A DNA stretch of 64,000 nucleotides from an uncultured Clostridium sp. Its GTDB lineage: Bacteria; Bacillota; Clostridia; TANB77; CAG-508. Where the stretch lies: the NCBI GenBank assembly GCA_948467495.1, contig CAOKEO010000003.1, positions 9,602 to 73,601 on the forward strand, written 5' to 3'. The position numbers and the translations under genes were made by a program. Numbering within the stretch: position 1 is the first letter of the stretch; the number at the start of each line of letters is the position of its first letter. The notes beneath the pieces were generated by a model. That model made no database searches. It saw only the letters and a program-made list of their open reading frames with translations, and was not told the origin of the DNA. Below, piece after piece: positions 1 to 64,000 of this stretch.

Positions 1-1631
1 TCATAATTTTCTTTGATAGCTAACACGATATTTGATTTATAATTTTGATACCTTCTTCCTGACCAATATACATCTCCATCTACTAGATAAACATAATCTT
101 TCAGTAAATCTAGTAAGTTTCCTTCCAAATTATATCTCTTTTTAAAATCATAATAATTTTGTGTAAACATATCCCATCCTCCCATCACTCTCAAATTGGA
201 AAATGCTGATTTGGGTGGCATTTGATATACAGAATAGGCTAAATATCTAAATTGTAAAGAAGGAACCGTATATAGGTACACATTTTCTTTATGATGATTG
301 GTATAATTGATTACCTTTTGACAACTCTCATAATCTTCTAACTGATAATCATAATTATAATGATTTCCTACTAACATGCACAACCATGTTATCATGAAAA
401 CAATAATCGTGCAATTTTTAATATTGTCTTTTATTTCATGATTATCTTTTATTTTTAAATGATACATAATGAGTGCTGTTCCTAATATATATTCAGGAAT
501 CACTACCCTTAACATACTTCTATTCATTACAATAAATAATACATTAATTGCCACAGTAGTAACAAATATTAATAGACTATACTTTGCTTTCCTTTCTTGA
601 AATAGACTTGTGATAAAGATAGCGGTAAATACAATGGTTATATACGTATTTTCATTCATGCATTGTGATAAAAAACTTTTCTTTATCTTGGAAAGATTCG
701 TACTAAAATAATTTTTACCATCTTTCTGAATTTTAGCATCTAAGATTTTTTCTAGATTTTCTTTGGAATATATATTCTCGTCACCAAAATTAAAGGTATA
801 AAACATATAATGGTCATTTTGAGACCATCCGACTTCATCGAAAATCTCTTTATTTTCTTCATAGTCTACATAGATTAAATCCTGTAAAGTAGTTCGAATC
901 TCATTGTATTCTATGTATTCTTTATACACAGAATCTGTCTGATATAGCATGCTATTGGATAGATATACTATGGTTGTAATGATAAGATATACGAAATAAT
1001 ATTGTAACATTTTTATTAGTTGAGTTTTTTCTAATTTCTTACGTTTATATCCTATCACAAATAAGATGAAATAGATTATCATAAATGGTACGATAATAAG
1101 TAGTGATTGCATTCTTGTCATAATTCCTAGAGTATATAATACAAATAGCAATACCTTCTCTTTTGTTTTTATCTGTTCTTTCTTTTCTAATTTATCTATA
1201 AGAACTATAAAAGATGTTAATATTAGTAAAGCTGCTACAGACGTGTATTGAATTAGCATTAATAAAGCTGTATAAAATACGCCTGCAAATATAGTGTACA
1301 GTATAACAGATATGCCATTGTTATGCTTTTTTAATATGGTATAGCCAATTACTGTAAAACAAATAAATTGCATACTTAATAGAAAAATACTGTGCCAATT
1401 TATCATTGGTACAATTCTAAATAATAGGCTAATGATAAAACATATAAGTGGATGTATATATATGCCATGTGGATTATAGGTTCCATCTAATCCAGAGTAT
1501 AAGTGATAGATGATGAAATCATCTACTTGTTCATATTTTATATCAAATAGGATATTGGTTATTCCAAATAGGATTAAGTTAATAAAAATTACCATTACTA
1601 ATTTACTAACTTTTTCTTTTTTTAATTTCAT
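1..1631 (-). CDS. polytopic membrane protein, 3' end cut by window edge (possibly a glycosyltransferase/polymerase-type envelope protein)
   Basis: Minus-strand frame open from ATG 1631..1629 (GGAG 8 nt upstream) to position 1. My translation MKLKKEKVSKLVMVIFINLILFG... is mostly hydrophobic helices. Absent from the ORF track because no stop lies in the window. Confidence 0.5.
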   Translation of the reverse strand, partial: MKLKKEKVSKLVMVIFINLILFGITNILFDIKYEQVDDFIIYHLYSGLDGTYNPHGIYIHPLICFIISLLFRIVPMINWHSIFLLSMQFICFTVIGYTILKKHNNGISVILYTIFAGVFYTALLMLIQYTSVAALLILTSFIVLIDKLEKKEQIKTKEKVLLFVLYTLGIMTRMQSLLIIVPFMIIYFILFVIGYKRKKLEKTQLIKMLQYYFVYLIITTIVYLSNSMLYQTDSVYKEYIEYNEIRTTLQDLIYVDYEENKEIFDEVGWSQNDHYMFYTFNFGDENIYSKENLEKILDAKIQKDGKNYFSTNLSKIKKSFLSQCMNENTYITIVFTAIFITSLFQERKAKYSLLIFVTTVAINVLFIVMNRSMLRVVIPEYILGTALIMYHLKIKDNHEIKDNIKNCTIIVFMITWLCMLVGNHYNYDYQLEDYESCQKVINYTNHHKENVYLYTVPSLQFRYLAYSVYQMPPKSAFSNLRVMGGWDMFTQNYYDFKKRYNLEGNLLDLLKDYVYLVDGDVYWSGRRYQNYKSNIVLAIKENY

Positions 1632-1648
1632 TCTTTACTCCTATCTTG

Positions 1649-2662
1649 CTATTTTTTATTTTCTTTTATATGTTTCAGAAATGCTTGCAAGCCTTCTACC
1701 ACATCATGATAAGTAGTATCAAAGTCACCTGTGTACCAGGGGTCTGCAATATTTCTTGGATTGGCAGAAAAATCTAAAAGTTTACAAACTTTATTTTTAC
1801 TATCTTTTCCTACTATTCTTTTTATATCTTCTATATTTCGTTCTTCCATACCAATGATATAATCAAATTTATCATAGTCTTGTTTCGTTATTCTTTTAGC
1901 TCTATGGTTTCCACATGGTATATTCATTTCTTCTAATTTATTTCTCGTACCACAATGAACAGGATTTCCTATTTCTTCACTACTGGTTGCTGCTGAGTCA
2001 ATGTAAAATTGTTCTTTTAACCCTTCCTTTTTTACCATGTCTTTGCATACATATTCTGCCATTGGTGACCTACATATATTCCCATAACATACAAATAATA
2101 TTTTTATCATGTTTCTCTCCTTTTTTATTTGATTGGCATATATATCCTCCTCCGAAAAAACACAGCCGCAATATTTCTGCCTATACAAACCTAACTCTCT
2201 CGCTTTTGCTTGTCCTTGACGAAAACCAATTCTAAAATCTCGGTACAAGAATTTTATGCCATACTTTTTCGCCATTTGTTCTGCCACTTGAATTAACATC
2301 TCATGCTTTTGATAAGGGCTAACCAACAATGTAGTCGAAAAGCTATCATATCCATTTTCTTTAGCATATTTGGCAGTCTGTTCTAAACGAACAGGATAGC
2401 AATACTCTTGGCATCGATTTTCCAAATTCTTTACTACATTTTTACAAAAATCTCTTAGTCCATAATTTTCTTCAAAAATAGCTTGAACTCCTATATTACT
2501 TGTATATTCTTTTAGGCAATCTCTTCTAGCTTTGTATTCCATGTATGGATGTATGTTGGGGTTAAACCAATAAACAGTTGGCTCAATTCCTTCTTCTCTC
2601 AAAGTATCAATACAATATACACTACAAGGTGCACAACATGTATGTAATAATAACTTCATCAT
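1649..2662 (-). CDS. queH: epoxyqueuosine reductase QueH (DUF208) fused in frame to a low-molecular-weight protein-tyrosine phosphatase
   Basis: N-terminal half has HTCCAPCS and YCGC motifs typical of QueH. C-terminal 153 aa begins MIKILFVCYGNICRSPMAE (CX5R P-loop of LMW-PTP). No stop separates the two parts. Confidence 0.75.
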   Translation of the reverse strand: MMKLLLHTCCAPCSVYCIDTLREEGIEPTVYWFNPNIHPYMEYKARRDCLKEYTSNIGVQAIFEENYGLRDFCKNVVKNLENRCQEYCYPVRLEQTAKYAKENGYDSFSTTLLVSPYQKHEMLIQVAEQMAKKYGIKFLYRDFRIGFRQGQAKARELGLYRQKYCGCVFSEEDIYANQIKKERNMIKILFVCYGNICRSPMAEYVCKDMVKKEGLKEQFYIDSAATSSEEIGNPVHCGTRNKLEEMNIPCGNHRAKRITKQDYDKFDYIIGMEERNIEDIKRIVGKDSKNKVCKLLDFSANPRNIADPWYTGDFDTTYHDVVEGLQAFLKHIKENKK

Positions 2663-2738
2663 TTTTTCCTCCGTCTCTAAAGGTATTACTTACCAGTAAA
2701 CTGGCTTAATGCTATCACAACTAAGGCATCCCCCAAAA

Positions 2739-3746
2739 TCATTCTTGTGGCATGTCATATCCCAAATGCTGATAAGCTGGTGGCAAAGCTTGTCTTCCTC
2801 GTAAAGTTCTTGCCATAAAACCAATTTGAATTAAGTAGGGTTCATACACATCTTCTATGGTATCCATTTCTTCTCCCACACTTACTGCTAAAGCTTCTAT
2901 TCCAACAGGTCTACCGCCATACTGAATAATTATCGTTTCTAGTATTTTTCTATCTATTTCATCTAAACCAAGTTCATCAATTTCCAATTGATTTAAAGCA
3001 TGCTTCGTGATTTTTAAAGTAATATCTCCATCTCCTAAAACAATAGCATAATCTCTTACTCTTTTTAATAATCGATTCGCGATTCTTGGTGTTCCTCTTG
3101 ACCTTCTAGCTATCTCTTTAGCTGCTTCTTCTTCGATTTTTACTTCTAAAATTTTGCTTGACCTTTTCACAATGGTTATTAAATCTTCTATCGAATACAA
3201 TTCTAAGCGATGAACAATACCAAAGCGGTCACGTAATGGCGTGGATAAAGCTCCTGCTTTTGTGGTTGCACCAATTAGAGTAAACTTTGGTAAATCTAAT
3301 CGAATTGACCTCGCACTTGGTCCTTTTCCAATCATAATGTCTAACGTATAATCCTCTAAAGCAGGATATAATATTTCCTCTACACTCTTGCTTAATCGAT
3401 GTATTTCATCAATAAATAATACATCAAATTCAGAAAGATTGGTTAGTAAAGAAGCTAAATCTCCTGGTTTTTCAATCGCTGGTCCAGAAGTGATTTTGAT
3501 GTTAGAATTCATTTCATTGGATATGATATTAGATAAAGTCGTTTTTCCTAGCCCTGGAGGTCCATATAGTAAAACATGATCTAATGGCTCCCCTCTTTTT
3601 TGGGCAGCTTCTATGTATATTTTCATATTTTCCTTGACTTTGTTTTGTCCAATATACTCATCTAATGTCTTGGGTCTTAAGGAATTTTCTAATCTTTCTT
3701 CTGCTTGTCCTTCCATTTCTGGACTTACAATTCTTTCTTCTTCCAT
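2739..3746 (-). CDS. ruvB: Holliday junction branch migration helicase RuvB
   Basis: 335 aa with [21 protein letters not shown] Walker A and DEIHRL Walker B. Confidence 0.97.
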
Positions 3747-3795
3747 GTAGGTTCATTCTCCTTTCATGAGACATTTCAGACCTGTCCCCCTTGTC

Positions 3796-5676
3796 TCATT
3801 TTAACAAGTTATGAATTGTAACGGAATTCGATATATCCAATTCCTTCTTCATATCTTGATAATACTCCTCTAACAATTTTTCAGTAGCTTTATCCAGTTC
3901 TTCCCCATTTAGCATTTCTCCTGTTTTCCTGTCATACCATTGCTCATCATAATAATAACGACTCGTTATTATTCTTTCATTATTTAAGCACACAAAATCT
4001 TTATTAGCAAAGAAGTTAGTACCTAATGAAAAAGTATCCTCTAAGTTGCACAAATAAGCTAAAGTTGGCTTAATATCCAATTTGTTGATTGGCTTTTCAA
4101 TTTTTATGTGCTTCATTTCTGGAATTTTAAAGCCACAAGCTACTCTGGTATAGTTTAATTTTAAATCTATATCTGTCATATTTGGATTTGTATAATTTAA
4201 AAAATCGATTAATTCTTCATTATACCTATTTAATCCATTATGGTCACCAAATACTAAAATAGCTGTATCATCATATAATCCCGCTTCTTTCAGTTCTTGT
4301 ATTAGAACGCCAAATGCATAATCTGCATAATTCATAGCTTCTAAATAATTTCCAAAATAGGTATCTTTATATTTTCCTACATCAATACTGACTTTACTTT
4401 TATCTTGCAAACCTTCTAAGGTATATGGTGTGTGGGACGATGCTGCTACAATATAGGATAGAAATGGACTATCATAGGTTTTACACTTTTGTACCGCTTG
4501 CCTGTATAGTAATTCATCTGATAAATCACCATTGATATTTTCTGATAAATCCTCAAACTGTTCTTTTAAAACTAATTCATTCAAATGGAATCGTCCATAT
4601 ACATTACCACGATTCCAAAAATAAGGATAATTTCCATGCATATAAGAAGTATGATAATTTTTCTGATTGAAAATTTTAAATAAATCATCATAAGTATTGG
4701 TATAATATTTGCTAAATGACATACCATTTTCCATCGGATAAATAGAAGTTATGGTAGAATGTTCGGAATCTGCTGTTGTAGAATAACTTTGCATATGCAT
4801 ATTGGTAAATTCAATATTTTCTCTTAAAAATTGATTTAAATTTGGCGTGATTTGTTTTCCATTAATTTCTTGATTAACAACAAATTCTTGCACTGATTCG
4901 AGCTGCACAATCATAACATTTTTGTTCTCTAACATGCCTTGTATGGGATACATCTTTTGGCCATATTTGGTATCATATTTTTCTTTTAGCTCATGATAAT
5001 CTTGCAACATACTATCCTGATTTTTGTATTTTGTTTGTTGTTTGATAGTAAGACTATTGGTAAAATCAGCTATATGATAACCAAAAATAGTTGCTTCACG
5101 AATTTGTAGGTCTTTATTATAAGATTTTAATTTTCCCTTTTCGATATAACTAATTCCAACCATTATCAAAATTCCTATGCCAACCATTCCTGTGATAGCT
5201 TTACCAATCACTTGTCTCTTTGTAGCCTTTTCTTTCTTTTCCCACTTTATGATTTTTCCAAGTCCCAAACCAATGAAAACAATGATATCTAAAAAATACA
5301 AAATCTGTTTAAATTGCATGACCATAGGCAAAGTATCGGCTATTTCTTCTCCATATTGAAGATTCGTAAACTGTGCAACAGAAATTACACTATTAGAAAA
5401 AACATAATATACATGGTCACCAAACAGTAAAAGACTAACCAAAAAATTTACCAAAATGGATAATGTAATTCTCATTCGATTTGGTAAAATGCTAAGGAAA
5501 CATACCATAACGAGAATAAAACAAACCGTTCCCACCATGGTTTCTATTTCTATTGGTTCATTAATCGCTATTGTATTATGATAAAATAAAAATGTCTTAC
5601 CTAGCAATAAACCTCCTATTAAAATGACAAACCATACAGAATTAAATACTTTATTGATAATTTCTTTATTTGCCAC
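3796..5676 (-). CDS. LTA synthase family protein (membrane-anchored sulfatase/phosphoglycerol transferase)
   Basis: 626 aa. N-terminal multi-TM region followed by an extracellular sulfatase-like domain (LESVQEF, HTPY, FGDH). Confidence 0.8.
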   Translation of the reverse strand: MANKEIINKVFNSVWFVILIGGLLLGKTFLFYHNTIAINEPIEIETMVGTVCFILVMVCFLSILPNRMRITLSILVNFLVSLLLFGDHVYYVFSNSVISVAQFTNLQYGEEIADTLPMVMQFKQILYFLDIIVFIGLGLGKIIKWEKKEKATKRQVIGKAITGMVGIGILIMVGISYIEKGKLKSYNKDLQIREATIFGYHIADFTNSLTIKQQTKYKNQDSMLQDYHELKEKYDTKYGQKMYPIQGMLENKNVMIVQLESVQEFVVNQEINGKQITPNLNQFLRENIEFTNMHMQSYSTTADSEHSTITSIYPMENGMSFSKYYTNTYDDLFKIFNQKNYHTSYMHGNYPYFWNRGNVYGRFHLNELVLKEQFEDLSENINGDLSDELLYRQAVQKCKTYDSPFLSYIVAASSHTPYTLEGLQDKSKVSIDVGKYKDTYFGNYLEAMNYADYAFGVLIQELKEAGLYDDTAILVFGDHNGLNRYNEELIDFLNYTNPNMTDIDLKLNYTRVACGFKIPEMKHIKIEKPINKLDIKPTLAYLCNLEDTFSLGTNFFANKDFVCLNNERIITSRYYYDEQWYDRKTGEMLNGEELDKATEKLLEEYYQDMKKELDISNSVTIHNLLK

Positions 5677-5846
5677 AACATTTGCTCCTTTTTAATTGAT
5701 AAAACTTACGATTGCCAATAGGGGCATACTTCTTTGGCAATTTCTAATTTTATAATTTTCTACTGATTATTTATATATTTAATAATTATTTTTACAATTT
5801 ATATAAATTGCCAAAAAAGTCTGACCCTATTGGCAATTTTAGAACC

Positions 5847-6326
5847 TCAACAATTTTCTATAAAATCTTCTATTATCTTCAACATTTTATCATGATTTTG
5901 TTCATACTTCTTTGGTTGAAAATCTTTTATTTGTCCTATTGCTTGTTCTAATCCTTCTACACCTTCCACGCCAATAATATAGCCCTTCTGATTAAACAGT
6001 TCTACAATTTCCTTTTGATGGTCATTTACATGCTCATTGTATTGATGTAAGCGAGGAACTGCTATCACTTTTTTATTTTTTGTAATGGATAATAAAATAG
6101 AACCTACTCCTCCATGTGTAATAATGAAATCCGCTTCGTTTTGTAACTTTTCTAATTCCTGTTTCGAAATCAATCCTAACATCTTCATATTGTTTGATGT
6201 ATATTGGGTATAGCCAGCTTGTACAATCACTTCTTCTTTGATGATTCCACTTTCTATGAATCGTTCGATTTCTTCTAATAAGCGGTGAAAACTATTATTT
6301 TGTGTACCTAATAATACTAAAATCAT
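5847..6326 (-). CDS. glycosyltransferase subunit, Alg13/PssE/Cps14G-like (GT28 C-terminal domain)
   Basis: MILVLLGTQNNSFHRLL... and THGGVGS motif. Start trimmed to ATG 6326, which overlaps the upstream stop as TAATG. Confidence 0.7.
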   Translation of the reverse strand: MILVLLGTQNNSFHRLLEEIERFIESGIIKEEVIVQAGYTQYTSNNMKMLGLISKQELEKLQNEADFIITHGGVGSILLSITKNKKVIAVPRLHQYNEHVNDHQKEIVELFNQKGYIIGVEGVEGLEQAIGQIKDFQPKKYEQNHDKMLKIIEDFIENC

Positions 6327-6799
6327 TAATAAATTGAACCTCCATATACTGCTTTTGGATATATTGCAAGCATTTCCTCCCATTGCACAATAAACAAATC
6401 AGCTATGGGATAAATCAGTCTTCCTGTTGCTGTTTTGCGATGGGTATTGGCAAATGTCTCAATATAAACTATTTTGCTTCCGAAAATTTTGCCTAAATAA
6501 CACATTGGTCCAGCTGTATGCGTTCCTGTGGTTACAATCACTTTTGGATGTATTTTAAAATAAAGGTAAACTGTTTTGAAACAAAGATACCAATATTTAA
6601 AAATATAGGTAAATAGCTTTGCCCTAGTTCCATACGGTAAAAAATACAGTCTATTTCCATACTTTTCTTTTAGGTTTTCATTTGCTTTGTCTTTTTCTGT
6701 TATAATATGATAATCATATTTTTCAAATAGCGATGATAATTGCATCAATTCATTTAAATGTCCACCTGTACTTGCTATAAATAACACTTTCTTTTTCAT
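6326..6799 (-). CDS. glycosyltransferase subunit, Alg14/PssD/Cps14F-like
   Basis: MKKKVLFIASTGGHLNELMQL is typical of Alg14-like partners. Translationally coupled to the Alg13-like gene. Confidence 0.7.
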   Translation of the reverse strand: MKKKVLFIASTGGHLNELMQLSSLFEKYDYHIITEKDKANENLKEKYGNRLYFLPYGTRAKLFTYIFKYWYLCFKTVYLYFKIHPKVIVTTGTHTAGPMCYLGKIFGSKIVYIETFANTHRKTATGRLIYPIADLFIVQWEEMLAIYPKAVYGGSIY

Positions 6800-6931
6800 T
6801 TTATTTTTCTTTCCTTTTTTGATAACTTAAAGTCTAATCTATTATTTTTGTAACACTGCGTAAGCGACCATTCACTGCATACTGCCACAGATTTATTATA
6901 TCTTTTTTTGGGCATCTTGTCTAGTAATTTT

Positions 6932-8455
6932 CTAAATCCCAACATATTCTTCTAAACAAAATCCAGTATTTTTAATCTCAGTTGCCACTTTATTTCCCAC
7001 ATATCGAATATGCCATGGCTCATAAACATATCCCGTCTTTTCTTCTTTATTTTCTGGATATCGGATAATAAATCCAAAATCGTAACAATTCTCTGCTAGC
7101 CATTTAGCTTCTGCTGTCTCTTTAAAATCCCATCTTGTGCTATTAACATCAAAAGCAAGTCCTGTTTGATGTTCTGATTGTCCTGGTTTAGCAGAAAAGG
7201 AATTAGCTACTTCCTCTCCATATAATCTTAAATTTCTTTGATAAATAGATTGTTGCGTTTGAAAAGATCGATATCCTGAAACTATTTTTAACGAAATTCC
7301 CTCTTGTCTTGCTTTTAATTTCATATTATCAAAAGCTTGTAAAGCTTCTGGACTAGTACCTGGGTCATAATGGCTTGGTAATGGATAATTCTTATTAACA
7401 ATTAGCACTCCATTTTTATAATTATCTAATATCGTTGCACTTACTTGACTTTCATCATTTTGAATTCGAACTGTATCTAAACCTATGACTTCTTTTTCTC
7501 CTTCTGACTGCGATTTTTCTTCTTCTGTTGGCATTTCTCCTACTTCTGTTTTTTCTTTTACTGTCACTTTCACTGTCTTTTTAACATTTCCTTGTTCAGC
7601 TTCTATTTCAAATTCTGTACTTCCTACTTCAATGGCATGTATTACTCCATTTTCCTTCACTTGAATAATACTTTCTCCTTTTAAATCTTCTATATGTATC
7701 ATTTTAGTAGTCGCATTGGTAGGTTTTATTTCTATTTGCATTTGATACAATTCATCTTTAAAAATTTCTATTTCCTCTTCCTCTACCTTTATTTCTTGAA
7801 TTGGTACATATACCAGAATATATTTTTCGTATTCTTCTCTTAAAACTAGTGTTATATTATCTTCATGAATTTCTTTTGTTTCTATGTATTCAATCTTCTT
7901 GTCTTCTGCTTTTATTCCATAGATATCAACTTTATTTAGGCCTTTTAATAATTCATTCGTATTCAATTCTATTTGTTCTAAAAGATGATATGGTTGTACT
8001 TTTGATACATCAATCTCTAAAATATCTTGGTTTTCCCATTCTTGATACTGACTTACTTTATTTTCAATTTGTATAGCAAACTTATTACTCGCCTCTAATT
8101 TTTCTGTGTCTAATTTTACTTTATATTTATCATAATTGACTTCTATGTATTTATTATTTTCTCTTAAATTTTCAATTGTTTCATTCCATAAATTCACTCT
8201 TTTTACTGGTTCCCATTCTATTTTGGGATTATTACTTTGTATTACTTTTTGATGATAACTCCATTTTCTATAATAGGAATAACCTAAAAATGCTATTATT
8301 ATGAATAAAATTAACATTATCATACAAGCAATTACTTTTATTCTTTTTTGGTTTTTAATCTTAGCCTTTTTGTTCTTTTTCATTTTTTTGGCTCTTTGTT
8401 GTCTTATTTCTTCTTCTATTTTTTTCATTTCTTCTATTTCTTCTTCAAATACCAT
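6932..8455 (-). CDS. membrane-anchored D-alanyl-D-alanine carboxypeptidase, VanY/peptidase M15B family, with Ig-like (Big_2-like) segment
   Basis: C-terminus has SGYRSFQTQ, SEHQTGLAFD and EPWHIRYVG (M15B zinc ligands). N-terminal TM helix. Confidence 0.8.
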   Translation of the reverse strand: MVFEEEIEEMKKIEEEIRQQRAKKMKKNKKAKIKNQKRIKVIACMIMLILFIIIAFLGYSYYRKWSYHQKVIQSNNPKIEWEPVKRVNLWNETIENLRENNKYIEVNYDKYKVKLDTEKLEASNKFAIQIENKVSQYQEWENQDILEIDVSKVQPYHLLEQIELNTNELLKGLNKVDIYGIKAEDKKIEYIETKEIHEDNITLVLREEYEKYILVYVPIQEIKVEEEEIEIFKDELYQMQIEIKPTNATTKMIHIEDLKGESIIQVKENGVIHAIEVGSTEFEIEAEQGNVKKTVKVTVKEKTEVGEMPTEEEKSQSEGEKEVIGLDTVRIQNDESQVSATILDNYKNGVLIVNKNYPLPSHYDPGTSPEALQAFDNMKLKARQEGISLKIVSGYRSFQTQQSIYQRNLRLYGEEVANSFSAKPGQSEHQTGLAFDVNSTRWDFKETAEAKWLAENCYDFGFIIRYPENKEEKTGYVYEPWHIRYVGNKVATEIKNTGFCLEEYVGI

Positions 8456-8621
8456 TTTTCTACCTCATTTCACTTATTATTTTAATATATATTTGATAAA
8501 AAAGAAATAGCCTTCCTAAACTTTTTACTATTTTTTGTAGTATTACTATTTTTCGAAAAAAAACAAAAAAGAACTATTATTTTTCATAAATAATAATTCT
8601 TCTCTTATTTATCTAAATCAA

Positions 8622-9503
8622 TTATGCTCTTGGATGAGCTTTTCTATAAACATTTTTCAAACCTTCATCTTGGAATTGCATATACACCTGTGTAGAAGAA
8701 ATATCAGAATGTCCCAACATATTTTGAATTGCCTTTAAATCTGCCCCATTTTGTAAAAGGTGAGTAGCAAAAGAATGTCTCAAAACATGAGGCGTAATAT
8801 CTTTTGTAATATGAGCTTGTTCTTTATAATATTTGATAATTTTCCAGAATCCTTGTCTTGTCAATCTACTACCATTAATATTAACAAACAAAGCTTCTTC
8901 TTCTGCTGTCTTTACTAAAATATCTCTTGCCTCATCCACATATTCTCTTAATGCTTTTAATGATAAATTACCCAATGGTATATTACGTTGTTTCGAACCA
9001 TGTTTACAAGTCACATATCCTTCTTCTAAGTTTACATCTTCCATATTTAATGAAACAATTTCTGTTACTCTCATACCAGTTGCATAAGCAAACTCAAGCA
9101 TAGCCTTATCACGAATTCCTTTTAAATCAATATCTTTTGGTTGATCTAATAATAATTCCACTTCCTTTGAAGTTAGTACACTTGGAACTCTTTTTTCAAT
9201 TTTTGGTGATTGAATATTTTGGGTTGGATCTACTTTTATTTTCTTATTTTTTAATATAAATTGATAAAATGAACGAATAGAAGCAATACACCTAGATATA
9301 CTAGATGGCTTTTTCCCCTCTTCTTGTAATTCCTTGATATAATCTCTAATATCTTCTTCCTTTACTCTATTGTAATGAAGCTCACATGCTTCAAGATATC
9401 TTTTGAATTGTTTCAAATCTCTTTTATAAGATTGCAATGTGTTTTCTGATAATTTTTTATCATTCTCTAAAAAATCAAAAAAGTATTTTAACTGTCTTTC
9501 CAT
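8622..9503 (-). CDS. xerD: site-specific tyrosine recombinase XerD/XerC
   Basis: 293 aa with ATGMRVTE, HVLRHSFATHLL and GHSDISSTQVY catalytic motifs. Adjacent to spoIIM, as is usual in Clostridia. Confidence 0.85.
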   Translation of the reverse strand: MERQLKYFFDFLENDKKLSENTLQSYKRDLKQFKRYLEACELHYNRVKEEDIRDYIKELQEEGKKPSSISRCIASIRSFYQFILKNKKIKVDPTQNIQSPKIEKRVPSVLTSKEVELLLDQPKDIDLKGIRDKAMLEFAYATGMRVTEIVSLNMEDVNLEEGYVTCKHGSKQRNIPLGNLSLKALREYVDEARDILVKTAEEEALFVNINGSRLTRQGFWKIIKYYKEQAHITKDITPHVLRHSFATHLLQNGADLKAIQNMLGHSDISSTQVYMQFQDEGLKNVYRKAHPRA

Positions 9504-9606
9504 TTATTTCCCCTACCCTTATTATAATTTAAAATAATCTATTAACATAAACTATACATAGTTATATCAAAGAATTTTAAAAATGTAAATAGGTTTTTCA
9601 ATATTT

Positions 9607-10245
9607 TTAAAAATATTTTACCAAAACCTTAAAAAGATTTGTTGATAAAAAGATTTCAATCACAGACGACAAAACCAAAAGCAATAACATAATAAAAGAA
9701 AAAATAGTATGCCTCACTACTTCTATTTTTACATTTTCCTTGTTTCTATCTTTTATAATAGATTTATATAGCTTGAATCCACTAACAGCTAATGCTAGAA
9801 CTGCTGGTATAAACAACAAGTTTTGCAATAAAAGTAAAATCATCACAAACCATATTCCCTGTGGTAATCCTACAACAGTAACACATACTGCAATCGTATA
9901 GCCTAAGCAGAAGCCTCGATATAACACCAATCCAAAAACAACTGGTATTCCTATTACAGTCGTCCCAAAAAACCATAAAATAACAGCTAATAAAATATTT
10001 TGTCCTATGCTATTTTTTAGTAACGCCATATGGTTTAAGCCTTCTGAACTTTTCATTTCCTCTATAAAGCGATTCAAGTAATCGGTAATCTCCAATTTGG
10101 GACTATCTTGCACATTATTCACAAAAAGTACCCCTAAAAATATTCCAATGATGAACAATAGTGACACCATCATATATTCTTTTTTGTTATTCATAACATG
10201 TTCTTTGATAATTTCTAATATCTTTATTGGCTTGCTTCTCTTCAT
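9607..10245 (-). CDS. spoIIM: stage II sporulation protein M
   Basis: Multi-TM protein with SpoIIM-like sequence. Start moved to ATG 10245 (AAGGAG 6 nt upstream). Confidence 0.8.
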   Translation of the reverse strand: MKRSKPIKILEIIKEHVMNNKKEYMMVSLLFIIGIFLGVLFVNNVQDSPKLEITDYLNRFIEEMKSSEGLNHMALLKNSIGQNILLAVILWFFGTTVIGIPVVFGLVLYRGFCLGYTIAVCVTVVGLPQGIWFVMILLLLQNLLFIPAVLALAVSGFKLYKSIIKDRNKENVKIEVVRHTIFSFIMLLLLVLSSVIEIFLSTNLFKVLVKYF

Positions 10246-10430
10246 AAAATTCTCCTTATCTTTATACATAATGTGTATTCGATAAGGAGCTTTTTAGAAC
10301 TCTTTTTTGTACAAGAAGAGTATCCCTTTTTTTCATATTCAGATAATTCATAAAAAACAAATTTTAAAAAAAGTTATTTTATACAAAATAACCTATGTGA
10401 CAAAAAGGGATGTCCCTCTTGTCAAAAAAA

Positions 10431-11621
10431 TCATTCTTTCACTTTGCCATAGTTTCCGCCACCACCAGAATGAATTTGCATTTTTCCTTCTCTGGCTTTT
10501 ACAATATAATTGGCAACTTTTTCTCCTACCACTGCTTCCATATCATCCTTAGACAATTTGTGTAAGATATTCATCTCTGTCTCAAAAGTATCTAGCAATT
10601 TATCTATTGTTTTTCCTCCAACACCTGGAATAAAGCCAAGTGGCACTTGATAAATATAAGGAGGTCTATGACAAGGACTTTTCGTTTCCTTTTTGTCTTT
10701 CAATAATTCAATTCTATCAAAAACGCCAAAAGTCACATTCTTTCCACCACATTTTGGACAAATTTCAACTGGTTGCTTTGTTTCAATAGAATCTTCACAA
10801 TCATCACAATAAGTTCTATGATATTTTCCAAGTTTAGGGTCTAATCCATAATTGGCAAGAACTTTTCTTCCCTTCTCATTTTTCAATGCCATCACAATTT
10901 CTTTAAAAGAAATATCTTCTACTTGCATCTTATTGTATTCTCTAGCAATTTTAGGTAAAGAATGAGCATCGGAATTAGTTACAAACGTCCTTGTCTCTAA
11001 TTCTGAAATCATATCGGCTAAATAAGTATCTGAACTCAAGCCCAATTCAATCGCAAATATCTTATCAAATTTCTCTTTGAATATATTTCCTAGTCGATTG
11101 GTACAGTTTCCGTAATAACTTTTATGTGGTGTAAAAACATGAGCTGGAATTAAAATCCCATTGTATTTCTCTACTATATCAATTAAATCATATCCTGATA
11201 AATCCGTTCTTTGTGTACTTAATGTAATATTTTTTAAATGATTACTTAGCTCATTCGAAAATTTCTTAATCTCTTTCAAATGTGGAAAAAAACATATATT
11301 ATGAGCACTTCCACACTTTCCATTTCTTCCTTTTTCGGAAGTTTCTACTTCACTTCCCAGTAAAATACAAACTTTATCTTTATAAATAATTCCACCATCT
11401 TCTAATTCATAGGCCTCTCCCGTTTTCAAGAAATTCTCAATATCCTCTATCACATAAGGAGAAGCACAATCTATAATTCCAACTACATGAATCCCCTTTC
11501 TGTCTGCACATTCCTTCGCAATATTAGCAAAATTCAAACTCCTTGCTGCCGTTATCTTAATTGGCTTTCCTGCCTCACTTCTTCCTATGTGTACATGTAA
11601 GTCTGCAAATATTTCATACAT
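10431..11621 (-). CDS. endonuclease Q family protein (PHP-like domain plus Zn finger)
   Basis: 396 aa. N-terminal ADLHVHIGRS, central CDDC...CPKCGG zinc finger, C-terminal helix-hairpin-helix-like tail. Confidence 0.7.
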   Translation of the reverse strand: MYEIFADLHVHIGRSEAGKPIKITAARSLNFANIAKECADRKGIHVVGIIDCASPYVIEDIENFLKTGEAYELEDGGIIYKDKVCILLGSEVETSEKGRNGKCGSAHNICFFPHLKEIKKFSNELSNHLKNITLSTQRTDLSGYDLIDIVEKYNGILIPAHVFTPHKSYYGNCTNRLGNIFKEKFDKIFAIELGLSSDTYLADMISELETRTFVTNSDAHSLPKIAREYNKMQVEDISFKEIVMALKNEKGRKVLANYGLDPKLGKYHRTYCDDCEDSIETKQPVEICPKCGGKNVTFGVFDRIELLKDKKETKSPCHRPPYIYQVPLGFIPGVGGKTIDKLLDTFETEMNILHKLSKDDMEAVVGEKVANYIVKAREGKMQIHSGGGGNYGKVKE

Positions 11622-11696
11622 CTTTCTTTTTTCCTTTCCTCTTAAAATTTTTTAAAAATTGCCAAAAAGGATTGTCCCTTTTGGCAACTTTTAAAT

Positions 11697-12503
11697 TTAT
11701 TCAATCTCATTGGCTCCTATTTTAGGATCATCATGTAAATGTGCCATGATTTTTCTAGTAGTTTCTTGACTAAACAATGGTCTATTTGAATTTTGTACCT
11801 TACCAAACATTTCTGTTGCCATTTCTTTATTCTGTTCTGCAATTAATTGATCAACCTTAGGTTCAAATTCGTAAACTACTTTTTGGATAAATTTCGTTAA
11901 TTCTTCTGTTTCATTATGTAATTTGACAAGTTTTCTTAGCACTGTCATAGAATGCGTTAAATCTTTCATTTGTATTTTCTCTAAAAAATTAACAAATTCA
12001 ATAAAAGTATTCATATAACGATTATATTCTGTTTTTAAATTTCTATGTTCTAGTAAGACAAGTGCTTCATCTGGCTTAAAACCAATTCTTTCTGGTCTAT
12101 CTAATAACATACCACCAAATTGATCTACTAATTCCAAAATATCACTTTCTCTTTCTCTTGGGTTACTCTTACTATATCGATTTACTTCTTTACATATTTT
12201 ACAAAATCTTTTACTAAATCCAATGCCACTTAAATAACTAGCTCCTTCTTTTGCAAAATCATGAATTTGGTTAATATCTTGCACATTTCCAACTTTTTTA
12301 CAATTACAAAGTAAACAAGCTGTCAAAACAAAATTTTTGTCTACTTCAATTTTAGAATAATTCAAAAAAAGTCTTGCCAGTTCTGTTTTAAATACAATTG
12401 ATTTGTCAAAAAATACTTTTGCTTTTTTCGACAAATAATAGGTTATTTCCATTTTTGAATCTAATTCTTCTTCTTCTAATATATAATCTGCAAAGGTATT
12501 CAT
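11697..12503 (-). CDS. hypothetical protein, possibly a degenerate HD-domain protein
   Basis: 268 aa ORF in an operon-like context. Weak HD-domain-like pattern (LLCNCKK, IHDFAKEGA) with catalytic residues substituted. Confidence 0.4.
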   Translation of the reverse strand: MNTFADYILEEEELDSKMEITYYLSKKAKVFFDKSIVFKTELARLFLNYSKIEVDKNFVLTACLLCNCKKVGNVQDINQIHDFAKEGASYLSGIGFSKRFCKICKEVNRYSKSNPRERESDILELVDQFGGMLLDRPERIGFKPDEALVLLEHRNLKTEYNRYMNTFIEFVNFLEKIQMKDLTHSMTVLRKLVKLHNETEELTKFIQKVVYEFEPKVDQLIAEQNKEMATEMFGKVQNSNRPLFSQETTRKIMAHLHDDPKIGANEIE

Positions 12504-12584
12504 GTGACTCCTCCCTATTTTCTATTATATCGGAATCTACAAAATATTTCAATATTTTTCCTTAATGTAACAGAAATGTAATAA

Positions 12585-13046
12585 TTATTTATTTTGGTCA
12601 TGGCCAGTTTGTGCCTGTTCCAAAGTCGCCATTCTTGCCAATTCATCACAACGATTATTATACTGGTTATCACTATGCCCCTTTACCTTATAAAATGTCA
12701 CTTTATGCGTTTTGGTCAAGGCATATAACTCCTGCCAAAGTTCTTGATTTTTAACAGGATCCTTTCCTGCTGTTTTCCAATTATTTTTCACCCAATTATA
12801 AATCCAGCCTTTTTCAAAAGCATTAACTACATAAGCACTATCACTATATAATTCCACTTCACAAGGAAACTTCAACGCTTTTAACCCTTCTATGACTGCT
12901 GTTAATTCCATTATATTATTGGTCGTATTTTTTTTTCCACCAGATATTTCTTTTTTATTCTCAAGGTGCATTAAAATTGCACCCCATCCCCCTGGTCCTG
13001 GGTTACCAGAGCAGGCACCATCTGTATAAATAATAACTTTTTCCAT
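12585..13046 (-). CDS. rnhA: ribonuclease HI
   Basis: [50 protein letters not shown]. Confidence 0.92.
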
Positions 13047-13131
13047 AAATTTGTCCTTTCTATTTGTCTTTTTTTGTTTTTTATGATACTATTATAGCAT
13101 AAATAAAAAAACGGGACAAGAAGGGGTTTTT

Positions 13132-14364
13132 ATGAGTAAAGTTTTAGGTATAGTTGCCGAATACAATCCTTTTCATAATGGACATTTATACCATTTAGAA
13201 AAATCAAAACAAGATACAGGTTCTAGTTATACAGTTGCCATTATGAGTGGGAACTTTACGCAGCGTGGAAGCACTTCTTTAATCGATAAATGGTCAAAAG
13301 CTGAATCAGCCATTCAATGTGGTATTGATTTAGTCATTGAATTACCTGTTTTATACTCTATATCAAGTGCTGAAAACTTTGCCGAAGGTAGCATTAAAAT
13401 TCTAGATTCTCTAAAGGTAGTAGACTACATTTCCTTTGGAGCAGAGACTGCTAACCTTGAAATTCTAGGCAAATGTGCCGATATTCTGTATCGTGAACCA
13501 AGAAGATATAAAACATTATTATCCCATGAATTAAAAAAGGGAGTTTCCTTCCCAAAAGCCCGAGAAAGTGCACTAATGATGTACCTTAGTGATATTAGAA
13601 CCTATGCTAATGTTCTCTCTTCTCCTAATAACATTTTAGGAATTGAATATTTAAAAGCTTTAAAAAAGTTTAAAAGTAACCTGCAACCTGTTAGCATTCC
13701 AAGATATGAAGCTGGCTATAACGATTTAACTTACACTGGCAATATCGCAAGTAGCACAGCCATTCGAAACATTATCAAAAACAATGGTTTTAAACCTTTA
13801 CAAAATCTTATGCCAGCTCCTAGTTACGCTACTTTAGTACAAAATATCAAAACTGGTCATATTGTCCCTGACATTTCTGTCTTTGAAAAGCAAATCATTT
13901 ATATTTTAAGAAAAATGGAAACGGCAGAAATTGCAGAACTACCAGATGTTTCTGAAGGCTTAGAATTTGCCATCAAAAATGCGGCTAATTCTTGTAATAC
14001 CATAATTGAATTTTTAAATATTATCAAATCCAAAAGATACACAACAACCCGTCTTCAAAGGATTTTACTATATGCCTTATTAGGCATTACCAAAAAAGAT
14101 ATGGAAGTTTGTAAAAAGACACAGCCTTATGTAAGAGTTTTAGGCTTGAACAAAAGAGGAAAATTTTTGATTGGTGAAATTGCCAAAGCCAATCCAAAAC
14201 TAGAAATCATAACTTCTGTAAAACGCTTTACTGATAAAAACACTAACAAAAATTTAATTACTATGTTAGAAAAAGATATTTGGGCAACTAATGTTTATAC
14301 GATTGGCTATGAAGACGATTCTTGGAATAATTTAGACTTTACTAAAAAAATTGTGACATTATAA
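13132..14364 (+). CDS. tmcAL: tRNA(Met) cytidine acetate ligase (YlbM/UPF0348 nucleotidyltransferase)
   Basis: 410 aa beginning GIVAEYNPFHNGHLYHL, the signature of TmcAL. Confidence 0.85.
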   Translation: MSKVLGIVAEYNPFHNGHLYHLEKSKQDTGSSYTVAIMSGNFTQRGSTSLIDKWSKAESAIQCGIDLVIELPVLYSISSAENFAEGSIKILDSLKVVDYISFGAETANLEILGKCADILYREPRRYKTLLSHELKKGVSFPKARESALMMYLSDIRTYANVLSSPNNILGIEYLKALKKFKSNLQPVSIPRYEAGYNDLTYTGNIASSTAIRNIIKNNGFKPLQNLMPAPSYATLVQNIKTGHIVPDISVFEKQIIYILRKMETAEIAELPDVSEGLEFAIKNAANSCNTIIEFLNIIKSKRYTTTRLQRILLYALLGITKKDMEVCKKTQPYVRVLGLNKRGKFLIGEIAKANPKLEIITSVKRFTDKNTNKNLITMLEKDIWATNVYTIGYEDDSWNNLDFTKKIVTL

Positions 14365-14365
14365 T

Positions 14366-14676
14366 AGGAGAAATTAAAATAGAAAATCGATTAAAAGAAA
14401 GACATTTAGGAATTTATGAAAAAGTCTCTTTTACTGATTTAGACTGGCAATTTTTCTGGATGGTATCAAAGTAATTTAAACTACCCAGAAGCAGAATCGA
14501 TGAAAAGTGTCTATCAGAGGGTATGTAATTTTATCCATAAACTAAAAACAAAAGAGACTGACAAAAACATTTTAGTTGTTACCATGGTAGAATCATTAGA
14601 GTCATTAATTGGTACTTTAATGGAATTAGTAATTCTTATTTTACCTGTGAAAATTGTAAAATATATAAATAGGTAA
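14366..14676 (+). pseudogene. relic of a histidine phosphatase (phosphoglycerate mutase/CobC family) gene
   Basis: Three frames together read RLKERHLGIYE.., ..SGWYQSNLNYPEAESMKSVYQRVCNFIHKL..KNILVVT and HGRIIRVINWYFNG... Two frameshifts are present and the N-terminal RHG region is missing. Confidence 0.6.
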
Positions 14677-15819
14677 TTACCTAGATTGTTTTATATTAAA
14701 GTTAATAGCAATGGTTGAAATAATAGATAACATAAATATGATATAAAACACACCCTCTCCCATAAAAGTTGCTAAAATAGCTAAAACTACAAATACCATG
14801 ACTTCTGTAAAACACAAACTCATTTGACCAACTGCTGATAAAAGTTCATTGTTTTCTTTTGATTCTTTTATAATATTTTGAATGGATGTTTGAATCGATG
14901 TTTCATATACTTTTTCAAAATTATCATTTAATGTCTTATTACATGATATTAGCATTTTATTTCTAGAAAATAGGAATATTGCTGTTATCATTGCTTTCAT
15001 AATGGTAACTAGATTATTTGCCTTTACTATATTTTTGTCGGAATATTTTCCTATAAATGCCACTGTAATAATTTGCAGTAATAAGGATACAATTATAACA
15101 GAAGAAAATAGTTGAAAATCTTTTAATACCAAATATAAATAAAGTGGTACAAATTGTCTTTCTATGATGTGATTCGTTCTTAATTCATATATCATTTTAT
15201 ATCTACTTTTACTTTTCCCTATATACTTCATAGATGCTTTAAAAGCACTTGTATCGTTTTCTACTTTATAATCTATCTTCTGAATGAAAATGTATTCTAA
15301 CAAAAAGAAAATTGCAATGATAGAAAACAAGGTAATATGATTTTGTGTTATCACCCCCCAAGCTACTAAAATGCTTGCCATTGCTGTTCCTACTATTTTA
15401 CTAATTCCTAAAAGACCATTAAACCTTCCCCTATGTTCTGTCTCTACATATTTACTGGATAAAGCGTCTGATAATGGATTTGATATTCCCTTCAGTCCCA
15501 TGGCTAAAATAAATACCATGATATTTTTGTAAATATCATTTCCATCTAGCATTATATAAGTACTCACAACGTTAAATATATTGGAAAGTAACACACATTT
15601 TGCTATCCCTATTTTAGAAGATATGGTCACAAATAATGGTGTACACAACCCTGTTATTCCAAATCTTAATCCATAAATTAATAAAATAAGCCATATGGGA
15701 ATTCCATTTTTGTAAAGCATTACTGTTCCAAATGTTTCCATTAAGGCATTACCAAAACTATAAGATATTTTGGCTAAGTACATGTATTTATATTCTTTTT
15801 TATAAAAATATTCTTTCAT
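14677..15819 (-). CDS. multi-pass membrane transporter, MFS-like
   Basis: 380 aa with about 10-12 hydrophobic helices. No specific motif recognised. Confidence 0.5.
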   Translation of the reverse strand: MKEYFYKKEYKYMYLAKISYSFGNALMETFGTVMLYKNGIPIWLILLIYGLRFGITGLCTPLFVTISSKIGIAKCVLLSNIFNVVSTYIMLDGNDIYKNIMVFILAMGLKGISNPLSDALSSKYVETEHRGRFNGLLGISKIVGTAMASILVAWGVITQNHITLFSIIAIFFLLEYIFIQKIDYKVENDTSAFKASMKYIGKSKSRYKMIYELRTNHIIERQFVPLYLYLVLKDFQLFSSVIIVSLLLQIITVAFIGKYSDKNIVKANNLVTIMKAMITAIFLFSRNKMLISCNKTLNDNFEKVYETSIQTSIQNIIKESKENNELLSAVGQMSLCFTEVMVFVVLAILATFMGEGVFYIIFMLSIISTIAINFNIKQSR

Positions 15820-15909
15820 TCATTGCTCCCAAATTACTACTATTTCTAAATAGTATCATATTCCCCTTTTCTTTTCAAGTTAATATATGTTAATTTTATG
15901 TATTTTTCA

Positions 15910-15985
15910 TTGGTAACTCCCAGCTGCGAACAGTCTGTAATCTTATAACAGACTGTAATCTTGCTGGTCCCCCCGAATTGTTACA
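15910..15985 (+). repeat. GTAACTCCC...CAGTCTGTAA-N-TTACAGACTG...GTTAC element, copy A
   Basis: About 76 bp with an internal 8-10 bp hairpin. Related copies at 28770..28845 (same orientation) and 30913..30992 (inverted). Confidence 0.8.
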
Positions 15986-15987
15986 TC

Positions 15988-16040
15988 ATAAAAAATATAG
16001 AAACTTTCTAATTGAAATATATCACCTGTGAATAGTCACC
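15988..16040 (+). promoter_or_regulatory. conserved upstream element with TAGAAA-C-TTTCTA palindrome (15998..16010)
   Basis: AAAAAATATAGAAACTTTCTAATTGAAATATATCACCTGTGAATAGTCAC. The palindrome ends exactly 58 nt before the -35 box. Copies at 27344..27394, 58691..58732 and 34463..34527. Confidence 0.6.
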
Positions 16041-16068
16041 TATAAATTGTCAAATTTAAAAAAAACTA

Positions 16069-16097
16069 TTGACTTTTATTTTAAAATAGTTTATACT
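16069..16097 (+). promoter_or_regulatory. sigma-A type promoter for the tRNA pair
   Basis: TTGACT (16069..16074), 17-nt spacer, TATACT (16092..16097), about 30 nt upstream of the first tRNA. Confidence 0.65.
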
Positions 16098-16126
16098 TTA
16101 ACTTGTGCTAGATGCTAATCGAGCAT

Positions 16127-16203
16127 GCTCCCTTAGCTCAGTTGGTCAGAGCAACCGGCTCATAACCGGTGGGTCCAAGGTTCGAATCCTTGAGGGAGCA
16201 CCA
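16127..16203 (+). tRNA. tRNA with CAT anticodon, non-initiator (elongator Met or lysidine-dependent Ile2)
   Basis: Cloverleaf with acceptor GCTCCCT/AGGGAGC, anticodon loop CTCATAA, TPsiC GGTTCGAATCC and encoded CCA. G1-C72 excludes an initiator. D-arm and anticodon loop resemble Ile2-type. Confidence 0.9.
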
Positions 16204-16219
16204 TATCAATTTTATATTT

Positions 16220-16305
16220 GGGTAGGTGGCCGAGTGGCTAAAGGCGGCAGACTGTAAATCTGTTCTCATTTGAGTACGAAGGTTCGAATCCTTCCCTGCC
16301 CACCA
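16220..16305 (+). tRNA. tRNA-Tyr (GTA)
   Basis: Acceptor GGGTAGG/CCTGCCC, anticodon loop ACTGTAAAT, long variable arm, GGTTCGAATCC, encoded CCA. Confidence 0.92.
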
Positions 16306-16380
16306 TTAGTATTATCAAGGCTTTCATCGTTTTGATAATATTTTTGTTTTTAAGATATATCTAACCAATTTATAAATTAT

Positions 16381-16540
16381 CTATCTTTCCTATATATACG
16401 CCAGAAATGTTTCTTATTACATAACTTCGTTCGCTTACCATTCTTCATAACACTATCATATACAACTATTAATTTTGGCTCTTCCATTCCACCTTTTTGC
16501 AAATGCACATAATCTTCGTCTGCTATACAATAAATGTTTC
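16381..16540 (-). mobile_element. short relic of an ISLre2/UPF0236-type transposase gene
   Basis: The reverse strand reads ..ADEDYVHLQKGGMEEPKLIVVYD... This matches the central part of the transposase wreck at 37379..38267 (..ADKNYVHLQKGGIEEPRL..). Confidence 0.55.
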
Positions 16541-17012
16541 AACTACTTTTTTACTAGAAATTTTCTTTTCTTTTAAATTTCTCCAAATATGGTTGCTATC
16601 TTTCATCATCTTTTTCTAATAATTCAAATTGCTCTTTTCTTTTATTTTAAAGACATATCTTCTGCATATTCTAATGAAAACTTAGTTAAATTTTTGATAG
16701 TAAATTTATCAAACAATATATTATTTTTGTTTAGCTAAAATTATAGAGATAGATTCGTCACAGCAAAATAAAATCTCATTATATCTTTTCAACAGTATAA
16801 ATTTTAAAACGAAAAGTTTTTAAAATATTTTGAAAAAAGCATTGCAATAAAAACGAACGTTTGATAAAATGTTTTTACATTAGCTTTTGAACCTGCACTT
16901 TATTTTTTAGCTAATCTATGATAAAATCTATAAAGATTAATGCAATAAGGGTATGAAAAGAAAAGTTGATATACTTTAAATTATAAATATTAAATGATAG
17001 AAAGAGGATAAG

Positions 17013-18092
17013 ATGAAAGAGATTGATAAATATATAAATAAAATAATAAAAGGTGATTGTATAGAAAACTTAAAAAAAATACCAAGTGAAAGTGTTGATT
17101 TAATATTTGCGGATCCGCCATATTTTATGCAAACAGAAGGCGAATTATTAAGAACAGACGGCACTAAATTTCAAGGAGTAGAAGACGTGTGGGATAAATT
17201 TGATGATTATAAACAATATGATGAATTTTGCACTAACTGGCTTAAAGAATGTAAAAGAATTATGAAGAAAAATGCAAGTATATGGGTTATTGGAGCATTT
17301 CAAAATATATATCGATTAGGATATATAATGCAAAATATGGGTTTTTGGATACTTAATGATGTTATATGGGCAAAGACTAATCCAGCACCTAATTTTTCTG
17401 GAACTAGATTTCAAAATGCACATGAAACAATGCTTTGGTGTACAAAAGATAGTAAGTCCAGATATACATTTAACTATAAAACCATGAAACACTTGAATAA
17501 TGACAAGCAAGAAAGAAGTATATGGAATATTGGATTATGTATAGGCAATGAAAGATTGAAAGATGAAAATGGAAAGAAAATTCATTCTACTCAAAAACCT
17601 GAAAAATTGTTATACAATGTAATTGTATCCTCATCCAAACCAGGAGATATCGTATTAGATCCATTTTTCGGTACTGGAACCACAGGAGCAATTGCAAAAA
17701 TGACAGGAAGAAATTATATTGGCCTAGAAAGAGAAGAAGAATATATTAATGCTGCACAAGAAAGAATAGATAAGATAAAAGTAATCCATAATGATATAAA
17801 TGATTTGAAACTAGAAGTAAAACCACCAAAAGTACCAATGGATAAACTAATAAAATTTGAATATTTACAACCTGGACAAGAAATTTATAACAAAGCAAAA
17901 GAAAAAATAGGAATTATTGAAAGCAATGGATATATAAATGATGGAGAAGATATTTTATCAATACATAAGATGTCTGCAAAGCATTTAGGATTAACTAATA
18001 ATAATGGATGGGATTATTTTTGGGTCAAAAGTAATAATAAATTTATTGAGTTGGATTCATTAAGATATGAATTTCAAAAAAACGAGTTATAG
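17013..18092 (+). CDS. beta-class N6-adenine DNA methyltransferase, CcrM/M.HinfI-like (probable GANTC specificity)
   Basis: IFADPPY (motif IV) precedes DPFFGTGTTG (motif I). Near-colinear similarity to my recollection of Caulobacter CcrM (GFWILNDVIW..NPAPNF.GTRF.NAHET, HSTQKPEKLL), including the C-terminal extension. Confidence 0.85.
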   Translation: MKEIDKYINKIIKGDCIENLKKIPSESVDLIFADPPYFMQTEGELLRTDGTKFQGVEDVWDKFDDYKQYDEFCTNWLKECKRIMKKNASIWVIGAFQNIYRLGYIMQNMGFWILNDVIWAKTNPAPNFSGTRFQNAHETMLWCTKDSKSRYTFNYKTMKHLNNDKQERSIWNIGLCIGNERLKDENGKKIHSTQKPEKLLYNVIVSSSKPGDIVLDPFFGTGTTGAIAKMTGRNYIGLEREEEYINAAQERIDKIKVIHNDINDLKLEVKPPKVPMDKLIKFEYLQPGQEIYNKAKEKIGIIESNGYINDGEDILSIHKMSAKHLGLTNNNGWDYFWVKSNNKFIELDSLRYEFQKNEL

Positions 18093-18101
18093 GAGAATAT
18101 T

Positions 18102-18968
18102 ATGGAAGAAAATGTTTTAGATCAAGTAATGAAAAAATCAATTGAAGTAATGATAGCAAATGCAGGAAATGATAATAAAATCAAAAAATTAAAAAAGAAG
18201 CATGAAAAGAAAATTCATTTTATTCCTATTAGGTATAGAGTGTTTGGCGGAATAATACAATCAATGAATATTCAATTTGGTAATTTTATTGAAGAAGCAA
18301 TTCATCAAATCTTATTAGTAAATAAAAATAATAAAATAATTGAAGATTATTCAGGCAAAAGATCTAATAGATTTTGCATAAGTAAAAAAACAGAAAGTCT
18401 AATAGACCAATATATTACTGATTGTGAAACACATACATATTCAGAAGAAGAACAAAAAGTAAATTACAATAAATTATTGGAAGATATTATTAAAAATGAA
18501 AAAAATGAAGAGCTAGAAACAATTAATTTTAAACATGATGTGGATGTATTATTTAAAGATACTATATGTGGAATTACATATTATGTAGAAATAAAATATA
18601 ATGATGACCACGATACTGGAAAATTTGTTGATATAAATAGAAAATTATTGAAAACTTATGCATATCTTGTTCGAGAATTAAAGATATATGATAAAGATAA
18701 ATTTAGACCAATGTTATTTTACTTTACGAATAAGAGAATGAAAGGAAATATTTATATACCAGAAAATGAGATATATAGGGGAACTAGATTTTTTGATAAA
18801 TATACAACTATAAAATATTCTGATTTAAAAGATTATATGTTGAATATTAGCGAAAATGAAGAAACTATCATGCAATTTAATGATATGTATAATAAAGTGA
18901 TAAATGAAAATGTTTATACATATAATGAAAACTTAGACATTACCTGTCTAAAAGAGGGTATGTATTAA
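18102..18968 (+). CDS. putative type II restriction endonuclease, cognate of the adjacent methyltransferase
   Basis: Starts 10 nt after the methyltransferase stop. Contains a PD-(D/E)XK-like signature DVDVLF...YYVEIKYN. No other family recognised. Confidence 0.55.
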   Translation: MEENVLDQVMKKSIEVMIANAGNDNKIKKLKKKHEKKIHFIPIRYRVFGGIIQSMNIQFGNFIEEAIHQILLVNKNNKIIEDYSGKRSNRFCISKKTESLIDQYITDCETHTYSEEEQKVNYNKLLEDIIKNEKNEELETINFKHDVDVLFKDTICGITYYVEIKYNDDHDTGKFVDINRKLLKTYAYLVRELKIYDKDKFRPMLFYFTNKRMKGNIYIPENEIYRGTRFFDKYTTIKYSDLKDYMLNISENEETIMQFNDMYNKVINENVYTYNENLDITCLKEGMY

Positions 18969-19083
18969 AAATCTACATACCCATCTTACTTTTTATAAAT
19001 TTTATTATATTTTTATTTTTAGAATACATCCAACTAATTTCAAAATCTAAATCCTCTTGAGTATAATATATCTTTTTAACTTT

Positions 19084-20052
19084 TCAAAAAATCTCACTAT
19101 AATGAGTAATCAATTTAGCTCCTTGCTGAATCAATCGATTGGTTCCAACAGAATGGTGTGAATTAATATTTCCTGGCACAACAAACACATCTCTCCCCTG
19201 TTCAAGAGCAAAATCCACTGTGATAAGTGTTCCACTTTTCTCCTTTGCCTCAACTACAAGAATTCCATTACTCATACCACTAATAATTCGATTTCTTGCT
19301 GGAAAATTTATCTTATCTGGTTTAGTACCAAGTGGATATTCTGATAAAATCACGCCACCCTTTTCAAGAATTTGTTTTGCCAAAAACTCATTCTCCCTCG
19401 GATATATTATATCCACCCCACTCCCAAGAACAGCAATTGTCTTTCCACAACTTTCAAAATTATCTCCCTGTGGACAAGTAGTATTTTGTGGATTATTTTC
19501 TTTTACTTGTGGACTATTATCTCTTTTTTGTAAATTACACTTTTCTATTTGTGCACAAATAGCCCCTATATGTGCATAACTATCCACACCTTTTGCTAAT
19601 CCACTCACAATATTAATATTTTGTTTTGCTAAATGATAACCAAAATATTTAGCAGCACTTTTTCCATATTTAGTAGCTTCTCTACATCCTACAACTCCTA
19701 TTGTCTTTTGATTTAAAATACTAGCATCCCCTTTACAATATAAACTAATGGGAGGATCATAAATTTCTTTTAAAATGTGTGGATATTCTTTATCCCTAAT
19801 AGAAATGATATCCACATTATTTTTCATCATATATTCCATATGTTTTTGCACACTCTCTCTAATATTTTCGCTCAAAATATCTTTAACAATTTTCTCCCCA
19901 ATTCCTTTTACTTCTAGTAATTCTTTTTCTTTCATATAATAAATTTTTTCTGGATTTTTATATTCATTCAACAACTTTTGCTTTTTTTTACTACCCAGGT
20001 TAGGAATTAACGAAAGCCAAATCCAATATTTTTTTTCTTTTAAACTTATCAT
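19084..20052 (-). CDS. dprA: DNA processing protein DprA
   Basis: GVVGCREAT, SGLAKGVDSYAH, TIAVLGSGVDIIYPREN, FPARNRIISG. Start set at ATG 20052 (AAAGGAG 4 nt upstream). Confidence 0.88.
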   Translation of the reverse strand: MISLKEKKYWIWLSLIPNLGSKKKQKLLNEYKNPEKIYYMKEKELLEVKGIGEKIVKDILSENIRESVQKHMEYMMKNNVDIISIRDKEYPHILKEIYDPPISLYCKGDASILNQKTIGVVGCREATKYGKSAAKYFGYHLAKQNINIVSGLAKGVDSYAHIGAICAQIEKCNLQKRDNSPQVKENNPQNTTCPQGDNFESCGKTIAVLGSGVDIIYPRENEFLAKQILEKGGVILSEYPLGTKPDKINFPARNRIISGMSNGILVVEAKEKSGTLITVDFALEQGRDVFVVPGNINSHHSVGTNRLIQQGAKLITHYSEIF

Positions 20053-20263
20053 TTTACTCCTTTCTTGAGACAAGAAAAACAGATTTCTAATTTGTCTTAC
20101 ATTTCTGTTATTTTTATTTACGCGTTGTTATTTTACTTTTTTGTTCTATTAATAACACAAATGAGACCTGCCCTTCTTGTCTCATTTCATAAAAAAAGAC
20201 ATTATGAATAATAATGCCCCAAAATTTATTTTATTTTTTCAAAAGTTTGTGTCCAACTCTTGT

Positions 20264-21127
20264 CTAAAACGTTGAATTCTCGTTACTTTGTTCTTTTGCT
20301 GCCTTGATTACATTATTCATCAACATAGCAATCGTCATTGGTCCTACTCCTCCTGGAACTGGTGTAATATGACTTGCTATTTTTGCTACGTTTTCGTAAT
20401 CTACGTCCCCCACCAATTTTCCTTCTTCATTTCGATTAATCCCAACATCAATCACAACTGCTCCTTCTTTTATCATATCTGCTGTCACAAACTTAGCTTT
20501 TCCAATAGCAGCAATAACAATATCTGCTCTTTTCGTATGGGTCTTTAAATCTTTTGTCCTAGAATGACAAATCGTAACAGTTGCATTTTGTGCTAAACAA
20601 CATTGTGCTAATGGTTTACCAACTATATTACTTCTTCCAATAATAACAACATCTTTTCCAGTCAAATCAACCCCATATTCCTCAAACATTCTCATAACCC
20701 CATAAGGTGTACAAGAAATAAAAGTATCGCCTCCCATAACTAGCTTTCCAACACTAGAAGGTGTAAATCCATCCACATCTTTTCGATACGAAATCGCTTT
20801 AAAAGCTTGATTAATATCTAAGTGCTTTGGTAATGGACTTTGTAATAAAATACCATTCACTTCTTTTGTATGATTTAAACTTTTAATTAACTCATTTAAC
20901 TCTTGTTGAGTTATCTTTTCCTCTAACAGATATTCTTCATATGCAATTCCTATTTCATTACATGCTTTACTTTTATTTTTAACATATACCTTTGAAGCAG
21001 GATTATTTCCTACCATAATTACTGCTAATTTAGGATAAATCCCCTGCTTTTTTAGTTCTTCACATTCTATTTTTAAATCTTCTCTTATGTTTTTTGCTAA
21101 ATCTTTTCCATTCATAATTGTTGCCAT
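20264..21127 (-). CDS. folD: bifunctional methylenetetrahydrofolate dehydrogenase/cyclohydrolase
   Basis: GKDLAKNIRE..., VGNNPASKVYVKNK, PGGVGPMTIAML. Start at ATG 21127 with GGAGG upstream. Confidence 0.93.
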   Translation of the reverse strand: MATIMNGKDLAKNIREDLKIECEELKKQGIYPKLAVIMVGNNPASKVYVKNKSKACNEIGIAYEEYLLEEKITQQELNELIKSLNHTKEVNGILLQSPLPKHLDINQAFKAISYRKDVDGFTPSSVGKLVMGGDTFISCTPYGVMRMFEEYGVDLTGKDVVIIGRSNIVGKPLAQCCLAQNATVTICHSRTKDLKTHTKRADIVIAAIGKAKFVTADMIKEGAVVIDVGINRNEEGKLVGDVDYENVAKIASHITPVPGGVGPMTIAMLMNNVIKAAKEQSNENSTF

Positions 21128-21158
21128 TACTATATCCTCCTTCTTTATCACAAGCTTG

Positions 21159-21569
21159 TTATTTTACTAAATTTAGATTTCCATTAATTACCGTTGGTGA
21201 AAAACCTGCTATTTCATCATATAGCATTCCTTTTGGAATATCATTATATAAATATATTTTTTTATTTTTCATAAATGCCTCATATATTTCAATAAATGTT
21301 GCTCCACCTATATAATTCTGTTTTCCATTTTTGTCAAAATTCAGTGTTAATACTGCATCCATTTTAGCTATTCTTTCTTCACTCATTTTAAACATTCTTG
21401 CCTTAAATTTAGCATGCTCTTTTTCTCCTAATTCCCAACTTTTCTTTTCCGCATCTGGTTCATAATATGAATTTGGTAATTCTACTATATGATTCATTTC
21501 TTCTAACTTTTCTTTTATTGGTGCTATATCTTTATAAAAAGCCTTACTACATATGATTAATATTTTCAT
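21159..21569 (-). CDS. hypothetical protein, nucleoside 2-deoxyribosyltransferase-like fold suspected
   Basis: 136 aa with MKILIICS... and GGATFIEIYEAF pattern. Assignment is weak. Confidence 0.35.
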   Translation of the reverse strand: MKILIICSKAFYKDIAPIKEKLEEMNHIVELPNSYYEPDAEKKSWELGEKEHAKFKARMFKMSEERIAKMDAVLTLNFDKNGKQNYIGGATFIEIYEAFMKNKKIYLYNDIPKGMLYDEIAGFSPTVINGNLNLVK

Positions 21570-21627
21570 TTTTAAAATCTCCTTCCTTTCAATTAACTTA
21601 TCTTAGTACTTGCAAATCTTATATTTT

Positions 21628-21885
21628 TCATATTCCTATCTTGTACTCTATATGTTCCATATCAGGAAACATCTCTTTCACCCTTTTCAAAGTAAGCATT
21701 AGCATTTTAGGTTGCGGATTTTTCTTATGGTCAGAAAGTAGCTTTTGCGTATAGCAATTCTCTGCTGTTTTAAAAAGTAAATAACGATTTCCTACATAAG
21801 TATAATAAATCTGATAACCATTTCTTAAATCCTCCCACATCTTTTCAAATGTATAATCCTCCATAATTTCCTCCATTTCATGCAT
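21628..21885 (-). CDS. hypothetical small protein
   Basis: 85-aa ORF with no recognisable motif. Confidence 0.35.
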   Translation of the reverse strand: MHEMEEIMEDYTFEKMWEDLRNGYQIYYTYVGNRYLLFKTAENCYTQKLLSDHKKNPQPKMLMLTLKRVKEMFPDMEHIEYKIGI

Positions 21886-21911
21886 AATATTTTGTACCTA
21901 TGACCAGTTGA

Positions 21912-22003
21912 GCCTGTCCCAAAAAACACCTACAGGGATAATTGGGGACTGTCCCAGAACATACCTAAAGGGATAATCGGTGCCTGTCCCAAAACGCACC
22001 CAA
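21912..22003. repeat. CCTGTCCCAAAA..AGGGATAAT tandem element (2.5 units of about 35 bp)
   Basis: Same unit at 38396..38496 (same orientation) and 36889..36946 (inverted). Confidence 0.8.
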
Positions 22004-22009
22004 AACATA

Positions 22010-24133
<2,124 letters not shown>

Positions 24134-24246
24134 TTATTGTAAAATGTTATTTTGTTTCTTAATTAGTCTGACCTGTAAAGAACGGAATTTTGTTATTTAT
24201 CTATTTAAGACTAAATGATAACTTTTCCTTATTATATACAATTTGT

Positions 24247-24279
24247 AAAAAAAAATAAAGGAATTTTGAAAATTCCTTT
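24247..24279 (-). terminator. intrinsic terminator downstream of the sortase gene
   Basis: Hairpin AAAGGAATTTT/AAAATTCCTTT followed, on the minus strand, by a run of 9 T. Confidence 0.65.
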
Positions 24280-24356
24280 AACTTTTCGTAGCTATTCAGT
24301 CGTCTTGTTTTCTAGGTATATCTTTGATACAAAATTTATAAAAACAATAATTCCTT

Positions 24357-25031
24357 CTATTCTGCCTTTGCGCATAAAATTAATCTTGCTTTACTATCAT
24401 CTGTACAAGTTGACAATGTAACTTCTGGCTTTCCTCCTGTATCTCTTTGATAGAAAGAGGTATCTTCTGGCGTTGTTTCAAATTTATTATAAATCGTATA
24501 AGTCAATTTGGTTCCTCCCACATCGGTAATATATATTTTATCGCCAATATTCAATTTCTTATTATTAGAAAAGAATAAACCATTTCTATAATTATGACCA
24601 ATAATTACGCTATTTCCTGGCTTGTTAATGCCTGTCCCATATAAAAATGCTACTGCTGTTTCAATTGATTTCTTGGTTACTTTTTCCAATACAGGATATT
24701 TAAAATTTGTAGCTGGTATTTCCATTGTTCCCAAAACACCAAAACCTTTATAAGTTTGCTTAACAGGTGAACCATTCGTTCCTGTCGTATCTGCATCTTT
24801 TATCTGATTAAATGCATCTGTCGTATTTAAATCATTTTCATTATTTTCTGTCGCTGTCTTATCTTCCTCCACTACATCTCCTTGAAAATTATCAACAAAT
24901 TCTGATGTCTCTTTTGTAACAACATATTTTTGATAATAATCATAAGCTAAAAATCCTATCAGTCCAATAATTGCAAGAATCACAATCACTAACATCACCG
25001 TTAGTACTTTACTATATTTACTTTCAAACAT
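24357..25031 (-). CDS. sortase family transpeptidase
   Basis: N-terminal TM anchor, IIGHNYRNG and TLSTCT catalytic motifs. Start at ATG 25031 (GGAGG 8 nt upstream). Confidence 0.85.
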   Translation of the reverse strand: MFESKYSKVLTVMLVIVILAIIGLIGFLAYDYYQKYVVTKETSEFVDNFQGDVVEEDKTATENNENDLNTTDAFNQIKDADTTGTNGSPVKQTYKGFGVLGTMEIPATNFKYPVLEKVTKKSIETAVAFLYGTGINKPGNSVIIGHNYRNGLFFSNNKKLNIGDKIYITDVGGTKLTYTIYNKFETTPEDTSFYQRDTGGKPEVTLSTCTDDSKARLILCAKAE

Positions 25032-25101
25032 TATCCTTACCTCCATACAATTTTACCACTATATCAATTATATCATATATATTGTTAAAAGTGTATAGTT
25101 T

Positions 25102-25446
25102 TTAGACAATTTTTTCTCCCAATTGTGTACCAGCTAAAACATGAAAATGTAAATGCATTACCTCTTGTCCTCCATTTTTACCACAATTTACAATCACACG
25201 ATAACCATCTTGTTTAAAAGCCTTTTCCTCTGCTATTTCATTTATCACACTATAGATTTTTCCTACAATTGCTTCATCTTCTTTCTCCAAATGTGCTAAA
25301 GAAGCAATATGTTTTTTGGGTATTACTAGAATATGAATAGGAGCTGCTGGATGAATATCATAAAAAGCTAAAATCTTTTCATCTTCATACACTTTTTTAC
25401 AAGGTATTTCACCTTTAATTATCTTACAAAATAAACAATCTTCCAT
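25102..25446 (-). CDS. HIT family (histidine triad) nucleotide hydrolase
   Basis: CLFCKIIKGEIP..., HLHFHVL triad. Confidence 0.9.
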   Translation of the reverse strand: MEDCLFCKIIKGEIPCKKVYEDEKILAFYDIHPAAPIHILVIPKKHIASLAHLEKEDEAIVGKIYSVINEIAEEKAFKQDGYRVIVNCGKNGGQEVMHLHFHVLAGTQLGEKIV

Positions 25447-25498
25447 TTCCTCTCCTTTTTCTGCCCAAAGGACAATCCTTTTAGGCAATCTTAAAAAT

Positions 25499-27253
25499 CT
25501 ATTTCATTAAAACTGCTTTAATTCTTCTCACACCAGAAGAACTAGATTCCTCTTTTTTTATTTTAAAAGTTCCCAATTCCTTAGTGTTTTTCACATGAGG
25601 ACCTCCACATAATTCTTTGGATACTTCCCCTATACTATATACGGTTACGATATCTGGATATCTTTCAATAAACATACATTCTGCACCAGATTGAATGGCT
25701 TCTTCTTTCTTCATTTCCTGTTTGGTTACTTCTAACCCTTCTTGTATCCATTGATTCACTAAATCTTCTATTTGTTTCTTTTCTCCCTCTGTTAATTTAT
25801 GGTCACAATTAAAATCAAATCTCATTCTATCAACTGTAATATTAGAACCTCTTTGATGAGCATCTTTTCCAATGACTTGTTTTAATGCAGCATTTAATAA
25901 ATGAGTCGCGGTATGATAAGCTACTGTTTCCTCTGTTTGCTCGGCTAATCCACCTTTAAACTTTTGTTCAGAACCTTGTCTTGATTTTTCTTGATGTTTT
26001 TTAAATAGTTCATCAAATTGGTCTAAGTCTACTTCATAACCATGTTCTGCTGCTAGTTCTTTGGTCACTTCTGGTGGGAAACCATAAGTATCATATAATC
26101 GGAAAACAATTTCTCCAGAAATCTTTTTATGACCTGTTCCTTGCATCTTTTTAATCTCTTTTTCAAATTCTCGTTCTCCATGTGCTAACGTCTTTACAAA
26201 CTTGTCTTTTTCTTCTATCATGACACTTTTTATCATTTCTTTCTTTTTTTCTAAATCTGGATACATTTCTTTTAGGTTATCCACATTCATATCTACGAAT
26301 GTGGATAATTCACTTAAATCAATCTGTAGTTTGTTTAAGTGTCTTATCATTCTTCTAATTAATCTTCTTAAAACATATCCTCTATCTAAATTACTTGGTT
26401 TTCCTCCATCTGCGATAATCATCATACTAGAACGTAAATGTTCTGCTACTATCCTTCTGCTTTCGATATAATCTACTTTTTGAAGCTGTTGTAATTTGTC
26501 CATTATTGGCTTGAATAATTCGGTATCAAAAGGTGTTTCTTTTCCTTGTAATAGCATTGCCATTCTTTCTAATCCTAAACCTGTATCCACATTCTTTTTT
26601 TCTAATTTGGAATAGCCATTTTTATCTTTGAAATATTCCATAAATACATTATTCCAAATTTCGACATATTTACCACAATCACAAGAAGGCTGACAATCTG
26701 GTCCACAGGCAGGTTTTCCTGTATCATAAAACATCTCTGTGTCTGGTCCACAAGGTCCTTCTTCTCCTGCAATCCACCAGTTATCTTCCTTTCCATAAAA
26801 ATAAATTCTTTCTTCTGGAATGCCAACCTTTTTCCAAGTATCTGCACAAACAGTATCTTTGGGGCAGTTTTCATCTCCCGCAAAACAGGTTACAGATAAT
26901 TTTTCTACTGGAATTCCTAATTCTTGTGTTAAAAAATCGAAACTCATGGCAATGGTTTCTTCTTTAAAATAGTCTCCTAATGACCAATTTCCAAGCATTT
27001 CAAAGAAGATTAAATGACGATTATCTCCTACTTCATCTATATCTATGGTTCTAACACATTTTTGATAATCCGTTAAACGCGTTCCAGATGGATGTTTTTG
27101 TCCTAATAAATAGGGTACTAATGGTTGCATACCAGCTATATTAAACAATACAGATGGGTCATTTTCTGGAATTAAAGGTGCTGATGGAATAACAACATGT
27201 CCATGTCTTTTGAAAAAGTCTAAATATCTATTTCTGATTTCAATTGCTTTCAT
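25499..27253 (-). CDS. alaS: alanine--tRNA ligase, short form (catalytic plus editing domains, no C-Ala domain)
   Basis: FFEMLGNWSLGDYFK, GPCGPDTEMFYD, VEIWNNVFMEY and DTGLGLERM (class II AlaRS core). HTATHLL...CGGPHV (editing Zn site). The ORF ends right after VRRIKAVL at 584 aa. Confidence 0.8.
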   Translation of the reverse strand: MKAIEIRNRYLDFFKRHGHVVIPSAPLIPENDPSVLFNIAGMQPLVPYLLGQKHPSGTRLTDYQKCVRTIDIDEVGDNRHLIFFEMLGNWSLGDYFKEETIAMSFDFLTQELGIPVEKLSVTCFAGDENCPKDTVCADTWKKVGIPEERIYFYGKEDNWWIAGEEGPCGPDTEMFYDTGKPACGPDCQPSCDCGKYVEIWNNVFMEYFKDKNGYSKLEKKNVDTGLGLERMAMLLQGKETPFDTELFKPIMDKLQQLQKVDYIESRRIVAEHLRSSMMIIADGGKPSNLDRGYVLRRLIRRMIRHLNKLQIDLSELSTFVDMNVDNLKEMYPDLEKKKEMIKSVMIEEKDKFVKTLAHGEREFEKEIKKMQGTGHKKISGEIVFRLYDTYGFPPEVTKELAAEHGYEVDLDQFDELFKKHQEKSRQGSEQKFKGGLAEQTEETVAYHTATHLLNAALKQVIGKDAHQRGSNITVDRMRFDFNCDHKLTEGEKKQIEDLVNQWIQEGLEVTKQEMKKEEAIQSGAECMFIERYPDIVTVYSIGEVSKELCGGPHVKNTKELGTFKIKKEESSSSGVRRIKAVLMK

Positions 27254-27285
27254 AAAATTTCTCCTTCTATTTGTTTTACTTTCAA

Positions 27286-27314
27286 ATTATACTCTAAAAT
27301 AGGAAAAAAATCAA
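27286..27314 (-). promoter_or_regulatory. sigma-A type promoter of the short alaS
   Basis: Minus strand TTGATT (27314..27309), 17 nt, TATAAT (27291..27286), about 30 nt upstream of the SD/ATG. Confidence 0.6.
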
Positions 27315-27343
27315 GGAATTTTGTTTTACTAATTTTCTAATTT

Positions 27344-27394
27344 GTAACGCTTCAGAGGTGATACATATCAATTAGAAAGTTTCTATATTTTTAT
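27344..27394 (-). promoter_or_regulatory. conserved upstream element with TAGAAA-N-TTTCTA palindrome (27373..27385)
   Basis: Minus-strand sequence ATAAAAATATAGAAACTTTCTAATTGATATGTATCACCTCTGAAGCGTTAC. The palindrome is 58 nt from the -35 box. Confidence 0.6.
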
Positions 27395-27434
27395 AACATA
27401 AAAATTCTCCTTATAGTCGATTTTTCCTACACAA

Positions 27435-27466
27435 TAAAAAATCGGCAGCCAGTTACTCTGCCAATT
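27435..27466 (-). terminator. intrinsic terminator after the 27491..27868 gene
   Basis: Minus strand TTGGCAG-N9-CTGCCGA followed by TTTTTT. Confidence 0.6.
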
Positions 27467-27490
27467 TTTGCTCTCTCTAAATTTTTTCAC

Positions 27491-27868
27491 TCAAACAGCT
27501 CTAACAATCTCTTCCATTGTACAATGGCATATGTCATATGGCATTATCAAGCAAGCAAGTAATTGTTGCCCTTCTTCCTGTAAAACATTTACAGGATACT
27601 CAGAATCTTTGAAGAATTTCCAATCTTCAATTCCTGAAATTTTGATATAACATATCAATTCCAGAATATAATCTCTTGGAATCTCCTCTTGCCTCTCATA
27701 AATCGCTTTTTTATATTCCATTATGGGATTATAATCGAGTTTCAATTCTGTTGCAATTCTTTCCAACTTTTGTGTCTCTTTGTTCCGCATCAAAGTCTTT
27801 ACATCTTTTTTTCTTAAAATCTTTAACTGTTCCATCAAAAAATTTTGCATAACTTCCTTCTCGTTCAT
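27491..27868 (-). CDS. hypothetical protein
   Basis: ORF with AAGGAG 10 nt upstream of ATG 27868. No family recognised. Confidence 0.4.
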   Translation of the reverse strand: MNEKEVMQNFLMEQLKILRKKDVKTLMRNKETQKLERIATELKLDYNPIMEYKKAIYERQEEIPRDYILELICYIKISGIEDWKFFKDSEYPVNVLQEEGQQLLACLIMPYDICHCTMEEIVRAV

Positions 27869-28105
27869 ATAGCTCATTCTCCTTAACAATTTTTATTAGT
27901 TGTCCAAACGAGAGAGCATACAACTAATATATATAAATATTATATACTAGTTTGTTATTTATGTCAATTTTAAAATTCAAAGCTTATAGAACAACGTAAC
28001 TACTACCAAATTTTTTTATGGAATGTATTTATTATTCTAGAAAATTCAGAGGACTTTCCTAGAATAAAACAAAAAGAGGAACGTTGTTACATTCCTCTGC
28101 ACCAC

Positions 28106-28660
28106 TTATATATCCATTTGACTACCCAAAAATGTTGCTGCTGATTGAGCCACCTTTTTTTCTACATCATTCATTTTACCATTTGGTTCTTTTGACATTA
28201 AAATAACAGTACCAATAGTATCACCATTTGAAACAATTGGATAAACTATTTGTGCATTATTCTTTCTTTCTTGATTATCATTTTTGGTAATTGGCATAGC
28301 CACATCACTATTTTCTTTACTCGTATAAATTTCTTTATCTTCCATCAATTGTTCCAATTCATTACTAATATCTTGCTCTAGAAACTCCTTCTTAGAACCA
28401 CCTGAAACAGCAATAATAGTATCTTTATCCGTAATACAAGCAATATGCCCTGTTGTTTTTGACAATGTCTCTGCATAGCCAGCTGCAAATTCTGAAAGCT
28501 CACCAATGGGAGAATATTTCTTTAATATAACTTGCCCTTCTCTATCTGTAAATATCTCTAATGGATCTCCTTCTTTAATTCTCAATGTTTTTCTTATTTC
28601 CTTTGGGATAACGACTCTTCCCAAATCATCTATTCTTCTTACAACTCCAGTTGCTTTCAT
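28106..28660 (-). CDS. spoVT: stage V sporulation protein T (AbrB-family regulator)
   Basis: MKATGVVRRIDDLGRVVIPKEIRKTLRIKEGDPLEIF (SpoVT/AbrB swapped-hairpin domain) plus a GAF-like C-terminus. GAGGAGG lies 6 nt upstream of ATG 28660. Confidence 0.92.
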   Translation of the reverse strand: MKATGVVRRIDDLGRVVIPKEIRKTLRIKEGDPLEIFTDREGQVILKKYSPIGELSEFAAGYAETLSKTTGHIACITDKDTIIAVSGGSKKEFLEQDISNELEQLMEDKEIYTSKENSDVAMPITKNDNQERKNNAQIVYPIVSNGDTIGTVILMSKEPNGKMNDVEKKVAQSAATFLGSQMDI

Positions 28661-28769
28661 AATTTTCCTCCTCGTAAATTTTTTGTTTATATTCTTATTA
28701 TGACAAATAAGGAAAAAATTATGCATTGAAAAATAAAAAAATGATTTTAAAAGTTAATTCTATTTTTTA

Positions 28770-28845
28770 TTGGTAACTCCCAACTATCTGCCAGTCTGTA
28801 ATTACATAACAGACTGTAATCTTGCTGGTCCCCCAAAATTGTTAC
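28770..28845 (+). repeat. GTAACTCCC...hairpin...GTTAC element, copy B
   Basis: TTGGTAACTCCCAACTATCTGCCAGTCTGTAATTACATAACAGACTGTAATCTTGCTGGTCCCCCAAAATTGTTAC. Inverted partner at 30913..30992. Confidence 0.8.
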
Positions 28846-28879
28846 TGCATAAAAAATAGAATAACTTTAAAAAACATTT

Positions 28880-30845
28880 TTAATTAACTTGCTTCAATTT
28901 TCCAGATTCATAGAATTGCAACAATTCTGATAAATCTTGTATTTCTTGTTTTAATCTTTTGCCAATATCCGTATCTCCCACTGTTTTTCTTACGATACCA
29001 GTTTTTTTAACCACAATCTCAGAAATAATATCTTTCTCTTCTTTAATGGCTTTTTCCACTGATTCAAATGGCTTATTTTGGCTTAATAACAATCCATTTG
29101 AATTATAACTTAATATGTAACCTGCATTTCCTGTTGCCACTTGATAACTTTTAGCAAATCCACCATCAATTACTAGCAATTTCCCATTGGCATGAAGTGG
29201 ACTTTCTCCATTTTTAGCTTTAACTGGCACATGCCCATTCACAATATGAGCTTCTTTTCCTTCTAATCCAAATTCTTTTAAGATTTTATCACATATTTCC
29301 TCTTGATTAGAAAAATGATAATATGGATTTTTTGCTTCTTTATGGGTTTCTTTATCGTTTATAAAATAACTCTCAAAAGTTGCCATTTTATCCTTACCAA
29401 AAAACGGAGAAACTGGTGAAATCCACAAAAACCACATAATATCTAATAAATCTTCATCTTGTTCTTCTTTATTCACATACACTTTTCGAATGGTTTCATT
29501 CACTAAATCAAAATATTTTTTTCCGCTTACTTTATTTCCTAAAAATTCAACTGTTTGGAAATTTCCCTTTTCGTCCATTGGCATACAAGCATGGAATAAT
29601 AAATTGGAATTAAATATCGTATATAATTCTCCCTTTTGATAAATAAATTCGATATGTTCATTTAATCTCTGACTGTGTTTAAAGGATTCACAAAGTCTCT
29701 CTACCACTTCCTCCTCTTCATCACTCAATTGATAAGCATCGGTTGGATTTAAGGTTGGGAAATTCGTATCATTTAATTCATACTGTTTACCATCTAGTAC
29801 CACATAGCCTTTTTCTAAATTCATCTTATCCAGCAAAAGACGATTGTCTAGATGATATTCTGGATGTCTTTTAATCAATTGCCCCTCTAACTTAAATTGG
29901 ATAACAGTAATGGCTTTGTGAATTTTAGCAATGGTCACTTTATCACTACTATCATATTTGTTATCATCATAAACTTTTGGCATAAAATTTGAACATTCAT
30001 CATCTCGGTAAGTTTCCATGGCAAAAGTAGAAAGAGGCCTAATATTAATACCATAACCATCTTCTAAAATTGCAATATTATTATATCTAGCACAATTTCT
30101 AATAACAGTGGCAATACAAGCTTTATTACCGCAGACTTGCTCCCATCCAATAAATATCATGGTTTCCCCATTGCATATCCAAACTATGAAATTTCTTTAA
30201 TTTTTCAATTACCAAGTCTGGTGATTGTCCCCTATCAAAGATATCCCCTAAAATATGCAAATGATCAATTGCCATTCTTTTGATTAAATCTGATATAGCA
30301 ATAATAAAATTTTCCGCCTGCTCTAAATCAATAATCGTTTTTATGATGGCTGTATAATATTTTTCTTTATCTTTTTCATTTCCTGCTTGGGAATGCAATA
30401 ACTCATCAATAACATATTCAAATCCACTGTTAATCGCTTTTCTTACTTTTGACCTTGTATATTTAGAACTAATTTTTTTAGCCACTTCAATTAAACGATA
30501 TAAAGTAATCGTGTACCACTCATCTAAATTTCGATTTTTCTGTTTGACTAACTTTAATTTTTCCTCTGGATAGTAAATCAAAGTAGCTAGTGTTGCTCTT
30601 TCTTTTTCTGTGGTAGTATTTCCAAAAATAGAATCAATTTTACTTTTAATGATTCCTCCCCCATTGTTCAAAATATGGACAAATGGCTCATATTCTCCGT
30701 GGATATCACTTAAAAACATTTCGGTTCCTTTGGGCAAGTTGATAATCGCTTGTAAATTGATAATTTCTTCTGTTACTTCATTAATATTTCGATATTCTTT
30801 ACTTAATAATTCTAAATACTTTTGTTTATTATACTTATTTTCCAT
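28880..30845 (-). pseudogene. fbp: class 3 fructose-1,6-bisphosphatase, split by a single-base frameshift near 30134
   Basis: ORFs 30126..30845 (..[10 protein letters not shown].., ..[14 protein letters not shown]) and 28880..30160 (..[34 protein letters not shown]..) are the N- and C-terminal parts of one Fbp. Removing the C in AGT-C-TGC restores WMGASCGNKAC. Confidence 0.85.
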
Positions 30846-30912
30846 TTTACTTCCCCTTTTTTATATTTTACTTTAAAAATTTATTATATTTTTTATACGG
30901 TAAGAATTTTCT

Positions 30913-30992
30913 CCCTGTGGGAGATTTGGGGGAACCAACGAGCTTACAGTCTGTCATGCAGTTACAGACTCGCAGATAGTTGGGAGTTACAA
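30913..30992 (-). repeat. GTAACTCCC...hairpin element, copy C (inverted relative to copy B)
   Basis: The reverse complement reads TTTGTAACTCCCAACTATCTGCGAGTCTGTAACTGCATGACAGACTGTAAGCTCGTTGGTTCCCCCAAATC. Confidence 0.8.
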
Positions 30993-31034
30993 ATAAAAAA
31001 TATAAAAAACTTTTTAGAAAAAATCAGTACTACT

Positions 31035-33026
31035 TTATTCTTCTTCCGCTTCTACTACTCTATCTTCCTTCTTTGGTAAAAAACTCATCTTATACTTATC
31101 CAAAATGTAGCCCATATCTTTTGAAAACTCTTTCAGCATAACAATTTTGATTGTTGGGTCTTTTCCTTTAAGGTAATCATCAATGACTTGTTTTAGTTGC
31201 TTAATATTTTTCATCTCTGGTTCAATTTGTTTGGTATAGCGATTAGCTCTATCAGTTAATTTTTCTTTAATTAAGACAATATCCTCATTACTTGCACAAG
31301 AAATTCTTTGAAATAATTGGAATGGGTCGTAATATTTAAAAATAGGAACTTCCATACATTCTTGGTCAAATTTTTCATAGAATTGCTCCATTTTCATTGG
31401 AATACATTTCATAACCTCCTCTGCTTTTTCTTTATACATTTTATCTAGTAACTGGTCATTTAAGGCATTGAAATGTTTTAAAATGTCTTCCATGTCCTCT
31501 TCTACTTCTTCTATCGCAATCTTTCCCAATTCTTCTTTTGGATCTGGACAATATTCGGAAGATAAAGAGGCTATATTCATACCATTAAAAAATACACTTC
31601 TCAAAGTTTTTAAATCGTATTCAATCAATCCTTTTCTAGAAAAATAGCTAAAATACGCAAATAATTTTACCGTATCAATTAAATTCAAATTTCCTTCTTT
31701 CACATCATGAATGACTTCGCGAATAACAGTATCAAATTGGTCATCTGAAATCTTCCAATACTCTTCTGTTAATAATCTTTTATAGCCAGGTAAATTTTCG
31801 GTATCCACTGTATTTCTAATGGTTTCCATGTTTTCTTTAAATAATTTCATATCAAAAATACGAGTTCTGATATAATATTCAATAAATTTAAAGAAACGAT
31901 ATTCGGATTTGAAATTATAATAATAATTGTTATCAAATTCTTTAATATAAAATTGTCTGTTATCCATTAATATTCTAGAAGACACTAAAATAGACTTATA
32001 TTCTTCATTATCTTGAATATTAACAAATTTATCTTTGGTAATCTTACCTGCTTTGATTTCAAATGAAATCGCTATGGTAAATATCAACATCGTTTGCATA
32101 ACTCTATGATTGGTATTCGGATAGGATTTGTTGACCATTTCATAGATTTTCTTAAAGTCATTTAAAGCATGCTTCAAAATTCTTAAGTTTCTCGTTCCAC
32201 TCTTGTTAAAAGTGGATATAATAAGCCCTGTATTTTCTCTTAGAAATCGAATTAAGTCTGGGTTATTTTCATATCTCATCAAAATTCCATTGATAATATA
32301 ATCAAATTTTGGTGCATATTCAAAGGTTTCACCAATTAATTTTTCTTTGATTCTTTCATAATCATTGGCTTTATCAAAAACATGCTCGATTTTATCTTGA
32401 ATTTTCTCCACCATTGGTTTATCTGATTTATTTAACTCGTCTTGTTTGTCTAAAAGATAGGTCGCAATAAAAGTTTTCATTTCAAGGTTTGAGCTTTTTA
32501 ATTTAGTAGAAAGTTCTTTTTCGTTACAAATAATAATGGTTTTGATATGGTCATGTTCTACGAAATTGTTGATATATCCTAAAATATCAATAACATCTAC
32601 ATTAGCTCTTTCCAAGTCATCAAAACATAAAACCTTGTCATCTGTTGAGAAGAACTCGCCATAGTCTACTCTGTCTCCATTTTGAGTAACCCCAAAAAAG
32701 TTAGCCATGTCTATTCCTGTTTTCGCATACTCTGGAATAGTAGTTTGCCCATTGTCATCCATAAATCTTCTTAAGTTTTTATCCATTAATTGGGTCGTTT
32801 CAATGAATATCTTCTTACTAATTTCCTCTAAATTAGAAATTCCATATAAAGACATGTAAATGGTTGTATATCTTTTTCCATTTAACTGCAAAGACTCAAT
32901 CTTTTTTCTGATTTTGTTGTTCCAAAAATGTGTCTTTCCAGACCCCCACTCTCCATTAATCATAATGGCATAGTCTGTGTAATCTGACCTTACATAGTCT
33001 AATATGCTTTCAACTAAATCTTCCAT
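31035..33026 (-). CDS. KAP family P-loop NTPase, stand-alone
   Basis: 663 aa. INGEWGSGKTHFW (Walker A in KAP context) and VLCFDDLERA (KAP-type Walker B DDL[DE]R), followed by a long alpha-helical C-terminal region. No TM insert seen. Confidence 0.7.
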   Translation of the reverse strand: MEDLVESILDYVRSDYTDYAIMINGEWGSGKTHFWNNKIRKKIESLQLNGKRYTTIYMSLYGISNLEEISKKIFIETTQLMDKNLRRFMDDNGQTTIPEYAKTGIDMANFFGVTQNGDRVDYGEFFSTDDKVLCFDDLERANVDVIDILGYINNFVEHDHIKTIIICNEKELSTKLKSSNLEMKTFIATYLLDKQDELNKSDKPMVEKIQDKIEHVFDKANDYERIKEKLIGETFEYAPKFDYIINGILMRYENNPDLIRFLRENTGLIISTFNKSGTRNLRILKHALNDFKKIYEMVNKSYPNTNHRVMQTMLIFTIAISFEIKAGKITKDKFVNIQDNEEYKSILVSSRILMDNRQFYIKEFDNNYYYNFKSEYRFFKFIEYYIRTRIFDMKLFKENMETIRNTVDTENLPGYKRLLTEEYWKISDDQFDTVIREVIHDVKEGNLNLIDTVKLFAYFSYFSRKGLIEYDLKTLRSVFFNGMNIASLSSEYCPDPKEELGKIAIEEVEEDMEDILKHFNALNDQLLDKMYKEKAEEVMKCIPMKMEQFYEKFDQECMEVPIFKYYDPFQLFQRISCASNEDIVLIKEKLTDRANRYTKQIEPEMKNIKQLKQVIDDYLKGKDPTIKIVMLKEFSKDMGYILDKYKMSFLPKKEDRVVEAEEE

Positions 33027-33138
33027 TTCAAACTTTCCTCCCTAATTTGAGACAAGATGGATGGTCTCATTTGTCTCATTTCTTTGAAAATAAGGACATA
33101 GAGACATAAATAATATTCCTAAATATTCAAAATTTCCA

Positions 33139-33284
33139 ACTTAATGTGTTATTTATTATTTTTGCAACACTGCGTAAGCACTAAACGAGCAGAGCAAGTA
33201 GCATTGGAGCAACCTATCATGTTTAAAATCTGAAGGTTGCGACACACAAAGTGTAAAAAAATAATAAATAACACATTAAGTTGA
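33139..33284. repeat. large palindromic element (perfect 26-bp inverted arms around an 80-bp structured core)
   Basis: AACTTAATGTGTTATTTATTATTTTT ... AAAAATAATAAATAACACATTAAGTT. The core contains ACTGCGTAAGC and a GCAACCT/AGGTTGC hairpin. Confidence 0.85.
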
Positions 33285-33341
33285 TAGCATTGTTTATTGC
33301 ATAGGGACATTATCTATGTCCCCATGTCCCTTGTCCACAAT

Positions 33342-33989
33342 TTAATCCTTTGCCAATGTAAACACACCAATAAATTTAGGTTTTGCTTGTTCTAACATTC
33401 TAGCACATTCATTGACAGTACTTCCTGTTGTATAAATATCATCAATCAGTAATATTTTTTTATCTTGTAACAATTTTTCATGGCGTAATTCATACACACC
33501 TTGTATATTTTTTTGTCTTTCTTCTTTGTTTAGTTTACTTTGTTCTATAATATTCCTTGTCTTAAAAAGGCATTGATTATCATAATGGTTTCCGATTGCT
33601 TTGGTTATTTCTTTCGCTATTAATTCACTTTGATTATAGCCTCTTTCTTTTCTTCTTTTTTGACTGATTGGAACTGGTATCATTGTATCATAAGATTGTA
33701 AAATTTCAAAGAATTTTTCATTTTTTAACAAAAAATTTACAAAAGTTTTATATAAATAGGATTTGTCATTGAATTTATAATTTAAGATAATCTTTCTTAT
33801 CATTCCCTGATATTCAAAGATATATAAATGTTCTTGAAAATAATAACTGATATTTTGGTTTTTTTCGATTTGAAATTTAGCTTGGATTTCTAATTGTTTT
33901 TGACATTTGTTGCATAAAAAATTTGGATTTAGTTTTCCACAAATTCCACATGTTGGTGGATAAATTAGATTTAATATTTGATTTAAAAT
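33342..33989 (-). CDS. comFC: ComF family protein (ComFC; phosphoribosyltransferase domain with N-terminal Zn finger), apparent ATT start
   Basis: PRT motif ILLIDDIYTTGST. The Zn finger PPTCGICG...CNKC lies in frame upstream of the track's first ATG. The only SD-spaced candidate start is ATT 33989 (AAAGGAG 7 nt upstream). Confidence 0.7.
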   Translation of the reverse strand: MLNQILNLIYPPTCGICGKLNPNFLCNKCQKQLEIQAKFQIEKNQNISYYFQEHLYIFEYQGMIRKIILNYKFNDKSYLYKTFVNFLLKNEKFFEILQSYDTMIPVPISQKRRKERGYNQSELIAKEITKAIGNHYDNQCLFKTRNIIEQSKLNKEERQKNIQGVYELRHEKLLQDKKILLIDDIYTTGSTVNECARMLEQAKPKFIGVFTLAKD

Positions 33990-34240
33990 TTGATTTCTCC
34001 TTTTGATTAAATTTTTATAAATTAAATGAGTTTTAAATAATTTCTCTTGGAATAAAAAATAGGTAAGATATAAACTTTTTTGATTTTAATAGCAATTTAT
34101 AATCTTTCATTTCTTTTATTGCTTCCTCTATCAGTGTTACTTTCCCTTTTCTAATATTATCTTGTGCCTTTTTTATTTTATTTAAAAATTGTTGTCTATA
34201 AATTTCATTTTTTCATACCTTGGTGTCACAACCCTCTGAT

Positions 34241-34290
34241 ATTTAAATTATATAAAATTATTTTAACCAATAATTTTATATAATTTAAAT
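34241..34290. repeat. perfect 22-bp-arm palindrome
   Basis: ATTTAAATTATATAAAATTATT-TTAACC-AATAATTTTATATAATTTAAAT. Confidence 0.85.
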
Positions 34291-34462
34291 GATGTAGGTT
34301 GTTCCAATTCGCACTCGCTTTGCTCGTTTTGCTGTCCACTGTTAAAGCTTTGCTTGTTACAGTGGCAGTATGCAGTAGCTGGTCGCTTACGCGGTATTTC
34401 AAAAATAATATATTAAACTTTCACTGTAAAAAGGAATATTAATAATGCTGAACAGTAACACA

Positions 34463-34527
34463 ATTCAGAAGTTTTGTTTTTTGCAATAAAAAATATAGAA
34501 ACTTTCTAATTGGAATATATCACTTCT
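34463..34527 (+). repeat. orphan copy of the TAGAAACTTTCTA upstream element
   Basis: CAGAAGTTTTGTTTTTTGCAATAAAAAATATAGAAACTTTCTAATTGGAATATATCACTTCTGATAGTTAC. No promoter hexamers at the +58 position. Confidence 0.6.
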
Positions 34528-34584
34528 GATAGTTACAAAAAAATTTCGACATATGTTAATATAGGTTCACTTCACAACAATTGA

Positions 34585-36823
34585 CTATTTTTCCTCTTTT
34601 ATCATTGTCATTTTATACCCTAAACCTGTATTTCTCTTTTTGACTTCCACATTTTGAATCATAAAATCCACTACATTTTCCATACCAACAATCACTAGAA
34701 GCTTTTTTGCTCTCGTAATACCTGTATAAAGTAAATTCCTAGTAATCAGCATTGGCGAAGTTGGTGGAACTACCATAATAACTACATCAAACTCGCTTCC
34801 GTTGAGATTTATGTATGGTAATCGCATAACTATGTTCAATTTGGTCTAAATTCGAAAATTCATACCAAGCCACTTTTTCATCATCAAATCGAATTTCCAC
34901 CTGTTTTTCCTTTTCGTTAATTTCTGTAATTGTTCCTATTTCTCCATTAAAAACGCCACTTCCCATTTCTTTTTTACCGAGAACTTTCCTTTCCCAGTAG
35001 ATGTCATAATTATTTTTAATTTGCATCACTCGGTCACCAGCTCGATAAACAGCTCCCATACTCGCCTTTTCTGGCAAATTATCGATATTAGGATTCAACT
35101 GTTGTTGTAAAGCCTTATTCAATTCCTTTGTTCCAAGCATTCCTTTTTTGGTGGGAGATAAAACTTGTATATTTTGAAAAAAATCATAATCTCCGTAATT
35201 TTGTAATCTCCCTGTACATAAAGAAATTACCTCTACCAACATCTTTTCTTGACTCATTCCCTTAATAAAAAAGAAATCCTCTAGCATTTCTTCTAAAATC
35301 TCGTCTTCTCCCTTTTTCAAAAAGCCTTCTCCTTGATTCACTCTATGGGCATTTAAGACAATTTTACTCTTGGCTGCTTGTCTAAAAATTTTATCTAAAT
35401 GAATGGTTGCAATTTGTTCTGAATGAATTAAATCTTTTAAAACACAACCTGGTCCCACAGATGCCAGCTGGTCTTCATCTCCAACCAATACTAATTTTGT
35501 GCCTTGATAAATGCATTTTAGTAAATAATTCATCAAAAACATGTCCACCATTGACATTTCATCTACCACAATTAAATCACCATCAATGGGTGCCCCTTCA
35601 TAATCTGACGTATTTTTATACAGACTATCTTCGTCAATTTTTCCAATTTCTAATAAGCGATGTAAAGTAGAAGCCTCTTTTCCTGTTGTCTCAGTCATTC
35701 TTTTGGCTGCTCTCCCCGTTGGTGCACAAAGAACCACTTTCTTTCCTTTTTCTTCATAAATATCAATCATTGTTTTTATAATGGTAGTTTTTCCTGTACC
35801 TGGTCCACCAGTAATAATAGCTACATTATTATCATTGATTAATTTGATAGCTTCTTTTTGTTTTTCTGATAATTCAATCTTTGACTTTGCCTCCACTTTT
35901 TTTAGTTCTGATTCCATATGAGCTACTTTTTTAACATTTTTGGCATTTTGCAATCTGTTAATTCGAATCGCAATTTCTGCTTCTGTGTTGAAAAAGACTT
36001 GCAAATAAACATATTCTTCGCCTTCTCTTTCTTCAGTTACAATTTCATCTTTTACCTTTAAGCGAATTATCCCATCTTCTACATTTTCCGTTGACACATC
36101 TAAAAGGTCAATCACAAATTCAATCAAATTACTTTTTAATACACAAGCATGTCCATTATAAGTACTTCTGATGAGTCCATATTTAATCCCACTCATCACT
36201 CTCTTTTCATTATCATAATTAATCCCTAAATCAAGAGCCATTTTATCAATCTGCTTGAAATCTACGCCTCTTGCTATATCAATTAAAATATACGGATTTG
36301 CCTCAATTTGTTCAATCGCATTAGCTCCCAATAAATCGAATACTTTTTTCGCATGCTCTGCACCGATTCCAAATCTCTCTAGAAATCCTACAATCTGCCA
36401 CACTTCCCAATTTTGTATAAAATCTTCTGACATCTGGATGGCCTTACTTTCCGAAATACCTTTTATCTCTGCCAATCTCTTTGGTTCATACTTAAAAATG
36501 GAAATCGTTTCCTCACCAAATCTCTTTACAATCCTTTTGGCTAAAGCTTCACCAATTCCTTTAATATTTCCATTCGCCAAATATCTCTCTAATGCTCCTA
36601 ATGTTTGTGGCATCAACTTTTCAAAAGTATCTATCTTAAATTGTCTTCCATATTCTTTATGTTCTACAAACTTTCCTATCACCTTCAATGTATCACCACT
36701 ATTAATAAACGGCAAATATCCCACCACTGTAGTAGTTTCATCTTCCATCTCAAATTCAGCTATCGTATAACTATTAATTTCATTTTTATAGATAATATCT
36801 TGTATTTCTCCTGTAATTTCCAT
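34585..36823 (-). pseudogene. recD2: ATP-dependent RecD2-like DNA helicase, split by a single-base frameshift near 34801
   Basis: ORF 34787..36823 (GGPGTGKTT, VVDEMSMVD, ...YAITIHKSQ) plus ORF 34585..34839 (GSEFDVVIM..LLYTGITRAKKLLVIVG). Removing the C in CAA-C-GGA restores HKSQGSEFD. Confidence 0.85.
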
Positions 36824-36888
36824 TTAACTCTCCTTTTTGTAAATACAAGTCTATCATAAATCATTTTCCTTTTCAAGTGGTATTTTTT

Positions 36889-36946
36889 TTGGGTGTCTTC
36901 TGGGACAGGCACCAATTATCCCTAACGGTGTTTTTTGGGACAGGTC
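36889..36946. repeat. GGGACAGG..ATTATCCCT element (inverted relative to 38396..38496)
   Basis: TTGGGTGTCTTCTGGGACAGGCACCAATTATCCCTAACGGTGTTTTTTGGGACAGGTC. Confidence 0.8.
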
Positions 36947-36965
36947 TTATTTTTATCCCTTTATT

Positions 36966-37319
36966 TCAGCTTTCGTCCACATTGTCAATCATATCTTTAC
37001 ATTCCTTCCAACTAGTTACCTTCAGACAATCATATTCTAACTCTAATTTCTGTGCTATTTCTTTTGTTTTATCAATTGATTTTAAATCTGCTACAATAAT
37101 ATTTTTTAAGTATTCTTCTTTGCCATATAGTATCTTAAATAAACTTGAGCGTAAAAAGCCTTCAATTTTCTCCTCTTGATTTTTCACAGCTATAATCAAA
37201 TAAATTCCATCCGATTGGAATTTTGTGTATGTAAATATGTCTACTATATTTTTTATAATTTCGAAAAAACCATAAATGGCAAGTGTCCAAAAAATGGTAT
37301 TTAAAATAAACTCCATCAT
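36966..37319 (-). CDS. hypothetical membrane-anchored protein
   Basis: 117 aa with an N-terminal hydrophobic helix. No family recognised. Confidence 0.4.
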   Translation of the reverse strand: MMEFILNTIFWTLAIYGFFEIIKNIVDIFTYTKFQSDGIYLIIAVKNQEEKIEGFLRSSLFKILYGKEEYLKNIIVADLKSIDKTKEIAQKLELEYDCLKVTSWKECKDMIDNVDES

Positions 37320-37378
37320 TTCTTAGCCTCCTGGTTCTATTATATGTGTTAGTGTTTCAATTGGTGCTTTTATATTAT

Positions 37379-38267
37379 CTAATCTACCTTTATTTCTTTT
37401 CTTCTTACGATTTCATTTGCTGCTTTCTTCCTATGAAATTCATCTAATACATACACTCTTTTTATAATCCATTCTAATCCTGTTTTTATCCAATTTGCTC
37501 CATGGCCGGAAATATATACTCTTTCTAAATAATCTGTATCATAGTTGTTTTCTAAATAAGTCATAACTTCTTGCCATAAATCATCTATTTTCTTTGTGTA
37601 AATTCCTCCAAAATGTTTTTTATTTTTTAGCTCAAATTTTTTACTTTTGCTACTATACTATCTATACAATGATTAGTCTTGGTTCTTCTATTCCTCCTTT
37701 TTGTAAATGCACATAATTTTTATCTGCCATGATATATATTCTTTTTACTTTCTTTTTGCTCTTTTTTCTTCTGACATTTCTGACTTAAAATCTAATTTAT
37801 TAATTTGATTTTTATGGTTTGTTTTGATATTTCTGTCTCGTATGATGCTTTCTGTCTAGCCTTTTTATAGGACATTTCTCTTGCTTCTTCTATTAATTTT
37901 TCTTTTACATTTGGTAACATTCTTTCTCTTTTTTCTAGTTTTAAAAATTGGTCTAACTGATAAATTCTTTCTTTAGTCTCCTTATCTTGATAATATCTTC
38001 TTTTAAAATTTACTTCTCCAAAGATTGATATGATTGTTCTATCATCTTTTTCTAAGTATTCAAATTTTTCTTTTCTGTCTTTTAATTCTAAAATTATATT
38101 TTCTGCACATTCTACTAAAAATTGTGTTACTTGGTTTCCGAACACTATCATTTTGCTTTCTAAATCATTTGTAAAATCTGATATCCTTTTTCTGTTATTG
38201 AATTTTTTAAACAATTTGCTACTAAAGTAATGACTTTTTCATTAAAATCGTGTAAAATATTTTCCAT
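37379..38267 (-). mobile_element. degraded ISLre2/UPF0236-family transposase gene (multiple frameshifts, internally deleted)
   Basis: Fragments MENILHDFNEKV.., ..RTIISIFGEVNFKRRYYQDKETKERIYQLDQFL.., ..ADKNYVHLQKGG.. and ..YISGHGANWIK.. lie in different frames. Total length is far below that of an intact transposase. Confidence 0.7.
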
Positions 38268-38395
38268 AAGATACCCCTTTCAATTGGTTAAAAATCTTTC
38301 TGTTTTATTTATTTTAACACAATTTTGATTTAGATATCTTTGTTTTTATTTAATTAAATTTCCCGAATTTATTTTACACTAACTTTATTTTTTAA

Positions 38396-38496
38396 CCTGT
38401 CCCAAAAAACACCTATAGGGATAATCAGTGCCTGTCCCAAAAGTAACCAAAAGGGATAGTCGGTGCCTGTCCCAAAACACACCCACAACGCACCAC
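38396..38496. repeat. CCTGTCCCAAAA..AGGGATAAT tandem element (about 2.7 units)
   Basis: CCTGTCCCAAAAAACACCTATAGGGATAATCAGTG / CCTGTCCCAAAAGTAACCAAAAGGGATAGTCGGTG / CCTGTCCCAAAACAC... Confidence 0.8.
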
Positions 38497-38520
38497 AAAA
38501 AAAGCCACCATATTGGTGGA
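38497..38520 (-). terminator. intrinsic terminator of the ribosomal alpha operon
   Basis: Minus strand CCACCA-ATA-TGGTGG followed by CTTTTTTT, 18 nt after the rplQ stop. Confidence 0.7.
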
Positions 38521-38537
38521 TTTTCTTTTTTTAATAA

Positions 38538-39065
38538 TTATATAAGTTGTAATATAGCAACTTCTGCTCCGTCACCTCTTCTAGGTCCTGCTTTGATAAT
38601 ACGTGTATATCCTCCCACATTTTTACCAGCATATTTTGGAGCGATTTCATTGAATAATTTTGATGGTAAATCAATATTATTTCCTTTGTTGTCTTTTACT
38701 TTGTTTAATTTTCTCATCATTTTTCTTCTAGCATTTAATCTAGTTGGCATATCTTTTTGTCTTTGCTCTGTTGTTTCTTCTTTTACTACTTTTAGATATT
38801 CTTTACCATTTTTGCTTTTTACTAATTCTGTTTCTTTATTACCTTTTTCATCTAATTTAGCTTTTACAACTTTAACATCTACCATTTCAAAGTTATCTTT
38901 TTCTTTGATAGCAAGTGATATTATGCTGTCAACAATGGATTTTACTTCTTTTGCTCTAGCTAATGTTGTTTCAACTTTTCCATACATGATTAAATCTGTT
39001 GTTAAGTTTTTTAACATTGCCATTCTGATGTCTGTTGTTCTACCTAATTTTCTATTTGTAGCCAA
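38538..39065 (-). CDS. rplQ: 50S ribosomal protein L17 (with a large internal insertion)
   Basis: (M)ATNRKLGRTTDIRMAMLKNLTTDL...GGYTRIIKAGPRRGDGAEVAILQL. TTG start 39065 with GGAAGGTG upstream. Confidence 0.9.
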   Translation of the reverse strand: MATNRKLGRTTDIRMAMLKNLTTDLIMYGKVETTLARAKEVKSIVDSIISLAIKEKDNFEMVDVKVVKAKLDEKGNKETELVKSKNGKEYLKVVKEETTEQRQKDMPTRLNARRKMMRKLNKVKDNKGNNIDLPSKLFNEIAPKYAGKNVGGYTRIIKAGPRRGDGAEVAILQLI

Positions 39066-39189
39066 TTTTTTCACCTTCCTTTTTCTAATGACAAGGGACA
39101 CTCTTTTCTATTGGTTTATCCACTTGAGTTAAGGAATGTCCCTTTCCCCTAGTGAATTAGTGCTTACCCTATTTTATAAATTTTTCTTA

Positions 39190-40137
39190 CTATTCATCCT
39201 CTGAGGCAAAATCTAATCCCAATGAATGCAATTTTGCTGTTACTTCATCAAATGACTTTTTACCTAAATTTCTTACTTTCATCATATCCGTTTCAGATTT
39301 ATTGGTTAAATCTTCAACGGTAGCAATTCCTGCTCTTTTTAGACAGTTGAATGATCTAACAGATAATTCTAATTCTTCAATTGACATTTCTAATACTTTT
39401 TCTTTTTTAGATTCTTCTTTTTCAATCATAACTTGTGTATTTTTGGTTGCTTCTGATAAATCAATAAATAATTCTAGATGTCCTGTCATTACTTTAGCTG
39501 CTAAGCTTAAAGCTTCATGTGCTTTTAGGCTTCCATCTGTCCATACTTCAATCACTAATTTATCATAATCCACCATTTGACCAACTCTAGTATTTTCTAC
39601 TTGATAGTTGACTTTTTTAACTGGTGTATAAATAGAGTCAATTGGAAGCACAGATATATCCTGATTTGCTTTTTTATTTTTATCAGCAGAATTATATCCT
39701 CTACCTTTATCTGCTGTCATTTCCATTTTTAAACTTCCACCTTCAGAAATAGTAGCAATATGTAACTCTGGATTTAAGATTTCAACAGTTCCATCTGTAA
39801 TGATATCTCCTGCCTTAACTTCTCCTTGACCTTTCATATCAATTCTTAAAATTTTATCTTCATTGTCATCAAATTTTAATCTAACATTTTTCAAATTGAT
39901 AATAATTTCTGGCACATCTTCTACTATATTGGGAATGGTAGAAAATTCATGTAATACTCCATCTATTTTCACACTTGTTATAGCACATCCTGGAAGTGAT
40001 GAAAGTAAAATTCTTCTCAAAGAATTTCCTATTGTTACTCCATAACCTCTTTCTAATGGCTCACATACAAATTTTGCATAATTATTTGTATCATCAACCT
40101 CTAGACATTCAATATTTGGCTTTTCAAATTCTATCAT
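39190..40137 (-). CDS. rpoA: DNA-directed RNA polymerase subunit alpha
   Basis: 315 aa: [15 protein letters not shown]-terminal domain [16 protein letters not shown]. Confidence 0.97.
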
Positions 40138-40165
40138 TTTTACCTCCTAATATTTTAAAAAATTA

Positions 40166-40792
40166 TTATTTTGAGTAAAGCTCTACTATTAAATGTTCTT
40201 CAATTGGAATATCTATATCTTCTCTAGATGCTAATCTGATGACTTTACCGCTTACGTTTGCATTGTCTTTTTCTAGCCATTCTGGAACTGGTCTTTTACT
40301 TGATTCTTCTACATTTATTTTGATAGTAGCATTATCTTTTTTACTTTCTCTTACTGTAATAACATCTCCTGCTTTTACTAGATAAGATGGAATATCTACT
40401 TTTTTACCATTTACTTCAAATTGAGCATGATTTACGAATTGTCTTGCTTGTGCTCTCGATGTTCCAAATCCTAATCGATACACTACATTATCTAATCTAC
40501 TTTCTAATATTTGTAATAAATTTTCACCAGTTACACCTTTTTTATTAGAAGCCATTTCGAAGTATTTTCTAAATTGTTTTTCTCCTACCCCATAATATGC
40601 TTTTGTTTTTTGTTTTTCTCTTAATTGCATTCCGTATTCAGAAAGTTTTGCTCTTTTTTGTCCATGTTGACCTGGTGCATAGTTTCTTCTAGAAATACTA
40701 CATTTATCGGTATAACATCTTTCACCTTTTAAGAACAATTTTTGTCCTTCTCTACGACATCTACGACATTGTTCGTCTTTATATCTTGCCAT
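40166..40792 (-). CDS. rpsD: 30S ribosomal protein S4
   Basis: [26 protein letters not shown]... Start ATG 40792 with AAAGGAG upstream. Confidence 0.96.
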
Positions 40793-40864
40793 TTTCTTAC
40801 TCCTTTCTTCTAATGACAAGGGATACACTAATGTGTTGACCCTTACTTAATTTTTCTATCCATT

Positions 40865-41260
40865 TTATACTCTTCTTCTTTTTGGTGGTCTACAACCATT
40901 GTGTGGTATTGGTGTCACATCTTTAATGCTACTTAATTCAAGACCTGCTGTTTGAAGAGCACGAATTGCTGCTTCTCTACCTGAACCAGGCCCTTTTACA
41001 AATACTTCTACTGATTTTAATCCATGTTCCATAGCAGCTTTAGCAGCTGTTTCTGCAACTTGACCTGCTGCATATGGTGTACTTTTTCTTGAACCTTTAA
41101 ATCCTAATTCTCCAGCACTTCCCCATGCGATTGCATTTCCTTGTGTATCTGTAATAGTAACGATTGTATTATTAAAACTAGAATGAATATGTGCAGCTCC
41201 TTTTTCAATGTTTTTCCTATTTCTTCTAGCTACTTTTTTCGTTGTTACATTTTTAGCCAT
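40865..41260 (-). CDS. rpsK: 30S ribosomal protein S11
   Basis: [18 protein letters not shown]...[16 protein letters not shown]. Confidence 0.97.
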
Positions 41261-41396
41261 TTTGCTTTTTCCTCCTTATTCAAAAATTTCATTCTGAATT
41301 TCTATCTTTCTTTTAAGAAAATTTTTCACTGATTCTATAAAATTGATTAAAAATTATTTTACAATTAGCAAATTTAACCTTTTATCAATTGCTATG

Positions 41397-41583
41397 AAAT
41401 TGATTAAAAATAGTAAGATGTGCAATTTTCACATTCATTTTAATCCGAAGGTGTACATTGGTACATCGAGGTTATGATGATTACAATCTCACTTAGTTCA
41501 ATTGCATAAGTTATCTGTAGTCTGCTTTGCTTCACACAGCTAACTCAAAATTGTGCAGATTGCTGCTTTCAATCGATTTCACT
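41397..41583. repeat. composite repeat: long imperfect palindrome (core GAAGGTGTAC-ATTG-GTACATCGAGG) with a 68-bp CACAATCTCAC..CACACAGC module (41479..41546) inserted in its right arm
   Basis: The arms GAAATTGATTAAAAA.. and ..CTTTCAATCGATTTC are complementary. The inserted module recurs at six other sites. Confidence 0.75.
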
Positions 41584-41952
41584 CTATTTTTTGCTTTTGC
41601 TAACCAACTTCCTAGGACCCTTTCTAGTTCTAGCATTCGTTTTAGTTCTTTGTCCTCTAACAGGAAGACCTCTTCTATGTCTTAGTCCTCTGTAGCATCC
41701 TATTTCAGTAAGTCTTTTGATATTAAGAGCAACTTCTCTTCTCAAGTCTCCCTCTACTGTATATGATTCGTCAATTACTTTTCTAATATCATTTACTTGA
41801 TCATCTGTTAAATCTTTAATTCTAGTATCTGGATTTATACCAGCTTTTTCAAGAATTTTTCTAGAACTTGATACGCCTATACCATAAATGTAGGTAAGTC
41901 CTATTTCCACTCTTTTTTCCTTTGGTAAATCTACTCCTGCTATACGAGCCAT
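41584..41952 (-). CDS. rpsM: 30S ribosomal protein S13
   Basis: [26 protein letters not shown]... GGAGGTG 9 nt upstream of ATG 41952. Confidence 0.97.
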
Positions 41953-42177
41953 ATTTTTTTGCACCTCCAAATTTTTTAATACTTACAAATTCGCTTTGCT
42001 CATCTGTATCAATTTTTTATTTGTCCTAAAAACATTTAAAGGTGAAATGCTACTGGTGTTTACCCCAGTCTCTTTAACGTTTTAAGACATATATATAAAC
42101 ACAAATTTGATATGTAACCCCTATTTTACAAAGGCTCACAGCCGCTACCTAATTTGTGTTATGAACAAATATAAGGA

Positions 42178-42291
42178 TTAACCTTGTCTTTGTTTGTGTT
42201 TAGGGTTTTCACAAATAACTCTAATCACACCTTTTCTTTTTATAATTTTGCATTTATCACATATTTTCTTTACTGATGGTCTTACTTTCAT
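42178..42291 (-). CDS. rpmJ: 50S ribosomal protein L36
   Basis: My translation is [37 protein letters not shown]. It is below the ORF-track size cut-off. GAGGAGGTG upstream. Confidence 0.93.
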
Positions 42292-42511
42292 TTCTGCACC
42301 TCCTCTTTCTTGACAGGGGACACACCTTACTGTGTTGTTTTTTACTTAGGTTAAGGAATGTCTCCTCCCCTTAGATTAAGTGTCTCTACTTTTTAGTCCT
42401 CTGTTTTGTAGTTTCTATATTGGGTTAATTTTTAACTTTTTTACTATCCATACCAAAACAAATAAAATTATTGTTGTTCATTCCTGATTGCTCAAGCAAC
42501 AAGGTAATCAT

Positions 42512-42730
42512 TTACTTTGCTCTCCAAGTAATTCTTCCTCTTGTTAAGTCATAAGGTGACAACTCTACTTTCACCTTATCTCCTGGTAAAATTTTAATAT
42601 AGTTCATTCTCAATTTTCCAGAAATATGAGCTAATATCTGATGTCCATTTTCAAGTTCCACTTTGAAATTAGTATTTGGTAAAGATTCTACTACTTTTCC
42701 CTCTACCTCAATCACATCTTCTTTCGCCAA
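42512..42730 (-). CDS. infA: translation initiation factor IF-1
   Basis: (M)[52 protein letters not shown]... TTG start 42730 with AAGGAGGG 7 nt upstream. Confidence 0.95.
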
Positions 42731-42819
42731 TTTTTTTCCCTCCTTAAAGAGCACTTTTCCTTGATTATTATGCAAAATATGGCTATTTTGCATAATAACT
42801 ATTAGATTATATACTATTT

Positions 42820-43590
42820 TTAAAGTATTGTCAATATTTCCGGCTCTTTTTCTGTAATTAAAATGGTATTTTCATAGTGAGCTGCCAAACTCCCATCTTC
42901 TGTCATAATCGTCCACCCATCATCTAATTCTAAAATATTAGGCTTTCCTGCTATTACCATGGGTTCTATCGCCAATGTCATACCTGGTTCCAATCGAATT
43001 CCCCTTCCTGCTTTTCCATAATTAGGAATCCCTGGATCTTCATGCATTTCTTTTCCAATGCCGTGTCCTTGAAACTCTCTTATAACAGAATATCCTTGTG
43101 AACGTACATACTCTCCAATCGCATGACATACATCACCAATTCGATTTCCTACTTTAGCATATTGAATGCCTTCAAAAAATGCTTGTTTGGTCACTTGCAC
43201 TAGTCTTTCCGCCTCTTTTGATGCTTTCCCAACAAGAAAGGTTCTAGCAGCATCGCCATGATAGCCATTTTTTAAAGCAACTGTATCAATACTTACCACA
43301 TCGCCCTCTTTTATAATTCTATCTTTAGAAGGAATTCCATGAATTACCTCATCATTAATAGAAACACAAAGGGAAGCTGGAAAAGGTGGTACTCCTTTGA
43401 TTCCAATATCATATCCTTTTTCTGCTGGAATCGCCCCCAAACTTCTCATTTTTCGTTCTGCTATTTGGTCTAATTCCCATGTTGACATCCCTGGCTTGAT
43501 ATGTTGTTCTAGTTCCTGATATGTTAATGCAACAACTTTACATACCTCTTGCATTAAAGTAATCTCTTTTTTTGACTTAATGGTTACCAA
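42820..43590 (-). CDS. map: type I methionine aminopeptidase
   Basis: 256 aa with metal ligands in ..[14 protein letters not shown].., ..GHGIG.. and ..AIEPM... TTG start. Confidence 0.93.
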
Positions 43591-43671
43591 CTTAACTCGT
43601 CCTCTCTCTTTTCTAGTTAATGCTATTTATCTACCTAAGGTGTATCTATTATTTTTTACACCTTAAATAGA

Positions 43672-44331
43672 TTACACTGATTTTATGATATCTTCTGCTA
43701 CATCTTTTCCCATCCTATTAATAGAAGTACTTACTGTCTCTGTTCTTAAAACTCCTTTGTTTTCGTAGTATTCTACTAATGGGCTGGTTTGTTCTTCGTA
43801 AATTTGTAATCTCTTATGAATTGCCCCTGAATTACAATCATCTTCTCTTTGTTTCAAAGAAGAACCACATTTATCGCAAATCCCATCTACTTTTGGTGGA
43901 TTTAATTTAATATTATAAGTTGCTTTACAATCTTGATTCGTACATACTCTTCTTGTTAGCATTCTATCAATCAACTCTTCTTTTGGTGTTTGTAAATTAA
44001 TGACTAAATCTACTTTTTTTCCAAACTCTTGTAAAATTTCATCTAATTTTTCAGCTTGTTGTATGGTTCTTGGAAAACCATCTAAAATAGCACCATTTTG
44101 TGCATCCTCTTCTTTTAAACGATTGATTACCATAGGAACCGTTATCTCATCTGGTACCAATTCTCCTTTTGCCATATATTCATTTGCTTTCATTCCTAAT
44201 TCTGTTTTTTCACTAAGATTTTTTCTGAAAATATCCCCTGTTGATATCTGTGGCCACCCCTTTTGTTGGCTAATTAGTCCTGCTACTGTTCCCTTTCCTG
44301 TCCCTTGTGCTCCTAACATGATAATTACCAT
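43672..44331 (-). CDS. adk: adenylate kinase (Cys4 zinc lid)
   Basis: MVIIMLGAQGTGKGT P-loop, lid CTNQDCKATYN...CDKCGSSL. Confidence 0.93.
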   Translation of the reverse strand: MVIIMLGAQGTGKGTVAGLISQQKGWPQISTGDIFRKNLSEKTELGMKANEYMAKGELVPDEITVPMVINRLKEEDAQNGAILDGFPRTIQQAEKLDEILQEFGKKVDLVINLQTPKEELIDRMLTRRVCTNQDCKATYNIKLNPPKVDGICDKCGSSLKQREDDCNSGAIHKRLQIYEEQTSPLVEYYENKGVLRTETVSTSINRMGKDVAEDIIKSV

Positions 44332-44608
44332 ATAAATCCCTCTTTTCATCTTATAAAAATTAGATTATTATATAAATTGTCTAAAACGCAATTAATAATC
44401 TTTATCATATCTATTCTTTTCCTATTCATAAACATGATAAAAATTATTAAATAGAACAACAGTGGCATGTTAAAATTTCTTCACCTTTTAGATTAGTTTT
44501 CATGCCACACCCGTTGTTCGTTCGCCAAAATTGCAAGCAATTTTCTGTAAAATGCTTTCTATTATAGGAAATTCAGAGAATTTTCCTATAATAGAACAAA
44601 ACTAAGAT

Positions 44609-45928
44609 TTATTCTAAGAAACCTTTATAGTGTCTCATCGCTAATTGAGATTCTAGTTGTTGTACCGTTTCTAAAGCAACTCCCACAACAATTAAGATAG
44701 ATGTCCCACCAAATGCAATATTTAGATTGGTAAATCTCAATAACATTGGCAAGATAGCTATTACTGCTAAGAATAATCCTCCAAATACCGTTAATTTAGA
44801 TATAATAGATGATAAATATTCAGTGGTTGGTTTACCAGCTCTAATTCCTGGTATAAATCCGCCATTTTTCTTAATATTATTGGATACTTCTGCTGGATTA
44901 AAAGTAGCATACGTATAGAAAAAAGTAAATCCAACAATTAATAGTAAATAAACAAGAGCATTTGCTATCGAATAGCTAATTCCTACATCAGATGTAGAAG
45001 TAGCAATTGAAAAATTATATAATCCTGCTAAAAATCCCGTATGACTTGCTATATCTGGTACAAAAATTTGAATAATCATAGCTGGAAATGTCATAAAAGA
45101 AGAAGCAAAAATAACTGGCATAACTCCTGCCATAGCAAGTTTTAATGGAATATGTGTACTTTGTGCACCTACCATTTTTCTTCCCACTACTTTTTTAGAA
45201 TATTGTACTGGTACTCTTCTTTCTGCTTGTTGAACAAATACTACTCCTGCTACTAATACTAAAGCACCTATAACAATTCCAATTGCTGTCAATAATCCTG
45301 TTGTGCTAAAGCCTTGTTCTGTCATTATTTGATTCCATAAAGTTGGCAGACCACTTGGTAATCTTGAAATAATACCAATAAAGATTAATAAAGAAATTCC
45401 ATTTCCAATTCCTTTATTGGTAATTTGGTCTCCTAACCACATAAGAACAGATGTACCTGCTACTAGTCCAACCACTACTAATGAACCTGTTAGGAAACTT
45501 TGATTCACAAATATACCAGAAGATTTATAAGATAAATAAACTCCAATTGCTTCTACTAACGCTAAAATAATAGTTAATATTTTGGTATATCTATTTATTT
45601 TTTGTCTTCCTTCTTCTCCGCCTTCTTTGGTCAATTTTTCTAAAGCTGGTATAATCATAGCCAATAGTTGAATCACAATAGAGGCTGTTATGTATGGACT
45701 AATTGACATAGCAAAAACAGAAAATCTAGAAAATGCCCCTCCTGAAATCATATCAATTAATCCTGCAAATCCATTCGTATTTCCCATTGCTTCATTTAGT
45801 GCTACACTATTTACACCTGGTACTGTAATAAAGCACCCAAGCCTAAATACAACAATTAGCACTAATGTGTATAATAGTCTTTTTCTTACATCTGGCGTCT
45901 TTATTGCATTTTTGATTGTTTTAAACAA
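44609..45928 (-). CDS. secY: preprotein translocase subunit SecY
   Basis: 439 aa, 10 TM helices, typical SecY sequence. TTG start directly after the rplO stop with GAGGTGG upstream. Confidence 0.96.
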   Translation of the reverse strand: MFKTIKNAIKTPDVRKRLLYTLVLIVVFRLGCFITVPGVNSVALNEAMGNTNGFAGLIDMISGGAFSRFSVFAMSISPYITASIVIQLLAMIIPALEKLTKEGGEEGRQKINRYTKILTIILALVEAIGVYLSYKSSGIFVNQSFLTGSLVVVGLVAGTSVLMWLGDQITNKGIGNGISLLIFIGIISRLPSGLPTLWNQIMTEQGFSTTGLLTAIGIVIGALVLVAGVVFVQQAERRVPVQYSKKVVGRKMVGAQSTHIPLKLAMAGVMPVIFASSFMTFPAMIIQIFVPDIASHTGFLAGLYNFSIATSTSDVGISYSIANALVYLLLIVGFTFFYTYATFNPAEVSNNIKKNGGFIPGIRAGKPTTEYLSSIISKLTVFGGLFLAVIAILPMLLRFTNLNIAFGGTSILIVVGVALETVQQLESQLAMRHYKGFLE

Positions 45929-46363
45929 TTAAACCACCTCAGCCTTTCCGCCTAAAGCTTCAATTGCTTCTTTGGCTTTTGCTGTAAATCTTTTTGCTTT
46001 AATATTTAACTTCTTGTCTAATTTTCCTGTTGCTAACACTACGATTCCATCATTAACTTTTCCGATAATTCCTTCTGCCAATAAGGTTTCTGCTGTTACT
46101 TCGGTAGCTTTTGATAGATTTAACATTTTTAATGTTACCTCTGTATAAGTTTTGGCATGAATATTGGTGAAACCTCTTTTTGGTAATCTTCTATATAATG
46201 GTGTTTGACCACCTTCAAAACCTCTTCTTACGCCTCCACCACTTCTTGCTTTTTGTCCTTTATGTCCTCTTCCAGATGTCTTTCCATTTCCAGAAGCCAT
46301 TCCACGACCTACTCTATTTCTCTTTACTTTACCTACAGTTGGTTTTAACTCATTTATTTTCAT
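45929..46363 (-). CDS. rplO: 50S ribosomal protein L15
   Basis: [53 protein letters not shown] upstream of ATG 46363. Confidence 0.95.
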
Positions 46364-46419
46364 TTGGTATTTTGCACCTCCTCTTTCTAAGTTAGCCGTT
46401 AGCGACAAAGGAGCTTTAC

Positions 46420-46636
46420 GGATAACTTATGCAAAATGCGTAAGCATTTTGTAATCCTTAATTTCCTTCTTTTGCCTTTCTCTACCTATGATGAATTATG
46501 GATAACATGCACAAAATGCGCAAGCATTTTGTAATCCTTAATTTCCTTCTTCTGCCTTTCTCTACCTATGATGAATTATGGATAACATGCAAAATGCGTA
46601 AGCATTTTGTAATCCTTAATTCTCTTCTTTGCCTCT
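46420..46636. repeat. tandem repeat, 80-bp period, 2.7 copies, occupying the position where rpmD (L30) normally lies
   Basis: Units start at 46420, 46500 and 46580. Each has an 8-bp hairpin CAAAATGC-GTAA/GCAA-GCATTTTG. Confidence 0.9.
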
Positions 46637-46650
46637 TAGCTATATTCACA

Positions 46651-47136
46651 TTATAAAATATCTTCTACTTTTTTACCTCTCTTTTTAGCCACTTGTTCTA
46701 CTGTTTGCATAGCCTTTAATCCTTCAATTGTAGCATAAACAACATTTCTTGGATTATTGGTTCCAATAACTTTTGTTCTAATATTTCTATAACCAGCTAG
46801 TTCCATAACTGGTCTTACGCTTCCACCTGCTATGATACCAGTACCAACTGCTGCTGGTTTTAGCATAACTTTAGCACTACCAAAAGTCCCAACATATTCA
46901 TGAGGTACAGTTGTTTCAACGATTGGCACTTCCACTAAGTTCTTTTTCGCTTCTTGGATTGCTTTTTTGATAGCATCTGGAACTTCTGCTGCTTTACCAT
47001 TTCCTACACCTACATGACCATTTTCGTCTCCTACTACTACGACAGCACTAAATCTAAAAGTTCTACCACCTTTAACAACTTTAGCAACTCTATTAATAGC
47101 TACAACCTTTTCTTTTAATTCATTTTTCTCTTCCAT
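46651..47136 (-). CDS. rpsE: 30S ribosomal protein S5
   Basis: [26 protein letters not shown].... Confidence 0.97.
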
Positions 47137-47229
47137 AGGTTTTTGTTAATCCTCCTTTTCTTGTTTTTGTCAAGGGACACTTTATTTATCCATAAGTGTT
47201 TACCCTATCTTAATTTCTGATATTTATTT

Positions 47230-47589
47230 TTAGAACTTAAGTCCACCTTCTCTTGCTGCTTCTGCTAGTTCTTTAACAACACCATGATAAATATATCCAC
47301 CACGGTCAAAAACAACGGTTTCAATCTTTTTATCAGCTGCTTTTTTAGCAATTAAAGTACCTAATTCTTTAGCGGCTTCTTTATTAGCATGTTTTGTTTT
47401 GATTTCCTTATCTAATGTTGAAGCTGATACTAATGTATTTCCTGCAACATCATCGATAATTTGTACATATAAATTTGTATTACTTCTATATATACATAAT
47501 CTTGGTCTTTCTAGTGTTCCAGATATCTTTCTTCTTACACGAATGTGTCTTCTCGTTCTTTCCATTTTTCTATCTGTCTTTTTAACCAT
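47230..47589 (-). CDS. rplR: 50S ribosomal protein L18
   Basis: [25 protein letters not shown]...[27 protein letters not shown]. Confidence 0.97.
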
Positions 47590-47632
47590 TTCCTTACTCC
47601 TTTCTAAAAATTGAGTTTTTACTATTCATTCA

Positions 47633-47759
47633 TAATTCAAATCAAATTTGATATATTGTGCATTTTTCAGATTGATTACAAGCCGAAGGTGTACGTTGGT
47701 ACATCGAGGTTTGAAATCAATATGGAAAATGTACAAAATGTTAATTTTCATTTGAATTA
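47633..47759. repeat. 127-nt imperfect palindrome filling the rplF-rplR spacer
   Basis: Pairing partners sum to 95392 (e.g. 47681:47711). Inner hairpin GGTGTAC-GTTG-GTACATC. 5 G:T pairs and no A:C pairs on the plus strand. Confidence 0.85.
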
Positions 47760-47761
47760 GT

Positions 47762-48298
47762 TTATTTTCCAGTCTTACCTTCCTTACGTCTAATAACCTC
47801 ATCAGCGTATTTAATCCCTTTTCCTCTATACACTTCTGGTGGTCTTTTCATTCTAATAACTGCTGCTGTTTGACCAACTAATTCTTTATCAATTCCATTT
47901 ACAATAATCGTATTAGCATTTGGAACATCAAAAGTAATTCCATCTGGTGCTTCAAAAATAACTGGATGTGAATAACCTAAAGTTAAATTTAAGTTATTTC
48001 CTTGTTTTGCTACTCTATATCCAACACCATTAATTTGTAATTCTTTACTATAGCTACTGGTTACACCAATAATCATATTATTGATTAATGTCCTAGTTAA
48101 GCCATGTAAGCTTCTGTTAGCTGGTTCATCATCTTTTCTAGTAACTGTAATGATATTATCTTCCATTTTAACAGAAATATTTTTATGTATTTCTCTTGCT
48201 AATGTACCTTTTGGTCCTGTTACAGTAATATTTTGTCCTTCTATTTTCACTTGTACTTCTGATGGTACTGTGATAGGTTTATTTCCTATTCTTGACAT
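47762..48298 (-). CDS. rplF: 50S ribosomal protein L6
   Basis: MSRIGNKPITVPSEVQVKIEGQNITVTGPKG.... Confidence 0.97.
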   Translation of the reverse strand: MSRIGNKPITVPSEVQVKIEGQNITVTGPKGTLAREIHKNISVKMEDNIITVTRKDDEPANRSLHGLTRTLINNMIIGVTSSYSKELQINGVGYRVAKQGNNLNLTLGYSHPVIFEAPDGITFDVPNANTIIVNGIDKELVGQTAAVIRMKRPPEVYRGKGIKYADEVIRRKEGKTGK

Positions 48299-48380
48299 TA
48301 TTTTCCCTCCTTTTTTAATGATTACAATCTCACTTTGCTCGATTGCATAAATTATTTGTAGTTCGCTTCACACAACTAAC

Positions 48381-48779
48381 TTACCATACATAGGCTAATA
48401 CTTCTCCACCAACACCTAATTCTCTAGCTTCTTTATCTGTTTTTAGTCCTTTTGATGTAGAAATGATAGCAATTCCTAATCCATTTAATACCTTTGGTAA
48501 TTCTTCTTTGGATGCGTACACTCTTAATCCTGGTTTACTAATTCTTTTTAAACCATCAATTACTCTGGTTCCTTTTTCATCATATTTTAGTGTAATTCTT
48601 ATGATTCCTTGTGTATCATCTTTGATTTCTTCAAAAGATTTTATATATCCTTCTTTGAATAGAATTTCAGCAATTCCTCGTTTCATATTGGAAGCTGGAA
48701 CATCTACTGTTTTATGCTTTGAACTATTTGCATTTCTAATTCTTGTTAACATATCTGCAATTGGATCTGTAATGTTCAT
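48381..48779 (-). CDS. rpsH: 30S ribosomal protein S8
   Basis: [18 protein letters not shown]...GGEVLAYVW. Confidence 0.97.
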
Positions 48780-48866
48780 GAATTACTTACCTCCTTTTCT
48801 TCTTTCTTAGCAAGGGGCTTATTTCCCCTTCTTATCTTTATTTTAGCATTTATTTATTTGTTAAAA

Positions 48867-48981
48867 AAATCAAAATTAGTATATTGTGCATTTTTGTTAA
48901 GTTTTTCAAGATGAAGGCGTACACGAGTACGTCGAAATTTGAAAAACTTACTGAAAATGTGCAAGATGCTGATTTTCATTT
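48867..48981. repeat. 115-nt imperfect palindrome in the rpsN-rpsH spacer
   Basis: Pairing partners sum to 97848. Inner hairpin GGCGTAC-ACGA-GTACGTC. 7 G:T pairs and no A:C pairs on the plus strand. Confidence 0.85.
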
Positions 48982-48987
48982 ATTTTA

Positions 48988-49173
48988 TTACCAGCTGGCT
49001 TTTTTTACACCTGGAATCTCTCCCTTATGTGCTAACTCTCTAAAACATACACGGCATATACCATATTTTCTGATATAGCTATGTGGTCTTCCACATAATT
49101 TACATCTGTTGTATTCTCTTGTTTTATATTTTTGTGGTCTAGCTTGTTTTATTTTCATTGACTTTTTAGCCAT
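48988..49173 (-). CDS. rpsN: 30S ribosomal protein S14, zinc-binding type Z
   Basis: 61 aa, [23 protein letters not shown]. Confidence 0.96.
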
Positions 49174-49194
49174 AATTTTACTCCTTTCTTACAG

Positions 49195-49477
49195 TTCACA
49201 ATCTCACTTTGTTCGATTGCGTAAGTCATCTGTAATTCGCTTAGCTTCACACAGCCTACTACTGAATGTTCACAATCTCACTCGTTCGATTGCGTAAGTC
49301 ATCCGTAATTCGCTTCGCTTCACACAGCCTACTACTGAATGTTCACAATCTCACTTCGTTCGATTGCGTAAGTCATCTGTAGTTCGCTTCGCTTCACACA
49401 GCCTACTACTGAATGTTCACAATCTCACTCGTTCGATTGCGTAAGTCATCTGTAGTTCGCTTCGCTTCACACAGCTG
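49195..49477. repeat. tandem array (3.8 copies, 73-74 bp) of the CACAATCTCAC..GATTGCGTAAGTCATCTGTA..CACACAGC module
   Basis: Units start at about 49195, 49269, 49342 and 49416. The last unit overlaps the final codons and stop of rplE. Confidence 0.92.
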
Positions 49478-50012
49478 ACTTAAATGGCATTCCTAATGCT
49501 TGTAATAATTCTTTTGATTCTTCGTCTGTTTTGGCTGTTGTTACAAATATGATGTCCATTCCTCTTAATTTATCAACTTTGTCATATTCAATTTCAGGGA
49601 ATATTAATTGTTCTTTTACTCCCATAGAGTAATTTCCTCTACCATCAAAAGAGTTTGTTGATACTCCTCTAAAATCTCTTACTCTTGGAAGGGCTACATT
49701 GAATAATTTGTAAGCAAAGTCATACATTTTGTCTGCTCTTAATGTTACTTTACATCCTATGTTCACACCTTCTCTTAATTTAAATGCTGCAATTGATTTT
49801 TTTGCTTTTGTAATAACTGGTTTTTGTCCTGTTATTTGCATTAAATCATTCATCGCATTTTCCAATGCTTTTGGATTTTCTTTTAAATCTCCTAATCCTA
49901 TATTAATTACTATCTTATCAAGTTTTGGTACTTGCATCACTGATTTATATTCAAATTTTTTCATTAATGCTGGGATTACTTCCTTTTCATATTGTTCTCT
50001 TAATTTTTCCAT
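49467..50012 (-). CDS. rplE: 50S ribosomal protein L5
   Basis: [20 protein letters not shown]...[15 protein letters not shown]. Start ATG 50012. Confidence 0.95.
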
Positions 50013-50038
50013 AATCAACGAATCCTCCTTTCTTTCTT

Positions 50039-50347
50039 CTATTTTATGGTCGCACCGCATTTTTTACAAACACGTACTTTTTGGTCTTTTTCTATTTGAT
50101 ATCCAATTTTTGTAGCTTTACCACATTTTGAACATACTACATTTACTTTTGAACTTGGTATAGCACATTCAATTGCTATGATTCCGCTTTCTTCTCCTTG
50201 TTTTCTGGCTTTTACATGTTTTTTTCTAACATTTACACCTTTTACAATGATTTTATCAGTCTTTGGATTGATTTGTAACACTTCTCCTGTTTTACCTTTG
50301 TCATTTCCTGATAAAACTTGAACGTTATCACCTTTTTTGATTCTCAT
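50039..50347 (-). CDS. rplX: 50S ribosomal protein L24
   Basis: [23 protein letters not shown] (KOW motif). Confidence 0.96.
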
Positions 50348-50400
50348 TTAGGAATTTCCTCCTTTTCTTAGTTTTTATTTTTATTCTCTGTTGTAAAACG

Positions 50401-50640
50401 AATTAGAATTAGTATATTGTGCATTTTGCTGATACTGTTAAGCTTTAGCTGTTACAGTATCAGTATGCAAATGAATTTTATATTCATTTGCCCTCATTTC
50501 ACTAACTTCAAGCTGAAGGCGTACTCTTGTATGTCGAAATTATAATGACTACAATCTCACTTCGTTCGATTACATAAGTTATCTGTAGTTCGCTTTGCTT
50601 CACACAGCTAACTCAAAAATGCACAAGATGCTGATTATAA
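50401..50640. repeat. composite repeat: outer palindrome carrying two different inserted modules
   Basis: Left arm 50401..50430, double-hairpin module 50431..50512, core hairpin GAAGGCGTAC-TCTT-GTATGTCGAAA, CACAATCTCAC module 50547..50614, right arm AAAAATGCACAAGATGCTGATT. Confidence 0.75.
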
Positions 50641-50646
50641 TTTGTT

Positions 50647-51015
50647 TTATAGAACTTCTGGAGCTAATGAAAGAATTTTCATATACTCCTTCTCTCTTAA
50701 CTCTCTTGCAACTGGTCCAAAGATACGAGTTCCCTTTGGCGTTCCATCTTCTTTAATAATAACAGCTGCATTTTCATCAAATTTTATATATGAACCATCT
50801 GCTCTTCTTAATCCACTCTTAGATCTAACAATAACAGCTTTTACAACATCACCTTTTTTAACAACGCCACCTGGTGTTGCTGATTTAACAGAAGCAACTA
50901 TAACATCTCCTATATTAGATGTTTTTCTAAATGATCCTCCTAAACATCTGATACACATGATTTCTTTCGCCCCTGTGTTGTCTGCTACTTTTAATCTTGA
51001 TTGTTGTTGTATCAT
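50647..51015 (-). CDS. rplN: 50S ribosomal protein L14
   Basis: [23 protein letters not shown].... Confidence 0.98.
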
Positions 51016-51031
51016 TTTGGTTCCTCCTTTC

Positions 51032-51295
51032 CTACTTTATATCTGCTTTTTCTACAACTTCAACTACTCTCCATCTTTTATCTTTAGAAAGTGGTCTTGT
51101 TTCCATTACTTTTACTTTATCACCCATTTGGCAAACATTTTCTTCATCATGTGCTTTTAATTTGTAAGTTCTTTTTACTGTTTTACCATATACTTTATGA
51201 CTAACACTAGTTTGAACAGCTACTACTACTGTTTTATCCATCTTATTAGATGTTACTGTACCAATCATAACTTTACGAAGATTTCTTTCTTCCAT
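51032..51295 (-). CDS. rpsQ: 30S ribosomal protein S17
   Basis: [16 protein letters not shown]...[23 protein letters not shown]. Confidence 0.97.
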
Positions 51296-51421
51296 TTAGA
51301 TTTCTCCTTTCTAATAATGTCAGGGGACACACCTCTTCCCCTTAGGTATTCCACTTAAGTTTGGGAAATAGCCCCTCTCCTTGCTTTTAAGTGTTTACCT
51401 TTTTGCTAACATATTTCATTT

Positions 51422-51628
51422 TTATGCTTTAGCATCTAGCATTTTTCTTTCTGTCAATACGGTATTTATTTTAGCTATATCTTTTTTTACCTCTTTTATT
51501 TTCATAGGATTATCTAATCCGTTGGTAGCTAAACTAAATTTTAATTTGAACAATTCTGTTTTTAGTTCACCTAATTCTTTCTCTAAATCTGGTGAAGACA
51601 TTTCTCTTATTTTATTTATCTTCATCAT
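51422..51628 (-). CDS. rpmC: 50S ribosomal protein L29
   Basis: [34 protein letters not shown] 51628 is preferred over the track's GTG at 51634. Confidence 0.93.
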
Positions 51629-52055
51629 TTTCACCTACCTTTTCTGTTTCTCTTGCTACAAATTTTGTTTTGTTAGGTAGTTTGTTCATAGCAAGTCTTA
51701 AGGCTTCTTTTGCAGTTTCTTCTGATACTCCAGAAATCTCAAACATTACTCTTCCTGGTTTTACAACTGCAACCCAATATTCTGGCGCACCTTTACCTTT
51801 ACCCATACGAGTTCCAATAGGTTTTGCTGTAATTGGTTTGTCTGGAAAGATTTTAATCCAAACTTTTCCACCTCTTTTTATATAACGAGTCATAGCAATT
51901 CTGGCTGCTTCAATTTGATTTCCTGTAATTAAAGCACCTGTTACTGCTTGGATTCCATATTCTCCATCTGTAACTTTATTTCCTCTTGTTGCCTTTCCTC
52001 TCATTCTACCTTTTTGTACTTTTCTATGTTTTGTTCTTTTTGGCATTAATGGCAT
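51612..52055 (-). CDS. rplP: 50S ribosomal protein L16
   Basis: [22 protein letters not shown].... Confidence 0.97.
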
Positions 52056-52711
52056 TATTGGTCTCCTCCTTCCATTTTCTTCTCTGGAAGAACTTCTCCT
52101 TTATAAATCCAAACTTTTACACCGATTTTACCATAGGTTGTATCTGCTTCTGCAAATCCATAATCAATATCAGCTCTTAAAGTTTGTAGTGGAATATTTC
52201 CTTCTTTATAGAATTCAGTTCTAGCCATGTCAGCTCCACCTAATCTTCCAGATACAGCAGTTTTAATTCCTAAAGCACCTGCTTTCATAGATTTTTGCAT
52301 ACATTGTTTCATGGCTCTTCTGAATGAAATTCTTCTTTCTAATTGTCCTGCAATATTTTCTGCTACTAATTGAGCATCTGTATCCATATTTTTAACTTCT
52401 ACGATGTTTAAATTAACATCTTTACCAATTAATTTTGTTAATTCTGCTTTTACACTTTCTACACCTGCTCCACCTTTTCCAATAACAATTCCTGGTTTTG
52501 CCGTGTGTAAATTAACCTTGATTGCTTTTGCTGTTCTTTCAATTTCAATTTTAGAAATACCAGCAAGATATAATTTTTTCTTTAAAAATTTACGAATCTT
52601 TTGATCTTCTACTAAATAATTTGCAAAGTTTCTTGAATCTGCATACCATTTAGAATTCCAATCTTTTATGATTCCAACTCTTACTCCTGTTGGATGTACT
52701 TTTTGTCCCAT
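52055..52711 (-). CDS. rpsC: 30S ribosomal protein S3
   Basis: [24 protein letters not shown].... Confidence 0.98.
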
Positions 52712-52718
52712 ATTATTC

Positions 52719-53084
52719 CTAGTCCTCCTTTTCTTTCAAAACTATTGTAATGTGACTTGTTCTTTTTCTAATTCTTACTGCTGAACCTTTTGCAGCTGGA
52801 CGTATTCTTTTTAAAGTTGGTCCTTGATTGCTATAGATTTCAGCAACATATAATTTCTCATGTCTCATGTCATGATTATTTTCAGCATTTGCGATAGCTG
52901 ATTTTAATAATTTCTCTATGATTTCTGATGATGCTTTTGGTGTGAATTTTACGATAGCTAAAGCTTCATCTACATCTTTTCCTCGAATTAAATCTGCTAC
53001 GATTTTAACTTTTCTAGCTGAAATCCTTGCATATTTCAAGGTTGCTTTTGCTTCGTTTCTAACTAATGTTTCTTGCTCTTGCAC
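52719..53084 (-). CDS. rplV: 50S ribosomal protein L22
   Basis: [25 protein letters not shown]... GTG start with AAGGAGG upstream. Confidence 0.95.
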
Positions 53085-53156
53085 TTTTCTTACCTCCTTA
53101 GATTAGTGTCTAGGGGCTACTTATCCATTTAAGTTTTTCCCCTTCTATTTGTCTCT

Positions 53157-53432
53157 CTATTTATTTGTTTTCTTATCTCCTGCATGACCTTTGAAGGTTC
53201 TTGTAGGAGCAAATTCACCTAATTTATGACCAATCATTTCTTCTGCTATATAAATTGGAACATGTTTTCTTCCATCATGTACAGCAATTGTATGACCAAC
53301 CATTTGTGGATATATTGTTGAAGCTCTAGACCATGTCTTTAAAACTTCTTTATTTCCAGATTCATTCATAGCTTCTACTCTTTTTAGTAGTTCTGGTGCT
53401 ACATATGGTTTTTTCTTGCTTGATCTTGACAT
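53157..53432 (-). CDS. rpsS: 30S ribosomal protein S19
   Basis: [30 protein letters not shown].... Confidence 0.97.
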
Positions 53433-53460
53433 ATTATAAATGTCCTCCCTTCTTTTTTTA

Positions 53461-53576
53461 GTAAGTTATCCGTAAAACTCACTTCGTTCGCTAACGGCTT
53501 TTCTATTGTTCACAATCTCCCTTTGGTCGATTGCGTAAGTTATCCGTAGAGCTCGCTTTGCTCGCTAACGGCTAAC
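53461..53576. repeat. 1.6 copies of the CACAATCTC..GATTGCGTAAGTTATCCGTAG..GCTAACGGCTAAC module variant
   Basis: Begins immediately after the rplB stop (TGA-GTTAGCCGTTAGCG in mRNA sense). An inverted fragment lies at 46391..46432. Confidence 0.8.
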
Positions 53577-54404
53577 TCACTTTCTTCTCTTTACAATAAA
53601 TTTATTAGATTGTTTCTTTTTATTTCTTGTTTTATATCCAAGAGCTGGTTTACCCCAAGGTGTCATTGGTCCAGCGTGTCCTACTGGTGCTCTACCTTCA
53701 CCACCACCATGAGGGTGATCTACTGGGTTCATTACAGAACCTCTAACAGTTGGTCTAATTCCCATATGTCTTTTTCTACCAGCTTTACCAATTTTAACAT
53801 TCTCATGATCACTATTTCCGATTACTCCGATAGTAGCTCTACAGGTTGCTAAAATTAATCTCATTTCTCCTGATGGAAGTCTTACATGGGCATATTTTCC
53901 TTCTTTTGCCATTAATTGTGCACTTTGTCCTGCTGCTTTTACTAATTTTCCACCTTGTTTTGGATTTAACTCAATGTTATGAATTAAAGTACCTACTGGA
54001 ATTGAACTAATTGGCATACAGTTTCCTGGTTTGATATCAGCTGTTTCTCCAGATATCACTTTATCTCCATCTTTTAATCCTTGTGGAGCTAAGATATATG
54101 CTTTTTCTCCATCTTCGTATTCCACTAATGCAATATTAGCACTTCTGTTTGGATCATATTCAATTCCTATTACAGTTGCTGCCATATCGTCTTTTCTTCT
54201 TTTAAAATCTACTATTCTATATTTTTGTCTATTTCCACCACCTTGATGTCTTACTGTGATTCTTCCATAGGAGTTTCTTCCTGCATTTTTCTTTTTCTTT
54301 GCTAATAAAGATTTCTCAGGAGTTTTCTTTGTAATTTCTCCAAAGTCTGAAACTGTCATATTTCTTCTAGATGGTGTATAGGGTTTGAAGTGTTTCATTC
54401 CCAT
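53577..54404 (-). CDS. rplB: 50S ribosomal protein L2
   Basis: [14 protein letters not shown]...[15 protein letters not shown]. Start ATG 54404 (AAAGGAG upstream). Confidence 0.96.
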
Positions 54405-54675
54405 TTTTTTCTCCTTTCTCGAATTCATGAAAAACTTCGTTTTACGTCGTTACTGATGCTATTAAAGCTTTGCTTGTTACTGCATTAGTATGCAGTTTGC
54501 GTAGCAAACTGACTTCATTAAGTTTTCCTAGTAATACTCGTTTTTGTTGAATTCTCTACTCTACTGATTGGTTTTCGAGAGTAGTTGCGGACTTTTTCCT
54601 GCTCCGCATAACAGATATTCTTTATTTTCCTGGTATTTTCCAGCTAATTTTTTTATCTAATTTCCATTTGTGTAC

Positions 54676-54868
54676 GAAATTGATTAAAAGTGATATATTG
54701 TGCATTTTGCTGATATTGTTAAGCTTCAGCTGTTACAATATCAGTATGCAAATGAATTTTATATTCATTTGCCTCCATTTTCTTAATCTTAAACTGAAGG
54801 CGTACGTTGGTACGTCGAAATTTGTAATCAATAGCGAAAATGTGCAAGATGTTGCTTTTAATCGATTT
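54676..54868. repeat. composite repeat: outer palindrome with inserted double-hairpin module
   Basis: Arms GAAATTGATTAAAAG.. and ..CTTTTAATCGATTTC. Inserted module 54711..54796. Core GAAGGCGTAC-GTTG-GTACGTCGAAA. Ends at the rplW stop codon. Confidence 0.8.
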
Positions 54869-55216
54869 CTAGGCACCCATGAATTCGTCAATACTATCTT
54901 TGTATTTTTTCGTAACTTTTGTTGCTTTTCCACCTTTTGCTAAATAAGAGGTATCTTCTGGATTAGTATCAATTGTAACAATTGCTTTCTTCCAATCTGA
55001 AGTCTTACCAATGTGGTAACCAACTCTTTTCTTCTTACCATTTACATTCATGGTATTCACTTTTAAAACTTTTACCTCAAAAAGTTTTTCAACAGCTTTT
55101 GCTATTTCCACTTTTGTTGCTTTTTTATTTACTTTGAAAGTGTATTTTCCTTCTTGCAATTGATCATTACTTTTTTCTGTAACAATTGGTGCTACAATAA
55201 TCTCTTCTGGTTTCAT
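54869..55216 (-). CDS. rplW: 50S ribosomal protein L23
   Basis: IVAPIVTEKSNDQLQEGKYTFKVNKKATKVEIAKAVEKLFEVKV.... Confidence 0.95.
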   Translation of the reverse strand: MKPEEIIVAPIVTEKSNDQLQEGKYTFKVNKKATKVEIAKAVEKLFEVKVLKVNTMNVNGKKKRVGYHIGKTSDWKKAIVTIDTNPEDTSYLAKGGKATKVTKKYKDSIDEFMGA

Positions 55217-55840
55217 TTAAGCGTACACCTCCTCTAATTTTTTAACAGTATCTACTGGTAAAATTAGATTTGTATATTTTAATAAATCAAATACATTAAT
55301 ATTATTGGCAGTAATTGTTTTAACTCCTTCAATATTTCTAGATGACATAAAAACATTTTTATTGTTTTCTGGAAGAACGATTAATGTTTTTCCTTCTACT
55401 TTTAAATCTGTTAAAGCCTTTACCATTGTCTTTGTTTTGATTTCTTTTACTTCTAATTTATCTACTACTGTTAATTCTTTTTCTAACACTTTAGAACTTA
55501 AGATTGATTTAATTGCCAATCTTCTTTCTTTTTTATTAACGGTATATTTGTAAGAACGAGGTTTTGGTCCTAATGCGATACCACCTTTAATCCATTGTGG
55601 GCTTCTTGTAGAACCTTGTCTTGCTCTACCTGTTCCTTTTTGTCTCCATGGTTTTTTACCACCACCAGAAACTTCTGCTCTTGTTTTAGTACTTCCAGTA
55701 CCTTGTCTTTGATTAGCTAAATAGTTTACTAACACACTATGTACAATGTTTTCATTTGGTTCAATTCCAAATACAGTGTCAGCTAATTCTATATCACTTA
55801 CTTTTTTACCTTTTAAATCATATACATCTACTTTTGGCAT
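55217..55840 (-). CDS. rplD: 50S ribosomal protein L4
   Basis: RQGTGSTKTRAEVSGGGKKPWRQKGTGRARQGSTRSPQW. Confidence 0.97.
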   Translation of the reverse strand: MPKVDVYDLKGKKVSDIELADTVFGIEPNENIVHSVLVNYLANQRQGTGSTKTRAEVSGGGKKPWRQKGTGRARQGSTRSPQWIKGGIALGPKPRSYKYTVNKKERRLAIKSILSSKVLEKELTVVDKLEVKEIKTKTMVKALTDLKVEGKTLIVLPENNKNVFMSSRNIEGVKTITANNINVFDLLKYTNLILPVDTVKKLEEVYA

Positions 55841-55858
55841 TATCTTTTCCTCCTTCCT

Positions 55859-56491
55859 CTATTTACTAGCCTTTACAGCTGATTTTACTTTTAGGATAGC
55901 TCCTTTTGCTCCTGGAACGCTTCCTTTTACTAAAATTACATTTTTATCCATATCTACTCTTACAACATCTAAGTTTTGAATTGTAATAGTAACTCTTCCC
56001 ATATGTCCTGGTAATTTCTTACCTTTAAATACTCTACCTGGTGTTGAAGTAGATCCCATTGAACCTGGTCTTCTATGATACATAGAACCATGTCCCATTG
56101 GTCCTCTGTGTTGACCATGTCTTTTGATAACACCTTGGAACCCTTTTCCTTTTGATATTCCTTGTACATCTACTTTTTCTCCTGCTTCGAAAATGTCTGC
56201 TTTGATTTCATCTCCTACTTTGTAGCCTGCTACATCTTCTACTCTGAATTCTCTTAGATGTTTTTTATTAGCAAGTTTTGCTTTTGCAAAATGTCCTGCT
56301 TCTGGTTTGTTTATATGTTTATCTTTGATTTCTCCGTATCCTAATTGAATGGCATCATATCCATCTGTTTCTACTGTTTTTACTTGTGCTACAATATTTC
56401 CTGCTGTTTCGATAACAGTAACTGGAATGACGTTTCCTTTTTCATCGAAGATTTGTGTCATACCGATTTTTTTTCCGATAATTCCTTTCAT
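55859..56491 (-). CDS. rplC: 50S ribosomal protein L3
   Basis: [28 protein letters not shown].... Confidence 0.98.
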
Positions 56492-56728
56492 TTTCTTTCC
56501 TCCTAACTATTGGCTGAAAATAATAATTCTAAACTTCGTCTCACTTCGTTAAATTTCGTTCTAAAATCCCCGACCTACACAAGTACGCCTCCGGTTTTAT
56601 CACTTATTTGCCTTGTGATACTCGTTTTAAATTCTTATTTAGATTTCGGCTTGGTTTTGCTGAGGCTGTTAAATTTGTTTGTCACAGCATCAGTATGCAA
56701 ATACATTAAGCATTTGTTTTGCTTAATC

Positions 56729-57052
56729 TTACAATTTTATCTCTATGTCAACACCAGCTGGTAACTCTAATTTCATTAGACTGTCCACTGTTTTTTGTGT
56801 TGGATAAAGTATATCGATTACTCTTTTATGGGTTCTCATTTCAAATTGTTCTCTTGAATCTTTGTATTTGTGTGGAGAACGTAAAATTGTTACGATTTCT
56901 TTTTGTGTTGGTAATGGAATAGGACCTGAAACCTTTGCTCCTGTTTTTTTAGCAGTATCTACTATCTTTTCAGCAGACTGATCTAAAACTACATGGTCAT
57001 ACGCTTTCAATCTTATTCTAATTTTCTCACTTGTTGCTATTGTGTTTGCCAT
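56729..57052 (-). CDS. rpsJ: 30S ribosomal protein S10
   Basis: [40 protein letters not shown]. Confidence 0.98.
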
Positions 57053-57067
57053 TGTAATTTTCCCTCC

Positions 57068-57203
57068 TTCTTTTTATGTTCACAATCTCATTTTATTCGA
57101 TTGCGTAAGTTATCTGTAACTCGCTTCGCTTCGCACAGCTACTACTGTTCACAATCTCATTTTATTCGATTGCGTAAGTTATCTGTAGCTTGCTTCGCTT
57201 CGC
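57068..57203. repeat. two tandem 69-bp copies of the CACAATCTCA..GATTGCGTAAGTTATCTGTA..CGCACAGC module inside the S10 leader
   Basis: Units start at 57068 and 57137. The array ends 15 nt upstream of the rpsJ start codon region (SD GAAGGAGGG). Confidence 0.9.
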
Positions 57204-57265
57204 ACAGCTAACTTAATTACCTTGGCAAGTTAAAACGCACTCTGGTGTTTCGAATATCACCTATA

Positions 57266-57297
57266 GAAAAACCCAAAATGTGCATGATAATTTTGGG
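57266..57297 (-). terminator. terminator-like hairpin inside the S10 leader (possible attenuator)
   Basis: Minus strand CCCAAAAT-N10-ATTTTGGG followed by TTTTTC, about 125 nt downstream of the promoter -10 and 210 nt upstream of rpsJ. Confidence 0.45.
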
Positions 57298-57420
57298 ATA
57301 AGTACATTTCTTACCGCCTGGTCTTTGCCATAACATACTCCACCAAAGTTCCCTCCATTCCATATTTCCGTAGGAATGTAGCCACATTTGGCTTCAACGC
57401 TTATTCATTCATGCTTATCT

Positions 57421-57449
57421 ATTATACAACCCTTATTTCCGTATGTCAA
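57421..57449 (-). promoter_or_regulatory. consensus sigma-A promoter of the S10 operon
   Basis: Minus strand TTGACA (57449..57444), 17 nt, TATAAT (57426..57421). Confidence 0.75.
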
Positions 57450-57563
57450 CACCTTTTTACAAATTTGTAACATTTCTGGTAACTATACAGACGTTTTGTT
57501 TTTTGCCATAAAAGTTTCTATATTTTTTATGTATGGGTAACTCTCCGATTTTTCCCATACCAT

Positions 57564-57598
57564 AAAAAATGTTGCTATCTATTGTAGCAACATTTTTT
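57564..57598 (-). terminator. intrinsic (bidirectional-looking) terminator after ldh
   Basis: AAAAAATGTTGCTA-N7-TAGCAACATTTTTT, 8 nt after the ldh stop. Confidence 0.7.
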
Positions 57599-57605
57599 AT
57601 TCTTT

Positions 57606-58562
57606 CTATTCTTCCTCAATTATTTTTTCAATTGATTTTTCTCTCATCTCTTTTATTAATTGACAACTGTTATTTAACTTTTCTTGTTCTGCATTATCCA
57701 AATCTATTTTAAGAAGCTCTCTCACACCGTTTCGACCAATAATAGCAGGCACACCAATATAAATATCATCTTGACCATACTCATTTTTCAAATAGGTAGA
57801 AACCGTTAAAATAGAATTTTCATCATCAAGAATTGCTCTAACCAATCGATTTAACGCCATTCCAATTCCATAATAGGTAGCCTTTTTCTTTTCAATAATC
57901 TCATAAGCTGCATTTACTACTCCTTCATGTATCTTCTTTAAATCTTCCATCGGATGTTGACCATCTTTCATAATATCTTTTACTCTCTTGCAGCCAACAT
58001 AAGCATGGTTCCAAGGGACAAATGAAGAATCTCCATGTTCTCCCATAATATAAGCATGAACATTTTTACTAGATACCTTTAAATAATCTGCCATCAAATA
58101 GCGAAGTCTAGCCGTATCTAAAACTGTCCCTGACCCAATTACTTTATTTTTTGGCAACCCTGAAACTCTCCAAACAACATAAGTCATTAAATCTACTGGA
58201 TTACTTGCCACAACAATAATGCCATCAAACCCACTTTCCATGATTGACTTTGTAATTTGCTTTATAATTTTAGTATTCACTTCCGCCAATTCTAACCTTG
58301 TTTGCCCTGGTTTTTGTGCCACACCTGCTGTTATTACAACTACCTCTGCCTCTTTACATTCACTATAATCACCAGCTTTGATAATCATTTTTTGAGGAGC
58401 ATATGGTAACCCATGCGATAAATCCATCTCCTCACCTACTGTTTTTTCTTTATCAATATCAATTAAAATGAGTTCTTCTATTCCTCCTCTATTCAACATA
58501 GAATACGCCATACTCATTCCAACAAACCCTGTTCCTACTAGAACTACTTTTCCTTTTTTCAC
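57606..58562 (-). CDS. ldh: L-lactate dehydrogenase
   Basis: VVLVGTGFVGMSMAYSM, catalytic GEHGDS, 318 aa. Confidence 0.93.
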   Translation of the reverse strand: MKKGKVVLVGTGFVGMSMAYSMLNRGGIEELILIDIDKEKTVGEEMDLSHGLPYAPQKMIIKAGDYSECKEAEVVVITAGVAQKPGQTRLELAEVNTKIIKQITKSIMESGFDGIIVVASNPVDLMTYVVWRVSGLPKNKVIGSGTVLDTARLRYLMADYLKVSSKNVHAYIMGEHGDSSFVPWNHAYVGCKRVKDIMKDGQHPMEDLKKIHEGVVNAAYEIIEKKKATYYGIGMALNRLVRAILDDENSILTVSTYLKNEYGQDDIYIGVPAIIGRNGVRELLKIDLDNAEQEKLNNSCQLIKEMREKSIEKIIEEE

Positions 58563-58690
58563 ACAAATCCTCCTTTACTTACTAGAGACTACTGCTTTCT
58601 AAGCTTCCTCTCATAAATTATACCCTAATTCTAACATAATTTTACCATGTTTACAAATAAAACGTAACAATTCAGATGTCTTGTTTTTGG

Positions 58691-58732
58691 AATAAAGTTT
58701 CTAATTGAAATATATCACCTCTAAATCGTTAC
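58691..58732 (+). promoter_or_regulatory. conserved upstream element (partial palindrome AAAGTTTCTA)
   Basis: AATAAAGTTTCTAATTGAAATATATCACCTCTAAATCGTTAC. The end of TTTCTA (58703) is 58 nt from the -35 box. Confidence 0.55.
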
Positions 58733-58761
58733 AATAAAATCAGTAATTATGCTATTTTCAT

Positions 58762-58790
58762 TTTACTTTTCTACTAAACTATGATATAAT
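58762..58790 (+). promoter_or_regulatory. sigma-A type promoter with extended -10
   Basis: TTTACT (58762..58767), 17 nt, TGATATAAT (-10 at 58785..58790), upstream of the DUF4364 gene. Confidence 0.55.
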
Positions 58791-58822
58791 CACAAAAAAC
58801 AAAGTAAGGAGTGCTATTGAAA

Positions 58823-59368
58823 ATGAGTCAAAATTCAGATAATGCTACTACTTTGGCTGAAAATAAGGTATTAATCTTATATCTATTAAGTCTTATTGAT
58901 GGAGAAATCAGACAAGATGCTTTATTTAAAATCACTTCTTCTATAAATGATATTAATTATTTTTACTTTAAGCAGATACTAACAGATTTAATAGATTCCA
59001 ATTTAGTAGGTACTTATACAAAAGAAGATGAACCAGTTGTAAAAATCACTTCCAAAGGAAAAAATGCATATACTCTTACCAAAGATGTATTACCAGGAAT
59101 TACAAAATTGAAAGCAGACAACATCTTTGCAAAAGAATTTTCTACCATAGAAGAAGAAGCATCTGTCATTGCAGAATTTATTCCTAAAAGTGAAAATGAA
59201 TATATGATAAAATGTAAAATTGTTGAAAACAACGAGACCCTATTTGAAGTAAAAACTTATGCTGGCTCCAGAGACAGAGCAAAACGAATTGTAAGTCATT
59301 GGAAACAAAACGCCACAACAATTTATCCCCAAATTTTAAATTTATTACTACAAGATAATGAAGATTAA
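58823..59368 (+). CDS. DUF4364 family protein (PadR-like winged-helix)
   Basis: LAENKVLILYLLSLIDGEIRQDALFKITSS is typical of DUF4364. ATG 58823 is preferred to the track's GTG 58811. Confidence 0.65.
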   Translation: MSQNSDNATTLAENKVLILYLLSLIDGEIRQDALFKITSSINDINYFYFKQILTDLIDSNLVGTYTKEDEPVVKITSKGKNAYTLTKDVLPGITKLKADNIFAKEFSTIEEEASVIAEFIPKSENEYMIKCKIVENNETLFEVKTYAGSRDRAKRIVSHWKQNATTIYPQILNLLLQDNED

Positions 59369-59420
59369 TCTAAAAAAATAGAATTACTAAAAAAGTAATT
59401 CTATTTTTTTATGAATGTCA

Positions 59421-60110
59421 CTAACATATAAAACCTAATATTGTTATGATAAGAACTTTCAGCATTATTTGCACAAAAAAATGATAATTTATGCATTTAA
59501 TCCCAACTGTATTAATCTTATCAAATCCATCTAATAATTTTTCTATTTCCTCTGGTAAAGAAATTTTCTTTTCCTGCATATATTCTTTCGCCAAATATCT
59601 CGCTTTTATCATCGCATCATTTTCAAGAAAAACCCTTACTACATAATAAATCATACTTAATATGAGAAAAATAACTAAAAACATCATCTTAAATGGTAAT
59701 ATTTTAAAGATAATAAAAGCACAAATTGTTACAAAATACACCAAATAAATATTAGAAAACCAAAAATGAAACATTAAAAGTTTTCTATTTTGAATAGAAT
59801 GTAAGCATTCATGTGCAATTGTCTGAATTCTTGTGTAACTTTTTTGAATATTACCAATTAAAATTTTATCTGTTAAAGCCACATATAGACTTGATTCTAT
59901 ATTCTCGCTTTCTTCTACTCTAACCTTTTCATTCTTTACTATTTTAAGATATTCTTTGCACATCTCCATATTACTTGGATATGCTTTTGCCAGGTTATCT
60001 AATTGTTCATCTTCACCAATATGTTTTAATTTTTTTATACTATAATCAAAAATATAAGCCAAAACTACGATAGAAATTACAGTCATAATAGCTATTATAA
60101 GGAATTCCAT
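59421..60110 (-). CDS. membrane protein with HExxH motif (putative zinc metallopeptidase)
   Basis: TM helices at both ends and centrally, with IAHECLHSIQ between them. Confidence 0.5.
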   Translation of the reverse strand: MEFLIIAIMTVISIVVLAYIFDYSIKKLKHIGEDEQLDNLAKAYPSNMEMCKEYLKIVKNEKVRVEESENIESSLYVALTDKILIGNIQKSYTRIQTIAHECLHSIQNRKLLMFHFWFSNIYLVYFVTICAFIIFKILPFKMMFLVIFLILSMIYYVVRVFLENDAMIKARYLAKEYMQEKKISLPEEIEKLLDGFDKINTVGIKCINYHFFVQIMLKVLIITILGFIC

Positions 60111-60138
60111 TTGTATTACCTCTATTTACTAATCCTTT

Positions 60139-60474
60139 TTATTGTATTACATCTCGAATGGCTTCACCAATTATTTTATTGACATCAGCAATCACAATAT
60201 TAAACTTTGTTTCTGCTTCAAAAAATTTCTTTGCCTCATCAATTTCTATCAATTCAGCATACAAATCTTGCATTTCTTTATATTTCATTTCATCTTGTTT
60301 CCCTGTTTGCATAACTGCCAATTGTGTCTCATATCTTTTTTGTTCAAATTGAGCCATCTTTTCTTTTAACTCCATATTCAGATTTAATGCCTGTTTTGCC
60401 ATCTTATAATTTATATATTCCTCTGATTGCTTAATTTCTTGTGCTAATTGATTAGCTGTATCATAAATATTCAT
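60139..60474 (-). CDS. YlbF/YmcA family regulatory protein
   Basis: MNIYDTANQLAQEIKQSEEYINYK..., 111 aa helical protein typical of UPF0342/YlbF. Confidence 0.75.
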   Translation of the reverse strand: MNIYDTANQLAQEIKQSEEYINYKMAKQALNLNMELKEKMAQFEQKRYETQLAVMQTGKQDEMKYKEMQDLYAELIEIDEAKKFFEAETKFNIVIADVNKIIGEAIRDVIQ

Positions 60475-60524
60475 TTCTACCTTCCCTTCTTATCACCTTA
60501 AAGCTTATACGAGAAAAATTAAAA

Positions 60525-61595
60525 TCACGAATCACTGCCTAAACCTTCTTCAAAAATAACTTTTGCATCAGTTGGACAAATAGAAACAAAAGTATTTCCG
60601 TCATTTACCTCAATTTCATTTCCTTCTAAATCTTGATATTTTGTTTGTTCATCTCTAGCATTTTTTATACATTTTATTTTAATCGCTTTTCCATTTGTAA
60701 TATAATAGCCATCAAAAGTACCTATATTTTTCAATCCTTGTCTTCCTTTATCTTCTTTATCGGCTAAATCATAATTATCACAGAAAGTTATTATAATATT
60801 TTTTGTTGTTATCACTTTCTTTGTATCCCAATCTGCTTGTTCTTTACCTCTTGCATATCTTTCATATACTTTATTTTCTTCGTCATATTCATATTTTACA
60901 GTTTGAAGTTGAGAATGTGGAATCGTTACACTAACTGCTCCTTGTCCTTCTTCCAAATTCACTTCATCTGTTACATAATTTAACACACTTTCTTCTCTTG
61001 AAGTTAATCTATATTTCTTATTTTTAGCTGATTCTAAAAGCTTAGCTGTACTAGTTACTGCATTATGAGGTGAAACTTTATCCTTTGCTCTCCAAAAAGT
61101 AGTTCCATCTTCTGCAATTCCATCAATTTCACTCATGCCATATTTTTTGATATCACTATCTGCTTGTGGACTTTCCCCAAAATGAGCATAAATAGCATCA
61201 TTTTCCATCGCATAATCAAGGAAATAATGTCTAGCACTTCTTACTGGTCCTATTTTTTCTAAATCTGCTCCTTTAAATAATGCCATTAATCTAGTTTCTC
61301 CGCCTTCTACTATCACTTCATATACCATATAAGCTTCTTGCAATCCAGCTTGTGGCCAAGCTTCATTATGATTATCAATCATAACTGCAATTGGTCGATT
61401 ACTTCCCTGAAAGATTTGTATGTTCTTGTCTTCTTTTCCTGAATTTAATGTATTATCCTCTCCCGCCACAGCTGTTTCCTCATTTTGTTTTTCTTTCATA
61501 ATTTTAGAACCTAATATCCAACCCGCAGCAACAATCAAAATAACCAAAATAACAATTAATATCTTAGTTCCAATCTGTCCTCTTTGACTTCTCAT
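60525..61595 (-). CDS. DUF3048 domain protein (YerB-like, membrane anchored)
   Basis: RPIAVMIDNHNEAWPQAGLQEAYMVYEVIVEGGETRLMALF. Confidence 0.75.
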   Translation of the reverse strand: MRSQRGQIGTKILIVILVILIVAAGWILGSKIMKEKQNEETAVAGEDNTLNSGKEDKNIQIFQGSNRPIAVMIDNHNEAWPQAGLQEAYMVYEVIVEGGETRLMALFKGADLEKIGPVRSARHYFLDYAMENDAIYAHFGESPQADSDIKKYGMSEIDGIAEDGTTFWRAKDKVSPHNAVTSTAKLLESAKNKKYRLTSREESVLNYVTDEVNLEEGQGAVSVTIPHSQLQTVKYEYDEENKVYERYARGKEQADWDTKKVITTKNIIITFCDNYDLADKEDKGRQGLKNIGTFDGYYITNGKAIKIKCIKNARDEQTKYQDLEGNEIEVNDGNTFVSICPTDAKVIFEEGLGSDS

Positions 61596-61610
61596 ACCTA
61601 TTTCTCCCTT

Positions 61611-62084
61611 CTAATCTCTATCTATCTTAAGCTCTTTTAATATCTTCTCTTCTTTTGGTCTCATCATTTTCTTGTCTTCTGCTTGTATATGATCATATCC
61701 CATCAAATGATAAAATCCATGAACTAACATATAACTTAATTCTCTTTCAAAACTGTGTTCATATTCTTTTGCTTGTTCTTGCACTTTTTCTATCGAAATA
61801 ATAATATCACCCAAAATGTCTTCATACTGAAAATCATTTTCTTCTAATTTTTGGTTTAGCTCGTCCTTCTCAAATATAGGAAAAGAAAGTACATCAGTTG
61901 CTTTATCGATATCTCTATACTCTTTATTTATTTTTTGTATATTTTCTGGCGTTGTTAATAAAACCGTAATCGATAATTTTGTAGTTTCTAAACGCTCCTC
62001 TTTAAAACACTGTGTTAGCACTTTCCTTATAATTTCTTCATATTCTTTTTTTTCTTCTATTCCTTGATATAGTACTTCATACAT
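61611..62084 (-). CDS. ybeY: rRNA maturation endoribonuclease YbeY
   Basis: LVHGFYHLMGYDH zinc motif, 157 aa. Confidence 0.92.
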   Translation of the reverse strand: MYEVLYQGIEEKKEYEEIIRKVLTQCFKEERLETTKLSITVLLTTPENIQKINKEYRDIDKATDVLSFPIFEKDELNQKLEENDFQYEDILGDIIISIEKVQEQAKEYEHSFERELSYMLVHGFYHLMGYDHIQAEDKKMMRPKEEKILKELKIDRD

Positions 62085-62086
62085 AT

Positions 62087-63292
62087 TTATGCGACTTCCT
62101 TAACTTTTATGTATTTTCCTTGTGATTGATAAGAATCTTTTATTTGTCTCATCGCTCCATAATCAACTAATTTTCTTCTATAGTAATTCATAATTTTAGA
62201 ATAATCGGTCTTTCCTTCTCTTAGCTTTTTCATATCATTTTTAATAAATAATATCTCTTTTTGTTTAATATACTCAATAAAATTAGTCTCTTTTAGCTTT
62301 GTAATTTCTTGATAGCGATTCCAAAATTCCTTATATTCATCTCTAACTTTAGGTGAATCCCAATATACTTTTGTCGATAATAATTTTATATTGTAATCTT
62401 CTATTAAGTTAATCAACATAGAATAGGCTTTTTCTCTTCTTGTTGCAATTTTAGTATCTTGCACTAATATCCTAGCATCTTTTAGTAGTTTTTCATAACA
62501 TTGTTCTGCCACAATTAATGGCAAACTATGCGTAAATAGTTTTCTACTAATACCCAGTAAAATCATATTTTTCTCTATGGTATCTTTGGTATCCAATTTT
62601 CCTACTGCATAAGTTTCGTATTTTTCATACTCTGAAACAACATTTTTTACACTTTCTTCATAATTCATTTCTATTTTCAAAGATAAAATATTTTGAATGT
62701 ATTCCTCTAATGTATGAAATATTTTTGTATAAATCCATTCTTTGGTTGTATCATAAGCATTGGTATTATCAGCTACCTTAATCGAATAATTTTTTAAAAT
62801 AGATTTGTACAAAGTATCCATTTTAGATAAATAAAATTTATTATATTTCTCCTTCAATTTTTCTTTGCCATCTACTTTAATTCCTTGATAATCTAGTTCA
62901 ATCAAGTACTTTTGTTTTCTATATTTATATTCTATATATTCACTTTCTTTTAAGCTAGTCACTTCATAATATCTAGATAATGCATCTTTTTCATAATCAG
63001 AAGCTGTATTATTCTTAACTTTCTTATAAACAGAATCCATGACATATTTATCAAGAGCACCTAAATAAGCTTCATAAGCTAAATCATATTTTTTTTCCAT
63101 TTCATCATTATTATAATTCTCATTTTCTTGTGTAAAGTTTTCAAAGGTTTTGATAACATGATTTCTTTTTCTTGAAATTAACATACCATTAATTCCTATT
63201 CTAGTAGGTATTAGCATTCTTGTTAATGTACTTGTTATTTTATTAAAAAATGTTTTATCTGCACCAGTAATTCTAAGACTTCTTTCTTCCAT
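62087..63292 (-). CDS. hypothetical protein (K/E/Y-rich, helical), no recognisable family
   Basis: 401-aa ORF tightly packed between yqfD and ybeY. No P-loop or HD motifs. Confidence 0.4.
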   Translation of the reverse strand: MEERSLRITGADKTFFNKITSTLTRMLIPTRIGINGMLISRKRNHVIKTFENFTQENENYNNDEMEKKYDLAYEAYLGALDKYVMDSVYKKVKNNTASDYEKDALSRYYEVTSLKESEYIEYKYRKQKYLIELDYQGIKVDGKEKLKEKYNKFYLSKMDTLYKSILKNYSIKVADNTNAYDTTKEWIYTKIFHTLEEYIQNILSLKIEMNYEESVKNVVSEYEKYETYAVGKLDTKDTIEKNMILLGISRKLFTHSLPLIVAEQCYEKLLKDARILVQDTKIATRREKAYSMLINLIEDYNIKLLSTKVYWDSPKVRDEYKEFWNRYQEITKLKETNFIEYIKQKEILFIKNDMKKLREGKTDYSKIMNYYRRKLVDYGAMRQIKDSYQSQGKYIKVKEVA

Positions 63293-63314
63293 TTATCCTT
63301 TCATTCCCTTCCTA

Positions 63315-64000
63315 TCAGAATACAATTTTCTCGTTTGTCCCTATATTTTCTAAAACTTCATATGTAACATAAACATCAATACTATCCCCTTTATCATAAG
63401 TATTAATATTTTGACCTACAATGGATTCCTTGTCTTCAATTTCTTTGTCCAATTCCTCCTGTAATTGTTCTACCCCTACATTTTTAGCCTCTTCCTTCTC
63501 ATACGTTTTTTGTCTTTCTTCTATCTGTTTATTTGTTGTTTTTATAATAGAAATTGGCAAATAAAAGTCAGAAAATAATTTCATTTTGTTTTCCGTTTCT
63601 ATTGTATCATAAATTTCAAATTTTGAAACCCCTTTGTGCAAATTTATTTTAAAATTATTAAATTTTATGGCATATTGACTTTCAACATTTCCTGTTTCGC
63701 TTCTTTCCGTAGCATGATACGGTATATTCTTATATTTCGTATGCCATACTTTTGCCTCTATTTCCCCTTTAGCATGAACATAACGAATTCCTGTGTACTT
63801 ACCTTCCATCCAACCATTAATCAAGGTTTCTCCCACATTAACTGTATCTCCTACTTTCACATTAGCAGTTCCTGTTTGTGCATTCATTTTAGTAATGACT
63901 CCCACTTTATCAGAAATAATACTGCAATATTCCTCATCATCTACAATTTCTGGCTTTTCATCTGCCTTTACAATTTTCACAATTGCATTAGTACCCTTCA
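63315..64000 (-). CDS. yqfD: sporulation protein YqfD, 5' end beyond window
   Basis: ..GVITKMNAQTGTANVKVGDTV..GETLINGWMEG..GIRYVHAKGEIEAKVW.. is typical of the YqfD C-terminal half. The frame is open to position 64000. Confidence 0.75.
   Translation of the reverse strand, partial: KGTNAIVKIVKADEKPEIVDDEEYCSIISDKVGVITKMNAQTGTANVKVGDTVNVGETLINGWMEGKYTGIRYVHAKGEIEAKVWHTKYKNIPYHATERSETGNVESQYAIKFNNFKINLHKGVSKFEIYDTIETENKMKLFSDFYLPISIIKTTNKQIEERQKTYEKEEAKNVGVEQLQEELDKEIEDKESIVGQNINTYDKGDSIDVYVTYEVLENIGTNEKIVF

Follow-up and report, generated by a model that had tools for sequence, protein, structure and literature searches.

A two-hairpin repeat module in the spacers of a clostridial ribosomal-protein operon

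Several families of short repeats and stem-loops have been described in the intergenic DNA of bacteria. MIRU elements are reportedly units of 40-100 nt, often in tandem and with strain-variable copy number, and are said to occupy operon spacers, oriented with transcription and overlapping the upstream stop codon. The pneumococcal BOX elements (boxA-boxB(n)-boxC) are modular, intergenic and co-transcribed, with a variable number of tandem sub-units, and REPs stabilise upstream mRNA. In clostridia, operons of Clostridium and Ruminiclostridium are reported to undergo selective RNA processing and stabilisation (SRPS), with intergenic stem-loops proposed to set the stability of transcripts or cistron segments (PMC4423207, PMC8219983). 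Clop-1 is an intergenic stem-loop repeat of C. perfringens with 44 published copies (Cozzuto et al. 2008, PMC2267715).

Here we describe a small repeat module in a window of 64,000 nt, the whole stretch of DNA that was analysed, which has 30.6% G+C and contains an S10-spc-alpha ribosomal-protein operon. The operon lies on the minus strand, so that its mRNA reads as the reverse complement of the window. Few bacterial gene arrays are as compact and conserved as ribosomal-protein operons. In this one, several repeat families have invaded the spacers, and one of them has altered the C-terminus of L5.

The module and its neighbours in the window

The original prediction was that a 73-nt module is repeated 3.8 times between rplE and rpsN. 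Tandem Repeats Finder (TRF) agrees, reporting 49194-49475 with a period of 73, 3.8 copies, 96% matches and a score of 515. The same array was also reported at a period of 147 nt (x1.9), which suggests that a block of two units has been doubled. The start-to-start spacing of the units is 73, 74 and 73 nt, and since the units have these lengths and the L5 stop is not crossed by any ORF of the minus strand, the array is non-coding, as had been claimed.

When a 23-nt core was searched with up to three mismatches, nine matches were found in the window versus none in 100 shuffles. The pattern ACAATCTCN{6,8}TCRATTRCRTAA, which fixes most of hairpin 2 of the module, gave ten matches versus zero expected, all on the + strand, the operon's sense. 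We also scored the whole 64-kb window with a covariance model of the module, filters off, and obtained ten sense copies of 62-97 bits, four in the rplE-rpsN spacer and six elsewhere in the operon (Table 1). Every copy detected by the model in the window lies inside the ribosomal-protein operon, and nothing convincing was found in the remaining 47 kb, positions 1-40000 included. The copy coordinates given originally proved correct to within a few bases. A junction script found 5 occupied junctions among the 29 of the ribosomal-protein region and none among 35 co-directional junctions elsewhere (Fisher p = 0.016); by the covariance-model coordinates, a sense copy is present in six junctions and an antisense copy in one. 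The antisense copy is part of an 80-nt tandem repeat and remains antisense in relatives, and the weak copy upstream of rpsM is also present in the related locus L114.

Table 1. Positions of the module copies and of other features in the window
Feature	Coordinates	Strand	Support or remark
S10-spc-alpha ribosomal-protein operon	rpsJ 57052 down to rpoA 39190	-	
Four-unit tandem array filling the rplE-rpsN spacer	49186..49484	-	TRF and covariance model
Units of the rplE-rpsN array	49411-49488, 49338-49408, 49269-49334, 49190-49268	-	covariance model
rplE (L5, 181 aa)	49467..50012	-	TCA GCT GTG and the TGA stop (49467-49469) belong to the module
rpsN (S14)	48988..49173	-	Shine-Dalgarno AAGGAG directly after the last module unit
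Single copy filling the rpsH-rplF spacer	48316..48389	-	78 bits
Single copy, rpsM-rpsK, nested in the 5' arm of family B	41475..41553	-	86 bits
Single copy, rplN-rplX, nested in family B	50543..50621	-	90.5 bits
rplB-rpsS spacer, full copy and then a lone hairpin 1	53504-53585, 53468-53499	-	82.9 and 14 bits
Two tandem copies, 69-nt spacing, rpsJ 5'UTR	57074-57142, 57143-57221	-	96.8 and 63.7 bits
Antisense diverged copy with variant hairpin 2, rpsE-rplO	46382..46460	+	48.4 bits
Weak degenerate sense copy just upstream of rpsM	41977..42045	-	30.5 bits, E about 1e-4
Perfect promoter TTGACA-17-TATAAT upstream of rpsJ	57449-57421		
Weak Rfam S10-Clostridia leader match	57311-57405	-	21.3 bits, cut-off 35.1
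80-nt tandem repeat, 2.8 units, rpsE-rplO spacer	46409-46650		TRF 46416-46634
Family B	47623-47753, 48851-48981, 54734-54864; also around 41261-41583, 50348-50646		
Family C	50434-50471, 54459-54496, 54715-54752, 56500-56580, 34339-34376		
Family E	51296-51421, 47137-47229, 53085-53156, 39089-39152, 42311-42374		
35-nt unit, x2.3-2.5	21908-22013, 38391-38496		
Upstream blocks	15988-16031, 34486-34529, 58681-58724; also 15931-16007 / 28792-28868		

Other repeats are found around the module. Family B, of about 110-130 nt, forms one long hairpin (GCATCTTGCACATTTT ... CGACGTACCAACGTACGCC ... AAAATGCACAATAT) in which the 5' arm holds the module and the 3' side a further one, and its composition varies between strains; in L120 and L121 family B occurs without the module. 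Family C (GCATACTGATACTGTAACAGCTAAAGCTTAACAGTATCAGC, often after CAAATGAATATAAAATTCATTTG) lies in several spacers and nested in family B. Family E (GGGTAAACAC ... GTGTCCCYTGAC) has clean filled and empty sites among near-identical strains: the rpmC-rpsQ spacer measures 126 nt in the window versus 19-23 nt in L115 and L116, and the rpsQ-rplN site is filled only in L115. When the gap between rpsE and rplO was inspected for rpmD (L30), no L30-sized ORF was present in any of ten genomes, the window and nine relatives down to about 75% amino acid identity. Outside these families, a 35-nt unit (CCTGTCCCAAAAAACACC.A.AGGGATAATC.G.G) recurs at two sites 16.5 kb apart that are 83% identical over 106 nt, and the blocks ATAAAAAATATAGAAACTTTCTAATTGRAATATATCAC and CAGTCTGTAAT..ATAACAGACTGTAATCTTGCTGGTCCCCC precede unrelated genes and a tRNA pair; these repeated blocks may be shared promoter or regulator sites.

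Fold, stop codons and placement in operons

In the mRNA sense the module reads (T)TAAGTTAGCTGT-[apex]-ACAGATAACTTA YGCAATC-GA-NN-GAA-NN-GA-GATTGTR AAC, with a core of about 66-70 nt that reaches 73-74 nt with its linker; units elsewhere measure 65-75 nt. Single copies fold into two hairpins. We aligned 82 copies from many genomes and examined them with RNAalifold and by explicit pair counting. The paired cells amounted to 95.4%, versus 26-40% when the partners were slid by 1-3 columns, and changes on both sides of a pair were seen in 119 cells versus 35 in column shuffles, none of 500 shuffles reaching 119. Several pairs alternate, namely 19/54 (UA 47, CG 20), 23/50 (UA 53, CG 24) and 60/86 (UA 57, CG 22). 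The conservation of hairpin 2 is partly due to ascertainment, since the search pattern fixes most of it, and in hairpin 1, which lies outside the pattern, 93% of the cells pair. Among the wobbles on the sense strand of the 82 copies, G.U (47) outnumbers A.C (22), and therefore the fold belongs to the sense strand; one further G.U is present in all 82 copies, with both of its bases fixed by the search pattern. The tips of both hairpins share the motif C-GA-NN-GAA-NN-GA-G, which comprises tandem G.A, a mini-stem of two pairs and a GAA loop, and three apical bases of hairpin 1, numbered G22, A28 and A32 after the first copy of the alignment, are the same in 90% or more of the copies.

Compensation was also examined in groups of copies that share flanking DNA, three of which merge neighbouring operon sites. 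Double changes in these groups preserved a pair 35 times and broke it 6 times, as in GTTAGCC/GGATAAC versus GTCAGCC/GGATGAC (L051/L091) and CTGT/ACAG versus CCGT/ACGG (infB-rbfA), and the rates of change were equal in paired and unpaired columns (2.89 versus 2.76 per column). Gene conversion between copies could be a source of such apparent compensatory changes. The rpsH-rplF copy has mismatches in some strains. A terminator scan of the sense strand found no hairpin followed by a T-run at any module, and no consensus promoter was found inside the module.

The module is closely associated with stop codons, as originally proposed. It follows directly on the rpsH stop, reading TAA-GTTAGTTGTG with the TAA as the first three bases of the copy, and the full copy after rplB begins at the TGA stop and reads TGA-GTTAGCCGT. 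In rplE, the predicted location of the stop within the module also holds: the gene ends TTT AAG TCA GCT GTG TGA, with the stop inside hairpin 1, and the first array unit overlaps the last four codons of L5 and its stop. The L5 of the window has 181 aa and the C-terminus GMPFKSAV, the solved L5 of Bacillus and Geobacillus has 179 aa, and relatives at 90% identity or more end in GMPFKN, GMPFKA or GMPFKG (179 aa) or in GMPFKTKKSK (183 aa). As judged from these C-termini, the module has taken over the last codon and the stop of L5 and added two residues. L5 ends in KSAV in all near-identical strains, whether they have four, two or one units, and in L094, the rplE-rpsN spacer of which contains no module, L5 nevertheless ends in KSAN, keeping module-derived codons; L087 has the same KSAN-type remnant followed by a full module copy. 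The claim that the module supplies stop codons is supported by its 5' end, TTAAGTTAGCTGTGTGA, which closes two or three reading frames. At least two frames are closed within 20 nt in 68 of 71 sense copies versus 32% of shuffles and in none of the antisense copies. Because of this property the module can sit on or replace a stop codon, which explains the KSAV end of L5 here.

We then surveyed the context of the module with nhmmer over 95 low-GC loci, which yielded 119 arrays, the unit of counting below. Genes in these loci were called with a codon-usage ORF scorer; its calls are approximate, and in the window it recovered all ribosomal-protein genes of at least 35 codons. Both flanking genes were called in 78 arrays of the main family, and 70 of these are sense between co-directional genes, four are sense and precede the first gene of a divergent pair, and four are antisense, three of them at the rpsE-rplO site; none lies between convergent genes. 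The fixed orientation noted for the window is therefore clade-wide. The flanking genes, a subset of which was confirmed with Pfam, include many ribosomal-protein genes, rplJ-rplL, gatA/gatB, infB-rbfA, pgi, tpiA, ctsR-mcsA, grpE, disA, murA and histidine-kinase/ABC-transporter pairs.

In 24 of 84 arrays the module contains the upstream stop, which in 15 cases is the TAA of TTAAGT itself; with stops up to 12 nt away included, the number rises to 39 of 84. Proximity to stop codons thus stands, but proximity to starts is stronger, the next start codon being 40 nt or less from the module end in 53 of 90 arrays, with room only for a Shine-Dalgarno sequence. Typically a module takes up the gap from a stop to the following Shine-Dalgarno sequence, or makes up the final stretch of a 5'UTR. 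Adjacency to both is partly trivial, because an insert tolerated in a spacer of 20-30 nt must abut both the stop and the Shine-Dalgarno sequence. A role at cistron 3' ends, the second part of the original prediction, is too narrow, because copies also occur where there is no upstream cistron, in the rpsJ 5'UTR and after TATAAT boxes. The rpsJ copies follow a perfect promoter and then a weak S10-leader-like match and precede the Shine-Dalgarno sequence, and about 13 arrays at histidine-kinase/ABC-transporter (HK-ABC) loci begin 2 nt after a TATAAT box, where the modules would form the 5' end of a transcript from promoters assigned by consensus. The weak Rfam leader match itself (Table 1) falls between the rpsJ promoter and the module pair. 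In L002, L006, L059, L077, L078, L089 and L095, the region before the ABC-transporter gene contains a direct repeat, TGTAAGAATYGTGTAAGG, some 40 nt ahead of the module-preceding TATAAT box; we take it to resemble the response-regulator site of a Bce-type HK/ABC module.

L054 has a divergent region with two copies, which lie 22-27 nt from the starts of the two genes, each in sense to the gene that it precedes. When the strand was judged by GC3 skew, which had clearly opposite signs in 8 of 10 loci with genes on both strands, the 28 significant arrays were all on the leading strand and none on the lagging strand, in a sample with no clearly lagging-strand operon carrying a full copy. The host operons are expected on the leading strand anyway. 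Since all strand-informative arrays are on the leading strand, the orientation of the module could follow replication instead of transcription; one of the two L054 copies is sense to a lagging-strand gene.

Turnover, distribution and novelty

Ten contigs encode identical S8, and their other operon proteins are 97.5-100% identical to those of the window. Among them the rplE-rpsN array has four, two or one units and other spacers differ greatly. The array has thus grown or shrunk between strains, probably by slippage or unequal recombination. At rpsH-rplF, rplE-rpsN, rplB-rpsS and rplN-rplX alike, some relatives have the module and others have an empty site. The rpsH-rplF spacer, for example, measures 20 nt without the module in L041 (about 95% amino acid identity), the rplB-rpsS site is empty in L057, L068 and L102, and at rplN-rplX relatives have a copy directly after the rplN stop instead. 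Since sites are present or absent among relatives at 93-98% amino acid identity, no single module copy is essential. The module of the rplB-rpsS spacer of L114 (5186-5347) differs considerably in sequence from that of the window (53433-53576) and follows a TAA instead of a TGA stop, in an operon the proteins of which are 99.6% identical to those of the window; this points to exchange of the spacer in L114 by recombination.

Copies at different loci have the same identity within and between genomes (0.763 in both cases), and 75 of 79 copies have their closest match in a genome other than their own, so that a recent transposition burst was rejected; the copies are old and locus-specific. A comparison of filled and empty sites at rpsH-rplF (TGG TAA [..] TAAAAAAGG versus TGG TAG AAAAAGG) was examined together with the bases beside other copies. 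TA or TAA stands beside many copies and is inseparable from the conserved ends of the element, and copies with a 5' TGA carry no matching 3' TGA, so that neither a target-site duplication nor the targeted insertion suggested originally is demonstrable. The same holds for TTAAG as the target, since the L105 element carries its own.

When species-representative genomes were scanned, at least 113 stretches matched. Among the matches listed, most are MAGs of 24-35% G+C that bear the label uncultured Clostridium or Clostridia and come from mouse, deer, rabbit and other samples, and about 15 are chance matches in high-GC taxa. A variant in which hairpin 2 is the same but hairpin 1 differs is found in C. 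perfringens v20, Clostridium sp. B9 and Clostridium sp. LIBA-8841. The module family is restricted to a clade of low-GC gut Clostridia. Carriage by phages or viruses was dismissed, as five pattern matches in IMG/VR were obtained and none of them passes the covariance model. MAG contigs, or the 8-kb locus tiles, end inside module arrays at L003, L007, L012, L019, L032, L045, L046, L049, L058, L067, L072, L082 and L109, and where the contig itself ends there the repeat may break short-read assembly.

A search of the whole window against Rfam (4227 families, ribosomal-protein leaders included) at gathering thresholds returned two tRNAs only, and at E values up to 10 over 41000-57700 no match overlapped any module copy. 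Literature searches by words and by exact sequence strings returned primer coincidences only and no description of the family. Several known types of element were considered and rejected. The module is identical neither to Clop-1 nor to Clot-1, the published repeat sets being different sequences. A DDE-type MITE does not fit, because the ends GTTAGCYGT... and ...GATTGTRAAC share only about three complementary bases (by eye, from the alignment), the fold is two separate hairpins and not one long one, and near-identical copies within a genome are absent; one MITE trait, presence/absence polymorphism between related genomes, is found. The core sites GTTRRRY/RYYYAAC of attC do not appear to fit the module, and a CRISPR-like reading was dropped for the absence of unique spacers. 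A trait of the IS200/IS605-RAYT elements is present, namely similar same-strand hairpins at both ends without inverted repeats. The family of small two-hairpin repeats to which the module belongs is apparently undescribed.

Possible roles and relation to known systems

Our favoured reading, held with modest confidence, is that the module is a structured repeat like REP, BOX, ERIC and MIRU that would serve as an RNA spacer, stabilising or insulating the neighbouring cistrons. The sense bias together with a sense-strand fold kept by compensation suggests a constraint on the RNA, as do its placement immediately before ribosome-binding sites, also at apparent transcript starts, and the absence of terminator or promoter features. 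By analogy with selective RNA processing and stabilisation in other clostridia, the module would act as a self-contained double-hairpin spacer within the polycistronic mRNA, an intercistronic stabiliser or insulator. Endonucleolytic cleavage in its AU-rich flanks or short linker might leave hairpin 1 as a protection against exonucleases at the 3' end of the upstream segment and hairpin 2 as one at the 5' end of the downstream segment, and a spacer held in local structure would keep the adjacent Shine-Dalgarno sequence unpaired. If the hairpins do affect mRNA processing, strains with one, two and four units form a natural series in which to study how intercistronic structure tunes cistron ratios. 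A more far-reaching proposal, which we regard as rather doubtful, is a mobile yet host-maintained RNA cassette, in which one dedicated protein (a processing/stability factor or a Y1-type enzyme) would bind the twin GA/GAA loops, and which would install at TAA stops of highly expressed operons and set the output of neighbouring cistrons. If so, cistron stoichiometry in ribosomal-protein operons could evolve as a repeat is gained, lost or changed in copy number.

The same fold could be read at the level of DNA. The module might be a selfish single-stranded mini-element moved by an HUH/Y1 transposase of the IS200/IS605 or RAYT type, with no function as RNA; the hairpins would then be left-end and right-end recognition sites, and the hairpin strand would be oriented by the fork on the lagging-strand template. 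Two direct, non-inverted hairpins on the same strand with the common apex, the absence of terminal inverted repeats and of a clear target duplication, strand-specific structure tolerating G.T, the hairpin strand being the leading-strand sequence in all 28 arrays with significant GC3 skew, and patchy occupancy between species are all consistent with this possibility. However, among the nhmmer matches in about 0.7 Mb of loci, no lone hairpin 1 followed by an ORF and a lone hairpin 2 was apparent and no transposase partner, RAYT or other, came to light, the copies are old and show no bursts within genomes, and compensatory changes occur within the flanking-DNA groups, several of which merge neighbouring sites. 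In addition, the L105 element brought its own TTAAG, which is thus not simply the target, and one L054 copy is sense to a lagging-strand gene. IS608-type ends have their cleavage site some distance from the hairpin, whereas the foot of the module hairpin adjoins the 5' end. We regard such an element as the main alternative to our reading, though a somewhat unlikely one.

Three further explanations keep the module in the RNA or in translation. A dedicated cis-regulatory RNA, recognised by a specific protein at its twin GA/GAA loops and acting as a regulon-wide operator on downstream translation or decay, would account for the same apical motif in both hairpins, for the G22, A28 and A32 of hairpin 1, which the pattern did not fix, for the consistent position just 5' of the Shine-Dalgarno sequence and for the presence in many housekeeping operons. 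The variation between one, two and four units at one site among strains, the empty sites in close relatives, flanking genes without obvious common regulation and the lack of a candidate protein make it improbable. It is very unlikely indeed that small ORFs through the units couple the translation of the flanking genes in the manner of MIRU: tandem sense arrays in operons that overlap the upstream stop would be expected in that case, but the unit length of 73/74 nt (65-75 elsewhere) is not divisible by three, the first 20 nt of each unit close two or three frames and no ORF spans the array. The chance that the module is an intrinsic terminator or attenuator inside the operon is close to negligible; its hairpins are stable, but neither is followed by a T-run, the sense-strand scan found no terminator at the modules, and the module directly precedes essential downstream cistrons.

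Whatever its role, the rplE-rpsN array is a ready VNTR marker for typing strains of this uncultured gut clostridial lineage, and the covariance model can be used to mask the repeat in screens for non-coding RNA and in MAG assembly.

When the module is compared with the described systems, MIRU is like it in tandem units in operon spacers, orientation with transcription, strain-variable number and overlap with the upstream stop. The differences are that the sequences are unrelated and the phylum is another one, that the module units are not multiples of three, that stops in several frames make a coupling ORF impossible, and that the main feature of the module is a conserved two-hairpin fold with covariation. 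The likeness to BOX lies in the variable number of tandem sub-units, intergenic and co-transcribed, and in the modular nesting, with the module in family B and another module, family C, on the other side of B; the sequence is unrelated, and the module is strongly sense-biased and located beside stop codons and Shine-Dalgarno sequences. With REP/BIME it shares short imperfect palindromes in transcribed extragenic DNA. GTAG stands just 5' of a hairpin only in the internal linkers of the window's arrays and is absent from most copies, and unlike BIMEs and REPINs the module copies run head-to-tail on one strand and not as inverted pairs, with a copy number that appears modest. Like the stem-loops of SRPS operons, the module places hairpins in intercistronic spacers of clostridial operons, where they are proposed to set relative cistron stability; those stem-loops appear to be locus-specific and not a repeated family. 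Clop-1 (ATAAAACTTACAAACATATTC...) is a different sequence from the module and corresponds in role to family B. In one truncated copy, cpe:14, the Clop-1 sequence continues as ...CTAGATTTTAAGTGAAAGCC, with which the perfringens-type variant of the module begins; this mirrors the nesting of the module in family B in the window. Another 19 truncated Clop-1 copies end at ...AGATTT or ...AGATTTTAA. The module is no new kind of system, but adds one more family to a class already known, the structured intergenic repeats of bacteria.

What the first reader, a model, noticed from the sequence alone, without database searches (positions are those of the whole stretch)
50401..50640. Repeats nested inside repeats: evidence of successive insertions
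The outer palindrome is seen uninterrupted at 47633 and 48867. In the rplN-rplX spacer the same palindrome is split by two different modules. A double-hairpin module occupies 50431-50512 in the left arm, and the CACAATCTCAC module occupies 50547-50614 in the right arm. At 54676-54868 only the double-hairpin module is inserted. At 41397-41583 only the CACAATCTCAC module is inserted. This combinatorial occupancy is what mobile or recombining cassettes produce. No transposase lies nearby; the only IS remnants in the window are dead ISLre2 fragments.
Basis: seen in the sequence. Interest (0 to 1): 0.65.

Follow-up and report, generated by a model that had tools for sequence, protein, structure and literature searches.

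The report
Nested hairpin repeats between ribosomal genes
The spacer between two ribosomal protein genes of an uncultured gut Clostridia bacterium is a mosaic of three separate families of small hairpin-forming repeats, two inserted into the third. This is a new example of the mosaic repeats known from E. coli and pneumococcus, with two twists: the modules fold on opposite DNA strands, and the outer one has a core that recurs in other phyla.

Summary
Window 50394-50649 is a 256-nt composite. A ~120-nt foldback ("outer") is split by a double-hairpin cassette (DH, 50429-50498) and a CACAATCTCAC cassette (CAC, 50545-50615).

Each module also occurs alone elsewhere in the window. The orthologous rplN-rplX spacer in 58 related genomes runs from a bare 19-nt Shine-Dalgarno spacer through every combination seen in the window. 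Insertion points are fixed and mirror each other, at the junction of the distal and inner stems.

I found no target-site duplication and no autonomous partner. Junctions show short microhomology. The composite is identical in independent assemblies of the same species.

New findings:
- The modules are strictly polar. The outer and DH fold on the strand antisense to the operon (41/41 and 12/13 copies). CAC folds in the mRNA sense (99/100 copies).
- All three show compensatory changes and conserved G.U pairs.
- CAC starts at, and sometimes supplies, the upstream stop codon, and it forms tandem arrays.
- The outer's apical hairpin (GAAGGYGTAC-loop-GTACRTCGA) recurs at the tip of long strand-specific hairpins in other phyla. 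No Rfam 15 family matches it.

Best reading: non-autonomous mosaic repeats of the BIME/BOX/REP kind, built by successive TSD-less insertions. The enzyme is unknown.

The parts
50394..50428 (+). Outer foldback, 5' arm on the + strand. Holds the conserved TGTGCA motif and ends in TTTTG.
   Evidence: Pairs with 50616-50649. Aligns with intact copies.
50429..50498 (+). DH cassette of two hairpins, folding on the + strand. It sits at the junction between the distal and inner stems of the outer element.
   Evidence: nhmmer 2e-18. The + strand is more stable in 12/13 copies. Hairpin 1 has G.U in 13/15 copies and an AU<->GC compensatory pair.
50499..50548 (+). Inner stem plus the conserved apical core hairpin of the outer element (TGAAGGCGTAC-TCTT-GTATGTCGAAA).
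   Evidence: The core regex hits 5/5 window copies on the + strand and 51/51 in related loci in the same orientation. The G.U pair is invariant in 47/47 copies.
50545..50615 (-). CAC cassette (A-type), two hairpins folding in the mRNA sense. It replaces the outer part of the inner 3' arm.
   Evidence: nhmmer 7e-21. The mRNA sense is more stable in 99/100 copies. Compensatory UA<->CG changes occur at three pairs and G.U is conserved in 67/71 copies.
50616..50649 (+). Outer foldback, 3' arm. Bases 50647-50649 are the complement of the rplN stop codon.
47633..47759 (+). Intact outer foldback in the rplF-rplR spacer.
48861..48987 (+). Intact outer foldback in the rpsN-rpsH spacer.
54676..54868 (+). 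Outer foldback with DH only, in the rplW-rplB spacer.
41397..41583 (+). Outer foldback with CAC only, in the rpsM-rpsK spacer.
49190..49486 (-). Four tandem B-type CAC units in the rplE-rpsN spacer. The first unit supplies the rplE stop codon (TGA at 49467-49469).
57076..57216 (-). Two tandem CAC units upstream of rpsJ.
48316..48387 (-). Free-standing CAC filling the rpsH-rplF spacer, starting at the rpsH stop codon.
53504..53583 (-). Free-standing CAC variant starting at the rplB stop codon, followed by a partial second unit at 53460-53500.
54448..54526 (+). Free-standing DH-like copy in the rplW-rplB spacer.
56655..56731 (+). Free-standing DH-like copy in the rpsJ-rplC spacer.
34327..34406 (+). 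Free-standing DH-like copy between recD2-like and comF-like genes. This is the only module copy found outside the r-protein operon.

Best explanation
The rplN-rplX spacer holds a mosaic of three independent families of small, non-coding, non-autonomous interspersed repeats. In this compact, ~30% GC genome they have colonised the one place they are tolerated: the few bases between a stop codon and the next Shine-Dalgarno sequence.

Shown:
1. An outer ~120-nt foldback hairpin was present first. Its structure is written on the strand antisense to the operon.
2. A double-hairpin cassette (DH, also antisense-folding) and a two-hairpin cassette (CAC, folding in the mRNA sense, with the stop codon built into its first stem) were later added at two mirror-image positions, where the distal stem meets the inner stem.
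3. The additions made no target-site duplication. There is a small loss of arm sequence and microhomology at the joints.
4. Copies are gained, lost, partly deleted and tandemly amplified between species, but are fixed within the species.

Inferred:
- The modules spread as single-stranded intermediates, or by template-switch or illegitimate recombination between copies. A cut-and-paste DDE transposase is unlikely. The strict strand polarity, conserved wobble pairs, subterminal hairpins and absence of TSDs resemble REP/BIME and IS200/IS605-type elements most closely.
- The outer element survives in operons only in the orientation that keeps its -55 kcal/mol hairpin out of the mRNA. In the mRNA sense it folds at only -27 kcal/mol.
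For: Composite anatomy and significance:
-.

Orthologous spacers:
- The rplN-rplX spacer runs from 19 to 299 nt, with every module combination represented.
- CAC copy number at rplE-rpsN is 0, remnant, 1, 2 or 4.
- rpsN-rpsH shows outer alone, +CAC, +DH and doubled outer.

Order of events:
- Outer hits in 48 sources, CAC in 13, DH in 8.
- 52 plain outer copies against about 8 composite.

Polarity:
- CAC: 34/35 copies in one orientation relative to the operon. DH: 13/13.
- Outer core: 51/51 in related loci and 5/5 in the window.

Strand-specific folding:
- Outer: -55.3 against -27.1 kcal/mol, + strand better in 41/41 copies.
- CAC: -15.5 against -9.6, mRNA sense better in 99/100.
- DH: + strand better in 12/13 (all).

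Covariation:
- Outer: 29 of 52 pairs have compensatory changes, and three wobble pairs are invariant or nearly so.
- CAC: three UA<->CG pairs, G.U in 67/71.
- DH.

Dispersal:
- CAC lies on many contigs of a clade of gut Clostridia MAGs, often at contig ends.
- It sits between co-directional genes in sense orientation in 98/102 cases.

Deletion derivatives:
- L007 at rplN-rplX, the L005 CAC remnant, and L001/L007 at rplF-rplR.

Enrichment in the operon:
- 8/22 operon intergenic regions occupied against 1/35 outside, p = 0.0013.
Against: - No target-site duplication, circle junction or excision footprint was seen.
- No autonomous element or cognate enzyme was found. The window has only a dead ISLre2 fragment.
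- No IS200-type TnpA occurs in 2.6 Mb of related loci.
- The clade's single-copy Y1_Tnp-HTH gene has no module copies within 1.5 kb in 80 genomes.
- There is no presence/absence polymorphism within the species, so recent mobility is unproven.
- The outer's hairpin lies on the leading-strand template. This is the opposite of what IS608-type insertion into the lagging-strand template predicts.
- Strong covariation and invariant G.U pairs could equally mean the elements are functional RNAs.
- Replication-linked and transcription-linked polarity could not be separated, because all sampled copies lie among leading-strand genes.
Confidence: 0.55

Rival explanations
1. The modules, CAC above all, are functional cis-acting structures in the operon mRNA. 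They could act as intercistronic hairpins that set mRNA processing or stability, or that uncouple translation of neighbouring r-protein cistrons. Their repetition would reflect duplication and gene conversion of a useful part.
For: - CAC folds in the mRNA sense in 99/100 copies, with compensatory changes and a conserved G.U pair.
- It starts at the stop codon, leaves the next Shine-Dalgarno sequence free, and lies almost only between co-directional genes.
- It is fixed within the species.
- It is enriched in the highly expressed operon.
- Known precedents: REP/BIME, ERIC and Correia elements affect mRNA decay or attenuation (background section of PMC3049150).
Against: - Orthologous spacers in close relatives work with no element at all, at 15-30 nt.
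- Copy number varies from 0 to 4 at one site.
- Decayed remnants exist.
- The outer and DH modules fold on the wrong strand for an mRNA function.
Confidence: 0.2
2. The outer element is a structured RNA gene or riboregulator transcribed antisense to the operon. It would belong to a widespread RNA family, and DH would be a lineage-specific expansion helix at its multi-helix junction rather than an inserted mobile element.
For: - Structure and invariant wobble and G.A features lie on the antisense strand.
- The same apical hairpin and GAA/GA internal loop sit at the tip of long strand-specific hairpins in other phyla.
- The Acutalibacteraceae versions also carry an extra hairpin 5' of the core, at the same topological position as DH.
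- -10-like TATATT boxes lie in the left arm of three window copies.
Against: - There are many copies per genome, often at contig ends.
- No conserved promoter was found. Promoter-like sites are not enriched (45 found against 63 expected).
- DH also exists free-standing.
- No Rfam family matches.
- No expression data are available.
Confidence: 0.15
3. The composite is the ancestral element. The 'plain outer', 'outer+DH' and 'outer+CAC' forms are just different internal deletions of it, so no insertions occurred.
For: Internal deletions do occur. L007 lost the stretch from the CAC start to DH between two GTTAG repeats. L001 and L007 lack the core at rplF-rplR.
Against: - CAC and DH exist on their own, far from any outer arm, and in tandem arrays.
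- Plain outer copies are found in far more genomes than either cassette.
- Plain copies keep a complete, covarying inner stem exactly where the cassettes sit in composites.
Confidence: 0.05

Closest known systems
BIMEs / REP (PU) elements of enterobacteria
   Same: - Extragenic mosaic elements built from palindromic units plus other short motifs in regular combinations.
- They sit after stop codons inside operons and are transcribed.
- They are strand-specific hairpins thought to be handled as single-stranded DNA by a single-copy Y1 (RAYT/TnpA-REP) enzyme (PMC6006769, PMC3116915).
- No target-site duplication.
   Different: - No GT[AG]G foot.
- The outer is one long foldback with a conserved apical hairpin, not a pair of short REPs.
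- No REPtron arrangement: the clade's Y1 gene has no copies nearby.
- Very AT-rich.
- Modules fold on opposite strands.
Pneumococcal BOX elements (boxA-boxB(n)-boxC), with RUP and SPRITE
   Same: - Composite repeats in a low-GC Gram-positive, with a variable number of tandem internal modules.
- The predicted fold lets the internal module be absent or multiplied without disturbing the rest (PMC3049150).
- Different repeat families are often found together.
- Low mobility compared with IS elements.
   Different: - No sequence relationship was tested or is apparent.
- BOX terminal modules differ from each other, whereas the outer here is a near-complete palindrome.
- The strict sense/antisense polarity seen here is not something I know to be described for BOX.
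IS200/IS605-derived hairpin elements (ssDNA, HUH-Y1 transposition)
   Same: For CAC:
- Two subterminal hairpins on one strand.
- No TSD.
- The hairpin strand is the lagging-strand template.
- The 5' flank (TTAAG) is complementary to an internal CUUA, and the 3' end resembles that flank, which could explain head-to-tail arrays. This last point is inference.
   Different: - No cognate TnpA was found.
- Target and cleavage sites are not demonstrated.
- The outer and DH modules lie on the other strand.
Correia / NIME elements of Neisseria and other MITEs (RUP, ERIC)
   Same: - Full-length or terminal inverted repeats.
- Intergenic and transcribed, with orientation-dependent effects on mRNA.
- Many outer copies end in TA...TA.
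   Different: - A TA duplication could not be shown, because it cannot be told apart from the palindrome in this AT-rich sequence.
- The centre of the outer is the most conserved part, whereas in MITEs it is the termini.
- No related IS was found.

Membership tests
MITE (non-autonomous DDE transposon derivative) | Terminal inverted repeats | tested here: met
   The outer is palindromic over its whole length. CAC and DH have no terminal inverted repeats.
MITE (non-autonomous DDE transposon derivative) | Target-site duplication flanking each copy | tested here: inconclusive
   No duplication appears at the CAC or DH junctions. Outer copies often end TA...TA, but that cannot be separated from the palindrome. 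Empty and filled sites come from different species and are not clean.
MITE (non-autonomous DDE transposon derivative) | A full-length IS in the genome with matching termini | tested here: not met
   The window holds only a truncated UPF0236/ISLre2 fragment. The outer HMM hits nothing in the window outside the operon spacers. The whole genome was not available.
REP / REPIN-RAYT system | GT[AG]G tetranucleotide at the 5' foot of the hairpin | tested here: not met
   The bases 5' of the core hairpin are CCGA or CTGA, not GT[AG]G.
REP / REPIN-RAYT system | Copies flank a single-copy Y1 (RAYT) gene (REPtron) | tested here: not met
   A Y1_Tnp-HTH gene exists in the clade, but no CAC, DH or outer copy lies within 1.5 kb of it in 80 genomes. 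The gene is absent from the syntenic site in the window.
REP / REPIN-RAYT system | Strand-specific hairpin compatible with single-stranded recognition | tested here: met
IS200/IS605-type hairpin element | Subterminal hairpins at both ends on the same strand, no TSD | tested here: met
   CAC has hairpin 1 at the 5' end and hairpin 2 at the 3' end in the mRNA sense. No duplication is visible.
IS200/IS605-type hairpin element | Cognate TnpA(Y1), and insertion 3' of a fixed tetra- or pentanucleotide | tested here: inconclusive
   No IS200-like TnpA was found in 2.6 Mb of loci, using a probe sequence recalled from memory. The 5' flank is usually TTAAG or TTGAG, but this also forms part of hairpin 1.
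Any described RNA family (Rfam 15) | Covariance-model match at or near the gathering score | tested here: not met
   The window yields only two tRNAs. Nothing overlaps the modules at E <= 10. No hit covers the related elements in eight loci from other phyla.
Ribosomal-protein autoregulatory leader | A gene-specific structure mimicking the rRNA site of the protein encoded downstream | tested here: not met
   The same modules lie in spacers before many different genes and beside unrelated housekeeping genes. The outer folds on the antisense strand.
Intrinsic terminator | GC-rich hairpin followed by a U-tract at the end of a transcription unit | tested here: not met
   The modules sit inside the operon. 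The terminator scan reports only small sub-hairpins: the core on the - strand at 48918-48931 and 54801-54814, and DH hairpin 2 on the + strand at 54748-54772.

The most novel reading that the evidence does not exclude
The 'outer palindrome' is the AT-rich member of an undescribed family of strand-specific hairpin elements that crosses phyla.

Defining features:
- An almost invariant apical module: a 7-bp stem GGYGUAC/GUACRUC with a fixed G.U pair, a GAA/GA internal loop, and a covarying closing pair.
- This module sits at the tip of 120-350-nt foldbacks in Clostridia (Acutalibacteraceae/Oscillospiraceae), Bifidobacterium, Coriobacteriia, Delta- and Gammaproteobacteria, Geobacter and Acidobacteriota.

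The elements are multicopy, intergenic, and point their 3' end at the 3' end of a gene. They accept extra hairpins at a fixed junction. The nesting in this window would then be the local expression of a general property.

Such conservation implies recognition by a conserved protein, for example an HUH-type single-strand DNA enzyme, or a conserved RNA function.
Probability: 0.3. Interest if true: 0.8.

Novelty: new variant of a known kind. Interest (0 to 1): 0.6.

Why it matters
Mosaic intergenic repeats have been known for decades, yet how they move and why hosts tolerate them is still largely open. This clade offers an unusually clean natural experiment.

- The same ~27 r-protein spacers can be compared across dozens of species, from empty through every filled state.
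- Three or more repeat families show opposite strand polarity, fixed insertion junctions, tandem amplification and decay.
- This makes the ssDNA, RNA and recombination models directly testable by mobilome sequencing, strand-specific RNA-seq and Y1-enzyme assays.
- It also shows how far a core operon can be loaded with structured DNA. One ribosomal protein, uL5 (rplE), even takes its stop codon and last residues from a repeat.

If the cross-phylum link of the outer core holds, it points to a widespread element, absent from Rfam 15, with a conserved recognition hairpin.

Tried and rejected
- **Rfam.** Scans at gathering score and at E <= 10, of the window and of eight loci from other phyla, gave no family.
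- **Hammerhead-like, K-turn and SRP/6S resemblances of the core.** I considered these by eye and dropped them. The core sequence does not fit the hammerhead core or the K-turn bulge rule, and Rfam's 6S and SRP models do not hit.
- **Small ORF or type I toxin in the outer.** ATG-initiated 42-45-codon frames exist in two copies, but the start codon is not conserved in other copies.
- **Antisense promoter.** -10-like boxes with a -35 at 16-17 nt occur in three copies, but promoter-like sites are not enriched overall.
- **IS200-type TnpA.** A probe recalled from memory found none in 2.6 Mb. It did lead to a Y1_Tnp-HTH gene. That gene shows no REPtron-like association with the modules, so the link was rejected.
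- **Viral contigs.** The core pattern has only 9 hits, about chance level.
- **Plasmids.** The high-GC relative of the element has no match.
- **Literature.** Searches for the core sequence and for repeats in ribosomal operons returned nothing relevant.
- **Extra genes between secY and adk in some relatives.** These are co-oriented inserted ORFs and none flags itself as an IS. I did not annotate them.
- **Replication-linked versus transcription-linked polarity.** This could not be separated. Among 102 CAC copies outside the operon loci, none lies beside lagging-strand genes.
- **A covariance-model test of cross-phylum homology.** I judged it circular, because all the loci were selected by the core pattern, and did not run it.

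Full report
**Context.** The window comes from a ~30% GC genome. The whole window has a strongly negative GC skew on the + strand. The S10-spc-alpha ribosomal protein operon lies on the minus strand from 39190 to 57052. SecY is 97% identical to that of an uncultured gut Clostridium MAG and 90% identical to Clostridium sp. CAG:343. Eighty related loci were retrieved, all of them gut Clostridia MAGs.

**The observation.** The rplN-rplX spacer (50348-50646) contains a 256-nt composite at 50394-50649:
- left arm of an outer palindrome, 50394-50428;
- a double-hairpin cassette (DH), 50429-50498;
- the inner stem and conserved core hairpin, 50499-50548;
- a CACAATCTCAC cassette (CAC), 50545-50615;
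- the right arm, 50616-50649, whose last three bases are the complement of the rplN stop codon.

Plain outer copies lie at 47633-47759 and 48861-48987. An outer with DH only lies at 54676-54868, and an outer with CAC only at 41397-41583. E-values of 1e-12 to 1e-38 within 64 kb rule out chance.

- CAC alone at 48316-48387 and 53504-53583.
- CAC in tandem at 49190-49486 (four units) and 57076-57216 (two units).
- DH-like copies alone at 34327-34406, 54448-54526 and 56655-56731.

Four independent assemblies of the same species carry an identical 299-nt spacer, so the composite is real.

**Comparison of orthologous spacers.** I mapped the r-protein genes in all 80 loci. Spacer lengths vary enormously between species:
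- rplN-rplX: 19-299 nt.
- rplE-rpsN: 15-293 nt.
- rplW-rplB: 28-526 nt.

At rplN-rplX the relatives show every state:
- a bare Shine-Dalgarno spacer (L043, L051, L056);
- outer only (L020, L033);
- outer with CAC inside (L005);
- outer with DH inside and CAC outside (L002);
- outer with both (the window);
- CAC only, starting at the stop codon (L003);
- a deletion derivative (L007).

The rpsN-rpsH spacer repeats the pattern with outer alone, +CAC (L011, L019), +DH (L005) and two outers (L002). CAC copy number at rplE-rpsN is 0, remnant, 1, 2 or 4.

Outer hits are found in 48 sources, CAC in 13 and DH in 8. Among distinct copies with an exact core, 52 are plain and about 8 are composite. The outer is therefore the older host and the cassettes are later additions.

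**Boundaries.** In the mRNA sense, CAC always follows GCACAUUUU(U/A) and DH always precedes (C)AAAAUGCAC. These are mirror-image positions where the distal stem meets the inner stem.
- No duplication flanks either cassette.
- L005 against L020, and the window against L002, show that CAC replaces roughly 5-15 nt of the inner arm.
- DH begins with TTTTG, the same bases that end the outer arm.
- The CAC end (AATGA) resembles the inner arm.

The joints therefore carry microhomology. All composites carry the A-type CAC (TACAATC...GCATAAGTTATC), while the tandem arrays are B-type. Yet composites occur in outer copies with different arm subfamilies. That implies either site-specific insertion or exchange between copies.

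**Polarity and structure (new).**
- All 10 window CAC copies, and 34/35 across the operon loci, share one orientation. DH is 13/13. The asymmetric outer core is 51/51 in related loci plus 5/5 in the window.
- Folding both strands of every distinct copy shows that the outer is far more stable on the window + strand, antisense to the operon: -55.3 against -27.1 kcal/mol, in 41/41 copies.
- DH also favours the + strand (12/13). CAC favours the mRNA sense (-15.5 against -9.6 kcal/mol, 99/100).

Consensus folding supports these strands:
- For the outer, 29 of 52 pairs have compensatory changes. Three wobble pairs are essentially invariant: G.U in 47/47, U.G in 44/47 and G.U in 45/47. The latter two arise because TGTGCA is present on both arms of the same strand.
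- For CAC, hairpin 1 (UAAGUUAGCYGU...ACRGAUAACUUA) contains the upstream stop codon in its base. Hairpin 2 keeps a G.U pair in 67/71 copies. Three pairs switch between UA and CG.
- DH hairpin 1 shows a G.U pair in 13/15 copies and an AU/GC switch.

These features cannot come from duplex-DNA palindromy. They indicate selection on a single strand, either RNA or ssDNA.

**Distribution.**
- A genome-collection scan with a CAC pattern found 60 stretches. All are in a clade of uncultured gut Clostridia MAGs, on many contigs, often at contig ends and often in tandem.
- 98 of 102 of those copies lie in sense orientation next to co-directional genes.
- The first hairpin frequently starts at, or overlaps, the stop codon. 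For rplE the module supplies the stop: MPFKN* in empty genomes becomes MPFKSAV* in filled ones.
- In the window, 8 of 22 operon spacers are occupied against 1 of 35 elsewhere, p = 0.0013.

**A wider family for the outer core.** Scanning the genome collection for GAAGGYGTAC-N3-7-GTACRTCGA hit more than 120 loci. By my estimate, about 87 chance matches are expected for uniform base composition, and a handful of hits inside high-GC coding regions look like chance.

Most hits, however, place the motif at the tip of a long hairpin that is more stable on the motif strand: 44/49 at GC >= 0.5, 50/51 at GC 0.34-0.5, and 10/10 below 0.34. The hosts are Acutalibacteraceae/Oscillospiraceae MAGs, Bifidobacterium, Coriobacteriia, Delta- and Gammaproteobacteria, Geobacter and Acidobacteriota. 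Flanking motifs (CAAGGCG ... GCAACGC) recur across them.

In Acutalibacteraceae the hairpin is part of a ~300-350-nt element with terminal inverted repeats. It carries an extra hairpin 5' of the core, topologically where DH sits here.

Neighbouring genes are unrelated housekeeping genes. The motif strand is antisense between co-directional genes (19 cases) or lies in convergent regions (20 cases). It is sense between co-directional genes only once.

No Rfam 15 family matches any of these elements. Viral contigs and plasmids are not enriched for them. Because the loci were selected by the core itself, homology across phyla remains an inference.

**Search for an enzyme.**
- The window has only a truncated ISLre2-type (UPF0236) fragment at 37792-38214.
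- No IS200-type TnpA was found in 2.6 Mb of loci.
- A single-copy Y1_Tnp gene with a C-terminal HTH lies between recD2 and comF in relatives. It occurs in many MAGs of the clade, including CAC-rich ones. It resembles subclass 2.1 of Quentin et al. 2018, for which no REPs are known (PMC6006769).
- Its flanks in 80 genomes carry none of the modules. It is missing from the syntenic site in the window, where a DH-like copy sits.

No link is established.

**Interpretation.** The composite is best read as a new variant of the mosaic small interspersed repeats exemplified by BIME/REP, BOX, NIME and Correia elements (PMC3049150). It was built by successive additions, without target-site duplication, of two cassettes to an older foldback.
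- The strand-specific hairpins, the absence of TSDs, and (for CAC) the subterminal hairpins on the lagging-strand template with head-to-tail arrays fit single-strand (HUH-type) or template-switch mechanisms better than DDE transposition. This is inference.
- The uniform antisense orientation of the outer is most simply explained by selection against a -55 kcal/mol hairpin inside a highly expressed mRNA. An antisense RNA function is not excluded.
- The elements are fixed within the species, so current mobility is unproven.

Noticed in passing
window 49467-49486 (rplE 3' end): The rplE reading frame runs into the first CAC unit and stops at a TGA inside it. The protein ends MPFKSAV*, whereas genomes with an empty spacer end MPFKN*. 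A mobile repeat has rewritten the C-terminus and stop codon of ribosomal protein uL5.
   Followed up: partly
window 46416-46653: Three tandem 80-nt units fill the rpsE-rplO spacer. rpmD is absent, and in several relatives the two genes overlap. Each unit carries the 3' half of a CAC variant in the opposite (antisense) orientation, plus a Shine-Dalgarno-like AAGGAAATTAAGG. The array is shared only with the closest relative, L001.
   Followed up: partly
window 51296-51421, 39089-39152, 42311-42374: A fourth repeat family (..AAGGTAAACAC..GGGGA..TGTCCCCTGACA) occupies the rpmC-rpsQ spacer and two other sites. Relatives carry it in many r-protein spacers (rplN-rplX, rpsQ-rplN, rpsH-rplF).
   Followed up: no
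L022 19808-20584 and L279-L358; window 33804-34786: A single-copy Y1_Tnp (IS200-like HUH) gene with a C-terminal HTH lies between recD2-like and comF-like genes in many relatives. It is absent from the syntenic interval of the window, which instead holds a DH-like repeat and AT-rich non-coding DNA.
   Followed up: yes
window 37792-38214 (-), with related repeats at 16459-16647 and 37663-38083: A truncated UPF0236 (ISLre2-family) transposase fragment covering residues 16-135 of the 400-position profile, with a second related fragment near 16.5 kb.
   Followed up: partly
window 57311-57405 (-): A weak sub-threshold match to the S10-Clostridia ribosomal leader (21 bits, E = 1.4). If it is real, the two tandem CAC units at 57076-57216 lie between the leader and the rpsJ ribosome-binding site.
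   Followed up: no
L149, L161, L190, L243 and about 30 other Acutalibacteraceae loci: A ~300-350-nt multicopy element with terminal inverted repeats GGGGATAGGAAAAAAAGATGCAGA / TCTGCGCTTTTTTTACAGCCCC. It is preceded by a hairpin made of the same terminal sequence, and it contains the conserved core hairpin plus a variable second domain. It is not in Rfam.
   Followed up: partly
L003, L006, L008, L013, L016, L020 between secY and adk: Relatives carry 1-4.7 kb of extra co-oriented genes inserted between secY and adk inside the operon. The window has only a 259-nt spacer there.
   Followed up: no
window 17013-18092 (+): An N6/N4 DNA methylase with a RAMA domain lies in one of the few stretches of + strand genes, next to two tRNA genes at 16127-16302.
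   Followed up: no
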